From Gemmatimonadota bacterium (GTDB lineage: Bacteria > Gemmatimonadota > Gemmatimonadetes > Longimicrobiales > Gaopeijiaceae), in the NCBI GenBank assembly GCA_029879725.1, contig JAOUPR010000001.1, forward strand, positions 3,324-67,323: a DNA stretch of 64,000 nt. The letters run 5' to 3'. Positions 1 to 64,000 of the stretch are shown here, piece after piece. A program made the position numbers and the translations under genes. The number at the start of each line of letters is the position of its first letter. Position 1 is the stretch's first letter. Under the pieces are notes generated by a model that saw only the letters and a program-made list of their open reading frames with translations, had not been told where the DNA came from and did no database searches.

Positions 1-626
1 CCTCCGGCGGCGGGGAAAGCCACCAGGGGAAGCGTCACCAGGCACCCCAGCATGAGGACGCCCTGGAGGAAGTCGGAGTACGCCACCGCCTTGAAGCCGC
101 CCACGGTGGTATAGAAGAGAACGATGCCCAGCCCGATCCAGACACCGGCGGTGTACCCCGTCCCCAGGAAGGCGTCGAAAGCCTTCCCCGACGCGGTGAA
201 CTGGGCGGCCGCGTACGCGACGACCATGCTCAGCACGATCACGGCCGATACCATGCGGAAGAGATTGTGCGTGTCGCGAAAGCGGGCGGTGAGATAGTCC
301 GGCACCGTGATGGCGTCGTAGCGGTCGGTGTACTCCTTGAAGGGGCGCGCCACGAAGACCCACGCCGCGGCCACGCCCAGCACCTCCCCCATGATGACCC
401 AGAAGGCGTGGACGCCGATGGCGTACCCCATTCCGGTGAGCCCGAGCAGGAGCCACGCGCTCTCCCCCGTGGCGTTGGAGGAGAAGGCGATTACCCAGGC
501 GGGGAGGCGCTTGCCCGCCACGAAGTACCCTTTCAGGTCGTGGGACTCACGCCCCCCCCAGACGCCGATGGCCAGGAGGATGGCCAGGTAGCCCACGAGG
601 ACCGAGACGATGACCGGCGACGTCAT
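1..626 (-). CDS. Sodium:solute symporter family transporter (PutP/PanF-like), N-terminal part; gene continues beyond window start
   Basis: Minus-strand reading frame from ATG at ~626 to window edge; translation MTSPVIVSVLVGYLAILLAIGVWGG...KGYFVAGKRLPAWVIAFSSNATGESAWLLLGLTGMGY is the conserved SSF N-terminus; strongly GC3-biased codons. Confidence 0.8.
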   Translation of the reverse strand, partial: MTSPVIVSVLVGYLAILLAIGVWGGRESHDLKGYFVAGKRLPAWVIAFSSNATGESAWLLLGLTGMGYAIGVHAFWVIMGEVLGVAAAWVFVARPFKEYTDRYDAITVPDYLTARFRDTHNLFRMVSAVIVLSMVVAYAAAQFTASGKAFDAFLGTGYTAGVWIGLGIVLFYTTVGGFKAVAYSDFLQGVLMLGCLVTLPLVAFPAAG

Positions 627-752
627 GCGTCGCCTCCACCGGCGCTTCCACGGTCGCTCCTGCGCGCGAGGAAGAACCACACCTCCAGCACCAGCCCGAA
701 TCCGATGGCACAGGCGAGGAGAATCCATCCGTCCATGGGCAGTCCCGTCATG
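623..752 (-). CDS. Small membrane protein (DUF997/YhdT-like companion of SSF symporters)
   Basis: 42-aa ORF MTGLPMDGWILLACAIGFGLVLEVWFFLARRSDRGSAGGGDA with one TM helix; its TGA overlaps the symporter ATG (ATGA), the typical arrangement for the small subunit encoded upstream of PanF/PutP-type symporters; supplied ORF 623..1033 trimmed to internal Met. Confidence 0.45.
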
Positions 753-1008
753 CTCCGTCTCCCTGGATATGTATCGACGCGCCCCACTGTTGGGTGGATG
801 TCAAGATGGGGCCACACCGTCCAACCCGCGAGCATCCGCGCGGGGTGAACTGTTCGGTCGACCCATGGGCCAGCCCGGATGTACCGCTTTCGCACGCTTG
901 CATGATGGGGTGCCATGACTCTATAGTCGGCTCCACTTGTCGAGTTTGCGGAATATGTTGCGCGAACTCGTACGACCAGGCATTCGCTGAACGCACCCGA
1001 CCACTCCC

Positions 1009-3780
1009 ATGACCGATCGCGACACTCCTGCATCCGATCGTGCCTTCGCCAGGACGCGGAGCCGCTGGATGATCGCGATGGTGGCCGTAGCCAGCGCCGT
1101 GACGGGATCCTGGGTGTACACGCGAGTCAGTATCGGTCAGGATGCGCGGGAAGACGTACGCGTCACACTCTCCGCCGTCCTGAACGCGGTTCAGGGAGCT
1201 CTCCACGCATCGTTTCGATCTCATCGCTCCCAGGCCATCGGTTGGGCGACCTTCCCGGCGGTGGTTGAGGCCACACGAGAGCTCCTGGACACCTCCAGAT
1301 CGCCGGAGGAGCTCTCCACCCACCCGGCCCAGACGTCGCTCCGCGATCTCCTCCTTCCCACCCTGGAGGCCACGGGATACCAGGGGTACTTCCTCGTCGA
1401 CGTCGACGGTGTGAACCTCGCCTCGAGCCGGGACGCCAACATCGGGGTCACCACGCTCCTGCGGAGCCGACCCGGATTTCTGGAGAAGGTCTGGTCGGGC
1501 CAGACCGCCGTGAGCATGCCGCAGCCGTCCGACGTCCCGCTTCCGGGCCCGGACGGGGTGCTCCGCTCAGGATATCCCACCCTCTTCGTGGGCGCGCCGG
1601 TGAGGAGTGAGTCGGGTGAAATCGTGGCCGCCTTCGCGTTTCGTCTCGACTTCGATCGTGACTTCGACGATCTCCTGAGGCGGGGCGACGTAGGCCGATC
1701 CGGAGAGACGTACGCCGTGGACGGGGAAGGCCGACTCCTCGGCGCCAGCAGGTTCGAAACCGCCCTCCGTGCGACTCCGTTCTTCGACGATGATCCCCAT
1801 ACACCCCTCGAGATCTACGTACGGAATCCAGGGGTCGAGTTCATGCGCACCCAGGACACCACGGCGGTGAACCTCGGGGAGGCGCAACCCACCCTGGCGG
1901 CGGCCGCCCTCATGAAGAAGGAGGACGGCGAAGACATGACCGGATACCCCAACTACCGGGGCATTCCGGTGGTGGGTTCGTGGAAATGGGACAGCGACCT
2001 CGGAATGGGCCTCACCGTGGAGCAGGACGTCGCGGAGGCATACCGGTCACTCCGCTCCCACAGGATGTGGGTGGACGTGCTCAACGGCATGGTTCTCCTC
2101 CTGGTGTTCGCCACCGGACGCGTCTACCTGGCCAACGCGCGCAGGACCCACGAAATCAGTCAGGAGATGGAGTGGGGCATGTCGGAGGGCGCTCGGGACC
2201 TGGAGCACACCCGGTCGCGCATGGCGACCACGACCCGGGAACTCGAACGCTTCTTCGATCTCTCCATCGACATGGTCTGCATCGCCAGTACCGACGGCTT
2301 CTTCACTCGCGTCAACCCCGCCTTCATCCGCGTCCTCGGCCACGCGGAAGCGGACCTGATGGCACGACCGTTTCTGGACTTCGTACACCCCGACGACGCC
2401 ACGGCGACGCTCCAGGAGGTGGAGAAGCTCGCGGGTGGGGAACCCACCATCTCCTTCTCCAACCGATACCGGTGCGCCGACGGAGCCTGGAAATGGCTCG
2501 AGTGGACCGCGGCCTCCACGCCCGAGGGACTCATCTACGCCATCGCGCGGGACGAGACGGAGCGCCGAGAAACCGAGGCGGTCCTGGCCAACCAGGCCCG
2601 AGAACTCCGGCAGGCTCAGAAGATGGAGGCCGTGGGAAGATTGGCCGGAGGCGTGGCCCACGACTTCAACAATCTCCTTACCGCCATCATCGGGTTCGGC
2701 GAACAGGTGCTGTTCCTCTCGAGTCCCGGTGAGAAGGTCCACCGCCACACGACGCAGATCCTCCGGGCGGCGGGACGGGCGGCGGACCTGACACGGCAAC
2801 TTCTGGCCTTTTCCCGGCTCCAGGTCGTTCGACCCAAGGTCGTGGACGTGAACGAGGTGGTGCACGACGTCACGAAGATGCTGGGCAGGATCATCGGAGA
2901 CGATGTGGGGCTGGAGGTGTCGTCGAACGAGCACCTATGGCCGACCTACATCGACGTGGGCGCCCTCGAGCAGATCGTGGTGAACCTGGCGGTCAATGCC
3001 CGCGACGCGATGGTCGGAGGAGGCGTCATCACCATCAGCACGGACAACGTACGTCTGGACGGATCACGAGACGCCGACACCGGCCGGGAGCTGCCCGACG
3101 GCGACTACGTTCTCCTGTCGGTACGAGATACCGGGACGGGAATGTCCGAAGAGGTCCAGCGGCAGATCTTCGACCCGTTCTTCACCACCAAGGAAGAGGG
3201 GAAGGGCACGGGTCTGGGTCTGTCGACCTGTTTCGGCCTGGTGAAGCAGGCCTCCGGATCCATCGATGTCCGGAGTGAGGAGGGCGTGGGCTCCACCTTC
3301 TCGGTCTACCTTCCCCGTACGAGTCGCGCCGGGACGAGGGATGAGGACAAGGTGCCCGAGAATGCCGTGGCGGGAGGGAGTGAGACGATTCTGGTGGTCG
3401 ACGACGACGTACAGGTCCGCGCCGTCGTGTGCGCCATTCTCGAGACCCACGGATACAGGGTGCTGGAGGCCGCCGGCGGGAGTGAAGCCATCCGCATCAG
3501 TTCGGAGGTCGCCGACGACATCCATCTCCTCCTGACCGACGTGGTCATGAACGGCATCAACGGTGGGAAACTGGCCGAGACGTTGGCCCCTTCCCGCCCG
3601 GAGATGCGGCTGATGTTCATGTCGGGCCATGCCGAAGACGCCATGGTTCACACGGGCGTCATGACCGGCCGCGCGCTCCTCGTGAAGAAGCCGTTCCAGT
3701 CACTGGAGCTGGCGCGTACTGTGCGCGCCTGCCTCGACGGCTCCCGCTATACGGCGCAGGCGTTCTCCCGGGGGAGCTGA
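1009..3780 (+). CDS. Hybrid sensor histidine kinase (TM - periplasmic sensor - TM - PAS - HisKA - HATPase_c - C-terminal REC)
   Basis: 923-aa ORF; two hydrophobic segments flank a ~300-aa periplasmic region; PAS-like block; H-box GVAHDFNNLLTAIIG; G-box DTGTGM / GKGTGLGL; C-terminal receiver ILVVDDDVQVRAVV...LLLTDVVMNGINGGKLAE...LVKKPF. Confidence 0.85.
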   Translation: MTDRDTPASDRAFARTRSRWMIAMVAVASAVTGSWVYTRVSIGQDAREDVRVTLSAVLNAVQGALHASFRSHRSQAIGWATFPAVVEATRELLDTSRSPEELSTHPAQTSLRDLLLPTLEATGYQGYFLVDVDGVNLASSRDANIGVTTLLRSRPGFLEKVWSGQTAVSMPQPSDVPLPGPDGVLRSGYPTLFVGAPVRSESGEIVAAFAFRLDFDRDFDDLLRRGDVGRSGETYAVDGEGRLLGASRFETALRATPFFDDDPHTPLEIYVRNPGVEFMRTQDTTAVNLGEAQPTLAAAALMKKEDGEDMTGYPNYRGIPVVGSWKWDSDLGMGLTVEQDVAEAYRSLRSHRMWVDVLNGMVLLLVFATGRVYLANARRTHEISQEMEWGMSEGARDLEHTRSRMATTTRELERFFDLSIDMVCIASTDGFFTRVNPAFIRVLGHAEADLMARPFLDFVHPDDATATLQEVEKLAGGEPTISFSNRYRCADGAWKWLEWTAASTPEGLIYAIARDETERRETEAVLANQARELRQAQKMEAVGRLAGGVAHDFNNLLTAIIGFGEQVLFLSSPGEKVHRHTTQILRAAGRAADLTRQLLAFSRLQVVRPKVVDVNEVVHDVTKMLGRIIGDDVGLEVSSNEHLWPTYIDVGALEQIVVNLAVNARDAMVGGGVITISTDNVRLDGSRDADTGRELPDGDYVLLSVRDTGTGMSEEVQRQIFDPFFTTKEEGKGTGLGLSTCFGLVKQASGSIDVRSEEGVGSTFSVYLPRTSRAGTRDEDKVPENAVAGGSETILVVDDDVQVRAVVCAILETHGYRVLEAAGGSEAIRISSEVADDIHLLLTDVVMNGINGGKLAETLAPSRPEMRLMFMSGHAEDAMVHTGVMTGRALLVKKPFQSLELARTVRACLDGSRYTAQAFSRGS

Positions 3781-3789
3781 CGCGATTCG

Positions 3790-3807
3790 CTCTCCCCACG
3801 AGGAGAG
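3790..3807. terminator. Candidate bidirectional terminator hairpin between convergent genes
   Basis: ctctcc-ccacga-ggagag stem-loop (6-bp GC-rich stem, 6-nt loop) in the 42-nt gap between the hybrid kinase stop (3780) and the aminotransferase stop (3823); no U-tract. Confidence 0.3.
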
Positions 3808-3822
3808 CCCACGCGACCGCGC

Positions 3823-5136
3823 CTACCTCTCCACCCGACCGCAAGCCCGCTCGAGCTTCTCCAGGCCCTCGGCGATCTCGTCCTCGGTGACCAGGAGGGA
3901 CGGTCCCACCCGCACCACGTGCCCCTTCATCCCGCCCTGCCCGAGAAGGAGACCCTCGTCGCGGGTGGCCTCCAGGAGCGCGTTGGTGCGCGCCGCGTCG
4001 GGCTCCTTGGACTCGGGGTCGGCCACGATCTCCATGGCCTGCATGAGCCCCATCCCGCGGACCTCGCCGATCCACGGATACCGGGCCTGGAGGGCTTCCA
4101 TCCCCTCCCGGAGTTGGCGTCCCCGGACGCCGGCGTTCCCCGGCGCGTCCTCCTCCTTCATGACGTCCAGCGTCGCCGACATGGCCGCCATGGAGATGGG
4201 ATTCCCCCCGAAGGTGGAGATGGTCTTTCCCGTCCACGACCTGGCGATGGCGTCGGTGGTGATGGTGGCGCCCACGGGGAATCCCCCGGCGATCCCCTTG
4301 GCCATGACCATGATGTCGGGCTCCACGCCCCAGTGTTCGATCCCGAACCAGCGGTCTCCCGTGCGCCCGAAGCCGGCCTGTACCTCGTCGATGATGAGGA
4401 GCCCCCCGTACTTGCGGATGATCTCCGACACGCGCTGGAAATATCCGGGAGGCGGCACCACGTAGCCGCCCACGCCCTGGATGGTCTCGGCGATGAAGGC
4501 CGCCGGCTGCCCGTTGGTGGTGGTGAGGATCACCTCCTCCAGGTCACGGGCGAACTTCTCCGTGCACGAGTCGTCGCAGGGCTGCTTGAACGGGCAGCGG
4601 TACGGGTAGGGGGAGATGGCGTGATGCACCCCGGCCATGCGGGTGGCGATGGGGCGCCAGGCGGCGTGGGCCGTGACGGTGCTGGCCATGAAGGAGCGGC
4701 CGTGGTACGCCAGGCGCAGCGCCACGATCTCGCTGCGGCCCGTGTGGACGCACGCCATCTGGAGCGCCGTCTCGATGGCCTCCGTCCCCGAGTTGGTGAA
4801 GAAGGTGCGCTTCAGATTCCCCGGCGCGATGGCGGCCAGCCGCTTCGCCGCCTCCACCTGGGCCTCGGTGGCGTACAGGGTGGAGACGTGCCCCAACCGC
4901 CCCATCTGCTCGGTCACGGCTTCGGCGATGCGCGGGTGACAGTGCCCGATGGAGGTGGTGAGGATCCCGCTGAAGAGGTCCAGGTACTCCTTCCCGTCGG
5001 CGTCGCGCACGCGCACACCCTCGCCTTCGGCCAGCGCCAGCGGCTTCCCGTAGAGGTGGAGCATGGCGGGGAGGAGGTACTCCTCCTGCCCCCGGAGGAT
5101 CTCGGCGCTGGACGCGCCCGTGGATACGCTGCTCAT
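3823..5136 (-). CDS. Class III (omega) aminotransferase, beta-alanine/3-aminoisobutyrate--pyruvate or GABA transaminase-like
   Basis: ORF 3823..5355 trimmed to Met at 5136 (MSSVSTGASSAEILRGQEEYLLPAM...); PLP fold-type I class III hallmarks: GNLKRTFFTNSGTEAIE, LIIDEVQAGFGRTG, lysine in MVMAKGIAGG; starts 5 nt after the upstream mmsA stop. Confidence 0.85.
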   Translation of the reverse strand: MSSVSTGASSAEILRGQEEYLLPAMLHLYGKPLALAEGEGVRVRDADGKEYLDLFSGILTTSIGHCHPRIAEAVTEQMGRLGHVSTLYATEAQVEAAKRLAAIAPGNLKRTFFTNSGTEAIETALQMACVHTGRSEIVALRLAYHGRSFMASTVTAHAAWRPIATRMAGVHHAISPYPYRCPFKQPCDDSCTEKFARDLEEVILTTTNGQPAAFIAETIQGVGGYVVPPPGYFQRVSEIIRKYGGLLIIDEVQAGFGRTGDRWFGIEHWGVEPDIMVMAKGIAGGFPVGATITTDAIARSWTGKTISTFGGNPISMAAMSATLDVMKEEDAPGNAGVRGRQLREGMEALQARYPWIGEVRGMGLMQAMEIVADPESKEPDAARTNALLEATRDEGLLLGQGGMKGHVVRVGPSLLVTEDEIAEGLEKLERACGRVER

Positions 5137-5141
5137 GGACG

Positions 5142-6590
5142 TCACCACCTGGAAATGACCACCCGCTGGTCCGTGAAGAAGGAGATGGCGTCCCGGCCCT
5201 GCGCCTTGAGATCGCCGTAGAAGGAAGCCCTCGATCCACCGAAGGGAAAGAACGCCATGGGCGCGGCCACCCCGATGTTCACCCCGATCATGCTGATCCC
5301 CGCCTTGTAGCGGAACTCGCGCGCGGCCTTCCCGCTGGTCGTGAAGATGGAGCACGCGTTCCCATATCGCGTGGTGTGCATCTGCTCGATGGCGTCGTCC
5401 AGCGTCTTCACCCGGCTCAGCCCCGCCACGGGCCCGAAGACCTCCTCCGTACCCAGGGGGGTGTCCATGCGTACCTCGTCGAAGACGGTGGGGCCGATCC
5501 AGTGTCCGCCGGGCATGGTGTCCACCACGTCGTATCGTCCGTCCAGGGCGAGTCTTCCCCCACTCCCGGCGGCCTCGTCGATGAAGGTCTTGACCCGGTC
5601 CCGGTGGGTCGACGAGATCACCGGGCCCATGTCCGTGTCCGGGTCCAGCCCGTCTCCCATGCGCAGGCTCGACGCTCCGTCCAGGATCCGTTCCCGGAGC
5701 GGCTTGTACGCCTCACCCACGCCCACGAGGATGCTCCCCGCGAGGCAGCGCTGCCCGGTGGAGCCGAACACCGAAGCCATGCAGGCATCCGCGGTGTAGT
5801 CCATGTCGGCGTCAGGCATGACGATGAGGTGGTTCTTTGCTCCTCCCAGGGCCTGCACACGCTTTCCCGCCGTGGCCGCCCGCTGGTACACGACCTTCGC
5901 CACGTGGCTCGAGCCCACGAAGGACACGCCCACGATGTCGGGGTGGTCGCAGACGGCCTCCACCGCCTCCTGCCCTCCATGGACCACGTTGAGCACGCCC
6001 GCCGGCAAGCCCACCCGGTCGGCCAGGTCCACGATCTTCTGGTGCGTGAGAGGGTCCTGCTCGCTGGGCTTGAGCACCACCGTGTTCCCCGCGGCCACCG
6101 CGTAGGGCCAGAACCAGAGCGGAATCATCACCGGGAAGTTGTACGGCGTGATGATCCCGAACACGCCCAGGGGCTGTCGGTACGACGCGCAGTCGATCCC
6201 GGGGGCGATGTCCTCCGCCGTGTCGCCCATCATCAGGGTGGGCATTCCGCACGCGTGCTCCACGTTCTCGATCCCGCGCTGCACTTCTCCCCGCGTCTCG
6301 GCGAGGATCTTCCCGTGCTCACGCGAGAGCGAACGCGCCAGCTCCTCCTTGTGCTCCTCCAGGCGCATCTTCAGGCGCATGAGGACGCGCACCCGCTCCA
6401 CGGCCGGGGTCTCCCGCCACGCGGGAAAGGCCTTCCGGGCCGCTTTCACGGCGGCGTCCACGTCGGCACGGGTGGAAAGCGGCGTGCGCCCGATCTCCTC
6501 TCCCGTGGCCGAATTGGTGATCCCTATCGCGTCCTTTCCCGACGACGGGGTCCAGACACCACCGATGTAGTTGTGAACGGTATCGCTCAT
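5142..6590 (-). CDS. mmsA: CoA-acylating methylmalonate/malonate-semialdehyde dehydrogenase
   Basis: ORF 5142..6977 trimmed to MSDTVHNYIGGVWTPSSG (typical MmsA N-terminus; the upstream extension is Arg/Pro-rich junk); ALDH-superfamily motifs, catalytic Cys in FGSTGQRCLAGS; 483 aa. Confidence 0.85.
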   Translation of the reverse strand: MSDTVHNYIGGVWTPSSGKDAIGITNSATGEEIGRTPLSTRADVDAAVKAARKAFPAWRETPAVERVRVLMRLKMRLEEHKEELARSLSREHGKILAETRGEVQRGIENVEHACGMPTLMMGDTAEDIAPGIDCASYRQPLGVFGIITPYNFPVMIPLWFWPYAVAAGNTVVLKPSEQDPLTHQKIVDLADRVGLPAGVLNVVHGGQEAVEAVCDHPDIVGVSFVGSSHVAKVVYQRAATAGKRVQALGGAKNHLIVMPDADMDYTADACMASVFGSTGQRCLAGSILVGVGEAYKPLRERILDGASSLRMGDGLDPDTDMGPVISSTHRDRVKTFIDEAAGSGGRLALDGRYDVVDTMPGGHWIGPTVFDEVRMDTPLGTEEVFGPVAGLSRVKTLDDAIEQMHTTRYGNACSIFTTSGKAAREFRYKAGISMIGVNIGVAAPMAFFPFGGSRASFYGDLKAQGRDAISFFTDQRVVISRW

Positions 6591-6978
6591 GGGCCTTCCC
6601 GGGGGGAGGAGTCGATCGTGCCGAATGGGGCTCAACCTTCGCCTCCGGCGGCGGGACGGCAAGGGGAAGGCGCGAGAGAGGCCGAACATCGCGTGCCGGG
6701 CCGCGCGCGGACTACCCCGGACTCGCCCGATCCTGCTATTTTTTCTTCCTACCCACTGATGTCGGAGCCGTGGCGACGCCCGTCGCCGGCCCCGCCTACC
6801 GCGCGACGCTTCCCGCGCCCGCGGTGCCGCGAGGGTCACGAAGAGTGGAGCCGCCTGCCTCGTTCCGAGGAAGGAAGAGGGACGCCTCAGTGTCCTGCCC
6901 CACCGCCTGTACCAGTTGTCCCCCTTACCGGACCACCGAAGTCGTTTCCAACGGTCCAATCCACACGAGGAGGACACG

Positions 6979-7431
6979 ATGACCGAGCAACAGATCCTGG
7001 ATGTCGTCCGTGATCAACTGGACGCGTTCAACAACGACCAGTGGGCTCGCTGGCGCGAGTTGCACACCCCGAACGCCGAATACGACGAGGTGGGCACCGG
7101 ACGGCGCCTCACCGGGCACGACGAGATCCTCGAGGTGCTGAAGTCGTGGAAGACGGCGTTCCCGGACCTGAAGGGCACCGTCGACCACATCTTCGCCTCC
7201 GAGAACGTGGGCGTGGTCGAGGTGAGCTGGAAAGGCACCCACAAGGGGACGCTGACGCTACCCGTGGGCACGGTTCCTCCCACCAACACCCGGCACACGA
7301 TCCGGGGCGTCATGGTGTGCGAGGTCTCCAGAAACAAGATCACCAAGGCTCGCCATTACTTCGACGCCCTGGAGCTCATGTCGAAGCTGGGCGCGATACC
7401 GGAGATGAAGGCCCGGAAAGCCAAAGCGTGA
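6979..7431 (+). CDS. SnoaL-like / NTF2-fold protein (ester cyclase / ketosteroid isomerase-like)
   Basis: 150-aa ORF from ATG 6979 with GAGGAGGA RBS 4-11 nt upstream; NTF2-like small-enzyme architecture; the supplied ORF began at an upstream TTG. Confidence 0.7.
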   Translation: MTEQQILDVVRDQLDAFNNDQWARWRELHTPNAEYDEVGTGRRLTGHDEILEVLKSWKTAFPDLKGTVDHIFASENVGVVEVSWKGTHKGTLTLPVGTVPPTNTRHTIRGVMVCEVSRNKITKARHYFDALELMSKLGAIPEMKARKAKA

Positions 7432-7571
7432 TCCTCTGGTGATGTGCCACGCGAGGTCTCCGGATCGGGCGCTTCCGCGTCGGTGGGCGGTGCGTCCGGC
7501 CCGGTCCGGAGACCGGCGGCGGTCCCATGGGGTATCGACACATCGTATGCTTTCCAACCGGGAGGGCACGT

Positions 7572-8999
7572 ATGCCCGAGGCACACGACTCCGCTGAACC
7601 CATTCGGTCGGACGACCTCATCGACCTCCTCTCGAGGAAGGTGATCGGACAGCCCTCCGCCATCGAGGTCATCATCCCCTCGATCCAGCTCCACCGGTCG
7701 GGGCTCGCGCCGGAGAGCCGGCCCGTGGGGGTGTTCCTCCTCCTCGGCCCGACCGGAACGGGGAAGACCCGCACGGTGGAGGCGCTGGCGGAGGTCCTCC
7801 ACGGAAGCTCGCACAAGGTACTCCGCATCGACTGCGGCGAATTCCAGAGCGACCACGAGATCGCCAAGCTCATCGGCGCCCCTCCGGGCTACATCGGCCA
7901 CGGCGACTCCAAGCCCAGGCTCACCCAGGGGCACCTGGCGGAGGTGAAGAGCCCCGACTGCGACCTCTCCCTCGTACTCTTCGACGAGATCGAGAAGGCG
8001 GCCCCGGCCATGACGCAGCTCCTCCTGGGCATTCTCGATCGCGCCACCCTCCGCCTGGGAGACGGAACCGAGGTGGACTTCGCTCAGACGCTCATCTTCC
8101 TCACCAGCAATCTCGGGGCCCGGGGGATGATGGACGCGATCAAGCCCAGCATGGGGTTCACGCCGGCCGGATCCAGGACACCGGGTGAACTGAGCACCCA
8201 GCTCGACCAGATCGCCATCCAGGCCGTCCGGAAACACTTTTCACCCGAGTTCGTGAACCGCATCGACCATGTGGTCACGTACCGTCCCCTCGACGCCGAG
8301 TCGGTGGCGGCGATCCTGGACCAGCACATCTTCGAGCTCGAACGGCACGTCCACACTCGTCTGGGAGCGCGATCCTTCGATCTCGACGTGTCGGCCGGAG
8401 CCCGCGCCTTCCTCATCGAGCGGGGGACGAGCCCCGAGTACGGCGCCCGTGAACTCCGCAGGATGGTCCACCGGCACCTCACCCAGCCCCTGGCCGCCCT
8501 GGTCGCCGACGACGCGGTGCACCCGGGCGCGGTGGTCCACGTCGACGTGGCGGAGAGCGGCGATGCCCTGTCGCTGAGACCGGAGGGCGGGGCGGCCCGC
8601 CCGGAGCGGAGGATCGAGAAGGTCCTGGTGGTCGACGACAACGAAGCCATCCTCCGGTGGACGGAGAGGGCGCTACGGAGCCACCGGTACGAAGCGGTGA
8701 CCGCGTCGTCGGTACGGGATGCCGGAAGGGCCATGGCGTCCACCCGGCCCGACGCCGCCGTTCTCGACTACGTGCTCCCGGACGGAGACGGGGTGGCCCT
8801 GGCCATGGAGATCCTGGGCGACCACCCCGACATGGTCGTGGTGCTCATGAGCGGGATGGAGCTGGACGAGGAAGACGAACTCGTGTGCCGGCACCTGGAC
8901 ATCCCCATCCTGACGAAACCGTTCCTGGTGGACGAGTTGGTGGTGCTCCTGGAGTCGCGGGAGGCCGCGGTGCCCCGAGCGCGGTGGCGCACCGCGTGA
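7572..8999 (+). CDS. ClpB/ClpA D2-type AAA+ ATPase (AAA_2 + D2-small domain) fused to a C-terminal response-regulator receiver domain
   Basis: ORF 7527..8999 trimmed to ATG 7572 (GGGAGGG RBS). Walker A FLLLGPTGTGKT, Walker B LVLFDEIEKA, sensor-1 IFLTSN and the ClpB C-terminal small domain (SPEFVNRIDHVVTYRPL...YGARELRRMV). Then a complete REC: VLVVDDNEAI, acceptor Asp in AAVLDYVLPDGDG, VVLMSG, ILTKPF. Confidence 0.8.
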   Translation: MPEAHDSAEPIRSDDLIDLLSRKVIGQPSAIEVIIPSIQLHRSGLAPESRPVGVFLLLGPTGTGKTRTVEALAEVLHGSSHKVLRIDCGEFQSDHEIAKLIGAPPGYIGHGDSKPRLTQGHLAEVKSPDCDLSLVLFDEIEKAAPAMTQLLLGILDRATLRLGDGTEVDFAQTLIFLTSNLGARGMMDAIKPSMGFTPAGSRTPGELSTQLDQIAIQAVRKHFSPEFVNRIDHVVTYRPLDAESVAAILDQHIFELERHVHTRLGARSFDLDVSAGARAFLIERGTSPEYGARELRRMVHRHLTQPLAALVADDAVHPGAVVHVDVAESGDALSLRPEGGAARPERRIEKVLVVDDNEAILRWTERALRSHRYEAVTASSVRDAGRAMASTRPDAAVLDYVLPDGDGVALAMEILGDHPDMVVVLMSGMELDEEDELVCRHLDIPILTKPFLVDELVVLLESREAAVPRARWRTA

Positions 9000-9010
9000 C
9001 GCCGCGAGCC

Positions 9011-11230
9011 CTACATCCGCATCAGGTAGGTGATCTTCATGACCGCGCCGCGGTCCCGGACGTTCCACAGGCGCGTGTCGTCCCCCCGGCCTTCGGTGAA
9101 CACCAGGTAGAGATCGCTCCCCGGCCTGTGGATGAAATTGAGACGCAGGTTCGTGGAGACGGTTCCGTCCAGGCGGTTGTACTGGGCCAGCAGGTTCGTG
9201 GTGAGCCGGGTGGAGAAGGAGTAGGATAAGCGCATGGACGCGATGTCCGCCGAAAGGGATCCGGAGGGCACGTCCACGGCGTTCCACGTATACCCCAGAG
9301 CGAGGGCGACCTGGGGAGACGGAGCCACGTTGAGCGTCCCGCCCACGCTCCCGAGCGTGCCGCCGTAGTAGTTGCTGAACATCCCCATGGACTCCACGTA
9401 CACCCACCGGCTGCGCGCGGTGGAGGCGATCCACCCGATGTGGTCGTTGCGGTACCGGCCGGGATCCACCCACAGGGAATCCAGGAGGTCGACGCCCTCG
9501 TCGATGTCCACCTCCGCCGCGTTCAGGAAGAAGGCGATCTCGTCTCCGCTCTCCCATACGGGGTTGAATCCCGGACCCGCCTGCCAATCCTCCATGCGCC
9601 CGTCCATGGCGGTGACGACGCGGCCACCGAACCACATGTCGATGCGCCGGAGTCCCAGTGCGGTGGGACGCCAACGTCGCCGTCCGTACAGATCGGACCA
9701 GCGCACACCATCGCGCGTGATGAACCCCGCGGCCGCCCGGGCGCTGTCGCTGACCACGAGGTGGCTGGCGATGACCCCCCACCGTTCGCCCTGATAGTTC
9801 ACCCCGGCGCGGTAGGCATGACCGGTCGCCTCCGATCCCGAGGCGAAGGTCGAGGCGGCGAAACCATCCACCACCCACGCCCCTCCCAGGACGAACTGAC
9901 CATCCACCCCGGCGGCCGTGCTCCAGGCCCCCCCGCCCCGGCGATCGGTCACCATGGCCCCGACGTAGTTGCTCTCCCCCACGTCGCGCTTGATCCGGGC
10001 CGCGGAGAAGTTCTCCCTGGGAAGCCCGTAGGCGGAGTCGGTGACGATATCGAGGAACCCCACGGTCTGTGAGCCCACCCTCCCCGTGAGGCGCGTGCCC
10101 GCCAGGATGGGAACCTCGCCTTCGTCTTCGTCGATCCCGATGCGACGGCTGAAGAGCATGAGGAAGGGCGGCGGCTCGTAGGCGTTCCCGGGCACACCGA
10201 ATTCGAACACCCCGGAGTTCTCGAGAAAGAAGTCCCGCTTTTCCGGAACGAAGAGGTCGAACCGGGTCAGGTTGACCTGCTCGTCGTCCACCTCGACCTG
10301 TGCGAAATCCGTGTTCACGGTCACGTCGAGCACGAGGCCGGGACGCAACTCGGTCTTCAGGTCCAGGCCCACCTCCCGCGTCCCCTCAGCCACGAGAACG
10401 CCCGCGTCGTTGGCTTCCTGCCGGCGCCCGCCGAGAAGGAAGGGCTTGGCTTCCAGGTTCAAGCCGGCCCGGGGGAGGTCGGCCAGCCCGGTCAGGTGGC
10501 CGGCCCGGCTGACCCGCTCGAATCCCTCTCCCTCCCGCCCCCAGGACCGCCAGAGGGTTTCTTCGTTCTTCCTCCGGATCACGCGAAACACGTTGATCCC
10601 CCAGGGCTGGTCGAGGGCGCCGTCCGGGTAGCGCAGGGTACGCCAGGGGATGGCCATCTCCGCGCTCCACCCCTGCGGGTGGCGGGTTCCGGCCACCTCC
10701 CAGACGCCGCGCCAGTCCAGGTTCACCTCGCTCCCCTCGTCGGTGAGGAGCGCCTCGAACTCGGCCCCGTTGGGATTGGTGGCGAAGACGACCGCGTTGC
10801 GGTGGTCGTGGAAGGGGTCGAGGAGTACGGCGACGGCGTCGTCCCCCGCGAACTGGAGCTTCCCGGAGAAGCCCTCCACCTGCAGGAGCTTGTCACGCTG
10901 GAGGATCCGCGCCACGACCCGGTCCGGATCGGAATCGTAGGCCATGATCCCGATGTAGAGGGCGTCGTCGTCGTAGACGATGCGCACCTCCGTCCTTTCC
11001 GTGGCGGGCCCACCCTCCTGCGGCTCCCTTTGGCGGAAATCGCCCATCACGGAGGCCCGGCTCCACGCGTCTTCCGAGAGCAGGCCGTCCACCCGGATCA
11101 CGTTGCCGTCCTGGGGGGGAAGGTGATACGCCCGCACCGAGTCGCCGGTGACCTGCGCGCCCGACACCCCCGGCATCATGGAGCAGAGCAGGGCGGCGAC
11201 CAGGAACGGTCCACGATGCGACCTCCTCAT
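9011..11230 (-). CDS. DUF5916-family secreted protein (CBM9-like N-domain plus large beta-rich C-domain; outer-membrane associated)
   Basis: ORF 9011..11269 trimmed to MRRSHRGPFLVAALLCSMMPGVSGAQ (signal peptide); 739 aa; composition and C-terminal ...VMKITYLMRM resemble the DUF5916 hydrolase-like family of Bacteroidota/Gemmatimonadota. Confidence 0.65.
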   Translation of the reverse strand: MRRSHRGPFLVAALLCSMMPGVSGAQVTGDSVRAYHLPPQDGNVIRVDGLLSEDAWSRASVMGDFRQREPQEGGPATERTEVRIVYDDDALYIGIMAYDSDPDRVVARILQRDKLLQVEGFSGKLQFAGDDAVAVLLDPFHDHRNAVVFATNPNGAEFEALLTDEGSEVNLDWRGVWEVAGTRHPQGWSAEMAIPWRTLRYPDGALDQPWGINVFRVIRRKNEETLWRSWGREGEGFERVSRAGHLTGLADLPRAGLNLEAKPFLLGGRRQEANDAGVLVAEGTREVGLDLKTELRPGLVLDVTVNTDFAQVEVDDEQVNLTRFDLFVPEKRDFFLENSGVFEFGVPGNAYEPPPFLMLFSRRIGIDEDEGEVPILAGTRLTGRVGSQTVGFLDIVTDSAYGLPRENFSAARIKRDVGESNYVGAMVTDRRGGGAWSTAAGVDGQFVLGGAWVVDGFAASTFASGSEATGHAYRAGVNYQGERWGVIASHLVVSDSARAAAGFITRDGVRWSDLYGRRRWRPTALGLRRIDMWFGGRVVTAMDGRMEDWQAGPGFNPVWESGDEIAFFLNAAEVDIDEGVDLLDSLWVDPGRYRNDHIGWIASTARSRWVYVESMGMFSNYYGGTLGSVGGTLNVAPSPQVALALGYTWNAVDVPSGSLSADIASMRLSYSFSTRLTTNLLAQYNRLDGTVSTNLRLNFIHRPGSDLYLVFTEGRGDDTRLWNVRDRGAVMKITYLMRM

Positions 11231-11269
11231 GGCATCGGCCCGACGACCCACCATCGCTTCGTCCTCCAC

Positions 11270-11734
11270 CTACTCGTCCAGTGACACCGGGTCTCCCACC
11301 CGCACCTCGCCGTCGTCGAGCACCACCCCGTAGACGCCGCCCCGCCAGTGGGGATCCAGGGCCGCGGTGAGGCCGGGGCACTGCTCGTCCATCCGTTCGC
11401 AGGGGCGCGTCTCACCCTCGATGCGGATCCGCACGGGCCCCATGCGCAGGATCCGACCACGGGTGCCCTCCAGCCGTATCCCGCTCACCATGACGTTGGC
11501 TCTCCGCATCACGGGCCGGGCGTCGGGCAGTGTCTTCCCCACCTCGTCGAACGTCTCCTTCTCGATGACGGTGACCTGCCGTCTCCCCCGCTGGTCGGCG
11601 CTCCCCACGATCCCCTTCTCGGCCACGCACTCCACCGACGACGCCGAATCCATGGGACCCCGGTGCGCCCGCTTCACCCACATCTCCTCTACCACGGCCA
11701 TCCGTCCTCCACCCGGTTGAATGTGCCCCACCAT
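11270..11734 (-). CDS. MOSC domain-containing protein (YiiM-like)
   Basis: ORF 11270..11857 trimmed to MVGHIQPGGGR... (GGAGG RBS 10 nt upstream; alternative start MAVVEE at 11701); MOSC core with conserved Cys (ETRPCERMDEQCPG); stop lies 40 nt upstream of the DUF5916 start. Confidence 0.7.
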   Translation of the reverse strand: MVGHIQPGGGRMAVVEEMWVKRAHRGPMDSASSVECVAEKGIVGSADQRGRRQVTVIEKETFDEVGKTLPDARPVMRRANVMVSGIRLEGTRGRILRMGPVRIRIEGETRPCERMDEQCPGLTAALDPHWRGGVYGVVLDDGEVRVGDPVSLDE

Positions 11735-11810
11735 TGATACGGCACCTCCCCCGCCGCAAGGAAAATCACGAGGCTTGCCTGGCTGCCCGTCCGGATGAAC
11801 CTTCCGCCCC

Positions 11811-12278
11811 ATGAAGGAGTCGCTTGTCGAAGCGTGGAGGACCAACCACCGGATCAACCTTCTCCTCCTGGAGAAGATCTCCGGCGAAGGGTTGGCGTGT
11901 ACCCTGTCGAAGCGGGGTGGCCGGGACGTGGCGCGTCAGTTCGCGCACATGCACGACGTCCGCCTCCACCACATGGAGAAGCGAGCCCCCGATCTCGCCC
12001 CGGGGTTGGTGAAGTTCGCCTCCAAGGACCCGCCGGAGCGGGAAGCCCTGGTGGCCGCCCACGAAGCGTCGACCGCGGCCGTCGAGACGTTCCTGGTGGA
12101 CGTACTCGAAGGCGCGCCCCGCCGCCGGGGCTTCCGGAAGGGGATCTTCACCACGCTCGCGTATTTCATCGCACACGAGAGCCACCATCGCGGCAGCATC
12201 CTCCTGACGCTGAAGGAATGCGGTCACAAGGTGGACAACACCATCGCCTACGCGATCTGGGACTGGGACCGGAGATGA
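11811..12278 (+). CDS. DinB/YfiT-like (DinB_2) metal-dependent four-helix-bundle protein
   Basis: 155-aa ORF; conserved His pattern (QFAHMHDVRLHH...IAHESHHRGSI) typical of the DinB superfamily. Confidence 0.7.
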   Translation: MKESLVEAWRTNHRINLLLLEKISGEGLACTLSKRGGRDVARQFAHMHDVRLHHMEKRAPDLAPGLVKFASKDPPEREALVAAHEASTAAVETFLVDVLEGAPRRRGFRKGIFTTLAYFIAHESHHRGSILLTLKECGHKVDNTIAYAIWDWDRR

Positions 12279-12351
12279 ACCACCCACGCACGCTGGCGCC
12301 CGTCGTTCTCGTCGTCGCGTCCACGGCCACGCCCACCTGGAGGAGTCCCCC

Positions 12352-12783
12352 GTGAACAAGGTCACGCCCATCATGACCGTCGCGGAGATCGAGCCCTGTC
12401 TCCCCTTCTGGACCGACGCTCTGGGCTTCGAGATCACCGCCACCGTCCCCCACGAGGGGCGGATCGGCTTCGCCATGCTCCAGCGCGGCAACGTGGAGCT
12501 CATGTACCAGTCGAGCGCCAGCGTCGAGGCCGATCTGGGCCCCTCCGGCGCCGCCAGTGGATTTCCGGGGCTGGTCGACGAGCTGGGGGGCAGCACGACC
12601 ACGCTGTTCGTGGAGGTGGACGCGCTGGATCCCATCATCGATGCGATGGTGGGAAGCGGAGCCGTCGTGGTCGTTCCCCGCCGGCAGACGTTCTACGGGA
12701 TGGACGAGATCTTCGTGAAGGCCCCGTGCGGAACGCTGGTGGGGTTCGCGGCGCGCGTGGAGGAGGGTGTCGGCGAAGGGTGA
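12352..12783 (+). CDS. VOC (glyoxalase/bleomycin-resistance) family protein
   Basis: 143-aa ORF from GTG 12352 (GGAGGAG RBS 6 nt upstream); paired beta-alpha-beta-beta-beta VOC modules (MTVAEIEPCLPFWTDALGFEI...). Confidence 0.75.
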   Translation: MNKVTPIMTVAEIEPCLPFWTDALGFEITATVPHEGRIGFAMLQRGNVELMYQSSASVEADLGPSGAASGFPGLVDELGGSTTTLFVEVDALDPIIDAMVGSGAVVVVPRRQTFYGMDEIFVKAPCGTLVGFAARVEEGVGEG

Positions 12784-12794
12784 GCCACCCCCCG

Positions 12795-13586
12795 TCAGCA
12801 ACCGACGCAGTACGCAGGGTCCCACGTGCACACGACCCTGCGATCGAACCTCAGGTATACGCTCCCCAACCGCATCCGATCGCCCTCCGCGAGACCCACC
12901 CCGACCCCGCACCGTTGGTCGGCGCGCATCCGTGCGTGACCCAGGACCACCCGCCACCCCTCATGCCTGAGGTACTCGTACGCATACACCTCCAGCGGCT
13001 CCCGGACCTCGACTCCCGCGGGCAAGGCGACGCCCAGTTCCTCCAGGGACTGCGCATAGCGCCCTCGCTCCACCATGAAGGTGTCCTGGGCCGCCACGAG
13101 CCGTGCCATCGCCACGCGCGTGGCCCGAGCCCCTTCGAGGTCGGGCATCCGGCGGGCCGGCTCCGCGTCCCACGTGCATACCACCGTGTCCGGAATCTCC
13201 ACCACGAACCCTCCGGGAAGCGTGGCCGACTCCTGACGTCCGCCGAATACTGCGCATCGCTGATCGACGCCCAACTCCAGAAGGTACCCGCTGGCCACCC
13301 ACGAATCGACGGATGCCGCCACTTCCACCACGACGCCTTGCTCGTGTGAGTCGGCGATCCCCAGCACCGACGGCTCGTAGGCGTACGCGCCCGACACGCG
13401 GAAACGGTGGTCTTCCTCCCGCGCTACTCGTTCCATGATCTGCCGGAGTTCCCGCCGTGGACTCGTCTCGGAGGGAATGTTCCGATCGCAACAGGACACG
13501 GCGATGGAAGACACCAACCCGACGTACAGGAGACTCCGTCCCGCGGTTCCGCTGGCCACTGCGCGACTCCGGGCAACGTGTGACAT
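12795..13586 (-). CDS. Hypothetical lipoprotein with an internal duplicated VVCTWD motif
   Basis: 263-aa ORF; hydrophobic N-terminus ending SIAVSCC (lipobox-like); motif VVCTWD occurs twice; noticeably more A/T-ending codons than neighbouring genes; no recognisable family. Confidence 0.4.
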   Translation of the reverse strand: MSHVARSRAVASGTAGRSLLYVGLVSSIAVSCCDRNIPSETSPRRELRQIMERVAREEDHRFRVSGAYAYEPSVLGIADSHEQGVVVEVAASVDSWVASGYLLELGVDQRCAVFGGRQESATLPGGFVVEIPDTVVCTWDAEPARRMPDLEGARATRVAMARLVAAQDTFMVERGRYAQSLEELGVALPAGVEVREPLEVYAYEYLRHEGWRVVLGHARMRADQRCGVGVGLAEGDRMRLGSVYLRFDRRVVCTWDPAYCVGC

Positions 13587-13729
13587 GGATGGTCCCGACC
13601 GACTCCCCGCGCGTCGGGGACTGCGGTTAGAGTACGATCAGCGTCCATGCTCCGGCAAACACGGAGTGGGTTCGCGTCCCGCGATCCTCTACCTCCACGG
13701 GCACCACCTCCATAGGTTGTCCCTCCACC

Positions 13730-14317
13730 ATGCATGATCCATCGATCCCCCCGTCCGAAATCCGGACCGCCCGTCTCCTTCTCCGGTGCTGGAGCCCCGA
13801 GGACGCGCCCCGCTTCAAGGCGGCGTTGGACGCCAGCCTGGCGGAAGTGGCGCGCTGGATACCGTGGGCCAGAAAGGAACCCTCTCCGCTCGCGGACATC
13901 GTGGCGCGTCTCGAAGGGTTCCGGGCGGACTTCCACGGGGGGCGCAACGCCCTCTACGCCATGACGGACCCGGCCGGCGACGACGTCCTGGGGGGAATCG
14001 GGTTGTACCGGCGGGTGGGGCCCGGACGCATCGAGATCGGCTACTGGGTCCGCACGGACCAGGCCGGGAAGGGGCTCGCCACCGAGGCCGCCACGGCCCT
14101 GACCCGCGTCGCCTTCACCCTGGAGGGGATCGACGCGGTGGAGATCCGGTGCGACGTCGCCAACGAGCCCAGCAACGCCATCCCCCGGAAGCTGGCGTAC
14201 CGGCACGCCCGCACCATCGAGGAAGACCCCGACCCCGACGCTGATGGGAGGGTCCGCCGAACGGTGATATGGGAGCTGACCCGGGAGGAGTTCGAGACGT
14301 GGCCGGCGGACGGATGA
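13730..14317 (+). CDS. GNAT family N-acetyltransferase (RimJ/RimL-like)
   Basis: 195-aa ORF; acetyl-CoA binding region VRTDQAGKGLATEAATALTRVAF and typical GNAT fold order. Confidence 0.8.
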   Translation: MHDPSIPPSEIRTARLLLRCWSPEDAPRFKAALDASLAEVARWIPWARKEPSPLADIVARLEGFRADFHGGRNALYAMTDPAGDDVLGGIGLYRRVGPGRIEIGYWVRTDQAGKGLATEAATALTRVAFTLEGIDAVEIRCDVANEPSNAIPRKLAYRHARTIEEDPDPDADGRVRRTVIWELTREEFETWPADG

Positions 14318-14450
14318 GCCACGGTTCGATACGGTGCCCTTCGCCGCGGTGAGCCGGGAGCGTACCGTGCCGTCCTTGCCCGGGTCCGGCCGTCCGCCTA
14401 CCCTCACCCGGAACGTCACCCACCTCTCCTCCGTGAGCCAGGAGGCTTCC

Positions 14451-15551
14451 ATGACCCCGCGACCCTCCCCCTTCGCCCTCCTCACCGTGCTCGCGCTCTG
14501 CGCCCCGGCGCCGTCCGCCGAATCCCAGGAGATGGGCTTCGAGGAGTACGACCCGCCCTCGACGCTGAAGGTGCCGGAGACCCTGGTCACTTCGGCCCGG
14601 TTCCCCTTCGTGGACATCCACAACCACCTCCGGGGAGATCTCACGCCGGATCGGGTGGATGCCATCGTGGCGGAGATGGATGCGCTGAACATGGCGGTGT
14701 TCGTCAACCTCTCCGGCGGTACGGGCGCACGCCTGCGGACCACCGTGGAGGCGCTCAAGGGCCGCCACCCCGACCGCTTCGTCGTGTTCGCGAACCCCTC
14801 CTTCGAGGACATCGACGACCCCGGCTATCCGCAGCGGGCCGCGGACCGCCTGGAGGAGGACTTCCGCAATGGCGCCCAGGGGCTGAAGATCTTCAAGAAT
14901 CTGGGGATGTCGGTGTTCGACGCAGCGGGCAACCGCGTTCCGGTGGACGATCCCCGCCTCGACCCCATGTGGGCCAAGGCCGGAGAGTTGGGGATTCCCG
15001 TCCTCATCCACACCGCCGATCCGGCTCCGTTCTGGGAGCCCCACGACGCGGAAAACGAGCGGTGGCTGGAGCTCAAGCAGTTTCCCGGCCGCAAGCGCGA
15101 CGGTGAGCCCACCTGGGAGCAGCTCATCGACGAACAGACCAACGTCTTCCGCAAACATCCGGAAACGACGTTCATCGCCGCCCACTTCATGTGGATGGCG
15201 AACGACCTGGAGCGCCTGGGGCGGGTGCTCGACGAACTCCCGAACGTGTACACCGAGCTGGGGGCCATCATCTACGAGCCCGGCCGCCAACCGCGCTTCG
15301 CGGCACGCTTCTTCGAGCGGTACCAGGACCGCATCCTCATGGGGAAGGACGTGTGGGAGCCCAGCGAATACTCGGTGTACTTCCGCGTTCTGGAGACCGA
15401 CGACGAGTACTTCGACTACTACAGGCGGCGCCACGCCTTCTGGAAGATGTACGGACTGGACCTTCCCGACGACATCCTGCGGAAGGTCTACTACGAGAAC
15501 GCCCGCCGGATCGTGCCGGGGCTCGATCCCGCCGTCTTCCCGGGGAATTGA
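14451..15551 (+). CDS. Secreted amidohydrolase-2 family metal-dependent (TIM-barrel) hydrolase
   Basis: ORF 14334..15551 trimmed to ATG 14451 (GGAGG RBS 5 nt upstream) giving signal peptide MTPRPSPFALLTVLALCAPAPSA; HxH metal motif FVDIHNHL, later LIHTAD and AAHFMW consistent with amidohydrolase_2. Confidence 0.8.
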   Translation: MTPRPSPFALLTVLALCAPAPSAESQEMGFEEYDPPSTLKVPETLVTSARFPFVDIHNHLRGDLTPDRVDAIVAEMDALNMAVFVNLSGGTGARLRTTVEALKGRHPDRFVVFANPSFEDIDDPGYPQRAADRLEEDFRNGAQGLKIFKNLGMSVFDAAGNRVPVDDPRLDPMWAKAGELGIPVLIHTADPAPFWEPHDAENERWLELKQFPGRKRDGEPTWEQLIDEQTNVFRKHPETTFIAAHFMWMANDLERLGRVLDELPNVYTELGAIIYEPGRQPRFAARFFERYQDRILMGKDVWEPSEYSVYFRVLETDDEYFDYYRRRHAFWKMYGLDLPDDILRKVYYENARRIVPGLDPAVFPGN

Positions 15552-15600
15552 GCGGGTGACCGGCCCGGAGGCCGGTCGGCTCCATCACTCCGTCCGGAGA

Positions 15601-15744
15601 TCAGTTCTCCCTGAGGGTCCGCCGTAGCCCCGTGCGTACCACGAGGATCAGGGCCAGCATGGAGAGGGGAAGCGCGGCGACGAGGATGAGTCCGGGGCCC
15701 ACGTGACCCCAGAGTGCGCCCATGAGGGCAATGGCCTGAGACAT
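15601..15744 (-). CDS. Possible small single-TM membrane protein (47 aa)
   Basis: MSQAIALMGALWGHVGPGLILVAALPLSMLALILVVRTGLRRTLREN; weak RBS; sits in an otherwise unexplained 270-nt gap. Confidence 0.2.
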   Translation of the reverse strand: MSQAIALMGALWGHVGPGLILVAALPLSMLALILVVRTGLRRTLREN

Positions 15745-15821
15745 GATGCGTTCCTGCTATCTATGTAGAAACCGGAGAAACTCCGGGTGAACGTCCTGCG
15801 GGTGAATCCCGCACAACGACA

Positions 15822-17477
15822 TTATCGGATCGATGGGTCGAAAACAGTAGGGGGATCTCCCCTGTCGACGCCGGATCCCTTCCCCGACGCGATGTCGTCC
15901 GCCCGGTGGGCCGCCCGGGGAGCGAAGGACAGCGCGAGTTCGCGGAAGAATTCGGCCTTCCCCCGGTCGCCGCGGTCGCGCGCTGCCCGGCTCAGGACGC
16001 GGAGGACGTCGGCGTCGAAGGGGAGTTCCTCCCCGTTGCCGTACCTCTCCCAGGCATGACTCCGGGCCACCGCCAGGGTGGCCTCGGCGAACACGTTGTC
16101 CGGGGCGATGGCGATGGCCCTGTCGAGCGATCGGATCGCCGGTCCCAGGTCTCCCCGGCGGAGGAGTTCCTCACCCAGTTTGTGGTGGGCCTTGGTGGAC
16201 CGGGGAGCCCAGCGAGCGGCCCAGCGGAAGAGGGAGACGTCGTCGGACCAGGCGGACGAGTACCGGGCGGTCTGGAGCGCGAGGCCCGCCCCCACCACCA
16301 GTGCCGTCGCCGCCGCCACGCCCCGTCGCCGCGCCCACAGACCATGGCCCGCGAGCCCCGCGGTGAGAGAGAGTGCCACGCTCGGCAGATACAGGAGTCG
16401 TTCGCCGAAAATGGTACCCACCGCGACCACCAGGTTGGACGCGGGAAAGAGGGTGACCGCGTACCAACCCGCGAGAAGGAGAGGAAGGCTCACCCGCCTC
16501 CCGCTCCGCGCCACCACCCAGGCCACGGATCCCAGGATCAGGAGAGCGCCGACGAACCGGACGTCGGCCATGGAGCCGACCACGGGGAAGGCGTCGAAGG
16601 AATAGTCCGGCGACAGCCGCCACGGAACCGCCAACAGGCCGATCCCGTGGCCCACCACCGCCACGGCCGTCCCCACCCGCGCCCACGGGGACGCCGCCAC
16701 CAGGGGGTTGTCCAGGTAGGAGGTGCCCGGGATACCGAAACCGCCCGTCACGTGGAAGCGGGCTACGAGGAGGAGGAGGAGGACCGCAGCGTAGGCGGCG
16801 TACATGGCCCGTCCAGGCCGCCTCCCACCCCCCACCGACCCGTGGAGGTACAGGTCCTGGAGCGCCACCAGGGCGGGAGCCACCACGCCGACCTCCTTGG
16901 ACAGGGCCGCTCCTGCGAAGCACAGGGGCGCCAAGACCCACCCACGGCCCATGCGATCCAGCGCCCGGGCGTGGGCCAGCACCATCCCCAGGAGGAACAC
17001 GGCCGCCAGGAGATCCCTCCTGCCGAAGACGGCCGCCACCACCTCCACGTGCACCGGGTGCACGGCGAAGATCATGGCCCCCACCCCCGCCGCCACCACG
17101 GGGAGCCGCCACAGCCGTCCGACCTGGAACACCAGGATGGAGACGAAGGCATGAAGCCCCACGTTCGCGAGGTGGTAGCTCCAGGGCTCCAACCCGGAGA
17201 CGGCGTGGTTGACCAGGTAGCTCGAGATCGTGACGGGACGATAGAGGAACGTCTCCATCCCGCTCCCCTCCCACGCGGTGCTCGTGAAGATCGACGGGAG
17301 GGACCGCCACGACCGGATGAAGACGTTCCGCACGACTTCCATCTGATCGTCGTATACCCACCCGAAGGTGACGGTGCGGAGATACGTCAGCGCCGCCGTC
17401 GCTCCGACGGCTACCCGCCAGAGTCGGGGATCCTCCGGACGGGAGGGCGGGCGGTCATGGGGATCCGGACCGGGCAT
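15822..17477 (-). CDS. Polytopic membrane protein of the GT39/PMT-like (DUF1736) type with C-terminal TPR repeats
   Basis: ORF 15822..17774 trimmed to Met at 17477 (MPGPDPHDRPPSRPEDPRLWRVAVGATAALTYL); ~10 predicted TM helices followed by soluble TPR-like C-terminus (HHKLGEELLRRGDLGPAIRSLDRAIAIAPDN). Confidence 0.6.
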   Translation of the reverse strand: MPGPDPHDRPPSRPEDPRLWRVAVGATAALTYLRTVTFGWVYDDQMEVVRNVFIRSWRSLPSIFTSTAWEGSGMETFLYRPVTISSYLVNHAVSGLEPWSYHLANVGLHAFVSILVFQVGRLWRLPVVAAGVGAMIFAVHPVHVEVVAAVFGRRDLLAAVFLLGMVLAHARALDRMGRGWVLAPLCFAGAALSKEVGVVAPALVALQDLYLHGSVGGGRRPGRAMYAAYAAVLLLLLVARFHVTGGFGIPGTSYLDNPLVAASPWARVGTAVAVVGHGIGLLAVPWRLSPDYSFDAFPVVGSMADVRFVGALLILGSVAWVVARSGRRVSLPLLLAGWYAVTLFPASNLVVAVGTIFGERLLYLPSVALSLTAGLAGHGLWARRRGVAAATALVVGAGLALQTARYSSAWSDDVSLFRWAARWAPRSTKAHHKLGEELLRRGDLGPAIRSLDRAIAIAPDNVFAEATLAVARSHAWERYGNGEELPFDADVLRVLSRAARDRGDRGKAEFFRELALSFAPRAAHRADDIASGKGSGVDRGDPPTVFDPSIR

Positions 17478-17508
17478 GTCCCGCGTGCGCCGGGGATGCG
17501 CCCCGGGC

Positions 17509-18015
17509 TCAGTTCTCCGCGGTGGTGAAGGGATGCGGACCCCGGGGCTCCTCGCAACCCGGCCACGATTCGTGCTCCATGGCGATTCTCCACCTGCCGT
17601 CTTCTCCGCGGAGAACGAGCCGGGTCCAGAAGAGTGCGCCCGCCTCGCTGGACGCTCCCCTCTGGGTAACCACGGCCGCGTCGGGTCCGGCGACCTGGAC
17701 GCCGACGATCTCCTGCTCGAACACGACTTCGGGATGCGCCGCGTAGAAGGGAGCGACCGTGCCGGCGAAGGCACTCCCTCCCAGGATGAACTCGGTGCAT
17801 CCGAGGTAGGTGAAGTCCTCGGTCCTACCGTAGAACGCCAGGACTTCCTCCGCGTCGTGCGCGTTCATCGCCCGGGTCAGGTCCTGCATCACGCCGGTGA
17901 CCTCCGCGACGATGGCGTCCCGACCTTCCCGGGACGGGTATGCCCCCGGCGAGTCGCATCCGGCGACGGTCAATGCAGCCAGAGTGAGGGCGAAGATGGA
18001 GCGCGAGGCAGACAT
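17509..18015 (-). CDS. Lipoprotein with SnoaL-like/DUF4440 (NTF2-fold) domain
   Basis: ORF 17509..18531 trimmed to MSASRSIFALTLAALTVAGCDSP (lipobox VAGC); 168 aa; NTF2-like core. Confidence 0.55.
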   Translation of the reverse strand: MSASRSIFALTLAALTVAGCDSPGAYPSREGRDAIVAEVTGVMQDLTRAMNAHDAEEVLAFYGRTEDFTYLGCTEFILGGSAFAGTVAPFYAAHPEVVFEQEIVGVQVAGPDAAVVTQRGASSEAGALFWTRLVLRGEDGRWRIAMEHESWPGCEEPRGPHPFTTAEN

Positions 18016-18140
18016 ACGGTTCGGTCCGGTGTCGAAGGAGCGGATCCGGCACCGCGAGCACCCGCCCGAACCCGTTCCGGACAGGTGCCCCGGGCCGAGA
18101 GGCCACGATCCCGGAGGATCGTGACCCATGGACCCCCGGT

Positions 18141-19232
18141 TCAGTGCGTCCTCATGACCTCGAGGGTATTGGTGAGCACGGCCATGGCGTAGGCCGGATT
18201 GTGGATCCCGTGACTCAGATCCTCCTCGAACATCTGCCAGTTGGCGAACCCGGCCACCACGTCCGCCGGCCACGTGCCGGGAACGGCGTAGTGATCGACA
18301 CCCTGGATCCCGATGCGTTGGAGCTCCGTGGAGATGTCCGCGAGGAGTGTCGTGACCAACGTCTGCACGGTGTTGTGGTCGAAGGTCGTCAGGGGAACCG
18401 TGGTATGGCATCCGGTGCCGTTGCACCCCGCCACGTTCTCCTCCACCGCACCGTGATAGAGGTACGACATCTTCCACGTATGTCCGCCGGCCTGGCTGCC
18501 GAAAGCCTGGGCCATGTGACAGGTGCCGCACACCTCTGGGTTGCTGTCCGGGTCACCATGGACGGTAGGGCCACCGGCGATGACCCGCGATCCCGTGAAC
18601 TCGAACGCGCCCACTCCACCCACGACCTGGGCCTGCGGGCCGTGGTGGAAACCGTACCGGGACGAGGTGAGCGTAACGTCGGCACCCCCCAACTCGGGTA
18701 CGGGGCTGAGCACCCTGCCCTGATGGCACTGAGCGCACAGATTCCCCACGTCCGCCCCGTAGTCCACCGTCCCATGACCGGCGTTCCACAACTCCACGGG
18801 AGCCGTGGTGGTCAGGGCGAAGTCGGCGTCGGTGTAGGTCGTGTGGATCTGATGGCACGTCCGGCAATTGATGGGTGCGGGGTCAACGACGTTGGCGGCC
18901 GTGACCATCGCGCCCGTGGCGATCCGCTCGATGAAGCCCTGGTGGGTGTGACAGGGCGCGCAACTCGTGGTCGACCGCTCGAAATTCCCACCGAGCCTGT
19001 GCTTCGACTCGCCATACTGCACCTGCTTGGCGTACAGCGTCACGTCTTCGGTGTGGCACTGGGTGCAGTTCTCGTTGGCATCCTGTCCGGCCGGACCGGT
19101 CGGTCCGGCGGGGCCCTGGAGTCCCTGGGTGCCTTGTGGCCCGGCGGGCCCCGTCGGCCCCTCCGGGCCTTCGCATCCGGCACCGATGACGAGGGCCCCG
19201 ATGAACAGGAAGGCCCAACTGCGTCGTAACAT
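18141..19232 (-). CDS. Hexa-heme c-type cytochrome lipoprotein with N-terminal collagen-like (Gly-X-Y)10 tether
   Basis: 363 aa; signal peptide ending IGAGC; immediately followed by EGPEGPTGPAGPQGTQGLQGPAGPTGPAGQD (10 consecutive G-X-Y); heme motifs CTQCH, CAPCH, CRTCH, CAQCH, CGTCH plus a CX4CH (CNGTGCH); AGGGAGGG RBS 3 nt before the ATG. Confidence 0.8.
   Translation of the reverse strand: MLRRSWAFLFIGALVIGAGCEGPEGPTGPAGPQGTQGLQGPAGPTGPAGQDANENCTQCHTEDVTLYAKQVQYGESKHRLGGNFERSTTSCAPCHTHQGFIERIATGAMVTAANVVDPAPINCRTCHQIHTTYTDADFALTTTAPVELWNAGHGTVDYGADVGNLCAQCHQGRVLSPVPELGGADVTLTSSRYGFHHGPQAQVVGGVGAFEFTGSRVIAGGPTVHGDPDSNPEVCGTCHMAQAFGSQAGGHTWKMSYLYHGAVEENVAGCNGTGCHTTVPLTTFDHNTVQTLVTTLLADISTELQRIGIQGVDHYAVPGTWPADVVAGFANWQMFEEDLSHGIHNPAYAMAVLTNTLEVMRTH
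19080..19169 (-). repeat. Coding repeat: 10 uninterrupted Gly-X-Y triplets (collagen-like) inside the hexa-heme cytochrome gene
   Basis: Residues 22-51 of the 18141..19232 product; at DNA level an imperfect GGn-CCn 9-nt periodicity. Confidence 0.7.
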
Positions 19233-19490
19233 GTTTCCCTCCCTTGAAGAGTAGATGCTACTCGATCAGTGAGGAGGGTCTCGGCCCGGAATCCGGTAAT
19301 GGCAGGGAGGACAGGGGGAGTATACCGGCCGTCATGGCCGCGGCATGCACCTAATGGTACATTAATGGACGGGAGCGCGCTACCCCGATCTACGTAGTGT
19401 TACGGACCCTTCCCGAGGCACGGGATCCGTGGGATTACCCATCGGCGCACCTACTCCCATTCCCACCAGACCCTCCAGGTCGAAAAGCCC

Positions 19491-20168
19491 ATGAAATCGG
19501 CGATCTTGGCGTGCTCGATGGTCCTCGGGCTCCTCGTCGTACCGGTCCGCGCGTCCGCCCAGGACAGCTCCTCGATCTCCCTTTCGCCCCGCATCGCGCT
19601 CTTCGCCCCGGACTCGTACTTCTACGAGGACTTCGTCAACTTCGCGGGGGATGGACCCGTGGAGTGGTCCCACGGCGCCCTGGGCCGGATGGGAGCGTTC
19701 GGCGTCTCCGGTGAATGGCGCGTGGCACACGGGATCCGGATCCGGGGAGAGATCCTCCGTTCCTTCGACGGGTGGTTGCGGGTAGCCCACTCGGTGGTGA
19801 CCCCCAGGGTGCTGTTCGAGCCACCCCGGGTGGTGACCACGTGGCTGGACGCGCCCGCCACCCTGACGCTCACGAGCCTCCAGGTGGTGCTCCCCACGGA
19901 GCTACGGTGGGAATGGCTGCGGCCGTACGTCTCCGGCGGCGTGGGTGGAAAGCGCTACGCGTTCGGAGACCCCCTCACGCCCAACGAGGCGGGCGCGACC
20001 CTCCCTTCGCCTGGGTTCACGTGGGGCGGAGACCTGGGAGCAGGCGTCGAATTGACGCTCCTGGGGATCACGGCGGACCTGCAGGTCCGCGACGCCATCA
20101 CGCGCTACTGGGGAAAGACCCAGCACGACCTGGTGTACACGGGCGGCCTCTGGTTCAACGTCCGGTGA
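19491..20168 (+). CDS. Predicted outer-membrane beta-barrel protein (small, ~8-10 strands)
   Basis: 225-aa ORF; signal peptide MKSAILACSMVLGLLVVPVRASAQ; alternating hydrophobic pattern; C-terminus GGLWFNVR. Confidence 0.55.
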   Translation: MKSAILACSMVLGLLVVPVRASAQDSSSISLSPRIALFAPDSYFYEDFVNFAGDGPVEWSHGALGRMGAFGVSGEWRVAHGIRIRGEILRSFDGWLRVAHSVVTPRVLFEPPRVVTTWLDAPATLTLTSLQVVLPTELRWEWLRPYVSGGVGGKRYAFGDPLTPNEAGATLPSPGFTWGGDLGAGVELTLLGITADLQVRDAITRYWGKTQHDLVYTGGLWFNVR

Positions 20169-20180
20169 GGTGAGGGGGAT

Positions 20181-21194
20181 CTACCACACCCGGGTCACGC
20201 CGACCTGGAGTTGAAAGTCCAGGGACGGGCCGCGAGGCGGCACGTCCTCCTGGAGTGATGCCTCCCATCGCCACCCGTTACCCGCCCGACCCACCACGCC
20301 CACCACCAGGTCGGTCACGGCATGGTCCATGTCCGGATCGCCGAGCGGGCGGGTGAGCGGTGGGGAAGCCACGAACTGGATCACCCCACTCGCCCCCGGG
20401 CCGAGCGGCCGCTCCAGGGCCACGGCCAGAAGCCAACCCCACCCCCGGAGCACATCGCGCAACTCGGGAAGCGTCCGCACGGAGAACCCCTCCACCACAC
20501 CGTGCCCATGCCACCCTCTCCACTCCCTACGCGCCATGGCCGCGACGGCCACGTCGGCGCGCTCCGTCCCGAACGGATCGTCCACCATCGGGATCCGTGC
20601 GCTGACCCGGAATGACAAGACCCTCTGGCGGGAGACGTCCCGGAACACCCGCCACTTCCCGAACAGGCGCACCTCCGTGAGCGCCCACTCCCTCCTCGGC
20701 ACGGCCAACCGGAGCCTCCCCCGTGCATCGACGAACGTGACCTGGTGCTCACCATACGGGTATCGCTCGCGGAAGTGGTTCCCGAGTCCGAACGCGTTGT
20801 GGAAGCCCACGATGACCGGATCGAGGATCCCTCCGCCGGTGTTCTCCCACGCGGCCCGCACCCCGATCTCCACGCCCTTCCCCAGGCCGGCCCGGACGGT
20901 GGCGGACGCGATCAGCCGCTCCAGGTCCAGGACGACCTGGTGGGTGGCCGAGGAGTCGCGCTCGAAGATGTTGGCGTACGCGAACCAGAGGCTCGCCGAG
21001 ACGCCTGCGCCGGGGAGTACCTCCGCCGACTCCGTGACCCCCGTGTAACCGAGCCGCTGGAGGGGAGCACCCTCCTCGAAGGTGAGCGGACCCAGGGGGG
21101 TTCCCTGCCCCGCGGCGGGAGATTCCATGGGGGCGAACCCGACCGCCAGGGACGCCGCCCAGGCGACCGGCGGCGGCACCGCCGCGCGGGGCAC
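20181..21194 (-). CDS. Predicted outer-membrane beta-barrel (porin-like) protein, last gene of the cytochrome operon
   Basis: ORF 20181..21989 trimmed to a GTG 3 nt after the upstream cytochrome stop (VPRAAVPPPVAWAASLAVGFAP signal-like N-terminus); alternating amphipathic strands, Gly/aromatic-rich, C-terminal QLQVGVTRVW (terminal aromatic residue typical of OMPs). Confidence 0.6.
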   Translation of the reverse strand: MPRAAVPPPVAWAASLAVGFAPMESPAAGQGTPLGPLTFEEGAPLQRLGYTGVTESAEVLPGAGVSASLWFAYANIFERDSSATHQVVLDLERLIASATVRAGLGKGVEIGVRAAWENTGGGILDPVIVGFHNAFGLGNHFRERYPYGEHQVTFVDARGRLRLAVPRREWALTEVRLFGKWRVFRDVSRQRVLSFRVSARIPMVDDPFGTERADVAVAAMARREWRGWHGHGVVEGFSVRTLPELRDVLRGWGWLLAVALERPLGPGASGVIQFVASPPLTRPLGDPDMDHAVTDLVVGVVGRAGNGWRWEASLQEDVPPRGPSLDFQLQVGVTRVW

Positions 21195-21196
21195 GC

Positions 21197-22624
21197 CTAC
21201 CGTCCCACCACCGAACGGTGGAACGCGTCGTCCATCTCCTCCGACATGAACCGGGCCTCCAGCCTGTAGTGGCAATAGGAGCAGAAGCCGGGGCGGGGCG
21301 GGAGCCCGAAGTCCGGACGTGGCGGCACCGGGACCCCCGCCGCGGAGTAGGCGGCCGCCACTTCTTCGATACTCTGGTCGAGCATCTGGTGGGTGAGGAT
21401 GAGATTGTGGTAGGCGCCGCCCCTGTCCAGCAACCCCAACCGACGGCGGACATCCACCACGACCCCTTCCAGGGCCGAAGCCGGAAGGCGGACGTCCGCC
21501 GCCCCCAGGTACGCTTCCACCAGCGAGATCCGCTCGGCGATCCCCTCCTCCCACCACCGCAGCACGGTGTCGTATTCCCGGCCATGGCACCCCGTGCACG
21601 CGGATCCACTGCCCCGGGTCGCCACCCCGCCCCGGCCGGGCCTCTCGGCCGGCACATGGCACGAGCGGCAGGTCAGACCCTGGGTGAACTTGTGCGAGGG
21701 TGCCGAGAGCGGCATCCCATCCACCAGCCCCAGGAAGAGCCTTTGCGGCTCGGCATGCGTGTCGCGGTGGCACGCGATGCACGTCGCCGGATCGCGAAGG
21801 CCATACCCCAGCTCCACGTCGTGGGCGTGGTCGTGGCAGTCGGTGCAGCGAAGGTCCACGGCGGAGCTCATCGCCTGGATCCGGTGGGTGTCCGCCTCGT
21901 GGCACGTGCCGCACGACACCCCGGTGTGATCCGGATGAAGATCCTCGCCCAGCCCTGCCGCCGTGACGGCGCCGGCATTCGCGTGGCACCGGTCACACCG
22001 CTCCGCCGAAACCTCCCGGCTGGGACGCGACACGTCGAAATGGCACCGTACACATCCGCCCGACACCCAGGGGAGCCCCTGGTGCGGCACCGCGACTCCC
22101 TGACTCGTGGCCCCCTCGAACTCCAGATCCTGATGGCACACGCGGCACTCTTCCCCTCGAACTCCCGCCAGCTCCGACTCGTGGCACAACCCGCACGTCT
22201 CGGCTCCGGCCGTCAGGAGCCCGCCACCCTCCTCGTGGCGATGGCACCCCGCACACTCCACCGCGACCTGAGCCGAGTCACCGTGGGTCACGTGGTGGAA
22301 CTCCACCGTGACCATGGTCAGGCTCGAGCGCGGGGAGCGCCGGTGGCAGTCCCCGGAGACGCACGTCTCGCCCGGGACGGAGCCCCGAGCCCGGTCGGCG
22401 GTCTCGCCCCGATGGCACTCCGAGCAAGAGAGCTCCGCGTGCCCCGCGCCTGCTTCCATCGCGATCCCCGGACCCGACCGGACCTCCGCATCCGCCGGAT
22501 CGGCCTCCCGCGACACCGTGGGGTCGCAGGCCAGAGCCATCAGGGTCGCCGCGGACAGAACGGCGAGCCCACACCTTCGTGAATCGGCCCGGAAGGGCCG
22601 GATCAGCAGAACGTCACTGCCCAT
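21197..22624 (-). CDS. Multi-heme c-type cytochrome (12 CXXCH + 1 CX4CH)
   Basis: ORF 21197..23185 trimmed to Met at 22624 (MGSDVLLIRPFRADSRRCGLAVLSAATLMALACD; signal/lipobox-like); motifs CSECH, CVSGDCH, CAGCH, CGLCH, CRVCH, CVRCH, CDRCH, CGTCH, CTDCH, CIACH, CRSCH, CTGCH, CSYCH; start overlaps upstream cytochrome b gene by 22 nt. Confidence 0.8.
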   Translation of the reverse strand: MGSDVLLIRPFRADSRRCGLAVLSAATLMALACDPTVSREADPADAEVRSGPGIAMEAGAGHAELSCSECHRGETADRARGSVPGETCVSGDCHRRSPRSSLTMVTVEFHHVTHGDSAQVAVECAGCHRHEEGGGLLTAGAETCGLCHESELAGVRGEECRVCHQDLEFEGATSQGVAVPHQGLPWVSGGCVRCHFDVSRPSREVSAERCDRCHANAGAVTAAGLGEDLHPDHTGVSCGTCHEADTHRIQAMSSAVDLRCTDCHDHAHDVELGYGLRDPATCIACHRDTHAEPQRLFLGLVDGMPLSAPSHKFTQGLTCRSCHVPAERPGRGGVATRGSGSACTGCHGREYDTVLRWWEEGIAERISLVEAYLGAADVRLPASALEGVVVDVRRRLGLLDRGGAYHNLILTHQMLDQSIEEVAAAYSAAGVPVPPRPDFGLPPRPGFCSYCHYRLEARFMSEEMDDAFHRSVVGR

Positions 22625-23496
22625 AGGATCATTCCGATGAGGGCGATGCCCACGGCGAGAGCGGTGAATCCGAGGATCGCGGCCACCGTGGTGGCCCACC
22701 GTGACGGCGGCGGGGCGGGCGTGTCGGGGACCTCGTCCAGGGAAGGCGTCCGGTGGAGATTCTCCTTCACGCTCTCCATGACCTCCGGGTGCTCCTCCTC
22801 CATGTACTCGAGTGTGGCCCGCCCGGTGAAGATCACGGTGTCCAGCGGGAACTTCTCCGGCCTCAGGTGCACGTTGAAGAAGTGGACCGTGAAGATGAAT
22901 CCCGCTGCCAGCAGAGCCTCGTCGGCGTGGATGACCGTGGCCACGTTGAACGCCCACCCGGGGAGGAAGGCAGCGAAGAACTCGGGAAACCAGAGGACCA
23001 GCCCGGACCCTCCGATGATGGCCACTCCCCAGAACACGGCGAGGTAGTCGAACTTCTCCATGTAGGACCACCTCCGGAACGCCGGCTTCGGTCCGAAGCC
23101 GAGGAACCACCTGATCTGGTTCCAGAAGTCCACCACGTCCCTGGGCTGCGGCACCATGGAGTCGGGGCCCCAGAAGAGGCTCCACCGATCAGGACTGCGC
23201 ACGAACAACACGGCGACGTACCCGACGTGTGCCCCGAAGTAGAGGAAGGTCACGACGGCACCCACCCTGTGGAGGAAGCCGGCGCTTTCCACTCCTCCCA
23301 ACAGGGCCATGAGGGGCCCGGACCAGAAGGCACACGAGAACCTCAAGGGGAGGCCGGTGATCACCAGGAGGAAGAACGACACGATCACGGCCGCGTGGGT
23401 CCACCGGTGGAAGCGGTTGAAGCGCCACACGAAGGGGCCCCTCCCTCGGGCCGCGGCGTCGAGTGACACCGGGTCCCGCACCCTGCTCCCGTTCAT
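22603..23496 (-). CDS. Di-heme cytochrome b membrane subunit (FdnI/HydC/PhsC-like prokaryotic cytochrome b561)
   Basis: ORF 22603..23814 trimmed to MNGSRVRDP at 23496 (GAGGGAGGA RBS); N-terminal RFNRFHRWTHAAVIVSFFLL motif, 4-5 TM helices with conserved His (FLHRVGAV, TVIHADEALLAAGFIFTVHFFNVH); ATGA overlap with upstream cytochrome c stop. Confidence 0.75.
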   Translation of the reverse strand: MNGSRVRDPVSLDAAARGRGPFVWRFNRFHRWTHAAVIVSFFLLVITGLPLRFSCAFWSGPLMALLGGVESAGFLHRVGAVVTFLYFGAHVGYVAVLFVRSPDRWSLFWGPDSMVPQPRDVVDFWNQIRWFLGFGPKPAFRRWSYMEKFDYLAVFWGVAIIGGSGLVLWFPEFFAAFLPGWAFNVATVIHADEALLAAGFIFTVHFFNVHLRPEKFPLDTVIFTGRATLEYMEEEHPEVMESVKENLHRTPSLDEVPDTPAPPPSRWATTVAAILGFTALAVGIALIGMILWAVTFC

Positions 23497-24695
23497 GATC
23501 GATCCTCCCTCGTCCCGGTTCCCGCGCGCATGAGCCGTACTCCGTCGAGGGTGACCCGGAACAGCCAGAGTGCCGTGTGGAGGCCGAACACCGTGAACAC
23601 ACCCACGAGGAGCGCGGTCATGAAACGGTACGACCAGTAGACGTGGGGGTACCGCTCCCGGTCGGCGTGATCGGCATGTGGCTGGAATCCGGCGAAGTTC
23701 ACCGCGGCGCCGGGATGGCACGCGCGGCACGTCTTGAGAAGGTTCTCCTCGGACACGGACGAACGCGGATCTTCGGTGGCGTGGATCGAGTGTGCCGTGT
23801 GGCAGGCCTGGCACGTCGCCGCGCGACCGGACCCCAGCGTCGATGCCTGACCGTGATACGAGTCGGCGAAGCTCTCCCCGTATTCCTCATGGCACCCGGA
23901 GCACGCCGCCACCACGGACCGGCCGAAGACCGCGCCGTCCCCGGATACCGCCGGCATCCCGTGGGCTCCGTGACACGCGGTGCACCCCGGAGGGGCTGCG
24001 GGAGGGTGCCCCAGGTCGAATTCATCCAGTGACGTGCCCCCGTCGGGAGGCCCGGAAGTCTCGTTCACGGCCTCGCGGTGGGCGTCCCGCTCCCACTCCG
24101 CGGCCACCTGGTCATGGCACGTCCCGCACGTGGCGTGCTGGTTCAGAGGATGTACGCCCGCCTCGGGATCCCCGGGGGACCGGGTACCGTGGGCTTCGTG
24201 GCAGGCGGTACACGCCACAGAGTCCGCGTGCGGGTCCGACGCCGGCATGCGCGGCTCGAAGTGGCACGATACGCACGCGCCGTTCATCTCCCGGAGGCCC
24301 GGCGTCTCGCCGAGACCCGCGGAGGAGGCCACATCGTGAACCCCGTGGCACGACGCACACTCCGCCGCGGCGTCCACGGCGTGCACGCCTCCGCTCCACT
24401 CCGTGGCCGGGTCCGGGTGGCACTCGGCGCACGACGCCGTGGCGGCCGTCCCCGGGTGCGGGTAACGGCGATACCCCGAATGGCAGTCGGCACACCCTCG
24501 TTCGTCGTGAGCCGTGCCCCGCTGACCGACGGACGGAACCAGGAGCGCCGAGGCTTCTTCGAGCGTCTCGGTGTGCTGACGAAGGAACTCCAGCTCGGCG
24601 TGACACAGGTCGCACCGTCCCCCGGCCTGCTGAGCGTCCACGGAGGCGGCTCCGGCCAGACCCGCCATGCACACGACCACGTCCACGATTCTCAT
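23493..24695 (-). CDS. Undeca-heme c-type cytochrome with signal peptide and C-terminal transmembrane anchor
   Basis: 400 aa; signal MRIVDVVVCMAGLAGAASVDAQQ; eleven CXXCH (CDLCH, CADCH, CAECH, CASCH, CVSCH, CTACH, CGTCH, CTACH, CSGCH, CQACH, CRACH); C-terminal hydrophobic helix FMTALLVGVFTVFGLHTALWLF; ATG overlaps upstream regulator stop (ATGA). Confidence 0.8.
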   Translation of the reverse strand: MRIVDVVVCMAGLAGAASVDAQQAGGRCDLCHAELEFLRQHTETLEEASALLVPSVGQRGTAHDERGCADCHSGYRRYPHPGTAATASCAECHPDPATEWSGGVHAVDAAAECASCHGVHDVASSAGLGETPGLREMNGACVSCHFEPRMPASDPHADSVACTACHEAHGTRSPGDPEAGVHPLNQHATCGTCHDQVAAEWERDAHREAVNETSGPPDGGTSLDEFDLGHPPAAPPGCTACHGAHGMPAVSGDGAVFGRSVVAACSGCHEEYGESFADSYHGQASTLGSGRAATCQACHTAHSIHATEDPRSSVSEENLLKTCRACHPGAAVNFAGFQPHADHADRERYPHVYWSYRFMTALLVGVFTVFGLHTALWLFRVTLDGVRLMRAGTGTREDRS

Positions 24696-26047
24696 GCATC
24701 CACTCCGAACTTCCGTAAACGGTTCCGGATCTGATGGCGGCTCAGTCCGAGAAGCCGGCCCGCCTCGGAGCGATTTCCTTCGGCCATCTCCAACGCCTCC
24801 CCCAGGAGCCGCCGCTCCAACTGGGCGAGGTCCAGCCCGGCGGGTGTCAGGGCCGGCACGGCACGTCCCGCCGATCCCTCGGCCTTCGCCCTCAGCTCGG
24901 CCGGAAGGGCTCCGGCGTGCACGGTCCGGTCGTCGGTCAGGAGGACGGCGCGCTCCACGACGTTGCAGAGCTCCCTCACGTTCCCCGGCCAGCCGTATCC
25001 CTCGATCAGTTCCATGGCCTCCGCGTCGACCTCCCGGATCTCCTTCCCGAACTCCGCCGCGAAGCGCACCACGAAGGCCCGCACGAGGAGCGGGATGTCC
25101 GATCTTCGATGACGCAGGGGAGGCAACTCGATGGGGAGCACACGGAGCCGGTAGAAGAGGTCCTCCCGGAAACGGCCCGCCTCCACCTCGTCCTCGAGAA
25201 TCCGGTTCGTGGCGGCTATGACGCGCACGTCCACCTTGCGGTCCTCGATGCCGCCCACCCTGCGGAACACGTGATCTTCCAGGAACCGGAGGAGCTTTCC
25301 CTGAACGGCGGGAGACAGCTCCGCGATCTCGTCCAGGAAGAGCGTGCCGCCATCCGCGACCTCCACGAGCCCACGCTTGAGGGTGCGAGCGTCCGTGAAC
25401 GCCCCCTTCTCGTGACCGAACAGCTCGGACTCCATGAGAGACTCGGGAAGGGCCGAGCAGGTGACCGTCACGAAGGGGCGGTGGGCACGCGCGCCGAGCC
25501 GGTGGATGAGGCGGGCCACCACCCCCTTTCCCGTTCCGGTCTCACCCAGGAGGAGAACGGTGGCCGTATCCGCGGCGGCCACGCGCTCCGCCAGGTCGAG
25601 GACCTCCCGCATGGCGGGACCGGACCCGATCACGTCGCCCCGGATCCCGGCCTCCTTCCTCAGGGCGCGGATCTCCCGGCGCATACGGGTACGCTCCAGC
25701 GCGCGGTCCAGCGTGGCCTCCAGTCGATCGAGAGAGAAAGGCTTCTCCAGGTAGTCCTCCGCCCCGTGCTTCAGCGCCTCCACCGCCGACTGCACGGTGG
25801 CGTGCGCCGTGATCATGATGCAGGGGACGTCGTTGGGCGGTCCCAGCTCCTCGAGTATCTCGGTGCCCTCCCCATCCGGAAGCCGGATGTCCAGGAGAGC
25901 CGCGTCGGGTGGAGTCCGGTCGATGATGGCACGGGCTCCGGCCACCGTGGTCGCTTCGGAGACCACGTACCCCCGGCGAGTGAGCCGCTCCCTGACCACG
26001 GTGCGGATGAGGGAGTCGTCGTCGAGAACGAGGACGCGGTTCGCCAT
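24692..26047 (-). CDS. Sigma-54-dependent response regulator (NtrC/Fis family: REC - AAA+ sigma54-activator - HTH)
   Basis: ORF 24692..26053 trimmed to ATG 26047 (GGAGGGG RBS). REC with LVLDDD / LLDIRLPDGEG. Sigma54-interaction domain with Walker A GETGTGKG and GAFTGA-type loop (EKGAFTDA), ESELFGHEKGAF. C-terminal Fis-type HTH RLLGLSRHQIRNRLRKFG. Confidence 0.9.
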   Translation of the reverse strand: MANRVLVLDDDSLIRTVVRERLTRRGYVVSEATTVAGARAIIDRTPPDAALLDIRLPDGEGTEILEELGPPNDVPCIMITAHATVQSAVEALKHGAEDYLEKPFSLDRLEATLDRALERTRMRREIRALRKEAGIRGDVIGSGPAMREVLDLAERVAAADTATVLLLGETGTGKGVVARLIHRLGARAHRPFVTVTCSALPESLMESELFGHEKGAFTDARTLKRGLVEVADGGTLFLDEIAELSPAVQGKLLRFLEDHVFRRVGGIEDRKVDVRVIAATNRILEDEVEAGRFREDLFYRLRVLPIELPPLRHRRSDIPLLVRAFVVRFAAEFGKEIREVDAEAMELIEGYGWPGNVRELCNVVERAVLLTDDRTVHAGALPAELRAKAEGSAGRAVPALTPAGLDLAQLERRLLGEALEMAEGNRSEAGRLLGLSRHQIRNRLRKFGVDA

Positions 26048-26049
26048 GA

Positions 26050-27492
26050 TCACCCCTCCGGCGTGTGGGCGACGGCACGCCCGGGAAGGACCACCCGCAC
26101 GCGCGTCCCCCGCCCCGGACTGCTCTCGATCACCATGGCGCCCGCGTGAGCGGATACGATCCGCGCCACCAGGGGAAGGCCGAGCCCGGTTCCCGTGGGC
26201 TTCGTGGAATAGAAGGGTTTGAGCGCCCGCTCCGTCGCGGCCGGATCGAGGCCCGCCCCGGTGTCCGCGATGGACACCTCGACCCCGCCCCCTTCCGCGG
26301 GCGTCACCCCGATGGTGATCTCCCCGCCACGGGGCATGGCCTCCACGGCGTTGGTGAGCAAGTTGAGGAACGCCTGGCGGAGACGGTGGCGATCACCGGG
26401 TACCTCGGCTTCAGGGAGCATGTACAGGCGATGGATCCCGACCCGCTCCATCCCGGGGAATCCCACCAGCCCCGCCAGAGCATCGTCCAGCGTCTCGGCC
26501 AGATTCACGCTGTCTTCGTTCATGACCAGGGGCTTGGCGAGACCGAACAGGTCCTGCATGGTCTCCTCCAGGCGGCGCAGTTGCAGATGGACCGCGTCGA
26601 GGACTTCGCGCCCCTGTTCGGTGATGTCGTATTCCTGGTCGAGCACCGACACCGCGGTCTGGATGGACGCCAGCGGGCGCTTGAATTCGTGGGCCATCTC
26701 CGCGGCCAGCTCTCCCACCTGGGCGAGTCCTTCCCGGGCCTCCATCTGGCGGCTCTGCTCCCGGGCCTCCGCCGCCATCTCCTCGCCCCGCTCGACGATG
26801 TCCCGCACCGAGTCCTCCAGGTCGGACAGGTCTCCCGGGCGGGAAGCCGGTGCGCCGTGCCCGGGCCCACTGTGGAGGAGAACCTCCACACGGTGGAGCG
26901 GAGCCACGACCTCCCTCTCGAGCATGGTGGCGACGACGCTGCCCATGGCCAGGAGGGACACCGCCACCAACGCCATCCCCAGGTACATCCCCTTCCGTAT
27001 TCCCTCGCGGGCGGGCGCCGCGAACATCACCACTTCGAGCACGGCGGCGGCGGGAAGGGACAAGGGGAAGTATGCGCGGGCCGAGTTCCGGTCATCGGAC
27101 ATGGACACGGTGCCCGAGCGGGGGAGTTCGGCCGCCTCGGGGATCCAGCGTGACCCGGCGGACATCCCCTCTTCCGAGCGGTGAGCGGAGAGGATCACGC
27201 GACCGTCGGGTCCGTAGACGCGGGCCTCCAGAGGAGAGCCGCCGACCTGGAGCCGCGTCAGCGCGTGACGTGCCGGCTCGGGGCGCCCCAGGCGAAGCGC
27301 GGACTCTATGGCGGCCTGGGTGGACACGCCGGCGAGGAGCGCCTGCTCCCGGACCGTCGCCAACGCCTGCTCCTCCCAGTAGCGGAAGGAAAAGAAGGTG
27401 GAGAGACCGAGGGCACCCAGTCCGGCACCCGTCAGGGTCAGGACGACCTTGGTGCGGAGGGGGAGGGACCGTATGACCGCCAACCAGAGCAT
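26050..27492 (-). CDS. Sensor histidine kinase (2 TM, ~150-aa periplasmic sensor, HisKA, HATPase_c), cognate to the downstream NtrC-type regulator
   Basis: 480 aa; TM1 VVLTLTGAGLGALGLSTFF, TM2 GMYLGMALVAVSLLAMGSVVA; H-box AHEFKRPLASIQ; N-box NLLTNAVEA; G-boxes DTGAGL / GTGLGLPL; stop TGA 2 nt before regulator ATG. Confidence 0.85.
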   Translation of the reverse strand: MLWLAVIRSLPLRTKVVLTLTGAGLGALGLSTFFSFRYWEEQALATVREQALLAGVSTQAAIESALRLGRPEPARHALTRLQVGGSPLEARVYGPDGRVILSAHRSEEGMSAGSRWIPEAAELPRSGTVSMSDDRNSARAYFPLSLPAAAVLEVVMFAAPAREGIRKGMYLGMALVAVSLLAMGSVVATMLEREVVAPLHRVEVLLHSGPGHGAPASRPGDLSDLEDSVRDIVERGEEMAAEAREQSRQMEAREGLAQVGELAAEMAHEFKRPLASIQTAVSVLDQEYDITEQGREVLDAVHLQLRRLEETMQDLFGLAKPLVMNEDSVNLAETLDDALAGLVGFPGMERVGIHRLYMLPEAEVPGDRHRLRQAFLNLLTNAVEAMPRGGEITIGVTPAEGGGVEVSIADTGAGLDPAATERALKPFYSTKPTGTGLGLPLVARIVSAHAGAMVIESSPGRGTRVRVVLPGRAVAHTPEG

Positions 27493-27497
27493 GGCTA

Positions 27498-27610
27498 GCC
27501 GCTTCCGAAGCGGCGTCTCGGCAGGAGGAGGGGAGGGCCCCGTTCGCGTTACAGGTACCCTTCGCGGGAGGCCCCGTTCCTGGCGTATCGGCGCGAATCC
27601 AGGAACGGGG
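27498..27610. promoter_or_regulatory. Two dyad-symmetric elements in the leader of the kinase/regulator/cytochrome operon
   Basis: (i) 17-nt perfect palindrome GCCGCTTC-C-GAAGCGGC at ~27498-27514, 6 nt upstream of the kinase ATG; (ii) 12-bp perfect inverted repeat CCCCGTTCCTGG-N15-CCAGGAACGGGG at ~27572-27610. Candidate regulator-binding sites and/or terminator of the upstream membrane-protein gene. Confidence 0.35.
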
Positions 27611-27631
27611 CGACGCGGCTCGACCGGCGGC

Positions 27632-28798
27632 TCATGTGATCAGGAGAAGGGCGAGAAGCGCGGTGGCGTCCGCGGCCAGGGCGGCTCCGAACCCCTTCTT
27701 CCAGAAGAGGACTCCGAAGGCCACCGCCGGGACGGCGACACCCGCCAGGAGGAAGGCCACCGTACCCGTCCAATCCGGGAACCCGACGGCCAGGGCGCCG
27801 GGGGTGTAGAGCGCCACCTGCGACGCCGTCGCCACCAGTACCGCCACCACCGCCGCCTCTCCACCCTGCACCCGATGCCACCGCAGGAAGAGCCAGGCCA
27901 CGCCCGTCACCAGGACCAGGCGGAGGAGCACCTCGTCCACCAGTGCCTGGGCGACCTCCACCACCACGGCGCCGGCGCCGGGATGGCTCACGCCCGGCCC
28001 CACGAACGGGACCGCCATGAGCGCCACGACCAGACCGGTGACCGCCCCCACCACCACGTCACCCCCTTTCCATCCCGGGCGCACCAGCCCCACGCCCACC
28101 CCGGGGAATGGAAGCCGGTCCAGTAGCCGGAGCGCGAGCGTGACCGACGGCCCGACGACCCACACCGCCAGGATCGCCGCCAGGAGGATCGCCGCCGTCT
28201 CGGAGATCCGTAGACGGACCCCCCAGATCTCCGGCCGGTCGGCCAGGAAGATCAGGCTCAATGCCACCACCGTGCCCGCCACGAGCGCCGTGCCCACCCG
28301 GCGCTCCGGCCACCTCGCGAAGGCGTTCCCCACGGCCTTCCACGTGTGGACCGCGGCCACGCCCATCACCAGCACGGCCGCCATCCACCCCGCCGTCACG
28401 CCCACCAGCGGACCGGGCCTACCCAGATAGCTCGCGGGGACCGTCATGGCCACCCAGACCGCGATGAGCCACGCGACCGCCAGCGCGGGAATCGTATAGA
28501 GCATCGCCCGTCCCATGTCGGGCACGGCGGAGCGGAGGGAGAGCCCTTCGGGCCGTCCCAGGAGTCCCAGGACGATCCCGTGCACGCCACCGGCGAACGC
28601 CCCGATCAGGAACAGAGTGGTCGCGTCCAGGAAGAGGGCATGTGCGCTCAGGCGGCCCATCAGGGTCATCGCGGCCAGGAATACGCCCCCGAGCGCGATC
28701 CCGCCGGCCATGGATCCGAGGACGGCGACCCGCCCGTGGAGTCCGATACCCCGGAGAAGAATGCGGGGCTCTCGATGTTGGGTTTTCGGCGCGTTCAT
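27632..28798 (-). CDS. Polytopic integral membrane protein of unknown function (~10 TM), encoded directly upstream of the kinase-regulator-cytochrome operon
   Basis: ORF 27632..28849 trimmed to MNAPKTQHREPRI at 28798 (GGGAGGG RBS); Gly/Ala/Val/Leu-rich with 10+ hydrophobic segments; no family recognised. Confidence 0.55.
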   Translation of the reverse strand: MNAPKTQHREPRILLRGIGLHGRVAVLGSMAGGIALGGVFLAAMTLMGRLSAHALFLDATTLFLIGAFAGGVHGIVLGLLGRPEGLSLRSAVPDMGRAMLYTIPALAVAWLIAVWVAMTVPASYLGRPGPLVGVTAGWMAAVLVMGVAAVHTWKAVGNAFARWPERRVGTALVAGTVVALSLIFLADRPEIWGVRLRISETAAILLAAILAVWVVGPSVTLALRLLDRLPFPGVGVGLVRPGWKGGDVVVGAVTGLVVALMAVPFVGPGVSHPGAGAVVVEVAQALVDEVLLRLVLVTGVAWLFLRWHRVQGGEAAVVAVLVATASQVALYTPGALAVGFPDWTGTVAFLLAGVAVPAVAFGVLFWKKGFGAALAADATALLALLLIT

Positions 28799-28845
28799 GG
28801 TTCCCTCCCGTAGGGGTTCGGCCTGCGTGTTCGACCGACCAAGGA

Positions 28846-28860
28846 TCAACGAACGTGCCC
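28846..28860 (-). promoter_or_regulatory. Weak sigma-54-type (-24/-12) promoter candidate upstream of the membrane-protein gene
   Basis: Minus-strand GGGCACG-ttcg-TTGA (consensus TGGCACG-N4-TTGC; -24 GG and spacing match, -12 GC replaced by GA), ~47 nt upstream of the ATG at 28798. Confidence 0.2.
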
Positions 28861-29087
28861 ATTCCCCGCACCGTGCTCCAACTCGTTGATATCGTGTCGC
28901 TTACGGGACGCTCACGGACGGGGCGGGCGATCCGGGGGGGGGCGCCGGGCGCGCGTTTTCACGCACCTTCGCGCGCGGAATCGCCCGCCCTCGTGCACCC
29001 CGGGGCGTCGGACACGCACTCCTCCCGCACGAAGATCTTGAGATTTGAAGCGTAGCGATTAATCATTCACCACCGCGTCTCCTCCAG

Positions 29088-29120
29088 AGCGGCCGCCTGC
29101 GTCCATGCCTCACCGGGACG
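29088..29120 (+). repeat. Perfect 11-bp inverted repeat (stem-loop) in the intergenic region upstream of the SET-domain gene
   Basis: CGCCTGCGTCC-atgcctcaccg-GGACGCAGGCG; lies in a locally AT-richer island (~29031-29070: gaagatcttgagatttgaagcgtagcgattaatcattc) that may contain the SET-gene promoter. Confidence 0.3.
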
Positions 29121-29159
29121 CAGGCGTCGTTCGTATCACAGTTGGAGGGTCCCACTCCG

Positions 29160-29579
29160 TTGAGGGGAGCAGGGACCCGAGGCGAGAACCACGGCGTGCT
29201 TCGCGTGCCAACCTACGTAGCCCCCAGCTCCATCCAGGGAGTGGGACTGTTCGCTGCCGTCGACATCCCCGCAGGAACCACCATCTGGGAGTTCACTCCC
29301 GACGTCGACTGGCGGATCCCCTTGAAGGACATGCAACTCTTTCCCGAACCGTATCGCACGTGGCTTCTCCGCTATGTGTATCTGGACGAGTCGGGAGCGT
29401 ACGTGTTGTGTGGAGACAACGGGAAGTACATGAATCACTCTTTCGACCCCAACTGTGACGACGTGGAGGGCCCGTACACCGTGGCCCGCACGAACATCCG
29501 GGCGGGCGAAGAGTTGACGTGCGACTACCGTTTGTTCGACCTGGATTCCAAGAACAACGGGCTCCACGGCTACCTGTAG
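29160..29579 (+). CDS. SET domain-containing protein (putative protein-lysine N-methyltransferase)
   Basis: ORF 29142..29579; the 29142 codon itself is TTG, and the likely start is an in-frame TTG at 29160 (GGAGGG 9 nt upstream) or GTG at 29196. SET signatures GVGLFA...GTTIW near N-terminus and NHSFDPNC...EELTCDY C-terminal motif. Markedly more A/T-ending codons than neighbouring genes. Confidence 0.7.
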   Translation: MRGAGTRGENHGVLRVPTYVAPSSIQGVGLFAAVDIPAGTTIWEFTPDVDWRIPLKDMQLFPEPYRTWLLRYVYLDESGAYVLCGDNGKYMNHSFDPNCDDVEGPYTVARTNIRAGEELTCDYRLFDLDSKNNGLHGYL

Positions 29580-30571
29580 CCGGAGCCGGGGACGGGGTGG
29601 CGAGTCACCCCGTCCCCGACTCGACCCGTCTCGGGATTCAGGGCCTCGTACACTTCACGGGATATGGCGGCGATGAGACGCTCCGCCTCGTTGTCGTACG
29701 TCCAGGTCTGGTCTTCGTTCTCCTTCGTCATGACGCAGATGACGAAGTCCCGTGACGGGCCGTACACCACCCCACAGTCGTTCCGGGCCCGGTCCAGCGA
29801 TCCGGTCTTGTGCGCCACCGCCACCTCGGGCGGAAGCTCGCGCGGAATCCCCTCCCGGTAGAACTGCCGGGTCATGATGCCCAGCATCTTCTCGGACGCC
29901 TCCGCGTCCACCAGCTCCCCCCGGTAGAGCATGGTCAGGAGGGCGGCGATCTCCACCGGCGTCGTCACGCCGAGACCGAACGCCCGCGACGCCTCGGGAT
30001 CGAAGCTCTCCCCCGCGTTCGCATTGACGGGAAGGAAGATCCGGGTGTGCTCCAGACCGAGGGACCGCATGCGCTCGGTCACCTGCCTCGGGCGGAGCTT
30101 CTCCAGGAGAAGGTTCGTCGCCGTGTTGTCGCTGAGGGTGACCATCAGGAACACGGCGTCCCAGATGGTGAGCTCCCTGGGCGTGGAAAGGAACTGCAAC
30201 ACCCCCGAGCCGCCGGTCTGATCCAGTGCGAGGAGCGTCAGCGGGTCGTTCAGGGAGAGCGAGCCCTCGCGAACGCGGGCGAACGCATCCACCATCACGC
30301 CCAGCTTCACCAGGCTGGCCGATGGGAACTCTTCGTCGCCCATGATGCTGAAGGAGTCTCCGTTCACCGGATCCACCACGGCCAGTCCGACGACGCCGTG
30401 ATGTTGCGCGATGAGTCCGGAGATCCGGGACCGGATGGACTCGAGGAATTGTGAGGGAGGGCCGTGGGCCGAGGCCTGCAGTGGAACGGCCGCCCCGAGA
30501 AGAATCCATGAGGCAAGGACCGTATGAAGGGAGGAGGGTCGACGACGCGACGCGCTCGTGAAGAATCGCAT
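29570..30571 (-). CDS. Class A beta-lactamase-family serine hydrolase, secreted
   Basis: ORF 29570..30637 trimmed to MRFFTSASRRRPSSLHTVLASWILLGAAVPLQASA (signal peptide); active-site motifs SASLVK (S-x-x-K), SDN (LSDNTATN), KTG (AHKTGS); 3' end overlaps the SET gene 3' end by 10 nt (convergent). Confidence 0.75.
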   Translation of the reverse strand: MRFFTSASRRRPSSLHTVLASWILLGAAVPLQASAHGPPSQFLESIRSRISGLIAQHHGVVGLAVVDPVNGDSFSIMGDEEFPSASLVKLGVMVDAFARVREGSLSLNDPLTLLALDQTGGSGVLQFLSTPRELTIWDAVFLMVTLSDNTATNLLLEKLRPRQVTERMRSLGLEHTRIFLPVNANAGESFDPEASRAFGLGVTTPVEIAALLTMLYRGELVDAEASEKMLGIMTRQFYREGIPRELPPEVAVAHKTGSLDRARNDCGVVYGPSRDFVICVMTKENEDQTWTYDNEAERLIAAISREVYEALNPETGRVGDGVTRHPVPGSGYR

Positions 30572-30715
30572 AGGTGTCTCCGAACCAGCGTGGGATCGGC
30601 CGGGATGACGCGTGCCGATGCAGGATGAGACATCCATGGGGCGGGTTTTGTTGCACCAGACCCGTTAACTTCGAGAAGGCTCCGGCGGAAACTTCTTCCA
30701 CCAACGGAGGTCCCC

Positions 30716-31327
30716 TTGCTGTCCATCTACGTCTTCAGCCTCGTGCTCGGAGGAGGATTGCTCCTCCTGTCCCTCTTCGGCGACGCCGTGGGCGACGGTC
30801 TCGACGGCGACCTCGGGGTGGACATCGACCTCGACGCGGACCTCGACGTGGATCTCGACACCGACGTCGACACCGGGCCGGGGCTCGCGCCGAAGCTCTT
30901 TTCCCTCCGCATGTTCACGTACATGCTCTTCGGTTTCGGAGCCGTGGGCGAGGTGCTCTCCTGGGTGGGATTCGATCCGGCGGGCATCACCACCATCGGC
31001 CTGTCCGCCATGGGAGCGGTCGCCGCGGGAGTGATGGTCCAGACCGTGTTCCGCTACCTGGACGCCACGGACTCGGGAGCGCACCCCGGAGAGGGCAGCC
31101 TGGTGGGCCTGGCGGGTCGCGTCACCATCCCCATCACCGCCGCTTCACCCGGGAGCATCGTGGTTCACCGGGGAGACCGGCGACTCACCCTGCGCGCGCT
31201 CCCGTACGAAGGAGAGAGCGACCCGGGGGGATGGCACTCCGTGGTCATCGTGGAGATGGATCGCGGCGTGGCGCGCGTAACACCCATCAAGGACGAGTAC
31301 TCCGTCGAGAACGACTCGACGTACTGA
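30716..31327 (+). CDS. NfeD-like membrane protein (OB-fold C-domain), partner of flotillin
   Basis: 203 aa; N-terminal TM, acidic DxDxD low-complexity linker, two further TM helices, C-terminal beta-rich domain (GRVTIPITAASPGSIVVHRGDRRLTLRALPYEG). Confidence 0.75.
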   Translation: MLSIYVFSLVLGGGLLLLSLFGDAVGDGLDGDLGVDIDLDADLDVDLDTDVDTGPGLAPKLFSLRMFTYMLFGFGAVGEVLSWVGFDPAGITTIGLSAMGAVAAGVMVQTVFRYLDATDSGAHPGEGSLVGLAGRVTIPITAASPGSIVVHRGDRRLTLRALPYEGESDPGGWHSVVIVEMDRGVARVTPIKDEYSVENDSTY

Positions 31328-31349
31328 CCGCACAGAAAGAGAGGATCCG

Positions 31350-32651
31350 ATGCAGGGACTCCCCGAATACCTCGTAGGACCGGCCACCCTGGCCCTGGTG
31401 GTCATCGCCGTGCTGATCGTTCTGGTGATGACCGTCAAGGCGCTCATCGTGATCGTCCCCCCCAACCGGGCCTCGGTCATCACCGGACGCACGCGTACGC
31501 TGAGTGACGGCCAGCGCGTGGGATACCGTTCCGTGATCGGCGGACGCACGCTCCGGATTCCCGTGGTGGAATCCGTCCAGTTCATGAATCTGGAGACCTT
31601 CGCCATCGAGATCTCGGTGCACAATGCGTTCTCCAAGGGGAACATCCCCCTCAACGTGGAGGCCATCGCCAACGTGAAGCTGGCCTCCGATCCGGAGACG
31701 GTGTTCAACAACGCGGTCGAGCGTCTCCTGGGGAAGACCGAAGGGGAGATCCAGCAGCTCGCCAAGGACACGCTGATGGGAAACCTCCGCGGCGTCCTGG
31801 CCACGCTGACGCCGGAAGAGGTGAACGAAGACCGCCTCGGCTTCGCCAAGGCCCTGGCGGAAGACGCCGGAGAGGACCTGGCGGCCCTCGGCTTCCATCT
31901 GGACGTGCTCAAGATCCAGAACGTGAGCGACGAACGGGGATACCTCGAGGCCATCGGACGCAAGAAGGCCGCCGAGGCCGTCCGTGAGGCCGAAATCGCG
32001 GAGGCCAACGCGGAAGCGGATACCCGGGAAGCTCAAGCGGACGCCCGGCAGCGGGCGGAGATCCGGGAAGCCGGGGCGAACATCAAGATCGCCGAGGCCA
32101 ACAACCAGCTCCGGGTGCGCCAGGCCGAACTCGACCAGGAAGCCGAGATCGCCGAGAAGACGGCCAAGGTTCGCGCCGAAGAAGCCAAAGTTGAGGCCGA
32201 GCGCGCCCTCGAGGCCAAGCGTGTCCAGCGCGAGACCGAACGCCTACGCGCCGACGTCATCGAGCCGGCCAACGCGGATCGCGACGCGGCCCTCGCCCGG
32301 GCCGAGGGAGACGCCGCCCCCATCCTGGAACGAGGCAAGGCCCAGGTGGAGGTCCTCCGGCGCCTGTACGAGCAGGTGCAGACGGGGGGAGATCAGGCCT
32401 TCGCCGTCTTCCTGGCCGAGAAGCTCCCCGATCTCCTGGAGATCGCGGTGGGCGCCATCGAAGGGGTCGACATCGACCGCGTGGTGGTCATGGACGGGGG
32501 AGACGGGAACGGCGTGAGCAACGCGGTGAACCAGAAGGTGAAAGGCGCCTTCGGCACCATGGAAGGGCTGGCGTCCGCCCTGGGTTTGGACATCCAGGAG
32601 GTCCTGGCCAACGCCGTGGCGCGCATCCCCGCGAAGGCCACGACCGAATAG
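31350..32651 (+). CDS. Flotillin-like SPFH/band-7 protein (FloT/YqiK type)
   Basis: 433 aa; N-terminal membrane hairpin, SPFH domain (RTLRIPVVESVQFMNLETFAIEISVHNAFSKGNIPLNVEAIANVKL), long Ala/Glu-rich coiled-coil flotillin repeats (EAEIAEANAEADTREAQADARQRAEI...). Confidence 0.85.
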   Translation: MQGLPEYLVGPATLALVVIAVLIVLVMTVKALIVIVPPNRASVITGRTRTLSDGQRVGYRSVIGGRTLRIPVVESVQFMNLETFAIEISVHNAFSKGNIPLNVEAIANVKLASDPETVFNNAVERLLGKTEGEIQQLAKDTLMGNLRGVLATLTPEEVNEDRLGFAKALAEDAGEDLAALGFHLDVLKIQNVSDERGYLEAIGRKKAAEAVREAEIAEANAEADTREAQADARQRAEIREAGANIKIAEANNQLRVRQAELDQEAEIAEKTAKVRAEEAKVEAERALEAKRVQRETERLRADVIEPANADRDAALARAEGDAAPILERGKAQVEVLRRLYEQVQTGGDQAFAVFLAEKLPDLLEIAVGAIEGVDIDRVVVMDGGDGNGVSNAVNQKVKGAFGTMEGLASALGLDIQEVLANAVARIPAKATTE

Positions 32652-32678
32652 TGCACCGGCGGGCGATCCCGGGAGGGC

Positions 32679-33029
32679 TCAAGCCTCCCGGGATCGCCTC
32701 GTCCTGGGGTCGTCGCCGCCCCGGACGATCTGTTCGATCTGCCCGAGCATGGTGGCGGTTCCCGCCTTGCTGGCCCCGAAGAGGCCGTCCTCGGTGTGAT
32801 CCAGCCCCTCCACCACCGAATGGAGGTTGAGCCACAGGTCGAGGCGCTCACTCATCCGCAGGACGGAGTAGAAGAAGCGCGGGCGCTTGCCCCTCCCCAT
32901 GAAGAAGTCCACCACCACCGCGACGATGGAGAGGTTGAACACCAGGACGTCCTTGAGGCCATCGAGGACGAGCTTGAACTGGAAGATGGTGAAATCCCGA
33001 AAGGTGACTCCACGGGTTGCGACGGTCAT
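32679..33029 (-). CDS. Hypothetical small membrane protein (116 aa)
   Basis: ORF 32679..33071 trimmed to MTVATRGVTFRDF (GAGGGAG RBS); one hydrophobic helix LVFNLSIVAVVVDFFM; convergent with flotillin gene. Confidence 0.45.
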   Translation of the reverse strand: MTVATRGVTFRDFTIFQFKLVLDGLKDVLVFNLSIVAVVVDFFMGRGKRPRFFYSVLRMSERLDLWLNLHSVVEGLDHTEDGLFGASKAGTATMLGQIEQIVRGGDDPRTRRSREA

Positions 33030-33095
33030 GGTACTCCCTCTGCGTCGGGCTCGGTGCTTGACAGGGAGCACTACGGAGCCCGACGCACGGGAGAT

Positions 33096-34508
33096 TCAGG
33101 ACAGGAGAAAGTCCAGCACGTCGTCGGCGGAATAGGTGTCGCGATCTCCCAGGAACCTTCCCAGGTTCTTCAGTTCGTCGCCGCTGGTGAGCAACGGCAA
33201 CTCGCGGGCACCGTCTTCGCGTACCTGGCCCAGCCCGATGTTGGCGAGGAGGGCGTTGCAGAGACACTTCCGTCCCACCGTCTCCGCGATGTCGCCACCC
33301 TTCTTCACGAAGGTGCCCACGGGCTCCGACGCACATCTGTAGTCGAGGCGCCCATCCTCCCTGCGGTAGACCGAACGGAGGTAACCGAGATCACAGACCC
33401 TGGTGCGGGACTCGTACACACCGGGCTGGGAAATCGTCCCCGCGAGCTCGACGGCCTTGAAGGGGAATCCGGTGGGAGACGCCCTCCCATCGGTGAGCAC
33501 GTCGACACCCCCGTTCCTGACCTGGGACACCACGTCGTGCTTGAGGTCCGTGAGAACCCCCGACTCCTCGGTGAACGCGAAGAGCGTACCGACCTGGATC
33601 CCCGCGGCCCCGGCGGCCCGGGCTACCTGGAGACCCTCGGGACTTCCCACCCCTCCGGCGAGCCAGAACGGGAGGCCGATCTCGGCGATCTTGGCCAGAT
33701 CCACCACGTCGCGATCCCCGTAGACGGGCTCGCCACGCTCGTTGATCTCACCACCGCCCCGAGGGGGAGCATTGTGCCCCCCTGCCGTGGGCCCCTCGAT
33801 GATGAACCCGTCGATCCGCCCCGTGGACTTGCGCGCCAACATCGTGGCGAGGGAGTTGGAGGCGACGATGGGAAGGAAGGCTGGACGCGTCAGGTCGATG
33901 GGGATGGCGTCGCCCCACATCTTCATCGGGTCGAAGGTCAGCACCTCGTCGTCGGCACCCGTCCCACTCTGCATCTCCAGCCGCACGGTGGCCGGTTCGT
34001 GCAGCGCCATCAGATCCAACGCTCCGGGAATCTCCTTGGGGATCCCGGCGCCCATGAGCACGTAGGTCACGCCCGCGAGCATGGCTCCGTAGAGCGAAGG
34101 AAGGTTGGGGATCTGGATCTTGGTGAGGAGATTGATCCCCACATCGCCGTCATGCCCTTCTTTGGCCAGGAACACCTCGGCGAAGTTCGCCAGCACGATG
34201 AGGTGGTCCTGCCACGGCTTCATGACCCGCCGATGGAGTGGGAGGTTGGGATACGGCTCCCCGTCCGCCCTCCCCCCGGCCTTGAAGAAGCGGTCGAGGA
34301 TGTCCTCGGCGATCTTCGGGATGGGGAACGCCTCCAGCGCCCGGCGGTAGTGGCCGCCGGGGTCGCCGTCGGCGAGTGTACGTAGGAGGATGGCGTCCAT
34401 CGCCGTCCCTGAGACCACACCGAGGTGACCGCGTCGGGAAACGGCGCGAGCCAGAACCCAGTTGGACACACCAGCGCCCATCCCTCCCTGGATGATGACC
34501 GGGGGCAT
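33096..34508 (-). CDS. Nitronate monooxygenase / 2-nitropropane dioxygenase family FMN-dependent oxidoreductase
   Basis: ORF 33096..34625 trimmed to MPPVIIQGGMGAGVSNWVLARAVS (canonical NMO N-terminus); TIM-barrel FMN motifs (GIQVGTLFA, LAGGVGSPEG). Confidence 0.8.
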   Translation of the reverse strand: MPPVIIQGGMGAGVSNWVLARAVSRRGHLGVVSGTAMDAILLRTLADGDPGGHYRRALEAFPIPKIAEDILDRFFKAGGRADGEPYPNLPLHRRVMKPWQDHLIVLANFAEVFLAKEGHDGDVGINLLTKIQIPNLPSLYGAMLAGVTYVLMGAGIPKEIPGALDLMALHEPATVRLEMQSGTGADDEVLTFDPMKMWGDAIPIDLTRPAFLPIVASNSLATMLARKSTGRIDGFIIEGPTAGGHNAPPRGGGEINERGEPVYGDRDVVDLAKIAEIGLPFWLAGGVGSPEGLQVARAAGAAGIQVGTLFAFTEESGVLTDLKHDVVSQVRNGGVDVLTDGRASPTGFPFKAVELAGTISQPGVYESRTRVCDLGYLRSVYRREDGRLDYRCASEPVGTFVKKGGDIAETVGRKCLCNALLANIGLGQVREDGARELPLLTSGDELKNLGRFLGDRDTYSADDVLDFLLS

Positions 34509-34817
34509 AGCGAAAATCCCTTTCGACTGGTGAAGAAACCCGTATTTGTCCTGGAGAAGACCGGAACGTACTCCCACCCCGTCATTCCAGCAACGACGGC
34601 ACGCTCTCTCACCAAGATAGCCCAATCAGGGGCTGCACGGGACGCCGACGGGCGGCGACGGCGACGCTCCGCGAGGCCGTGATGGTCCCGATAACCCTCC
34701 GAGGATCTCTCGTGCGAGCCATGCACGCAGCCGTCGAGGTTCCCTGAAATCGAGGGAGGTCCGGCCGTGGGATACCGGCCGGACCTCCCTTCATGGGTCA
34801 TCCAGTTGTCGTGCCCG

Positions 34818-36407
34818 TCACATCCTCGGGCTCTCGCCGGACGCCCGGGTCGCGGGCTGACATACGGGCCACTCGGTGGGCTGACCATTCCGGGCCGGAG
34901 GAAGGACCGAGCGCTGTTCCCGGCTCACCCGCTCCGGGTCCTCGGAGGCCAGGTAGACCAGACTCGCCACCAACACGGCGTTGTTCTTCAGGTCGTCGAA
35001 CACGAGCTTGTCGAAGGTGTCGCGGTGGGTATGCCACGTGTGTGTTCCGTAGTCCCAGCTCAGCGCGCCCAGGCCGAAGCCCGGGGCCGGGGCACAGACG
35101 AACGACGCGTGATCCGTCCCCCCCGAGGAAGGCGTGCCCGGGAACTGGAGGTCGATGTATCGCGTCACCTCCGACGGCACCCTGGAGAGCCACCGGCCCA
35201 GGTGCGCTCCGGCGTCCACGAGCCCGGACGCCGACATGCTCACCACCCGCCCCGTCCCGTTGTCCTGGTTGAACAGGGCCTGGAGCCCGGCCACCACTTC
35301 GGGATGGTCCTCCACGAAGGCCCGGGATCCGTTGAGCCCCTGTTCCTCCCCGCTCCAGAGCCCGATCAGGATGGTACGCTTCGGGTTCGGGTAGACCTCC
35401 CGGAGGATCCGGGCCGCCTCCATCATCAGAACCGACCCGGTCCCGTTGTCCGTCGCGCCCGATCCCCCCTCCCACGAGTCGAAGTGGGCGGAGAGCATCA
35501 CGTACTCGTCGGGGAGCTCGGACCCCGGAATGCTCGCCAGGACGTTGAACACCGGAACCTCACCGAGGAACTCGGCTTCCGCCGTGAGTCGGAGACGTGG
35601 GCTCTGCCCGTTGGCCGCAAGGCGATACACCAGGCCGTAGTCCTCGCATGACAGCTCGAATGTGGGGATTTCCCGGGTGTACGAATTGAACACACGGGTG
35701 GTCCCGTACGACCCCGGCCAGAGGGACGTGACGATGCCCAGGGCTCCCGCTCGCTCGAGGGCCCGATGGACGTCCCGGCGCCTCGGATCCTCCGATCCGG
35801 TGGCGGCGAGGCTGGCGTTCCAGGCGTCGCGCGCGGTGGTGCGGGCCTGATCCATGCGCTCGAAGGATCCTTCCTGGGCGAACTCCTTCCACTGTTCGTC
35901 CGTGCGGCACGACATCTCGGGGAAGGACACCATCACGAACCGTCCCTGCACGTAGGGGAGAAACGCCGCGAAGTCCCCCGGCCTCCCGATGGGAGGAAGC
36001 GCGACGACCTCTCCCTCCACGGGCTCACCCCCCGTGCCCGGGCTCCACGCCAGGATGCGTCCCTCCAGGGAGCGGACCCGGGGGGCCACCAGGTCCACAT
36101 GGCTCACGCCACGGTCCCACCCGAGCCAGGTGCCGTACTCCTCCGTGCGGGCGTCGTAGCCCCAACCACCCAGCTTTCCCACCGCCCACGCCTGGGCGCG
36201 CTCCATCCCCGGCGACGCCGTGAGGCGCGGACCGATGGAGTCCAGCAGGGCCTGGGCCAACATGGGGATCTGGGACCGGTACATGGCCTGCCGCCAGATC
36301 TCGGTGAGCACCGGATCGTCGGTGGCCAGCGTCTGGGCACGGAGTTCCGGCGCCCCGGTGGACAGCACGGCGGCCAGGGCGGCCGCGAGGATCGTCGTGC
36401 GCATCAT
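34818..36407 (-). CDS. M28 family aminopeptidase with PA domain, secreted
   Basis: ORF 34818..36785 trimmed to MMRTTILAAALAAVLSTGAPELRAQ at 36407 (GGGAGGGA RBS); zinc-ligand regions HFDSWEGGSGATDNGTGS, GEEQGLNGS, TDHASF. Confidence 0.8.
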   Translation of the reverse strand: MMRTTILAAALAAVLSTGAPELRAQTLATDDPVLTEIWRQAMYRSQIPMLAQALLDSIGPRLTASPGMERAQAWAVGKLGGWGYDARTEEYGTWLGWDRGVSHVDLVAPRVRSLEGRILAWSPGTGGEPVEGEVVALPPIGRPGDFAAFLPYVQGRFVMVSFPEMSCRTDEQWKEFAQEGSFERMDQARTTARDAWNASLAATGSEDPRRRDVHRALERAGALGIVTSLWPGSYGTTRVFNSYTREIPTFELSCEDYGLVYRLAANGQSPRLRLTAEAEFLGEVPVFNVLASIPGSELPDEYVMLSAHFDSWEGGSGATDNGTGSVLMMEAARILREVYPNPKRTILIGLWSGEEQGLNGSRAFVEDHPEVVAGLQALFNQDNGTGRVVSMSASGLVDAGAHLGRWLSRVPSEVTRYIDLQFPGTPSSGGTDHASFVCAPAPGFGLGALSWDYGTHTWHTHRDTFDKLVFDDLKNNAVLVASLVYLASEDPERVSREQRSVLPPARNGQPTEWPVCQPATRASGESPRM

Positions 36408-36868
36408 TTCATCCCTCCCATCTTCTTGATTCGATCGAACTCCTGCTTCGTGACCTTCTGAACGGAAAGACGTCCGTACCGGATCAACTCCATGTCGGCC
36501 AGCGCGTGTTCGGCTTTCACGTCGGGAAGACCCACCGGACGGGGCAGGTGGGCCAGGTACTCCACGTCCACCATGTACCAGCGGGGCTCGTCCTGGTCGG
36601 ACTTGGCGTCGAAATACTTGTGCCTCGGGTCGAACGCGAAATGGTCCGGATACGCCTCCCTGCACACCCGGGCGATGCCCGCGACACCGGGTGGTTTGGC
36701 GTTGCTGTGATAGAAGAGCACTTCGTCGCCCACCCGCATGGACTTCATGTTGTTGCGGGCTCCGTAGTTCCGAACGCCTTCCCACGACGTGGACCCGTCC
36801 CGCTCCAGGTCGTCGATGGAGTAGACGTCCGGCTCGGACTTCATGAGCCAGTATTGCTTCTCGGGCAT
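36404..36868 (-). CDS. EVE domain (PUA-like) protein
   Basis: 154 aa, YWLMKSEP...SIDDL...W.GVRNYGARN signature of EVE/ASCH-like PUA fold; stop overlaps the M28 peptidase start (ATGA). Confidence 0.8.
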   Translation of the reverse strand: MPEKQYWLMKSEPDVYSIDDLERDGSTSWEGVRNYGARNNMKSMRVGDEVLFYHSNAKPPGVAGIARVCREAYPDHFAFDPRHKYFDAKSDQDEPRWYMVDVEYLAHLPRPVGLPDVKAEHALADMELIRYGRLSVQKVTKQEFDRIKKMGGMK

Positions 36869-37051
36869 GGATACTCCGGATGCGTTGGGGTCGCTTCGGC
36901 GCCTGGGGGATTATGGGGACGGACCGCGCGGGAGGCGACCCGCCGGAGTCGTGACGCGGCTCCCTGGACGCTGGATCCCCCGGGGAAGACGGAGCGGCGC
37001 CGGACGAAGACCGCCCGGCGCCGCATTTCCATCATCCGTCCCGGCGCAGCC

Positions 37052-39682
37052 TCAGAAGGCGAAGTTCAGCTTCATGAAGTAGAACGCGCCGGAGAAGCCC
37101 ATCTGCACCGAGTCCCACAATCCACCCGTTTCGGTCTCGGTGTCCTGTTGCGTGGGGTACACGTCGAACAGGTTCGCCCCCCCGAGGGTGACGCTGACGT
37201 TGCTGGACATCTTGTACGTCAGGCTGGCGTCGGTGGTGACCTTCGCGTCGTACACGTCCTCCGTGTCCAGCCAGTCGATGAGGGTGACCTCGCCGAAGCG
37301 AACGAAATGGAGGCGCGTGTCCACGCGTTCCGTGAGGTAGTCCAACGTCAACCCGAACTTGCTGTCGGGCGCCGACGCGAGGAGGAAGTACTGCTCACGG
37401 GTACCGAAGTAGATGTCCTCCTTTCCACGGAGCTTGGTGTTGGTGTTCACCGCGCCCAGCTCCATGTCGTTGAAGTTCCCCGCCAACGACGTACGGAGGA
37501 TCCCGTTCCCCAGAGGCGTCTGGTGCGTGAGCACCACGTCGAGCCCCTTGGTGCGGGTGTCGAGGGCGTTGGTGAAGAACTGTGCCGCTCCGACCTGGAG
37601 AGCCTGGAGATCCGCGCCGATGTCGGGATCGGTGTCCTCGAAGGCACCGGTGAGCACGATGCGGTCATCGATGTCCACCACGTAGCCGTCCACCGTGGCG
37701 GTGAAGTCACCGGCCCGGGCCGTGAATCCAAACGCCAGGTTGGTGGCCTTCTCTTCGGTGAGGGCCGGAATCCCCAGCGCCCGGGTGATGGGGCTGTTGT
37801 TGGACGCGATGATCTTGTCCACCGGCTGACCGCCCACGAAGTCCGTGAAGGTCGTGTTGAAGTAGACCTGGGGTAGCGAGGGCGCCCGGAATCCGGTGCT
37901 GGCCGAGCCCCGCAGGGCGAACTGGTCGGTCACCTGAACGCGGCCCGCCAGCTTGGCCGTGGTGGTGCTCCCGAAGTCGCTGTAGTCCTCGTAGCGCACG
38001 GCGGCGCCGAGGGTCGCCTTGGGTGAGACGTCCACCTCCACGTCGGCGTAGAGCCCGAGGTTGGTACGGGTCTCGTCCAGCTCGTTGGCGGGCTGGAATC
38101 CGGGGAAGCCCTGTGAGCCGCCGGGCCGACCGAGAACGTCCACCGTCACGATCTCTCCACCGATGAGCCGCTCCTCCAGCCCGTAGTTCCGGTACGAGCC
38201 CTCGTCGCCGGCGAAGATCCGGTAGTTGTCCATGCGGTACTCGGCGCCGAACGCTGCGTTGAGCCCCTGGGCGACGTCGTCGAAGAAGCGGGTGAAGTTC
38301 ACCCCCGTGGTATTCTGCGACAGCGAGAATCCGCCGGCGTCGAAGCGCGTCGGTGACTGCTCGAGGAGCGACGCGTTGAGCGTGCCGTCCACCCGGTAGT
38401 GGAAACGGTTCGCTCCGTAGGTGTTGTTGAAGTCCACGTCCCACTCGCCCACCCGGGAGCGCACGCCCACGGAGAGGGAGTGGTCCGTGATGTCGGAGAG
38501 GATGTGGGGATCGAAGCCGTTGGGATAGATGGCCGGAACGTTCCGGTCCGAATCGGCGTCGCGACTCCAGGCGAAGGCATCGGTGTGCCGGAAGTTGGAG
38601 CCACCGAAGGCATAGAATACCGCGTCGTCCGAGATGCGGATCCGCGAGTTCACGAAGGTGGCGAAGTTGTCCGCGGCGGCATCCCCGAACTCCCGGCGAT
38701 AGATGTCCCACGTGGCCGGGTCCGCGGGGCGGTTGGTGCGCTCCTTGGAGAGATACTCGGCCGTGATGTTCACGAACCCTTCGTCTCCGACGGTGAAGCC
38801 GTAGTTGGATCCGAAGCTCAACTCCTGCCCGTCCCACGAGTCGGTGCGGAGCACGTCGTAGTCGGTGGACGGCTTGGCGTCGTGGACCCCGTTGGAGAGC
38901 GACCCGGAGAGTTCACCCGTGGTGGACCTGAGCACGATGTTCACCACACCGGCGATGGCGTCGGACCCGTACTGGGCACTGGCTCCGTCGCGGAGGATCT
39001 CGATGCGCTCGATGGCCGACACCGGGATCGCGTTGAGATCCGTGCCCGTGTTCCCCCGTCCCCGGGATCCGAAGATGTTGATGAGCGACGACTGGTGCCG
39101 CCGCTTGCCGTTGATGAGCACCAACGTCTGGTCCGGACCGAGCCCGCGAAGCGTGGCCGGGTCGACGTGGTCACTTCCGTCCGCCCCGGACTGCCGGTTG
39201 GCGTTGAAGGAGGGCGCCACGTACTGGAGGATCTGGTTCAGGTCGAGCTGCCCGGCGGAGGTGGTGACCTCCTTCACGTCGATGACGTCGACGGCGACGG
39301 GCGTCTCGACGTTGGTACGATTCACCCGGCGCGTACCCACCACTTCGATCCCTTGAAGCGCGATCCCCGGCTGGAGCACCACGGCGAGGGTCGAACCCTG
39401 GACGGCAACCTCCCGGGTCTGATATCCGAACTGGGAGAACACGAGCGTGGCGCCCTGCGCAGACACGCGGATCTCGAAGGATCCGTCGGCCATGGTGAGC
39501 GTTCCTCCCACGCTTCCCTTCTCCTGCACACGGACCCCCGAGATCGGTTGACCCGAGGGATCCTTGACCTCTCCCGACACGCGTACCGCCTGCGCGGACA
39601 CCGGAGCCTGGACGGCTGCGGCCAGCAGGCCGAGTGCCAACGCGATCGTCACCCGGCGTGTGCGAACAAACGCTCTCTTCAT
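37052..39682 (-). CDS. TonB-dependent outer-membrane receptor with N-terminal carboxypeptidase-regulatory-like domain (SusC-like architecture)
   Basis: 876 aa; signal peptide; CarbopepD_reg-like block VRVSGEVKDPSGQPISGVRV...; TonB-box/plug (VVGTRR...ETPVAVDVID); 22-strand barrel ending with terminal Phe (FMKLNFAF). Confidence 0.9.
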   Translation of the reverse strand: MKRAFVRTRRVTIALALGLLAAAVQAPVSAQAVRVSGEVKDPSGQPISGVRVQEKGSVGGTLTMADGSFEIRVSAQGATLVFSQFGYQTREVAVQGSTLAVVLQPGIALQGIEVVGTRRVNRTNVETPVAVDVIDVKEVTTSAGQLDLNQILQYVAPSFNANRQSGADGSDHVDPATLRGLGPDQTLVLINGKRRHQSSLINIFGSRGRGNTGTDLNAIPVSAIERIEILRDGASAQYGSDAIAGVVNIVLRSTTGELSGSLSNGVHDAKPSTDYDVLRTDSWDGQELSFGSNYGFTVGDEGFVNITAEYLSKERTNRPADPATWDIYRREFGDAAADNFATFVNSRIRISDDAVFYAFGGSNFRHTDAFAWSRDADSDRNVPAIYPNGFDPHILSDITDHSLSVGVRSRVGEWDVDFNNTYGANRFHYRVDGTLNASLLEQSPTRFDAGGFSLSQNTTGVNFTRFFDDVAQGLNAAFGAEYRMDNYRIFAGDEGSYRNYGLEERLIGGEIVTVDVLGRPGGSQGFPGFQPANELDETRTNLGLYADVEVDVSPKATLGAAVRYEDYSDFGSTTTAKLAGRVQVTDQFALRGSASTGFRAPSLPQVYFNTTFTDFVGGQPVDKIIASNNSPITRALGIPALTEEKATNLAFGFTARAGDFTATVDGYVVDIDDRIVLTGAFEDTDPDIGADLQALQVGAAQFFTNALDTRTKGLDVVLTHQTPLGNGILRTSLAGNFNDMELGAVNTNTKLRGKEDIYFGTREQYFLLASAPDSKFGLTLDYLTERVDTRLHFVRFGEVTLIDWLDTEDVYDAKVTTDASLTYKMSSNVSVTLGGANLFDVYPTQQDTETETGGLWDSVQMGFSGAFYFMKLNFAF

Positions 39683-39793
39683 GCGTCCTCCATCGTGAAT
39701 TCCACCCGCCCCGAATCGAGCTCGGCCGGGAAAAGCGTTACACGATGTACACGAGCGTTCTCGTATGCAAGATGATTGTGCAGCGGGATCCGT

Positions 39794-41206
39794 TCACGCC
39801 GTGGTGCGCCGTATTCCGACCTCGATGTAGCGCCACTTTCCCTGACGGAACCGGAGCACGCTGAGGACGCAGCGGGTGAAGTGCCCGATGACGATGGCGA
39901 GCCAGATGTCCACGGGCTGCAGGCCACGCATCGACTGGATCACCGCGCACATCCCCAGGGGGATGATCACCTGTGAGATCACCGAGATGAAGAACGGGCT
40001 CTTGGTGTCGCCCGTGCCCTGGAGGCCTCCCGTGTACGTCAGCGCGACGGTGATGAAGAGGCCGGAGACGCTCAGGTAGGCCAGGAGTTCCACGCCGAGG
40101 TCGACCACCACCGGATCGTCCATCCCGAAGACCCCCAGGAGCGTCCTCGGCACGAGGAGGAAGAGGGCGCCGACGATAGCCGCCAGCCCCAGCCCGTACC
40201 CCGCCGCCACGTGAACACCGTGGATGGTCCGATCGGGACGCTTGGCTCCCAGGTTCTGCCCCGCCACCGCGGCGGTGGCGCCCATGATCCCCACCGACGA
40301 CCAGGTGATGAAGGAGAAGAGCTGCACGTAGCTCACCGAATAGGCGGCCTGGGCCGCCGCGCTCTGCTCAAGCGACCCGATGAAGCGCAGGAGGAACACT
40401 CCCCCCAGGTTCATGGCCACCCCCTGGAATCCGGTGGGAAGACCGAAGCGGAAGAGGGCGCGAATGACCTCCATGTCGGGGCGCAGGCTCATCCCCCGGT
40501 GGAACGCCACGGCGAGGCGGCCGCGGAAGAGGAGCACGATGGCGGTGGCGCTCACGATCCCACCCGACAGCACCGTCCCCATGGCGGCGCCCGCCGTCCC
40601 GAAAGCGGGGATCGGCCCCAAGCCACGGATCAGGATGACGTTGAGAACGATGTTCAGGACCGTGAGGGCGATCCCCAGCCGCAGGGGGGTCTTGGCGTCA
40701 CCGGCGGAACGCAGCGCCCCTCCCAGCATGTAGAAGAGGAGATTTCCCAGGCTGAACACGAACATGATCTTCAGGTAGGGAAGCGCCTCCGCCTGAACCT
40801 CCGGGACGGCGTTGACCAGGTCCAGGAGCGCGGGGGTGAGGAAGAACCCCACCGGAGCCATGACCCCCACGGCCATGGCCATCGCCGTGAGGAAGGCCTG
40901 GTATACCGTGCGGTTCACGTTGTCCGGCTCGTTGGCGCCCGCGAAGCGTGCCACCAACACCCCCATCCCCGTGAAGAGCGAGGTGATGAACACCACCACC
41001 ACCAGGAAGATCTGCCAGGAGATCCCGATGGCCGCGTTCCCCGTGTACCCCACGTAGTGCCCCACCATGGCGTGGTCCACCACTCCCTGCATCCCCCCGA
41101 TGATGTTCTGGAGCATGGTGGGCCAGGCGAGCATCCACACGGCCCTCGGAATGGGTCCCTCCACGATGGAGCGGTCGAGGGGGCGGCCCTTGGGAGGGTT
41201 CGACAT
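39794..41206 (-). CDS. MATE family multidrug/oligosaccharidyl-lipid efflux transporter
   Basis: ORF 39794..41248 (TTG) trimmed to ATG 41206 (MSNPPKGRP...); 12 TM helices, typical MATE NorM-like N-terminus AVWMLAWPTMLQNIIGGMQGVVD. Confidence 0.85.
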   Translation of the reverse strand: MSNPPKGRPLDRSIVEGPIPRAVWMLAWPTMLQNIIGGMQGVVDHAMVGHYVGYTGNAAIGISWQIFLVVVVFITSLFTGMGVLVARFAGANEPDNVNRTVYQAFLTAMAMAVGVMAPVGFFLTPALLDLVNAVPEVQAEALPYLKIMFVFSLGNLLFYMLGGALRSAGDAKTPLRLGIALTVLNIVLNVILIRGLGPIPAFGTAGAAMGTVLSGGIVSATAIVLLFRGRLAVAFHRGMSLRPDMEVIRALFRFGLPTGFQGVAMNLGGVFLLRFIGSLEQSAAAQAAYSVSYVQLFSFITWSSVGIMGATAAVAGQNLGAKRPDRTIHGVHVAAGYGLGLAAIVGALFLLVPRTLLGVFGMDDPVVVDLGVELLAYLSVSGLFITVALTYTGGLQGTGDTKSPFFISVISQVIIPLGMCAVIQSMRGLQPVDIWLAIVIGHFTRCVLSVLRFRQGKWRYIEVGIRRTTA

Positions 41207-41377
41207 GGGCGGGGATGCCTGGAGGGAGTGGGTGGAAGCGCGGCTCAACGCTAAGGCCGAACGACGCCGGACGAAATGGGTGGCATGAATCCCCCGAGAT
41301 CCGACGACGTGTGACCGAGGTCCATGAAGGTGTCATATTGATCGGATCCAACGTCCACCATCGACCCGTATCCAGTC

Positions 41378-41995
41378 ATGAGCCATCCGGTGACCCAGCG
41401 CGTCCTCCCGATCGTCCTCCTCCTCGCACTCGCGGCGGCACCCGCCGCGCGTCGCGCCCAGGCCCAGGCGACGGGCACGCCCACCTTCTTCGCCCCGACG
41501 AGGGGCTTCGGCAGCACCGAGGCCGGCGTGTCGGTGAGCGGCGGGGGATCCTCCGACGTCATCGGGGTGGAGGCGCGCTACGGATTCTCGCTCAACCGGT
41601 CGGACGTGGCTCTACGGGGCGGGTACGTGGACGGGGGATCCGCCGGGTCGGGAAGCTTCGTGGCCGGCGTGGAAGTCCGGCTCCCGGTGATCGGGCACGA
41701 CCGCGACTTTCCCCTGGACGGCGCCTTCATCTTCGGCGTGGGCCACCACTTCGCCGACGGGGGCGGCGAGACGCTCGTCCCGCTGGGTCTGACCCTGGGC
41801 AGACGGATCCGCGTGGACGACGACGCGCTCCAGATCACGCCGTACGTCCAGCCCACGGTGGTCTTCCAGAGTGACGCGGTCTTCGGGTTCGGACTCGGCC
41901 TCGATGTCCACATCCAGGGGATCCCCGAAATCCGGCTCAACTGGGCCGAAGGTGACCTGGACGGATTCTCCGCCAGTCTCTTCTGGGGGCGCTGA
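41378..41995 (+). CDS. Small predicted outer-membrane beta-barrel protein
   Basis: 205 aa; signal peptide MSHPVTQRVLPIVLLLALAAAPAARRAQAQA; Gly-rich alternating strands; C-terminal FSASLFWGR. Confidence 0.55.
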   Translation: MSHPVTQRVLPIVLLLALAAAPAARRAQAQATGTPTFFAPTRGFGSTEAGVSVSGGGSSDVIGVEARYGFSLNRSDVALRGGYVDGGSAGSGSFVAGVEVRLPVIGHDRDFPLDGAFIFGVGHHFADGGGETLVPLGLTLGRRIRVDDDALQITPYVQPTVVFQSDAVFGFGLGLDVHIQGIPEIRLNWAEGDLDGFSASLFWGR

Positions 41996-42028
41996 CGCGC
42001 GTCGCCCGCGTCGGAGGGAGCGGGCCGG

Positions 42029-43396
42029 TCACCAGACCAGGTGGAAGCGGGTCTGCCGCCGGTACACCCAGTGGCGGTCGCCGTTCTCGTCCAGATAGGC
42101 CTCTTCCTCCTGGCGGCAGCTCGCCGTCTTCCCGTTCCACTCGGGAACGGGCACCGTCGCCTGGAGCTCGATGGAGAACCAGGTGGAGGGGCGGATCTTC
42201 GCGTCTCCACGGCCGGGCACGCCCTCCTGCCGATCCCATAGCCCGATGAGGGGCCCGGCCCCGTGGCCATGGTCACCGATGGGGTGGGAGTAGAGCGAGC
42301 CCGTGATTCCCTCCTGCTCCATGCGGGCCAGGGCGGCGTGGAGCGCCTCGTTCCCCGTGCGCCCGGGGTGCATCTCCTCCAGTTGGATGTCCTGCATGCG
42401 ATTGGAGGCGGACAGACACGCCTTCAGCCCCGCCGGCACGTCGGTCTCGCCTTCGCGGAGGACGTATCCGTTGTGCTGGGTGTCGGTCTTGAGGCGCATC
42501 CCGATGACGCCGAAATCGGTCCAGAGGAGGTCGCCGCGCTGGATGACCACGGGCCCGCTCTCGGGCACCTCTCCCGCGCGCTGGGCGGACACCGAAGGCT
42601 GGAACCAGGTCCCGTACCCCAGATCGTTCACCCGCTGGCGGAGCCACCACACCACGTCCTCGGTGGTGGTCACCCCGGGGGTGATGACCGAGTTGGAGAA
42701 CGCCTCGGCGATGATGGCGTGGACGGTCTCCTCGATCTTCCGGTAGCGGGGCATCATCTCCGGAACGCGCACGGCGACGTAATCGGTGGCCAACTGCGGC
42801 ACGCGCTTCACGCGGGCCAGGTACAGCGGGCCCAGGGCCTCTTCGAGGGCCTCCCGCTCGCCGGCCCCCAACCCGTCCGCGAAGGCCCAGGTGTCGTCGA
42901 TGTTCAGTACGATGCTCCCCGGATCACGATCGGCCACGATCTCGTGGAGGAGCCGCCACTGCTCGTCGCCCCACAACTCGGCATCCTCACCGGTGGGGGT
43001 GGGGTGGGGCGAGCGGTAGATCTGGAAGAGTCCGCCCTGGGAAGTGCCTCCGAGGGCGAGACGCTCCACCGACCCGTCGTCCCCCCGGGTGAACACGTAG
43101 ATGGAGCGCCGGCGGGCGGCGAAGGTCGTGGGCGAGATCATGGACCAGAACACGGGGTCCTCGCCGTACTCGCGCATGGAGAGGATCCACATGTCGGCGT
43201 CGTATTCGGCCATGAGCGCCGGAAGCACCCGGGTCAGCCGCGCCTCCACCCACCCCTGCATCTCCTCGGCCTGTCGGCGGACGGTGGGGAGGGGGTGATG
43301 GCGCGCCGGTGTCGCTTCCGGGACGTGGGCCGGAGCCTGGCCGGCGAGGGGAGCGGCGGCAAGGACGAGGGCGAGGACGACCGGGATGGGCTTCAT
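42029..43396 (-). CDS. M24 family metallopeptidase (Xaa-Pro aminopeptidase-like), secreted
   Basis: ORF 42029..43801 trimmed to MKPIPVVLALVLAAAPLAGQAPA at 43396; pita-bread fold metal ligands (HPIGDHGHGAGP..., DFGVIGMRLKTDTQHNGYVL, ELQATVPVPEW). Confidence 0.8.
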   Translation of the reverse strand: MKPIPVVLALVLAAAPLAGQAPAHVPEATPARHHPLPTVRRQAEEMQGWVEARLTRVLPALMAEYDADMWILSMREYGEDPVFWSMISPTTFAARRRSIYVFTRGDDGSVERLALGGTSQGGLFQIYRSPHPTPTGEDAELWGDEQWRLLHEIVADRDPGSIVLNIDDTWAFADGLGAGEREALEEALGPLYLARVKRVPQLATDYVAVRVPEMMPRYRKIEETVHAIIAEAFSNSVITPGVTTTEDVVWWLRQRVNDLGYGTWFQPSVSAQRAGEVPESGPVVIQRGDLLWTDFGVIGMRLKTDTQHNGYVLREGETDVPAGLKACLSASNRMQDIQLEEMHPGRTGNEALHAALARMEQEGITGSLYSHPIGDHGHGAGPLIGLWDRQEGVPGRGDAKIRPSTWFSIELQATVPVPEWNGKTASCRQEEEAYLDENGDRHWVYRRQTRFHLVW

Positions 43397-43558
43397 GGGA
43401 GCGACCGTACGGGGATGTGAGCGAAGGACTCCGTGGGCACCGGGTGCGGTGCTTCGAAAGTCTCCCGGCCAACGTACGGGGCTTCCCCCGGCTCGCCAAG
43501 ACGCGCACCTCGATCCGGGAGCGCGCCCCGCCGCACATGGACGCCTCCGAACTTTCTC

Positions 43559-43607
43559 TTGACAGGCGACGGTGGTCTGTAGCAGTGTATTGGTAGACTG
43601 ATACACT
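43559..43607. promoter_or_regulatory. Divergent promoter region with -35-like TTGACA and a 7-bp-arm palindrome
   Basis: TTGACA at ~43559 and AGTGTAT-tggtagactg-ATACACT at ~43584-43607, in an unusually AT-rich stretch between divergent M24 peptidase and lipoprotein genes. Confidence 0.25.
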
Positions 43608-43629
43608 TGGAAGGACGGGACACTTTCAC

Positions 43630-44844
43630 ATGACCAGACCATCGAAGACCACCCTGGCGTCCACGCGGCCGCGTTTGGTTGCCGGCGTCCTCGCGCTGGG
43701 GACGATCCTGGCGGGGAGCGTCGTGGCCGGGTGCTCCGGTTCCGGCCCCCGAAACACGGCCGCCGCCACCGAGCTGCCCGTTCTCGCCCTCCCGGAGACA
43801 CCCACCCTGGCGATGGGCACCGTGGAGGGGGACCCGGACTACATGTTCGGGAACATCGTCTCGGTGCTCCGCCTCCCCGACGGATCGGTGGCGGTGGCGG
43901 ACGAGGACGCCACGGCGATCTCCATCTACGATGCCGGGGGTCGATTCGCCCATCGCTTCGGGGGCAGGGGCGAGGGGCCGGGAGAACTCAAGATGCTGGG
44001 GCGCATCTATTCCCACGGGTCCGACTCCATCCTCGCCCTGGACGTGTGGAACAGGGCCGTTTCGGTGTTCGCGGTGTCCGGAGACTTCGGGCGACGGGTG
44101 GACGCGCTCCACCTCTCCGGCGACTCCACCTTCGCCCTGGACGTCTGGCTGCACGGGCGGTACTGGGTCGATGGCGGCATCGAGCCCGCGGTCCGGAATC
44201 GCGTTCGGCGGGCGCTGGCCCGTCTGGGGCAGCCCACGTCTCCGGGGCACCGCTTCGTCCGCGTCGCCCGGACGGGAGAGCTGTGGATCCGCGAGCCCTC
44301 CGTGTCCGACGAAGGGACACGGCGGTGGACCATCGTGGACACGGCGGGGGCACCGCGCGCGCTCGTGGATCTCCCCGTCCGATTCGAGCCCCAGGACATC
44401 CGCGGGAACGAGATCCTGGGACGCCGACTGGGGGAGAGCGACGTGGGGTTCGTGCACGAATATTCGTTACGGGATACGGGAGAGAGGTACCCATCCCCGG
44501 AATGGATGAGCGCCGCGCCGGTTACCATGGCCACCGAGCCCCCTCCGGACGAGACGGAATTCCTGGCCCGGATCCGCTCGGCCATCAAGTCCATGGCCGT
44601 CTCCCAGGAGATCCACTACTCCACCCACTCCACCTACACTCCCCTGGTGGACTCCCTGTCCTGGGAGCCTCCCGAGGGGATCGAGGTGGCGTTCGTGGAA
44701 GCCCATTCACGCGGGTGGACCGGCGTCTTCTCCCACCCCGCCGTGGACAGGATCTGCGGCCTCGGGTATGGGTCCTCCACGCCCCCGGGGTGGATTCCGG
44801 GGATGGTGATCTGCGCGCCCCCACTCCCCCCGAAGGAGGGCTGA
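43630..44844 (+). CDS. Hypothetical lipoprotein
   Basis: 404 aa; lipobox VVAGCSGSG; beta-rich; no confident family assignment. Confidence 0.6.
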   Translation: MTRPSKTTLASTRPRLVAGVLALGTILAGSVVAGCSGSGPRNTAAATELPVLALPETPTLAMGTVEGDPDYMFGNIVSVLRLPDGSVAVADEDATAISIYDAGGRFAHRFGGRGEGPGELKMLGRIYSHGSDSILALDVWNRAVSVFAVSGDFGRRVDALHLSGDSTFALDVWLHGRYWVDGGIEPAVRNRVRRALARLGQPTSPGHRFVRVARTGELWIREPSVSDEGTRRWTIVDTAGAPRALVDLPVRFEPQDIRGNEILGRRLGESDVGFVHEYSLRDTGERYPSPEWMSAAPVTMATEPPPDETEFLARIRSAIKSMAVSQEIHYSTHSTYTPLVDSLSWEPPEGIEVAFVEAHSRGWTGVFSHPAVDRICGLGYGSSTPPGWIPGMVICAPPLPPKEG

Positions 44845-44845
44845 T

Positions 44846-45229
44846 ATGTTCTCATCCATCGACCCCCGCAGTCCGGTACCGCTCTACGAGCAGATCGCCG
44901 CGCGTATCCGGGTCGCGGTGGCCGCGGGGGAGTTCCTCCCCGGCGACACGCTCCCCTCGGTACGCGCGCTGGCCCAGAGCCTCCGCGTGAATCCCGCCAC
45001 CGTGGTGCAGGCGTACCGCGACCTGGCCACCGACGGATTCGTGGAGACACGGCATGGCCAGGGCACCTTCATCCAGGAAGTCTCGGGCTCCAAGCGGGAC
45101 CAGGAGCGCTCGCTGCAGGCCACCGAGCTGGTGCGCAGGCTCCTGCAGGACGCCGCCCGCCGGGGCATCACGGTAGACGACCTCTCACGCGCCTTCGCCA
45201 CCGAAACCGGAGCGCAAGTCCATGAGTAA
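44846..45229 (+). CDS. GntR family transcriptional regulator (YtrA subfamily, short C-terminus)
   Basis: 127 aa; winged-HTH VPLYEQIAARIRVAVAAGEFLPGDTLPSVRALAQSLRVNPATVVQAYRDLATDGFVETRHGQGTF. Confidence 0.8.
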   Translation: MFSSIDPRSPVPLYEQIAARIRVAVAAGEFLPGDTLPSVRALAQSLRVNPATVVQAYRDLATDGFVETRHGQGTFIQEVSGSKRDQERSLQATELVRRLLQDAARRGITVDDLSRAFATETGAQVHE

Positions 45230-46133
45230 CGCCATCGAACTGAAGAACCTCTGCTGGAAGGCGGGAAAGTCGTTCGCCCTGCAGGACGTATCCCTGGTCG
45301 TTCCCTCCGGCTGCATCTACGGGTTCCTGGGTCCCAATGGATCCGGGAAGACCACCACCATCCGCATGTTCATGGGGATGATGAAGCCCGACAGCGGGAG
45401 CATCCGCGTGCTCGACCGCTCGGTACCGGAGGGAATGACGGAGATCCTGGCCCGCGTGGGATACGTGCCGGAACGCCCCCACGTCTATCCGGCCCTCACC
45501 GTGTCCGAGCAGATCCGCTGGCATCGGTCCTTCTTCTCCCGTTGGGACGACGCCTGGGCGGCGGAGTTGATGGGCCGTCTGCACGTGGACCCCGACATGA
45601 AGATCTCCCGCCTCTCCAAGGGGCAGACCGGCAAGCTCCTCATCCTGCTCGCGCTGGCTCAACGCCCCGAGCTCCTGGTTCTCGACGAGCCCACCGACGG
45701 CCTGGACCCGGTGGTGCGGCGGGACGTTCTCACCGCCACCCTGGACTACGTGTCGGAGACCGGGGCGACCGTGTTCATCTCCAGCCATCTGGTCCACGAG
45801 CTCGAGCGCATCTGCGACTGGGTGGGCGTCATGGACCACGGGCACCTGGTGGCGCAACTCCCCATGAACGACTTCAAGAACGGGATCAAGCGGCTCCGGG
45901 TCACGGGCGCCCCGGCCGAGACCGCCGACGCTCCCTTCCACCTCCTCAGCCGCGCCCGTGACAACGGGACAGGGTCCACGGAGACGTGGATCGTCCGCGA
46001 CTGGGAGGACACCATGCGATCCTATTTCGCCGGCGTGGGCGCCGAGCTTCGCGACGTCGTCGACCTGGACCTGGAGGACGGGTTCGTCGAGCTCCTCCGG
46101 TCCTCGAGACCGGCTTCGGCCAGGGAGGAGTGA
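45222..46133 (+). CDS. ABC transporter ATP-binding protein
   Basis: Walker A GPNGSGKTT, ABC signature LSKGQTGKL, Walker B LLVLDEPTDGLD, H-loop; start overlaps GntR gene by 8 nt. Confidence 0.9.
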   Translation: MSNAIELKNLCWKAGKSFALQDVSLVVPSGCIYGFLGPNGSGKTTTIRMFMGMMKPDSGSIRVLDRSVPEGMTEILARVGYVPERPHVYPALTVSEQIRWHRSFFSRWDDAWAAELMGRLHVDPDMKISRLSKGQTGKLLILLALAQRPELLVLDEPTDGLDPVVRRDVLTATLDYVSETGATVFISSHLVHELERICDWVGVMDHGHLVAQLPMNDFKNGIKRLRVTGAPAETADAPFHLLSRARDNGTGSTETWIVRDWEDTMRSYFAGVGAELRDVVDLDLEDGFVELLRSSRPASAREE

Positions 46134-46136
46134 ACC

Positions 46137-46826
46137 ATGTTCCGATCCGTTCTGTACGTGCACTGGAAGCAGGTCCACCTGGGACTCATCCCCTTGATGG
46201 TTGCGGCATTCTCTCTTCCGCTCCTGTCCGTGCAGGGGTTGGGAGGGAACGGTGGAGTGACTTCGTTCAACGACACGTCCCTGGCCATCATCCAGGGTCT
46301 GCAGGTGTGGCTCCCCTTCTTCTCGGCCCTGGCGGCCGCGTCGGGCGTGGTGATCGCCCTCAGTTCCTGGAACTGGGACCACCAACTGAACCACGTCTAC
46401 GCGCTCAGCCTTCCCGTTCCGCGCTGGCGGTACGCGCTGATGAAGATGGGAGCGGGCGCCGTGCTGACCCTCTTCCCCGCGGTGGCGCTCTGGGTCGGCG
46501 CCCACCTCGCCGCGGCGTCCATCGTCCTTCCCGAAGGCCTCCACGCGTATCCGAACGCGCTGGCCATCCGCTTCCTCGCCACCATCCTCCTGACGTACGC
46601 CATCCTCTTCGCCATGGCGGCGGGGACCGTGCGCACGACGATGTGGGTGACGGGAACCGGCATCCTCACCCTGTTCATCCTGGGACTCATCGGGAACGAT
46701 CTCCTCGCGGGCCAGTTCGAGGTCTTGCGTGGCACCCACATCCTGGAGTGGGCCTTGGCGAAGCTCGACTGGGTTCCCGGACCTCTGGAGATCTTCCTGG
46801 GGAACTGGAGGCTCATCGATGTCTAG
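46137..46826 (+). CDS. ABC-2-type membrane permease-like protein (6 TM)
   Basis: 229-aa hydrophobic ORF 4 nt after the ATPase stop; typical YtrA-operon partner. Confidence 0.6.
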   Translation: MFRSVLYVHWKQVHLGLIPLMVAAFSLPLLSVQGLGGNGGVTSFNDTSLAIIQGLQVWLPFFSALAAASGVVIALSSWNWDHQLNHVYALSLPVPRWRYALMKMGAGAVLTLFPAVALWVGAHLAAASIVLPEGLHAYPNALAIRFLATILLTYAILFAMAAGTVRTTMWVTGTGILTLFILGLIGNDLLAGQFEVLRGTHILEWALAKLDWVPGPLEIFLGNWRLIDV

Positions 46827-47961
46827 GCTCGTGTGTGCCCTCTTGGCCGGGGCGATTCTCCTCGCCGCGCCCGGGGCCGGCGCCGGGCAGTCCCCGGGCG
46901 TGCCCGACCGGGACTCGTTGATCCGTAGGCTGGATTCCCTCACGGTGACGCTGGCCGCCGCCCGGGAGGCGGCCGACCAGGCACGTGCGCGGCGGCTCCG
47001 GGAAGAAGCCGAGGCCCGCCACGCCGTCACGGACACCGTGTTCGTGGGACCATTGCGGATCATCACGCCATCCGGGCAGGGAGAAACGGCAAGGGAGATC
47101 TTCGAGGAGGCGTGGCGGGACTACGACGCCCTGATCGCGGAGAGTCCCGCCCTGGACTCCACCTGGTTCGTGTTCCAGTGGCCCGCGGCATCCGACCCCG
47201 TCTTCGTCCCGGCCGGCGAGAAGGTGCGTGACCTTTCGTACCGGATCGTGACCACGCCCGGAAGGGTCAAGGAGACCGTGCGCACCAACATCGGCGCGGT
47301 ACTGGCCACCGACCTGGCGGGCACCACCCTGGCGGAGTGGTTCAACCAGCCGGTGGTCCTTCCGCGGAAGCTCGACATGGTCTACCGCACCCTGGCCACA
47401 TCGGCGACGTCTTCGGTGCGGTCGTGCGCGGCGGGTACTCTGGTCGCGTGCCGGTCGATCCTCGGACTCGGGCTGGACGACGACCCCTCCGACGAGTGGT
47501 ACACGGCGGAAGAGCGTCAGGAGTTCGTGACGGACTACGTGGAGAGGATGTCGGAAGCCGGGCGGATCCAGGCGGTGGAGCCGGACGTCCTCTCCTGCGC
47601 CACCGGGGGCGACACCGATGCGTGTGATCGCGTCGTCCACGGGTGGACGGGACCGCGAATCCGTCCGCCCCTGCGCCGTGCCGCCGACAGCCGCAACCTC
47701 CTCTTGTGGATCGCGCTGGAGCGCGGTGGACGCGAGGCGTGGGCGCGCCTCCGCGCGTCGGCCGGGATGACGCCCGAGGAGGCACTCGCTTTCGCCTCCG
47801 GCGCCGAGGACCGGGCGCTGCTCTCCGAGTGGCACGCACGCATCACCGCCGCGCGCCCCGACGCGCAGGCCGGACTCCCCCGGTCTTTGGCCGTGGTCTT
47901 GGGGTGGGCCCTGGCGATGGTCTTCTTCACAGCGAGGAGCACGAGATGGCGACTGGGATGA
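46819..47961 (+). CDS. Hypothetical exported protein with N-terminal signal peptide and C-terminal TM anchor
   Basis: ORF 46729..47961 trimmed to MSRLVCALLAGAILLAAPGAGAGQS at 46819 (overlaps permease stop); C-terminal LAVVLGWALAMVFF. Confidence 0.5.
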   Translation: MSRLVCALLAGAILLAAPGAGAGQSPGVPDRDSLIRRLDSLTVTLAAAREAADQARARRLREEAEARHAVTDTVFVGPLRIITPSGQGETAREIFEEAWRDYDALIAESPALDSTWFVFQWPAASDPVFVPAGEKVRDLSYRIVTTPGRVKETVRTNIGAVLATDLAGTTLAEWFNQPVVLPRKLDMVYRTLATSATSSVRSCAAGTLVACRSILGLGLDDDPSDEWYTAEERQEFVTDYVERMSEAGRIQAVEPDVLSCATGGDTDACDRVVHGWTGPRIRPPLRRAADSRNLLLWIALERGGREAWARLRASAGMTPEEALAFASGAEDRALLSEWHARITAARPDAQAGLPRSLAVVLGWALAMVFFTARSTRWRLG

Positions 47962-49139
47962 AGTGGTGGCTCGGCGTCACCCTCACGGGGATGGCGCTCA
48001 CCGGGTATGCGCTCCTCCCGCCGGACGGGCCGGCGCCTCCGCGACCGGACCGGACCACCCCGGAAGAGGCCGAGGCGTCCCGCATCCTGCGCGAGACGCA
48101 GGAGATCAGCGCCGTGCTGCAACGCCTCCGCTGGATGGACTCCATCCCGTCCATGGTGGTCGAGCGGAGCGCGCACCCCGGCGGCTTCTTCGTGACCGCC
48201 CCGGAATGGGCGGAACCAGAAGACGTCGAAACCATCCGGAACGAGGTCGCGGAAGAGATGGCTCGCCTCCCCCGACTCGATCCGTCCATGACGGTGGCTC
48301 TCGTGGTCCAGGACCGGGCACACGGGACGGCGCCGGGAATGGTGCCGACGCCCGGTTCCCGGGTCGAAGTCTACGCAGGGTTCCTCCACGACCGGGCGTA
48401 TTGCGTGGTGCTCGCGCTCGTGACGCGAGGCCCCCCGTCCAGCAGCATCCTCCCGAGGTGGACGCGTGGCAACATCGAACGGAACGGCGGACGCGTCGGG
48501 ATGCTGGACGCATGCCGCGTCTACGCTGCCTTCGGCCCTCCCGGAGAACACGTGGACACCTGGCTCCGAACGGGGGGCGTGGCCTACGCGACCCTTCCCT
48601 CCGACCACTCCGACCGCGGGCCGGACGCTTTCGGGGTCAGGACCTTCAACCAGGGCATCATGGGGATCCGCTTCGGGTGGGCGAATACCATCACGCCGGA
48701 CGGGGTGCGCTGCGCCGCCGGTGACGTGGACGGGTGCCGGGACGTGTTCCTCCGTCCGTCGAGAACGGACCAGGCCGCCCCGCTTCCGTGGACCCGCCGT
48801 GTCGCACCCCGTGTCTCCGCGCTGAAAGCCCTGAACGGAGGCACCCGAACCACCCTGGGAAGCGCGAGCCGATTCCTCCTCGCCGACCTCCAGGACGAGT
48901 TCGGACCCGACCGCTTCCGGCGCTTCTGGACCTCCGACCTCCCGGTGGAGGAAGCCTTCGCCGAGGCATTCGGCCTCGAAGTGGGGCGATGGACGGCCTC
49001 CTGGGTCCGCGAGAACGCGGGCCAGATCCGGGCCACGCCGCGCCTCCCCCTGCGTGCCACGGCGAGCCTCTTTCTCGTGCTCGCGCTCACCGGCGCCGTG
49101 GCGAGCACGTTCGCGGAGCGGCGGAGCGTCTCGGGATAG
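47946..49139 (+). CDS. Hypothetical exported protein with N-terminal signal/anchor and C-terminal TM helix
   Basis: ORF 47643..49139 trimmed to MATGMKWWLGVTLTGMALTGYALL at 47946 (16-nt overlap with upstream gene); C-terminal LFLVLALTGAVAS. Confidence 0.5.
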   Translation: MATGMKWWLGVTLTGMALTGYALLPPDGPAPPRPDRTTPEEAEASRILRETQEISAVLQRLRWMDSIPSMVVERSAHPGGFFVTAPEWAEPEDVETIRNEVAEEMARLPRLDPSMTVALVVQDRAHGTAPGMVPTPGSRVEVYAGFLHDRAYCVVLALVTRGPPSSSILPRWTRGNIERNGGRVGMLDACRVYAAFGPPGEHVDTWLRTGGVAYATLPSDHSDRGPDAFGVRTFNQGIMGIRFGWANTITPDGVRCAAGDVDGCRDVFLRPSRTDQAAPLPWTRRVAPRVSALKALNGGTRTTLGSASRFLLADLQDEFGPDRFRRFWTSDLPVEEAFAEAFGLEVGRWTASWVRENAGQIRATPRLPLRATASLFLVLALTGAVASTFAERRSVSG

Positions 49140-49225
49140 TCGCACCACGGTCCCGGTGAAGTCTGGAGGGGCCGCGCCGGGTCGTGGGGCCCCGGCGCTC
49201 TTCGGAGTGCCGGGGCCGCTCTCCT

Positions 49226-50458
49226 TCAGGCCACGACCATCCGCACGACCCCCGCCCCCGCCCCGAGGGCGACGATCCAGAGCGCGGGGATCTTCCGGGC
49301 GGTGAGGAGCCAGAGCGCCACCAGGGCCAGCACACCCGTGGGGACGTCCCGCACCCCCGCCGTGACCAGCGACACCCCCACCCCCACGACCGCGCCCGCC
49401 ACCACGGCCACCACGCCCTTCAGCGCACGGCGCACGGCCTCCACGCGGCGGAGGCGCTCCATGCGCGGCGCCACCCAGAGGACCGAGACGAATGCGGGAA
49501 GATAGATCCCGACGGTCCCCAGGAGCGCTCCGGGAACCCCGCCGGCCGCGTACCCCACGAAGGCCGAAAGAGTGGAGATGGGCCCCGGAACCGCCTGGGT
49601 CAGCGCGACGCCGTCCAGGAACTGCCCCGCCGTGAGCCACCCGAACTCCCCCACGGCGTACGGTTCGAGGAGCGCCACCAGGACGTAGCCGCCGCCGAAC
49701 AGCACGCTCCCGATCCAGAGGTGCGTCCAGAACACCCCCGCCAGCGTCCCCATGGAGCCGCCGAGGATCGCCATGGGGGGAAGTAGCGCCCATGACGACA
49801 GACGCGTGCCCCCACCCCCGGACTCCGTTCGCTCGCTCGCGGGCCCCACCCCACCGGCCCGGTCGTCCCGGTCACCCACCTTCCGCCCGAGCCACCACGT
49901 CACGGCCCCTCCCGCCACCATGGCGACGATGACCGCCTGCCCCGAGAGCAGGCTCAGCACGGCGCCCGCCGCCGCGAGAACCGCCTGGATCGGCGTGGTC
50001 ACCCCGGCCTTCCCGATCTTCCACCCCGCCGCGAGGACGATGGCGACGATGACGGGCTGGAGTCCCCAGAAGAGGGTGGCCACCTGCGGGAGGGTGCCGA
50101 ACTCGAAATAGAGAGCGGACAGTACCGTCACCATGATCCAGGTCGGGACCAGGAAGGTCAGCCCGGCGGCCATCGCACCGATCCACCCGCGCTGGGTGTA
50201 CCCGATGTGGATCACCACCTCGCTGGAATTCGGACCCGGGAGGAGATTGGTGACGGCCACGAGTTCGAGAAAGCGCTCGCGGGTCAACCATCGCTTCCGC
50301 TCCACCACCTCGTCGAGCATGAGGGCGAGATGGGCGTTGGGGCCCCCGAACGCCGTGAGGGAGATCTTGAGAAAGGTACCGACCAGCTCCGCGAGCGAAG
50401 GGGCCCGCCCCCCCTCGTCGGGAAGACGGGCCCCTCCGTTCATCGCTTCATCCATCAC
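49226..50458 (-). CDS. chrA: Chromate transporter (ChrA, fused two-domain CHR family)
   Basis: 410 aa; CHR signature FLKISLTAFGGPNAHLALMLDEVVERKRWLTRERFLELVAVTNLLPGPNSS in the first half and a repeated homologous half. Confidence 0.85.
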   Translation of the reverse strand: MMDEAMNGGARLPDEGGRAPSLAELVGTFLKISLTAFGGPNAHLALMLDEVVERKRWLTRERFLELVAVTNLLPGPNSSEVVIHIGYTQRGWIGAMAAGLTFLVPTWIMVTVLSALYFEFGTLPQVATLFWGLQPVIVAIVLAAGWKIGKAGVTTPIQAVLAAAGAVLSLLSGQAVIVAMVAGGAVTWWLGRKVGDRDDRAGGVGPASERTESGGGGTRLSSWALLPPMAILGGSMGTLAGVFWTHLWIGSVLFGGGYVLVALLEPYAVGEFGWLTAGQFLDGVALTQAVPGPISTLSAFVGYAAGGVPGALLGTVGIYLPAFVSVLWVAPRMERLRRVEAVRRALKGVVAVVAGAVVGVGVSLVTAGVRDVPTGVLALVALWLLTARKIPALWIVALGAGAGVVRMVVA

Positions 50459-50464
50459 CGGACG

Positions 50465-52084
50465 TCAGCGCGGACCGGCCGCCCAGATCTCTTCGGCCAC
50501 CTGATCGGCGAACTGATTGAAGTTCTCCTTGAACATCTCAGCGAGTTGCCCGGCGGCGGCATCGTACGCCTCGCCGCTGGCCCAGGTATCGCGCGGGTGG
50601 AGGACCTCCGAGGGAACTCCCGGCACGGACGTGGGCACGTTCAGCCCGAACACCGCGTCGGTGAGGGTCTCCACGCGGTCCAGCTCGCCCGAGAGCGCCG
50701 CCCGCACCATGGCCCGCGTGTGGCTCAACTTCATTCGGGTCCCCACCCCATAGCCGCCTCCGGACCATCCCGTGTTCACCAGCCAGACCTTGGCTCCGTG
50801 TTCGCGGAGCTTCTCGCCGAGCATCTCGGCGTAGACCCCGGGATGCCGGGGAAGGAAGGGCGCTCCGAAGCACGCGCTGAAGGTCGCCTTGGGTTCCGTC
50901 ACGCCACGCTCGGTCCCCGCCACCTTGGCCGTGTACCCGGAAAGGAAGTGGTACATGGCCTGCTCGGGGGTGAGCCTCGAGATGGGAGGGAGCACGCCGA
51001 AGGCGTCGGCGGTGAGGAACACCACGTTCTTCGGATGTCCGCCCCGGCTGGGGAGCACCGCGTTGGGGATGTAGTGGATGGGATACGACGCCCGCGTGTT
51101 CTCGGTGACGGACCCGTCGTCGAAGTCGATCTCGCGGGTGTCCTCGTCGAGGACCACGTTCTCCAGGATCGTCCCGAACATCTGGGTCGCGCGATAGATC
51201 TCCGGCTCTCCCTCCGGCGAGAGGCGGATGGTCTTGGCGTAGCACCCCCCCTCGAAATTGAACACGCCCCGGTCGCTCCACCCGTGCTCGTCGTCGCCGA
51301 TGAGCCCGCGTTCGGCGTCGGCCGACAGCGTGGTCTTGCCCGTTCCCGAAAGACCGAAGAAGAGCGCCACGTCACCCGCCTCGCCGATGTTGGCGGAGCA
51401 GTGCATGGGAAAGACCGCCTGATCGGGAAGGCGGTGGTTCAACACCGAGAAGATGGACTTCTTGATCTCCCCGGCATACCGCGTACCGGCGACCACCACC
51501 TCTCGCGTGGCGAAACTGACCACGATGGCCGTGTCCGTCCGCGTCCCGTGCACGGCGGGGTCCGCCTTGAAGTGCGGGGCGTGGATCACGGTGAAGTCCG
51601 GCACCATGTCCCGCGACTCCTCGGCGGAAGGGCGCAGGAACATGTTGTACGCGAAAAGGGAGTACCAGGGACGCTCACTCACGACACGGACGTTGATCCC
51701 GTACTCGTCGTCGGCCCCGGCCCGGGCGTCGCGCACGAAGAGATCCTGTTCGTTCAGGTACTCCACCACGTCCGCGCGGAGCTTTTCGAAGTGTTCCGTC
51801 GAAATGGGGACGTTCACCTTCCCCCAGTTCACCGAGCCGTCCGACACGCCGTCCCGGACCACGTAACGATCATTGGGAGATCGCCCCGTGTGGGGAGCCG
51901 TGTTCGCCGCGATGGCGCCCATGTGGACCAGGCGGCCATCACCGCGAGCGAGGGACTCTTCGTAGAGACGGGCGGGAGAAAGATTCCAGTAGACGTTCTT
52001 CCGGGGATCCAGGCCGTGGTTCTCCAACCCGTACGATCCCTCACCGGACGCGGCCATGGGCTGCTCCGTGGTCTGGGTGGTCAT
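50465..52084 (-). CDS. pckA: Phosphoenolpyruvate carboxykinase (ATP)
   Basis: ORF 50465..52090 (TTG) trimmed to ATG 52084 (MTTQTTEQP; AGAGGA RBS); kinase-1a GLSGTGKTTLS, PCK-specific motifs YAGEIKKSIF, FNFEGGCYAK. Confidence 0.9.
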   Translation of the reverse strand: MTTQTTEQPMAASGEGSYGLENHGLDPRKNVYWNLSPARLYEESLARGDGRLVHMGAIAANTAPHTGRSPNDRYVVRDGVSDGSVNWGKVNVPISTEHFEKLRADVVEYLNEQDLFVRDARAGADDEYGINVRVVSERPWYSLFAYNMFLRPSAEESRDMVPDFTVIHAPHFKADPAVHGTRTDTAIVVSFATREVVVAGTRYAGEIKKSIFSVLNHRLPDQAVFPMHCSANIGEAGDVALFFGLSGTGKTTLSADAERGLIGDDEHGWSDRGVFNFEGGCYAKTIRLSPEGEPEIYRATQMFGTILENVVLDEDTREIDFDDGSVTENTRASYPIHYIPNAVLPSRGGHPKNVVFLTADAFGVLPPISRLTPEQAMYHFLSGYTAKVAGTERGVTEPKATFSACFGAPFLPRHPGVYAEMLGEKLREHGAKVWLVNTGWSGGGYGVGTRMKLSHTRAMVRAALSGELDRVETLTDAVFGLNVPTSVPGVPSEVLHPRDTWASGEAYDAAAGQLAEMFKENFNQFADQVAEEIWAAGPR

Positions 52085-52206
52085 GCGCAAATTCCTCTAT
52101 CATCGAAGCCGGCTCCGCCCTGGCCCAACCCCCCACCGTCTCCCGCGCGGACCCGCTGACTCGATCGGTCATGGTGGCCCGTCCACGCTCCTCGTGAACG
52201 GGAGTG

Positions 52207-54474
52207 CTAAATCTGCTCAGAACGCGCCTGCCAGTCCACCGACGCGATGGTGGTGAGGTTCAAGACGTCCTGGACGGAACAACCACGCTGGAGGATGTGC
52301 ACCGGCTTGGCCGTTCCGAGAAGCACCGGTCCGATGACGTCGGCTCCACCCAGGCGATCGAGAAGCTTGTACGCGGCATTCGCCGCCGAGAGCCGCGAGA
52401 ACACCAGGACGTTGGCCGGCTGGGTGAGGTGGCTGAACGGGTAGATGGCCTTGAGCTTGACCGCGTCCACCGCCGTGTCGGCTTGCATCTCCCCGTCGAT
52501 CTCCAGGTCCGGCTCCGCCGCCCGCACGATCTTCACCGCTTCGGCGAGCCGGCTGGACTCCTCGTGCGGCGCCGATCCGAAGTTCGAGAAGTTCACCATG
52601 GCGATGCGCGGCTCCATCCCCATCTCCCTCACGAATCCCGCGGTCTGCATGGCGATGTCCGCGAGGGTCTCCGCATCGGGCTCGATGTTCACCGTGGTGT
52701 CCGCGAAGAAGAGCAGGTCCCGATTGGGAAGGGCCAGCATGTACAACCCCGACACCCGCTTGACCCCCTCCGACACGCCGATGACCTCCAGGGTGGGTCG
52801 CAGGATCTCGCCGTAGTTGGCTTCGATTCCCGCCACCAACGCGTCGGCTTCACCCGCTTCCAGCATGGACGCGCCGAAGTAGATGGGCTTGTAGAGATTC
52901 CATCGCGCCCCGGCCATGGTGAGCCCCTTGCGCCCCCTCTTCCGGAAGAGCTCGTCGGCGTATGCATACCGTTGGTCCTCCAGCTCGGCGGCGTACACGA
53001 CCTCCACTCCGGAGAGGTCCACCCCGAGGGCCTTGGCCTTCTCCATGACGCGAGGAGGACGCCCGAGCAGAATGGGCCGGGCCACCCCCTCCTCCAGCAT
53101 CTGGGCGGCGGCGCGGATGATGGAGTCGTTGTGCCCCTCCGGGAACACGACCCGGGCGGGACGCCGACGTGCCCGGTTGGTCAGGCTGCGCATGACTTCG
53201 CGGCCCGGCCCCAGGCTCGCGCGGAGACGATCCCGATACTCGTCCAGGTCCACTTCCATGCGTGCCACGCCGGACTCCATGGCCGCCTGCGCCACGGCCG
53301 GCGCCACGTAGAAGAGGACGCGATCGTCGAAGGGCTTGGGGATGAGATAGTTCCGACCGAAGGCGAATTCGCTCCCGTCGTAGGCGCCACGAACGGTGTC
53401 GGGCACCTCTTCCCGGGCCAGGTCCGCCAGCGCGTTCGTGGCGGCGAGCATCATCTCCTCGTTGATCCCCGTGGCGCGCACGTCCAGCGCTCCCCGGAAG
53501 ATGAAGGGGAAGCCCAGGACGTTGTTCACCTGGTTGGGATAGTCGGAACGGCCCGTGGCCATGATGGCGTCGTCGCGAACCTCGGCCACCTCTTCGGGAA
53601 GAATCTCCGGGTCGGGGTTGGCCAGCGCGAAGATGATGGGATCCTTCGCCATGGAGGCGACCATGTCCTTGGTCATGATCCCCTTCACGGACAGCCCCAC
53701 GAACACGTCCGCGCCCACCAGCGCGTCTTCCAGCGTCCGCGCGTCCGTCTTCACGGCATAGGGCTCCTTGTACTCGTTCATCCCCTCGGTGCGCCCTTCA
53801 TGGATCACACCCTTGGAGTCGCAGATGAGGATGTTCTCCCTGGGGACGCCGAGGCGGCAGAAGTGGGCCGCGGTGGAGAGCGCCGACGCTCCGGCACCGC
53901 TGAACACGACCGTCACATCGTCGATCTTCTTGCCGATGATCTCCAGGGCGTTGATCAGCCCCGCCGCCGCGATGATGGCCGTGCCGTGCTGGTCGTCATG
54001 GAACACCGGGATGTCCATGGACTCCTTGAGGCGCCGCTCGATGACGAAGCACTCCGGAGCGCCGATGTCCTCCAGGTTGATTCCGCCCACGGTGGGCTCG
54101 AGCATCTCACAGAAGCGGATGACCTCCTCCGGGTCCTCCGAGTCCACCTCGATGTCGAAGACGTCGATTCCGGCGAACCGCTTGAACAGGACCCCCTTGC
54201 CCTCCATGACGGGCTTCGAGGCCAGAGGCCCGATGTTGCCCAGCCCGAGCACCGCCGTACCGTTGGAGACGACGGCGACCAGGTTCCCACGCGCCGTGTA
54301 CTTGAACACGTCCAGCGGATTCTTGTGGATCTCGAGGCAGGGCTCGGCGACTCCGGGAGAGTACGCCAGCGAGAGGTCCCGCTGCGTGGCCACGGATTTG
54401 GTGGGAACGACTTCGATCTTCCCCGGGCGACCCTGCATGTGGTACTCGAGGGCCTCTTTTCGGCGATCCGCCAT
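52207..54474 (-). CDS. maeB: NADP-dependent malic enzyme (malic enzyme domain fused to phosphotransacetylase-like domain)
   Basis: 755 aa; N-terminal malic-enzyme region ([23 protein letters not shown]), C-terminal PTA-like domain ([16 protein letters not shown]). Confidence 0.9.
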
Positions 54475-54608
54475 GATCTATGCTCGGCTGATGAGTTGTC
54501 TGTGGGAGTCTGAATCGTAGAGACGTCCCGAAGGAGGTGTCAAACCCGCACTGGGTAAATCGCCCCGATGCGGGCTACATTCATCCGCTATATCACGATG
54601 ACGCCACC

Positions 54609-56462
54609 GTGGAGGACCTCATCGGCACTCACTCCGACCGGCGTTGGTGGGCCCCGTGCGACCGGGCCTGCATCGCCACGCTCGCCATCCTGGCCCTGGC
54701 CACCTCCCCTGGAGGGATATCGGGCCAGGAGCCTTCCGCCCGATCCTGTCCTGCCGAGGAACGGATTGCCGCCATCCGTATTGAAAATCACGACATCTTC
54801 GGTCCGGAGGAAGTCGCCGGGGGCGGAGCGGCCCGTTGGGCGTATCGATTGGCCAACACCCTCCACGTGCGGACACGCGAAAGCTTCATCCGGGGTGAGC
54901 TGCTCTTTTCGGAGGGAGACTGCCTGGATCCGCTCCTTCTCGAAGAGACGGGGCGCATCCTGCGGGAGTACCGCTTCATCGGACAGGCCGAGGTGACCGT
55001 CGAAACCGACGCCGCGGGCGCGAAGACCGTGGTGGTGCGTACCCAGGACCGTTGGACCACCCAGGTGAACCTGGGCGTGTCCGTGGACGCCGGCTTCCAG
55101 CTCGAACGCTTCGACGTCATCGAGCGGAACTTCCTGGGGCGGGGGATCCTGGCCGGCTTCTTCATGAAGCGCCGTAACGAACAGCGCGACGCCGGCGGAC
55201 GACTCGAGCTCCCCCGGCTCTTCGGGACCCGCACCGACGCGCGCTTCTCGGGGGGACGCACCCGTGTCGGACACTTCGCGGAAGAGTCGGTGGCCTACCC
55301 CTTCGTGGGGGAAGTGGGCCGATTCGCCGCCCGTCAGAGCTACTACCGCCGAGACGAGCCCTTCCAGTACTCCGCCGCGGACGCCGGGGGGTTCAGCCAC
55401 GTCCTCCTCCCATTCCTGGACGAGAGGTTCGAGGCCTCGGCGGCCCGGCGGTTCGGCGCGCCCGGGCGATACACTCTGCTGGGATTCGGAGTGTCGCGGG
55501 AGCGCGTGTCGTTCTCCCGCTACCCCACCGAAGTCGAGGGCGTGGTGGATGGCGCCTTCGGGCAGACCGTGGGAGTGCCGGATTCGGTGTCGGGGGCGCT
55601 GGCCGGGCAACTCCGCACGACGTCCGCCACTCGCGTGAACCTCCTCCTCGGCATGCGGCGGATCCGGTGGTTGAGGGTCGAGGGACTGGACAACCTGGCC
55701 GGAGACCAGGACGTCCGGCTGGGAACGGAGCTCGGCCTCACGGTGGGGAAGAGCGCGGGGATCCTCCCCGCGGACGGGGTCACCCCGGATGCCGACGTGT
55801 ACACCCGCGCCCGAGGGTTCTTCGGAGCGAATCCGGGCCACTCGTACGTCTTCCTCGACCTCGCCGGCGAAGGCCGACGCGTGCTTTCCGCCCAGGGCAT
55901 CGATCCGGGGTGGCACGACGTGACGGCGGAAGCCGACGCCTACGCGTACCTGCGGTGGAAGGACGGACCGGGCCAGACCATCCTGCTCCGCGCCTCCGCC
56001 GCCGGAGGGTGGACCATGGCAGCCCCGTTTCAACTCACCCTCGGTGGTCGGAACGGGGTACGCGGCTTCCGCGAGGAGGAGTTTCCCGGCGCGGCACGGG
56101 TCATCCTCACGGCCGAGGACCGCATCCTCCTTCCCTGGCCCTCCACCCGTTCCGTCGCGCTGGGGCTGACGCTGTTCGCCGACGCGGGACGGATGTGGGC
56201 GGGGGATGTACCTTTCGGTGCCGACTCGGGATGGGTGGGAAGCGCGGGATTCGGTCTCCGGATGGGACTCCCCGCCGGAAGCCGGGCCTCCGCCCGCTTC
56301 GATCTGGCCTATCCGCTGGGACCGGCGGCCAATGGGGGCCCGGTCTTCCGGGTGACCATGAGGGAACTCCTGGGCGTGGAGCCCGGTGTGAAGGACCTTC
56401 AGATGGAGCGGAGCCGTCGCATGCAGGTGGGACCTGACTTCTTCACGCAGGAAGGGCGATAG
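54609..56462 (+). CDS. Omp85-superfamily (BamA/TamA- or FhaC-like) outer-membrane protein with POTRA-like N-domain; start uncertain
   Basis: ORF 54537..56462 (its GTG overlaps the AAGGAGG box, so an in-frame GTG at 54609 preceding the signal-like RRWWAPCDRACIATLAILALA is preferred); POTRA-like block IENHDIFGPEEV...LLFSEGDCLDPLLLEETGRILREYRFIGQAEVTVE; Gly-rich beta-barrel C-domain. Confidence 0.5.
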   Translation: MEDLIGTHSDRRWWAPCDRACIATLAILALATSPGGISGQEPSARSCPAEERIAAIRIENHDIFGPEEVAGGGAARWAYRLANTLHVRTRESFIRGELLFSEGDCLDPLLLEETGRILREYRFIGQAEVTVETDAAGAKTVVVRTQDRWTTQVNLGVSVDAGFQLERFDVIERNFLGRGILAGFFMKRRNEQRDAGGRLELPRLFGTRTDARFSGGRTRVGHFAEESVAYPFVGEVGRFAARQSYYRRDEPFQYSAADAGGFSHVLLPFLDERFEASAARRFGAPGRYTLLGFGVSRERVSFSRYPTEVEGVVDGAFGQTVGVPDSVSGALAGQLRTTSATRVNLLLGMRRIRWLRVEGLDNLAGDQDVRLGTELGLTVGKSAGILPADGVTPDADVYTRARGFFGANPGHSYVFLDLAGEGRRVLSAQGIDPGWHDVTAEADAYAYLRWKDGPGQTILLRASAAGGWTMAAPFQLTLGGRNGVRGFREEEFPGAARVILTAEDRILLPWPSTRSVALGLTLFADAGRMWAGDVPFGADSGWVGSAGFGLRMGLPAGSRASARFDLAYPLGPAANGGPVFRVTMRELLGVEPGVKDLQMERSRRMQVGPDFFTQEGR

Positions 56463-56478
56463 GGGGCGGCCGAACGGA

Positions 56479-57411
56479 ATGGAGAACTCCCTGACCGACC
56501 GGGATCGGGCGATCCGGCGCGTACTCTGGATCGTCTTCTACATGAACGTGGCCATCCTGGCCGTGAAGATCTTCGTGTGGATGTTCTCCCATGCGCTCTC
56601 CGTGGCGGCCGAGGCCACCCATTCATCCCTCGATGCCGTCAACAACATCTTCGCCCTGACGGTGGCCCGCATGGCCGCGGAAGGGCCCGACGCCGACCAC
56701 CCGTACGGACATCACAAGTTCGAGACGTTGGGAGCTCTGGCCTTGGCCGGAATCCTGTCGGTGACGGTGTACGAGCTGGCCCGATCGGCCGTGCTCCGGC
56801 TCGTTTCCGGGCCGACGGGGGCACTCAACGCCTCACCGGCCATGGTGGCGCTCCTGGCCTTCTCCGCGGTGGCGGGGACCGCCGTGAGCCAGTGGGAGGC
56901 CCGGGAGGCCCACCGCTACCGCGCGGACCTCCTCTTCGCCGACGCTGCCCACACCCGCTCCGACGTCTACGCCACCCTGGCCGTCCTCGCGGGCCTCATC
57001 GCCGTGGGGGCGGGCTATCCCATCGTGGACCCTCTGGTCACCCTGGTCGTGGCCGTGATCATCGCGCGCACCGGATGGCACATCATCAGAGGGACCATCC
57101 CCGTCCTGGTGGACGAGCGTGCCGTGCATCCCGCCACCATCCAGGCCGCGACCCGGGAGGTGGACGGCGTGGAGGCGTGCTACCACATCCGGTCGCGGGG
57201 GCGGCCGGGAGAGATCTTCGCAGAGATCACCATCGCGGTGGATCCGAGCCTCGACGTCATCGCATCCCACGCCATCGCCGATGAAGTGGAGGCCCGGGTG
57301 GGCGCAGCCATCGAGGCACGGGAGGTGGTGGTTCACGTGGAGCCTTCGGGGCCCGTGGACGGAACCGGCGACCCGTCCCATCGGGATGAGACGAAGGAGG
57401 CCGGGGCGTGA
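56479..57411 (+). CDS. Cation diffusion facilitator (CDF) family divalent-metal efflux transporter
   Basis: 310 aa; 6 TM with HSSLDAVNN (TM2) and HTRSDVYAT (TM5) metal-site motifs, C-terminal cytoplasmic domain. Confidence 0.85.
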   Translation: MENSLTDRDRAIRRVLWIVFYMNVAILAVKIFVWMFSHALSVAAEATHSSLDAVNNIFALTVARMAAEGPDADHPYGHHKFETLGALALAGILSVTVYELARSAVLRLVSGPTGALNASPAMVALLAFSAVAGTAVSQWEAREAHRYRADLLFADAAHTRSDVYATLAVLAGLIAVGAGYPIVDPLVTLVVAVIIARTGWHIIRGTIPVLVDERAVHPATIQAATREVDGVEACYHIRSRGRPGEIFAEITIAVDPSLDVIASHAIADEVEARVGAAIEAREVVVHVEPSGPVDGTGDPSHRDETKEAGA

Positions 57412-58700
57412 TACCCGACCCCAGGAGCCGACTGGATCCGCCCCGCCGGGTCGTGATCACCGGGTTGGGGCCCATCACGCCGGCAGGGGTGGGCGTGGAC
57501 GGACTGTGGGAAGGTCTTCGCCGCCTGGAGTCGCCGGTCCGGGAGGTCACCCGCTTCGACGTCTCGGACTTCCGGACCCGCATCGCCGCGGAGCTCACGG
57601 ACTTCGATCCCCAGGACTTCCTCGACGCCAAGCAGATCCGCCGACTGGACCTCTTCGCCCAACTCACCCTGGCCTCGACCCGGATGGCGTTGCGTGACGC
57701 GGGGATCGAGCCGGACGCGGTGGATCCGGCGCGGACCGCGGTCCAGATGGGCTCCGCCATCGGCGGGCTGGCCCATGCCCAACAACAGCTCATCAACTTC
57801 GTCCACGAGGGGCTCCGCGCCGTGGATCCGCGCGTGTCGACCACGGTCTTCGCCGGCGCGGCCAGTTGCCACACCGCCATCGAATTCGGGTTCACCGGCC
57901 CCAACTCCACCAACGCCATGAGCTGCGCCTCGGGCGCCATGGCGGTAGGCGACGCCTTCCGGCTGATTCGCGACGGCGTCTCGGACGTGGCGGTGGCGGG
58001 AGGGGTGGAGGCGCCGCTCGGCCCCCTTTCCTTCGGAGCCTTCGTGGTCATCCGGGCCATGAGTCAGCGCAACGACGACCCGGGGAGCGCGTGCCGGCCC
58101 TTCGACAAGGACCGGGACGGGTTCGTCATGGGCGAAGGAGCGTGCATCATGGTGCTCGAGGCGGAGGAGCACGCCCGGGCGAGGGGAGCCCGGGTCTACG
58201 CCGAGGTGAAGGGGTACGGAGTGACCAACGACGCCTACCACATGGCCGCGCCCCGGCCCGACGGATCGCAGGCAGCGGAGGCCATGCGGCAGGCCATCTC
58301 GTCGGCCGGGATCCAGCCCGCCGACGTGGATCACGTGAATGCCCACGCGTCGTCCACGCCCCTCAACGACTCCACCGAGAGCCTGGCCATCCGCGGGGTC
58401 CTGGGTGATCATGCCGACTCCGTGACCGTGACCGGGACCAAGCCGTATTACGGACACGCTCTGGGAGCGTCCGGCGCCATCGAGTTGGCCATCGTGTGCC
58501 TGAGCATCCAGCGCGGGTGGATACCGCCCACCCTGAACCTCCACGCGGCGGGCGAAGGGTGTGACCTCCCGTATGTGACGGGCCCCGGCGCGCAGCAGGA
58601 GGTGGGCATCGCCCTTTCCAACTCCTTCGGGTTCGGAGGAATCAATGCGGCCCTCGTACTGGCCGCGCCCCGTGATCCTGGCAGGGAGACCGCCTCGTGA
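57408..58700 (+). CDS. Beta-ketoacyl-[ACP] synthase II family (FabF-like KAS)
   Basis: 430 aa; active-site Cys in NAMSCASGA, His in VNAHASSTPLND and KPYYGHALGASGA; GTG start overlaps the CDF stop (GTGA). No acpP/fabG neighbour, so housekeeping fabF symbol not assigned. Confidence 0.85.
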   Translation: MIPDPRSRLDPPRRVVITGLGPITPAGVGVDGLWEGLRRLESPVREVTRFDVSDFRTRIAAELTDFDPQDFLDAKQIRRLDLFAQLTLASTRMALRDAGIEPDAVDPARTAVQMGSAIGGLAHAQQQLINFVHEGLRAVDPRVSTTVFAGAASCHTAIEFGFTGPNSTNAMSCASGAMAVGDAFRLIRDGVSDVAVAGGVEAPLGPLSFGAFVVIRAMSQRNDDPGSACRPFDKDRDGFVMGEGACIMVLEAEEHARARGARVYAEVKGYGVTNDAYHMAAPRPDGSQAAEAMRQAISSAGIQPADVDHVNAHASSTPLNDSTESLAIRGVLGDHADSVTVTGTKPYYGHALGASGAIELAIVCLSIQRGWIPPTLNLHAAGEGCDLPYVTGPGAQQEVGIALSNSFGFGGINAALVLAAPRDPGRETAS

Positions 58701-59716
58701 CGCTGACCGAGCTTTCACCGCACCTCGTGATCCTCCTCCCCCTCGCCCTGGCCGCGGGAGTGGACCTGTACCTCACCCTGTTCATGCTGTGCGCCGCCGC
58801 CATCACGGGGTGGTGGACGACCCCTTTGGCAGGCTCGCTGGGCGACCTGAATTCCACCGCGATCCTCGCCGTGGTCGGGCTCTTCTACCTCTTGGAGTTC
58901 GCCGCCGAGCGCACACCGGGGCGAGCCCTCTTCTGGAACGGATTCCACGCACTGATCCGACCGGTGGCCGGAGCGCTCATCGCCCTTCTGGTGCTGGACC
59001 ACGACCCGGTGGGGGTCCAGATCGTGGGCGCGGTCCTCACCGGCGCCGCCACCTCGCTGGCGCACGCGGTCCGAAGCGGTCGGATGGTGCTGCGCTGGCT
59101 TCTCGAGATCGCCACACCCCGTCGCGACCTCATGGCCCTGCTGGAAGACGTCTCCACGGTGGGGCTGCTCACCCTCGCGCTGGACCTGCCGCTCTGGTCC
59201 CTGGGAGCATCGATCTCGATCACGCTCATCGCCCTGGTGCGGGCCCGGGAGCGGATCAAGGCGTTCGCTTTCGGAGTTCGACTGGGGCACGCCCGCATCT
59301 GGCAGCAATTCACCAGGTCCCGTTGGATGGATCCCGAGGAACTCCCCGGCTGGGTCCTGCACACACTCGAGCCGGACGCGCCCTTCACGGGCGGAGGGCT
59401 TCGCGGCGCCCCCGCGGCGGCCTGGCGGCTTCCCGGGGTGCCTCGGCTGGTCATCGGCTGGGTGGTGGTCCGCGGCGACACCACGGTGTTCGTGTTCCGG
59501 GCCGGCAGGAAGATCCGTATGCTCGAGCTCGGGTCGCTTCAGGAAGTGGGCGCCCAGCAGATGGACTTCTACCGTCAGGTCACCCTGGAAGTACCAGGCC
59601 AGGACGGACGTGCGGAGTTCTTCTTCGGTCTGGGCGGACCGGGGGTGGAGAGCCTGCGGGCGGTGTTTCTCGGCCACGGCGCGAAGGTGAGCGGGACTAC
59701 TTCCGCCCCTTTGTAG
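58697..59716 (+). CDS. DUF4126-family membrane protein with C-terminal soluble extension
   Basis: 339 aa; GTG start overlaps the KAS stop (GTGA); N-terminal ~200 aa has 5-6 TM helices; C-terminal ~130 aa soluble. Confidence 0.6.
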   Translation: MTLTELSPHLVILLPLALAAGVDLYLTLFMLCAAAITGWWTTPLAGSLGDLNSTAILAVVGLFYLLEFAAERTPGRALFWNGFHALIRPVAGALIALLVLDHDPVGVQIVGAVLTGAATSLAHAVRSGRMVLRWLLEIATPRRDLMALLEDVSTVGLLTLALDLPLWSLGASISITLIALVRARERIKAFAFGVRLGHARIWQQFTRSRWMDPEELPGWVLHTLEPDAPFTGGGLRGAPAAAWRLPGVPRLVIGWVVVRGDTTVFVFRAGRKIRMLELGSLQEVGAQQMDFYRQVTLEVPGQDGRAEFFFGLGGPGVESLRAVFLGHGAKVSGTTSAPL

Positions 59717-59765
59717 GACGAAACCCTTTGACCGAGGAAACACCCTTTTATAGCTTGGGAATCGT

Positions 59766-59799
59766 CCTGCCGCCGATATCCATCGGCAGGTTTTTTTTT
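59766..59799 (+). terminator. Rho-independent terminator
   Basis: CCTGCCG-ccgatatccat-CGGCAGG hairpin followed directly by T9 (ggcaggtttttttttcgc), 50 nt after the DUF4126 gene stop. Confidence 0.6.
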
Positions 59800-59877
59800 C
59801 GCTCCGGATTCCGGGGCGGGAAAAGCGGGTCGGGATGTGGTCGGCAAGAACCCCAAGCCGAGGAATGACCGAAACGG

Positions 59878-60738
59878 ATGTTCTCAACCTCGCGCGGCCT
59901 CGATTCCTTCGATCAGTATCTGCAGGACGTGGAGAAGTATCCACTGATCCAGGATCCACAGGAAGAAAGGGAGTTGGCTCGACGGGCCCGGCAGGGTGAC
60001 AAGGAAGCTGCCGAGCGCCTGGTCACCGCCAACCTCCGCTTCGTCATCTCCTACGTGAAGAAGTACCAGGGTCGTGGGCTGGGACTCGCGGAACTGGTCT
60101 GTATCGGGAACGAAGGGCTGCTGAAGGCGGTCAAGAAGTTCGATCCCGACAAGGGCGTGAAGTTCATCTCGTACGCCGTATGGTGGATTCGCCAAACGGT
60201 GCTGCAGGCTCTGGCCGAGCAGACGAGATCCGTCCGGATTCCGCTCAACCAGAACTCGAACCTGGCCCGGCTGGCTCGTACCGATACGATGCTCACCCAG
60301 TCGCTGGGGAGATCCCCTACCGACCAGGAGATCGCGGACGAGATGGGTGAGCCCGTGGACACGGTGAGGGCGCTCCGCAGAGTGGCGGCCGCGGAACTGA
60401 GCCTCGACGCCCCCATCGATCGCGGGGATCGCGACAGCGCGTCCTTCGGGGAGCGGTTCGCCGGCGTGGACTCCTCCGACATCGAAGAGGATGTGGAATT
60501 CGCGGCCCGTCGTGAGTTCCTCGAAGGAATGTTCGAGGAGTATCTCACCGAACGGGAGCGCAAGATCCTCTACCTGTACTACGGACTCGACGACGGTGAG
60601 GAGCGGACCCTGGAGGAGATCGGATCGCTTCTCGGAGTGACCCGGGAACGCATCCGCCAGATCCGGAACCGTGCATTCGAGAAGCTCCGTGAGAGCCCTC
60701 ACGGTGACTCTCTCTCCGGTTTCTGGAACGCGAACTGA
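59878..60738 (+). CDS. rpoD: Primary-type RNA polymerase sigma-70 factor, short Bacteroidetes-like form lacking region 1.1
   Basis: 286 aa; near-identical block order to Bacteroidetes SigA: LDKYLQ..., ANLRFV.S..K.YQ..GL.L.DL...GN.GL.KA..KFD...G.KFISYAVWWIRQ..LQALAEQ.R.VR.P, region 4 LEEIG...G.TRERIRQI...A..KLR. Confidence 0.8.
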   Translation: MFSTSRGLDSFDQYLQDVEKYPLIQDPQEERELARRARQGDKEAAERLVTANLRFVISYVKKYQGRGLGLAELVCIGNEGLLKAVKKFDPDKGVKFISYAVWWIRQTVLQALAEQTRSVRIPLNQNSNLARLARTDTMLTQSLGRSPTDQEIADEMGEPVDTVRALRRVAAAELSLDAPIDRGDRDSASFGERFAGVDSSDIEEDVEFAARREFLEGMFEEYLTERERKILYLYYGLDDGEERTLEEIGSLLGVTRERIRQIRNRAFEKLRESPHGDSLSGFWNAN

Positions 60739-60766
60739 CGCTTCCCCGACGACGCGGCGGTTCGGG

Positions 60767-62803
60767 ATGATGCGCAAAGACCCTGTCCATCCGGGCAGGG
60801 TCTTTGCATGGGTGACGGTCCTCTCCGCACTGCTCGCCCCCGCGGCGGCGGCACAGGAGGTGAACTCTTCGGCGGCCCTGGACCTGGTACGGCGAGGCCG
60901 CGACCTGCGACGATCTTCGGTACAGGACTCCACCTTCGGCCGGTACAGCGCCCGGGCCACGGGAAACGTCTACTTCCTCCTCGACCGACCCGACACCGAC
61001 GAGCGGACGCTGGTCAAGGCGGACCAGGTGGCGCTGGACATCTACTGGCGCGCTCCGAACCGGACCCACCAGCGCATCGTCGGGCTCCGGGACCGCAAGA
61101 CGCTTCCCACCAACATCCACTACCACCTGGATCACCTCACCGTGGTCCAGGACGACTTCGGGGACCGCATCCGCCTGGGCGACGGCGACGAGGTATCCTC
61201 CGTTCCGCATCCCCTCGCGCCTGGCGCGGAATCGGTCTACGACTACACCCTCACGGATTCCCTCACCGTGGGATACGGCTCGTCGGGCGAGATCGTGCGG
61301 GTGTACGAGATCGAGGTCCGGCCCCGTGAGATGGATCAGCCGGGATTCCTGGGCTCCATCTACCTGGACCGGGCGTCCGCCGCCGTGGTACGCATGCGGT
61401 TCACCTTCACACCGGCATCGTACATGGACCGGCGCCTCGACTACATCCGGATCTCCCTGGACAACTCCCTCTGGATGGGGCGCCACTGGTTGCCGTACCG
61501 CCAGGAAGTGGAGATCCGGCGGGAGATCCCCGCGCTGGACTTCGTGGCGGGGAGCGTGATCCAGGGCCATTACGAGATCCGAGGCTACGACTTCGACACT
61601 CCGGCGCCGGACCGTTTCTTCCTGGGCCCCGCCGTGTCCATGGCACCCCAACACGAGCGGGATGCCTTCGCGTTCTCCGAAGAGCTCCTGGCGGGGGTGG
61701 AAGGAGGGGGACTCTCCACCCCGGAGGCGCTGGTGGAGGTGCGAGCCCGGCTTTCCGACGTGGCGCGTCGTCGCTACCTGAGCGGGCTGAACCCTCACCG
61801 CCTGTACTTCGAGCGTGCCTCGGAGGTGATCCGGTATGACAGGGCCGAAGGTCTCCATCTGGGAGGCGGTGTACGCTTCCAACCGGCTCCAACCCTGGTG
61901 GCCCGCCTGACCGGCGGGTACGCCTTCGGGGCCGGAGATCCATCGGGGAGGGTGTCCCTCGTCCACGCGGGCGCCACCGGCCCCCAGGCGACCCTGACGG
62001 CGTCGTGGAACCGGATGCGGGACATGGGCCCCCACCCGGGCGCATCTCCCTCGGTGAACACGCTGTCGTCCGTCCTGCTGAGACAGGATTTTCTCGACCC
62101 GTACTTCGTCCGGGGGCTGGAGCTGTCCCTGGCGGGGTCGGGGCGAGCACGCTCGCCCCGCCTGACCGTCCGATGGGAACAACACGCCTCGGCCCGGACG
62201 TGGATGGCCGATCCCGGTTCCTTCAGGCCCCTCGCGCCCGTGGACGAGGGACGCCTCACCGCGCTGGACGGCCGGCTCCCCGTGCACCTCCCCGGAGGGG
62301 GGAAGGGTGACCTGTCGGCCACCCTGGGGCGCATGGAGGGGCGTGCCACCTTCAGGACGGCGGAGGCCCGGGCGTCCTGGGCACACGCCTCCCTGGAGGG
62401 GGGATGGTCCCTTCGCGGGGACGTTTCCGGCGGGATCGCCGGTGGGGGGGTGCCCGCTCAGGCGCTCTTCCTCCTGGGCGGACGAAACACTCTCCCGGGG
62501 CACCCCTACCGCGGAAGCGTGGGGGACGCCTACTGGCTGGTCCGGGGCGAAGCCGGGATCCCCGTGGCGGGCCCGTGGGTCGGGCTACGCACCTTCGCGG
62601 CGCTCGGGCGCACGCACCTGCGTGCCCATGAGCCCCCGGCCGGGTGGACGTCCGTTCCCGCACGAGGCGTGTCCGCCTCGGTGGGCGGCGGAGTCGCGCT
62701 GGGGTGGGACGTCCTCCGCATGGATGTGGCCCGCGGCCTGGGGGCAGGAGGGGGGTGGGAGGCACGCTTCACCGTGAATCCGCGCTTCCATCCCTGGCTC
62801 TGA
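60767..62803 (+). CDS. Hypothetical large exported protein (678 aa)
   Basis: ORF 60671..62803 trimmed to MMRKDPVHPGRVFAWVTVLSALLAPAAAAQ; beta-rich, Gly-rich C-terminal half suggests an outer-membrane/secreted protein; a 652-aa antisense ORF on the minus strand is Arg/Pro/Gly-rich and is rejected. Confidence 0.5.
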   Translation: MMRKDPVHPGRVFAWVTVLSALLAPAAAAQEVNSSAALDLVRRGRDLRRSSVQDSTFGRYSARATGNVYFLLDRPDTDERTLVKADQVALDIYWRAPNRTHQRIVGLRDRKTLPTNIHYHLDHLTVVQDDFGDRIRLGDGDEVSSVPHPLAPGAESVYDYTLTDSLTVGYGSSGEIVRVYEIEVRPREMDQPGFLGSIYLDRASAAVVRMRFTFTPASYMDRRLDYIRISLDNSLWMGRHWLPYRQEVEIRREIPALDFVAGSVIQGHYEIRGYDFDTPAPDRFFLGPAVSMAPQHERDAFAFSEELLAGVEGGGLSTPEALVEVRARLSDVARRRYLSGLNPHRLYFERASEVIRYDRAEGLHLGGGVRFQPAPTLVARLTGGYAFGAGDPSGRVSLVHAGATGPQATLTASWNRMRDMGPHPGASPSVNTLSSVLLRQDFLDPYFVRGLELSLAGSGRARSPRLTVRWEQHASARTWMADPGSFRPLAPVDEGRLTALDGRLPVHLPGGGKGDLSATLGRMEGRATFRTAEARASWAHASLEGGWSLRGDVSGGIAGGGVPAQALFLLGGRNTLPGHPYRGSVGDAYWLVRGEAGIPVAGPWVGLRTFAALGRTHLRAHEPPAGWTSVPARGVSASVGGGVALGWDVLRMDVARGLGAGGGWEARFTVNPRFHPWL

Positions 62804-62872
62804 CCCTTAGGAGACCCATCCCCCGGTCGAGGGGGCGGCCCGAGACGATGCCCGGGCCACCCCGGATCCGGC

Positions 62873-63229
62873 TCAGGCGGCTTCCTCCTCGACGATGCGG
62901 CCACCCGCCGTGAGGAGCACCAACTCACGGACGTGCACGTCGGCGGTGGGGATCACGACCCCGTCCCGCTCGTACGAATCGTACTCCAGCCTCCCCTCGA
63001 CGTAGACGCGGTCGCCGGTGCGCACGTAGTCCTCCACGAACTGGGCCAGCTTGCTCCACAGGGTGAGGCGGTGCCAGTCGGTGCGCTCCTCCCCCTCTCC
63101 GGCGGGGCCCGTGCGGCGGTTCGTGGCCAGGGAGAGGTGCGCCACCTTCGTGCCGTTCTGCGTCTGCTGGATGTCGGGGTCGCGGCCGACGTTCCCCACC
63201 AGGATGATCTTGTTCACCGACCGACTCAT
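62873..63229 (-). CDS. ssb: Single-stranded DNA-binding protein (short form)
   Basis: ORF 62873..63307 trimmed to MSRSVNKIILVGNVGRDPDIQQTQNGTKVAHLSLATN...TDWHRLTLW (GAGGAGAA RBS); OB-fold SSB signature; lacks canonical acidic DDIPF tail (ends EEEAA). Confidence 0.85.
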   Translation of the reverse strand: MSRSVNKIILVGNVGRDPDIQQTQNGTKVAHLSLATNRRTGPAGEGEERTDWHRLTLWSKLAQFVEDYVRTGDRVYVEGRLEYDSYERDGVVIPTADVHVRELVLLTAGGRIVEEEAA

Positions 63230-63346
63230 GGGTTCTCCTCCTGTGATGTTCGCCCTCCACCACCCCCAGCGGGCGCGGTGGACTATCGCTGACATCACCA
63301 GGATCACCCGGCGGCCGGGATCCCTACATGGCCGGGTGGGACGGGT

Positions 63347-64000
63347 TCATCCCTTGCACTCGTACCAGTTGGGTCCGACGCCCCAATCGGCCACCAGGGG
63401 CACCTTCAGTTCCACGGCCGACTCCATGCGAGACACGACCACCTCGCGCACGGCCTCCACGACCTCCACGGCAACCTCCAGAAGGAGTTCGTCGTGGACC
63501 TGAAGGAGGATCGCCGCGTCCATGCCCCCCTCGTCCAGAGCCGTCTGGACATCGATCATGGCCCGCTTCATGAGGTCGGCCGCGGTACCCTGGATCGGAG
63601 TGTTCTGGGCAATCCTCTCACCGAACTGCCGCACGTTCCAGTTGCTGGCACGCAGTTCGGGGACGAAGCGGCGGCGCCCCATGAGGGTCTCCACGTACCC
63701 GGCCTCGTGCGCCAACGCCACCTGATCGTCCAGGAACCTCCTCACGCCCGCGAAGCGCTCGAAGTACGTATCGATGAAGCTCTTCGCTTCCTCCCGGGTG
63801 ATTCCGAGCTGCCTCGCCAGGGAGAACGCACCCTGTCCATACAGGGTCGCGAAGTTCACCGTCTTGGCCTGGCCCCGCATCTGCGGCGTGACCTCGTCCA
63901 CGGGTACGTCGAAGATCACGGCGGCGGTCTGCCTGTGGACGTCCACTCCACGCGTGAACGCGTCCACGAACGCAGGGTCACCGGAGAAGTGGGCGAGGAC
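63347..64000 (-). CDS. polA: DNA polymerase I, C-terminal (polymerase-domain) end; gene continues beyond window end
   Basis: Translation ...DVHRQTAAVIFDVPVDEVTPQMRGQAKTVNFATLYGQGAFSLARQLGITREEAKSFIDTYF...LLQVHDELLLEV... = Pol I motifs B and C (HDE), ending at the stop at 63347. Confidence 0.9.
   Translation of the reverse strand, partial: VLAHFSGDPAFVDAFTRGVDVHRQTAAVIFDVPVDEVTPQMRGQAKTVNFATLYGQGAFSLARQLGITREEAKSFIDTYFERFAGVRRFLDDQVALAHEAGYVETLMGRRRFVPELRASNWNVRQFGERIAQNTPIQGTAADLMKRAMIDVQTALDEGGMDAAILLQVHDELLLEVAVEVVEAVREVVVSRMESAVELKVPLVADWGVGPNWYECKG

Follow-up and report, generated by a model that had tools for sequence, protein, structure and literature searches.

We report that the 64,000-nucleotide stretch of DNA analysed in this work (hereafter, the window), part of a JGI metagenome contig, contains a gene which, judged from its sequence, is a small bacterial SET-type, lysine methyltransferase-like gene with intact catalytic motifs, and that a hairpin preceding this gene is part of a conserved, apparently undescribed leader that is predicted to fold as RNA. 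This leader probably controls the SET gene. We consider it likely that positions 29038-29622 form a self-contained, single-gene transcription unit native to Gemmatimonadota, in which expression of the SET gene is gated by its structured leader.

The SET gene and its convergent neighbour

The SET gene is followed by a hairpin and a convergent gene:

29196..29579, forward strand: SET-domain protein gene, GTG start, TAG stop, 127 amino acids
29583..29622, no strand assigned: GC-rich hairpin with 17-nt arms and a perfect 13-bp core, starting 4 nt past the SET stop
29570..30571, reverse strand: secreted class A beta-lactamase-related serine hydrolase, 333 amino acids from the JGI gene-call ATG, convergent to SET

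The preliminary description of this region reported an open reading frame (ORF) at 29031-29579 with the SET C-terminal signature NHSFDPNC...ELTCDY and an N-terminal GxG motif. Both signatures are present in the ORF that ends at 29579, in the forms YMNHSFDPNC, GEELTCDY and GVGLFA. The start was misplaced: position 29031 begins a GAA codon with an in-frame TGA downstream of it at 29046-29048, the ORF of greatest length begins at TTG 29142, and the family-wide N-terminus MLRVPTxVAPS fixes GTG 29196 as the actual start. The 127-amino acid product, with its TAG stop at 29577-29579, is 100% identical to a database protein of the same length (P0001) and matches positions 1-104 of the 105-position Pfam SET profile (PF00856) with 51.9 bits (E = 1.1e-13), well above the curated gathering score of 22.4 bits; NCBIfam yielded no model for it. 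Among 27 members of the SET family, G17, N80, H81, E106, L107, D110 and Y111 are invariant and G15 is nearly so, and the catalytic Tyr, Asn and His positions (Y111, N80 and H81) are thus present throughout the family; the cysteines C72, C87 and C109 are also family-invariant. In the MLL SET domains, the aligned motifs read YINHSCxPNC and GEELTYDY. The protein opens directly on the first SET strand (MLRVPTYVAPSSIQGVGLFA), and its C-terminus lies 15 residues past the catalytic Tyr. An AlphaFold2 model of moderate confidence (pLDDT 79, pTM 0.63, with the C-terminal 15 residues below 50) retrieved 356 matches from the PDB at E <= 0.001 in a Foldseek search, headed by MLL1-4, SETD2, ASH1L, NSD1/2, SETD8 and Schizosaccharomyces pombe Set7 (probability 1.00, TM 0.55-0.71). 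In the mechanism that we propose, S-adenosylmethionine would be held by the GxG and NH motifs, the catalytic Tyr would be that of ELTCDY, and this minimal enzyme would methylate lysine on one of the bacterium's own proteins; as a working model, the substrate would be a DNA-associated protein, after the precedent of the archaeal Go1-SET.

The notion that SET proteins are a rarity among bacteria no longer holds, given that the family spans no fewer than 511 species and, at 50% identity, 1,027 clusters. Those bacterial SET proteins for which the two reviews consulted describe an activity are all pathogen effectors that act on host histones. Although stand-alone SET proteins occur widely among free-living bacteria, our literature search found no characterised substrate for any of these, and no SET-associated RNA motif. 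The genomic neighbourhood offers no pointer to the substrate, because no neighbour gene is conserved. In the window, the neighbours of SET encode a two-component system, a membrane protein, the serine hydrolase, an NfeD-flotillin pair, NMO, a peptidase M28 and a TonB receptor, and these neighbours are absent from all SET loci compared. All-against-all clustering of the ORFs around more than 80 SET loci produced no recurrent partner gene; the largest non-SET cluster had 6 members, from closely related loci such as those of Hyphomicrobium genomes. A PADLOC search for a link to defence systems returned nothing, and a phage link of the locus was dismissed, with a single weak PHROGs match (E = 0.006).

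The convergent overlap of 10 nt between the two genes (29570-29579), recorded in the preliminary description, is real, and the neighbour does have the class A beta-lactamase fold (Pfam Beta-lactamase2, 7.7e-58, with the SxxK, SDN and KTG columns invariant), although its score against the NCBIfam class A model, 118.7 bits, falls below the cut-off of 200 bits. The overlap had been regarded as unusual, an assessment that we do not share. The 20-amino acid tail of the hydrolase past the conserved ...LNP is the longest among 15 homologues and is not conserved; the overlap exists because this tail runs through the SET 3' hairpin, where the hydrolase gene would simply be read to the first stop met. 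A second convergent gene pair in the window has the same layout. The hairpin itself, located within the last codons of the convergent gene, is terminator-like in the absence of a T-run, and is among the 5 strong hairpins of the window (fold z-score -4.41; none of 200 shuffles as stable). Several relatives also carry a hairpin past the SET stop. In our model, this element would end or stabilise the SET transcript.

A conserved, predicted folded leader upstream of SET

The region from the AT-rich patch to the GTG codon is composed of the following elements, all on the forward strand:

29038..29066, forward strand: promoter-like element TTGAGA, 17-nt spacer, AATCAT (consensus scan: 1 site against 0.2 expected)
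29073..29092, forward strand: leader helix P0 (CCGC-G-TCT / AGA-GCGG, loop CCTCC), abutting P1
29094..29126, forward strand: leader helix P1, an 11-bp hairpin, CGCCTGCGTCC / GGACGCAGGCG, with CCTCA in the loop at 29108-29112
29127..29146, forward strand: linker TCGTTCGTATCACAGTTGGA, T-rich just past P1, the place of a variable hairpin, P2, in most relatives
29147..29178, forward strand: leader helix P3 (GGGTCCC...GGGACCC), with the loop TGAGG at 29161-29165 complementary to the P1 loop
29179..29195, forward strand: purine-rich Shine-Dalgarno-like tract GAGGCGAGAA and spacer, directly 3' of P3

The AT-rich region noted earlier upstream of the gene is borne out: the patch at 29026-29070 (GC 0.40-0.44) is the lowest-GC 45-mer of the entire window and contains the promoter-like element. 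In homologous loci, TTGAA(A/G)-N17-TAGCTA or TATTGT boxes occur at the same distance before helix P0. The patch is thus predicted to be the SET promoter, of the sigma-70 type, from which RNA would start at about 29072. The first ~125 nt of this RNA would fold into P0, P1 and P3, with the CCUCA of the P1 loop base-paired to the UGAGG of the P3 loop.

In each of the 23 leaders, energy minimisation of the 36 nt that precede P1 places a terminal hairpin, P0, directly against it (mean z -1.5), although the P0 sequence differs between loci. The perfect 11-bp hairpin described previously is confirmed as P1, with arms at 29094-29104 and 29116-29126; perfect hairpins of this kind (stem >= 11 bp, loop <= 12 nt) number 5 distinct cases in the 64 kb compared to 0.57 +/- 0.88 in first-order Markov simulations. 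A hairpin is found at the same offset before SET in relatives, and P1 is retained with covarying stems in 23 loci, where 7 of the 8 outer pairs have changed on both sides and 87.7% of cells are paired. For the outer helix of P3, pairing reaches 92.4%, and both partners have changed in 5 of the 7 pairs. P2 is absent in the subclade of the window: in alignment A5, the loci without it are the window, L003, L009, L002, L169 and L020, all within the leader clade, and, with the exception of L020, these five form one subclade of the SET protein tree.

The two loops vary in concert, as CCUCG:CGAGG in most loci, CCUCA:UGAGG in the window and CCUCCCCG:CGGGGAGG in L009, and, of 5000 permutations that re-matched the loops at random, only 1 was not surpassed by the matching of P1 and P3 loops from the same locus, with the caveat that complementarity over 5 nt is near chance for such GC-rich loops (shuffled mean 4.3 +/- 1.05). 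The argument for the proposed P1-P3 pairing comes from a handful of covarying variants. The purine tract, represented in relatives by rAAGAGyG, is a putative ribosome-binding site, with a weak Shine-Dalgarno sequence located 8-17 nt from the GTG.

The complete architecture (P0, P1, the optional P2 and P3), ~125 nt long here and 125-160 nt across loci, immediately precedes SET in 23 distinct loci whose neighbouring genes are unrelated, and every match ends at the SET start codon. All matches of a covariance model lie just before SET: 19 seed loci were recovered at E <= 1e-5, and 4 further distinct loci from outside the seed at E = 5e-13, 1.3e-12, 5.2e-12 and 1.3e-3. Control loci totalling ~0.75 Mb yielded no match at E <= 1. 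For the principal count of covariation, we used an alignment fitted to the model and comprising 23 sequences, many of them related. In this alignment, 85.4% of the leader cells are paired, compared to 72.0% in shuffles; 26 of the 34 pairs show double changes, compared to 16.1 +/- 1.9; and the covariation score is 0.394, compared to 0.173 in shuffles and at most 0.158 when the structure is slid. None of 500 shuffles reached any of the five covariation measures and the true structure beat all slid registers, with the qualification that the shuffle counts overstate the significance because so many of the 23 sequences are related. RNAalifold, applied to a plain MAFFT alignment that had not been fitted to the model, detected compensatory changes in 13 of 17 pairs.

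No match to any of the 4227 models of Rfam release 15 was found at gathering thresholds in the whole window, or at E <= 1 over 28800-29700; the matches that appear at E <= 10 are unrelated and far below threshold, and differ between the leaders of the window and L021. Before more distant SET genes (L023, L025 and L027-L088, including those of Rhodothermales, Herpetosiphon and Hyphomicrobium), the model found no leader at E <= 0.01, and inspection by eye of ten distant SET upstream regions showed nothing convincing. Apparent viral copies were discarded as chance occurrences: the pattern GCCTCGCCGG-N40-70-GACGAGGGG is present in 22 IMG/VR contigs, all of which the covariance model rejected, with E >= 0.19 and not at the pattern positions.

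Because P3 ends at the purine-rich ribosome-binding tract before GTG 29196, the leader would most likely gate translation of the SET mRNA upon some signal; in the subset of leaders that carry UCGUUCGU after P1, it may instead, or also, gate transcription read-through. We tentatively entertain, as a possibility on the less probable side, that the P0-P1-(P2)-P3 leader represents a riboswitch, or an RNA responsive to a protein, of a new class that serves specifically a bacterial SET lysine methyltransferase. In that case, a particular cellular signal would switch the methylation of protein lysines in these presumably free-living bacteria, and the ligand or partner of the leader would reveal the purpose of the SET enzyme. 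A conserved leader linked to one SET clade provides an experimental handle, as any signal sensed by the RNA is likely tied to the role of the enzyme.

The narrower proposition that the leader is a true metabolite-binding riboswitch, with S-adenosylmethionine (SAM) or SAH as candidate ligands that would stabilise the P1-P3 contact and switch SET translation on or off, seems to us doubtful. In its favour are the multi-helix design (125-160 nt), in which the stems vary but nucleotides of the loops are conserved, the fixed position before one gene family over an order- to phylum-level radiation, the covarying, tertiary-type loop-loop pairing and the end at the ribosome-binding tract. However, the leader resembles no Rfam 15 family, including all SAM and SAH classes; it has few conserved positions outside the helices, most of which the loop-loop pairing accounts for, leaving little obvious ligand pocket; and P2 is dispensable. 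Furthermore, within the roughly 1.7 Mb searched, the leader occurs solely upstream of SET, so that association with another type of gene offers no clue to a ligand. At this level of analysis, the same picture would be expected of an RNA thermometer, of a target for a small RNA or of a leader that binds a protein, with SET or its substrate as the autoregulator.

Origin of the gene and its upstream region

Evidence from composition, phylogeny and gene context indicates that the SET gene is native to Gemmatimonadota and is not a recent import. The preliminary description had taken atypical codon usage, the AT-rich upstream region and the hairpin together as marks of horizontal acquisition and raised the prospect of an effector. 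A recently acquired foreign gene, possibly for a secreted protein that methylates host histones, is in our assessment very unlikely, and none of these marks holds up as such.

With respect to codon usage, the earlier observation is correct in that the GC3 of SET (0.802, compared to 0.85 for the window) is numerically below that of all eight adjacent genes (0.82-0.87), and the codon log-likelihood also leans low (P = 0.054 in one test, z = -1.94 in another); the conclusion that the usage is atypical does not follow. The value lies inside the normal range, with 4 of the 39 window genes lower, and 11.7% of 127-codon windows of other genes are as low. Compared to the GC3 expected from the SET amino acids (0.849), the deviation is z = -1.53, against an among-gene z spread of 1.92, and a z equal to or below that of SET occurs in 9 of 39 genes. 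Total GC is indeed 8 points lower than in the window (0.60 against 0.68), but this deficit sits in codon positions 1 and 2 (GC1 0.58, GC2 0.41) and is caused by the amino acid composition, with few Ala and many Tyr, Asn, Asp and Cys. The low total GC is a family trait, observed in 87% of 61 loci, across which the GC3 of SET follows that of the host (r = 0.93).

The best 18 of at least 511 matches in the SET genome search all come from Gemmatimonadota. The named members of the window clade are all uncultured Gemmatimonadota metagenome-assembled genomes (MAGs), and the leader-bearing SET genes form one clade, with the window nested inside, in a neighbour-joining tree without support values. Deeper in the SET tree, phyla are intermixed, and one protein with 76% identity is labelled Thioalkalivibrio; the latter is encoded on a 2,974-bp MAG contig, so that mis-binning is likely. 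The closest database relatives are at similar depth for SET (76%), the beta-lactamase-like neighbour (70%) and flotillin (85% in a partial match, 81% over most of the length), and the source-named best relatives of the beta-lactamase-like protein are labelled Gemmatimonadota or Longimicrobiales.

The neighbours of SET differ in every relative examined, which could be read as a sign of mobility, although the gene is syntenic between the close relatives L002 and L169. Four homologues of the beta-lactamase-like gene (62-67% identity) occur in unrelated contexts without SET. Similarly, 80 flotillin-anchored metagenome loci (47-85% identity) keep the NfeD-flotillin pair and share no other flank, with none of the beta-lactamase-like gene, SET or the 405-amino acid membrane protein present within 10 kb. 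These relatives lack SET near the pair; however, it is the entire left flank (beta-lactamase-like gene, membrane protein and kinase) that is missing and not SET alone, so these loci show a synteny break and no SET insertion. There is no tRNA in the 64-kb window, and no mobile-element family was matched by any of the 16 surrounding ORFs scanned with Pfam (at about 12.8-20.2, 22.6-23.9, 26.0-39.8 and 59.9-60.7 kb). The same scan gave no secretion-system match, and the protein is a bare 127-amino acid SET core without a signal peptide, nuclear localisation signal or extra domain, which leaves the effector role unsupported. Transfer of SET between members of the phylum is possible, since synteny is lost at this divergence. 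As to the AT-rich patch and the hairpin, these appear not to be marks of foreign DNA but pieces of SET's own promoter and leader, conserved in homologous loci. Thus, low GC, an AT-rich patch and a hairpin beside a 'eukaryote-like' gene need not signal horizontal transfer.

The idea that the upstream hairpins have no RNA function, being chance GC-rich inverted repeats, a DNA operator or repeat, or coding sequence (145 amino acids from TTG 29142, or a start at 29031), draws on a reading frame open from 29049 to the SET GTG, the N-terminal extensions annotated in some SET database homologues, a fold z-score that alone is modest (-1.98, with 7 of 200 shuffles equally good) and the many stems that GC-rich genomes yield, but is extremely improbable, because the stems change sequence and yet stay paired across the 23 loci, whereas the sequence of an operator bound by a protein would be maintained; close leaders differ by indels of 1-2 nt (1 nt, for example, between L017 and L021) that destroy any frame; MLRVPT is invariant, while the stretch before it is not conserved as protein; and the leader, unlike a dispersed repeat, is present as a single copy in each locus, invariably in the orientation of SET and with its end at the start codon, and is absent from the controls.

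Comparison with known systems

Among the minimal SET enzymes, Paramecium bursaria chlorella virus vSET is a dimeric protein of 119 amino acids associated with H3K27. Like vSET, with which the likeness is by description only, and S. pombe Set7 (PDB 5h6z), the window protein consists of a single core of ~120-130 amino acids with no pre-SET or post-SET region and shares the GxG, NH and ELxxDY-Tyr elements; of the matches from the fold search, Set7 had the best mutual coverage (TM 0.66-0.68 by query and 0.68-0.72 by target length). Identity to solved SET domains is only 22-30%, and the window protein differs from the minimal enzymes in having NHSF in place of NHSC, the cysteines C72, C87 and C109, and a dedicated structured leader. 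Its substrate must differ from that of the vSET/Set7 type, because the host has no histones.

The bacterial SET nucleomodulins, namely Chlamydia NUE/cpnSET, Legionella RomA/LegAS4, Burkholderia BtSET and Bacillus anthracis BaSET, are likewise bacterial SET-domain proteins with, presumably, the same catalytic chemistry. These proteins belong to host-associated bacteria, leave the cell by type III or type IV secretion or by another route, and have additional domains or signals for targeting. In contrast, the window protein is a bare core, and the 16 ORFs scanned around its gene include no secretion-system match; the named members of its clade are all uncultured Gemmatimonadota MAGs.

According to a review's account, the chromatin protein MC1-alpha is the target methylated by the Methanosarcina mazei Go1-SET (Manzur and Zhou 2005). 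Go1-SET, likened here by description, provides a precedent for a prokaryotic SET enzyme acting on the cell's own DNA-associated protein; the Gemmatimonadota SET gene, however, has no linked gene for MC1 or for any other candidate substrate.

For the leader, the closest parallel is the guanidine-II (mini-ykkC) riboswitch, a cis-regulatory leader that works through a loop-loop ('kissing') contact of two hairpins. The SET leader differs from this RNA in its loops of 9-12 nt with 5-9 bp of complementarity, in the extra helices P0 and P2, and in the gene that it precedes, which encodes a protein methyltransferase; as far as the descriptions can be compared, it shares with guanidine-II two hairpins in the 5' leader, with complementary, covarying loops, just before the start codon.

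The start codon and the structured upstream region

Position 29031, which the preliminary description took as the beginning of the SET gene, lies in a GAA codon and is followed by an in-frame TGA at 29046-29048. The longest ORF in this frame runs from TTG 29142 to TAG 29579 (145 aa). The real start is GTG 29196, because a 127-aa database protein (P0001) is 100% identical to the window SET protein and because the N-terminus MLRVPTxVAPSxIxGVGLFA opens 27/27 aligned family members, with no conservation ahead of it.

The AT-rich patch and the perfect 11-bp hairpin reported upstream of the gene are both present; no 45-mer in the 64 kb is lower in GC than the patch (29026-29070). A census of perfect stems of at least 11 bp with loops of at most 12 nt detected 5 distinct hairpins in the window, compared to 0.57 +/- 0.88 in Markov simulations, and the SET gene lies between two of the five; the upstream hairpin is thus not a chance feature. 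A stable hairpin is located 65-130 nt before the start codon in most Gemmatimonadota SET loci, despite differing upstream genes. The common layout, seen on reading the sequences, consists of a promoter-like TTGAA(A/G)-N17-TAGCTA or TATTGT, a variable hairpin P0 adjoining a long hairpin P1 with the loop CCGCCUCGCCGG, an optional GC hairpin P2, a hairpin P3 (GGGNCCC...GGGNCCC, loop CGACGAGGGG), and a purine tract rAAGAGyG, with the start codon ~10 nt on. Folding of the region before P1 gave a P0-type hairpin that directly adjoins P1 in each of the 23 leaders. The window contains the following elements:

29038-29043, +, predicted -35 box (promoter scan of the window)
29061-29066, +, predicted -10 box (same scan)
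29073-29092, +, P0
29094-29126, +, P1, containing the perfect 11-bp hairpin (29094-29104 / 29116-29126)
between P1 and P3, +, T-rich linker replacing P2
29147-29178, +, P3
29179-29188, +, purine tract GAGGCGAGAA, before GTG 29196

Further upstream, towards the gene for a 405-aa membrane protein, the divergent intergenic region contains a perfect 11-nt inverted repeat, GGGCGGGCGAT ... ATCGCCCGCCC (28921-28931 and 28980-28990, 48-nt spacer), which could be an operator or a piece of the membrane-protein gene's own leader.

Covariation was assessed without model fitting in a plain MAFFT alignment of 19 leaders, where RNAalifold recovered portions of both P1 and P3 and 13 of 17 pairs showed compensatory changes. 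A covariance model made from this alignment and run over 0.9 Mb of SET loci gave E <= 1e-5 at the 19 seed leaders only, each match ending at the SET ATG or GTG. In the four non-seed SET loci obtained by exact protein look-up, the motif occupies the same place in all four (E = 5e-13 in L176, 1.3e-12 in L180, 5.2e-12 in L173 and 1.3e-3 in L169), and no match at E <= 1 was obtained in ~0.75 Mb of control DNA from 85 flotillin- and bla-like-anchored loci. In an alignment of 23 related sequences, itself fitted to the covariance model, 85.4% of cells pair, compared to 72.0 +/- 0.9% in shuffles; double changes occur in 26 of 34 pairs (16.1 +/- 1.9 in shuffles); and the covariation score is 0.394, against 0.173 when shuffled and at most 0.158 in slid registers. 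Indels of a single nucleotide between closely similar leaders exclude a coding sequence. These comparisons demonstrate a conserved, covarying and SET-specific region of predicted structure between the promoter-like box and the start codon. It matches none of the Rfam 15 families and we found no description of the motif in the literature; the leader RNA appears to be undescribed.

The loops of P1 and P3 are complementary, most commonly as CCUCG(CC) with (GG)CGAGG, and their variants covary:

P1 loop with P3 loop, by locus
window: CCUCA with UGAGG
L003: CCUCGG with CCGAGG
L017 and L021: CCUCGCA with UGCGAGG
L009: CCUCCCCG with CGGGGAGG
L002: CCCCAGCG with CGCUGGGG

When P1 and P3 loops were re-paired at random between loci, only 1 of 5000 draws reached the summed complementarity of the own-locus pairs, and column-wise the loop-loop helix is 83% paired, with 3 pairs changed on both sides. 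Because a 5-nt match on its own is close to what loops this rich in GC give by chance (shuffled mean 4.3), we regard a P1-P3 kissing contact as supported but not proven.

Phyletic distribution and possible role of the leader

In a neighbor-joining tree of 86 SET proteins, built without support values, the 23 leader-bearing genes form one clade, the named members of which are all Gemmatimonadota. The window gene groups with L003, L009, L002 and L169, which also lack P2; L020, the sixth locus without P2, is placed elsewhere in the clade. Other Gemmatimonadota SET genes fall into adjacent clades mixed with Rhodothermales, in which no leader was found, and the deeper history of the gene may involve paralogy or transfer. 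This single Gemmatimonadota clade, with the window gene inside it, is the strongest argument that gene, promoter, leader and 3' hairpin would constitute an old resident module of the phylum. The only leaderless member is L031, where the covariance model finds no leader at 5820-6003; a TTGACG box and a CGCCTCGAC element are found upstream of its SET gene, and this locus may carry a diverged or degraded leader.

The structured region would be transcribed as the 5' leader of the SET gene. Given that P3 ends at the putative ribosome-binding tract, the fold, steadied by the P1-P3 loop contact, most likely sets the accessibility of the start region. CCUC in the P1 loop is similar to an anti-Shine-Dalgarno sequence, and GAGG in the P3 loop to a Shine-Dalgarno sequence; the contact may therefore imitate ribosome binding or compete with it. 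Roughly 10 of the 23 leaders, that of the window among them, have a UCGUUCGU-like sequence following P1, and in these P1 could additionally serve as a weak attenuator. Conceivable signals are a metabolite, temperature, and the enzyme or its substrate. The upstream hairpin thus belongs to a putative conserved leader RNA confined to a single clade of bacterial SET genes, and it is this element, rather than the SET gene as first described, that deserves a second look.

Base composition, the 3' end and gene neighborhood

The GC3 of the SET gene, 0.802, is within the normal range of the 39 window genes checked (pooled 0.848, gene mean 0.851, sd 0.034, minimum 0.768), four of which are lower, and the codon usage is therefore not atypical; the preliminary description had itself listed this outcome among those that would speak against horizontal acquisition. 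Given the amino acids of the protein, the expected value is 0.849 (z = -1.53); the among-gene spread of this conditioned z is 1.92, with 9/39 genes as low as SET or lower, and the codon log-likelihood is as low in 7/39. Total GC is 0.60, compared to 0.68 for the window (~68%), with the deficit in codon positions 1 and 2, and reflects amino acid composition (Ala 5.6% vs 10.8%, Tyr 7.1% vs 2.0%, Asn, Asp and Cys raised). Across 61 homologous loci, SET total GC is below that of its neighbors in 87%, and its GC3 follows theirs over 0.22 to 1.0 (r = 0.93).

The 10-nt overlap with the convergent bla-like gene is present (29570-29579). As to the class A beta-lactamase fold assigned to this neighbor, family membership is borne out (Beta-lactamase2, 7.7e-58; signal-like N-terminus; invariant SxxK, SDN and KTG columns) but the protein scores 118.7 bits against the NCBIfam class A cut-off of 200, which makes "class A beta-lactamase-related serine hydrolase" the safe label. 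Fourteen homologues stop 0-11 residues past the conserved ...VYExLNP, whereas the window protein continues for 20 non-conserved residues, encoded across a GC hairpin that begins 4 nt past the SET stop. The overlap is thus a by-product of a late bla-like stop codon. A second convergent pair, flotillin and orf138, also has a shared hairpin over a 3' coding end. The flotillin stop is at 32651 and that of orf138 at 32679-32681, with the 3' arm of the hairpin within the last orf138 codons. Given this matching layout, the genome seems to make a habit of placing shared hairpins over the 3' ends of coding regions.

29583-29599 / 29606-29622, GC hairpin 3' of SET, 17-nt arms (z = -4.4)
29587-29599 / 29606-29618, its perfect 13-bp core
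32662-32698, perfect 15-bp GC hairpin, GGCGATCCCGGGAGG / CCTCCCGGGATCGCC, between convergent flotillin and orf138
34753-34790, perfect 15-bp hairpin between NMO-like and peptidase M28 genes, terminator-like, no T-run
60774-60807, perfect 12-bp hairpin, terminator-like, no T-run

Because the last hairpin sits 36 nt past the stop of the sigma-70 gene (59869-60738), the long ORF at 60641-62803 must start downstream of it.

The SET neighborhood of the window is common to no relative examined: the closest SET homologues are flanked by unrelated genes, in more than 80 loci none of the window neighbors lies near SET and no gene recurs beside it, and bla homologues (62-67% identity) are located in other contexts. 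An older transfer within the phylum could have moved the gene. Among 80 flotillin-anchored metagenome loci (47-85% identity), a homologue of the 203-aa gene at 30716-31327 (+) lies just upstream of flotillin in most, and this pair is mostly kept where the contig reaches far enough upstream; bla, SET and the membrane-protein gene are all missing upstream. Since the entire left flank differs, this difference marks a rearrangement boundary, not a SET insertion. L002 and L169, whose SET proteins are roughly 87% identical (read from the family alignment), are syntenic at SET (abhydrolase, SET, NmrA, DUF5777). Recent horizontal acquisition, as initially proposed, is not supported, given this synteny, the wholly different left flank, the normal GC3, the best relatives in Gemmatimonadota, and the lack of any tRNA in the 64-kb window or Pfam mobile-element match among 16 surrounding ORFs.

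The 203-aa gene, without a Pfam or NCBIfam match, is labeled NfeD-like by its position before flotillin alone; for the multi-pass membrane protein (27632-28849, -), encoded divergently from SET, no match was obtained in Pfam, NCBIfam or PADLOC. Elsewhere, a multihaem cytochrome c-like gene (18141-19265, -; weak Cytochrome_C7 and MtrC/MtrF domain matches) and a second gene that includes a cytochrome b561-like stretch (22603-23886, -) enclose ~2.4 kb (20181-22600) with several long, mutually overlapping and competing ORFs, none of the frames there passing the coding filter (GC3 > 0.75, GC2 < 0.60).

The SET family and its predicted product

Far from being rare, SET relatives are encoded by at least 511 species when each GTDB species is represented by a single genome. 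Exhaustive searching of 1.84 billion cluster representatives with phmmer (E <= 1e-10) yielded 1,027 clusters, most of 120-140 aa and aligned from residue 1. Reviews report SET genes in more than 500 bacterial genomes, free-living species included, and speak against a purely eukaryote-to-bacterium origin. The best 18 of the genome matches (75-60% identity) all come from Gemmatimonadaceae, Gemmatimonadales or Longimicrobiales, followed by Rubricoccaceae and other Rhodothermales, Herpetosiphon, Nevskia, Hyphomicrobium, Acidobacteriota and others. The best source-named relatives of the bla-like gene are likewise labeled Gemmatimonadota or Longimicrobiales. With nearest database relatives similarly deep for SET (76%), bla (70%) and flotillin (85% over a partial match, 81% over most of the length), the source organism is simply poorly sampled. 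One 76% identical SET protein, P0013, is labeled Thioalkalivibrio sp. (Gammaproteobacteria) on a 2,974-bp MAG contig; it clusters with proteins on long contigs (L169), and L169 is syntenic with L002, whose SET lies inside the Gemmatimonadota leader clade. This contig is probably mis-binned rather than a case of inter-phylum transfer. Some relatives of 270-330 aa (for example, P0248, P0258, P0264, P0267 and P0271) give two or three separate query matches each, as if SET domains had been duplicated in tandem within a single polypeptide.

The window protein is an ordinary member of this large, known family (Pfam SET 51.9 bits, cut-off 22.4). The reported GVG, YMNHSFDPNC and GEELTCDY motifs are all found, with G17, N80, H81, E106, L107, D110 and Y111 invariant and G15 nearly so in the family alignment. 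No pre-SET, post-SET or extra domain and no signal peptide were detected, and the suggested effector role is not supported; the product is predicted, from sequence, to be a cytoplasmic SAM-dependent protein lysine methyltransferase. A PDB sequence search matched the SET domains of MLL2/3/4, MLL1 and SETD2 (best E = 4e-7), the catalytic motifs of which line up with NHS and ELTxDY. An AlphaFold2 model from the 27-sequence alignment (pLDDT 79, pTM 0.63) matched only SET domains in Foldseek (probability 1.00, TM 0.55-0.71), with the best mutual coverage for Schizosaccharomyces pombe Set7, likewise a minimal SET protein.
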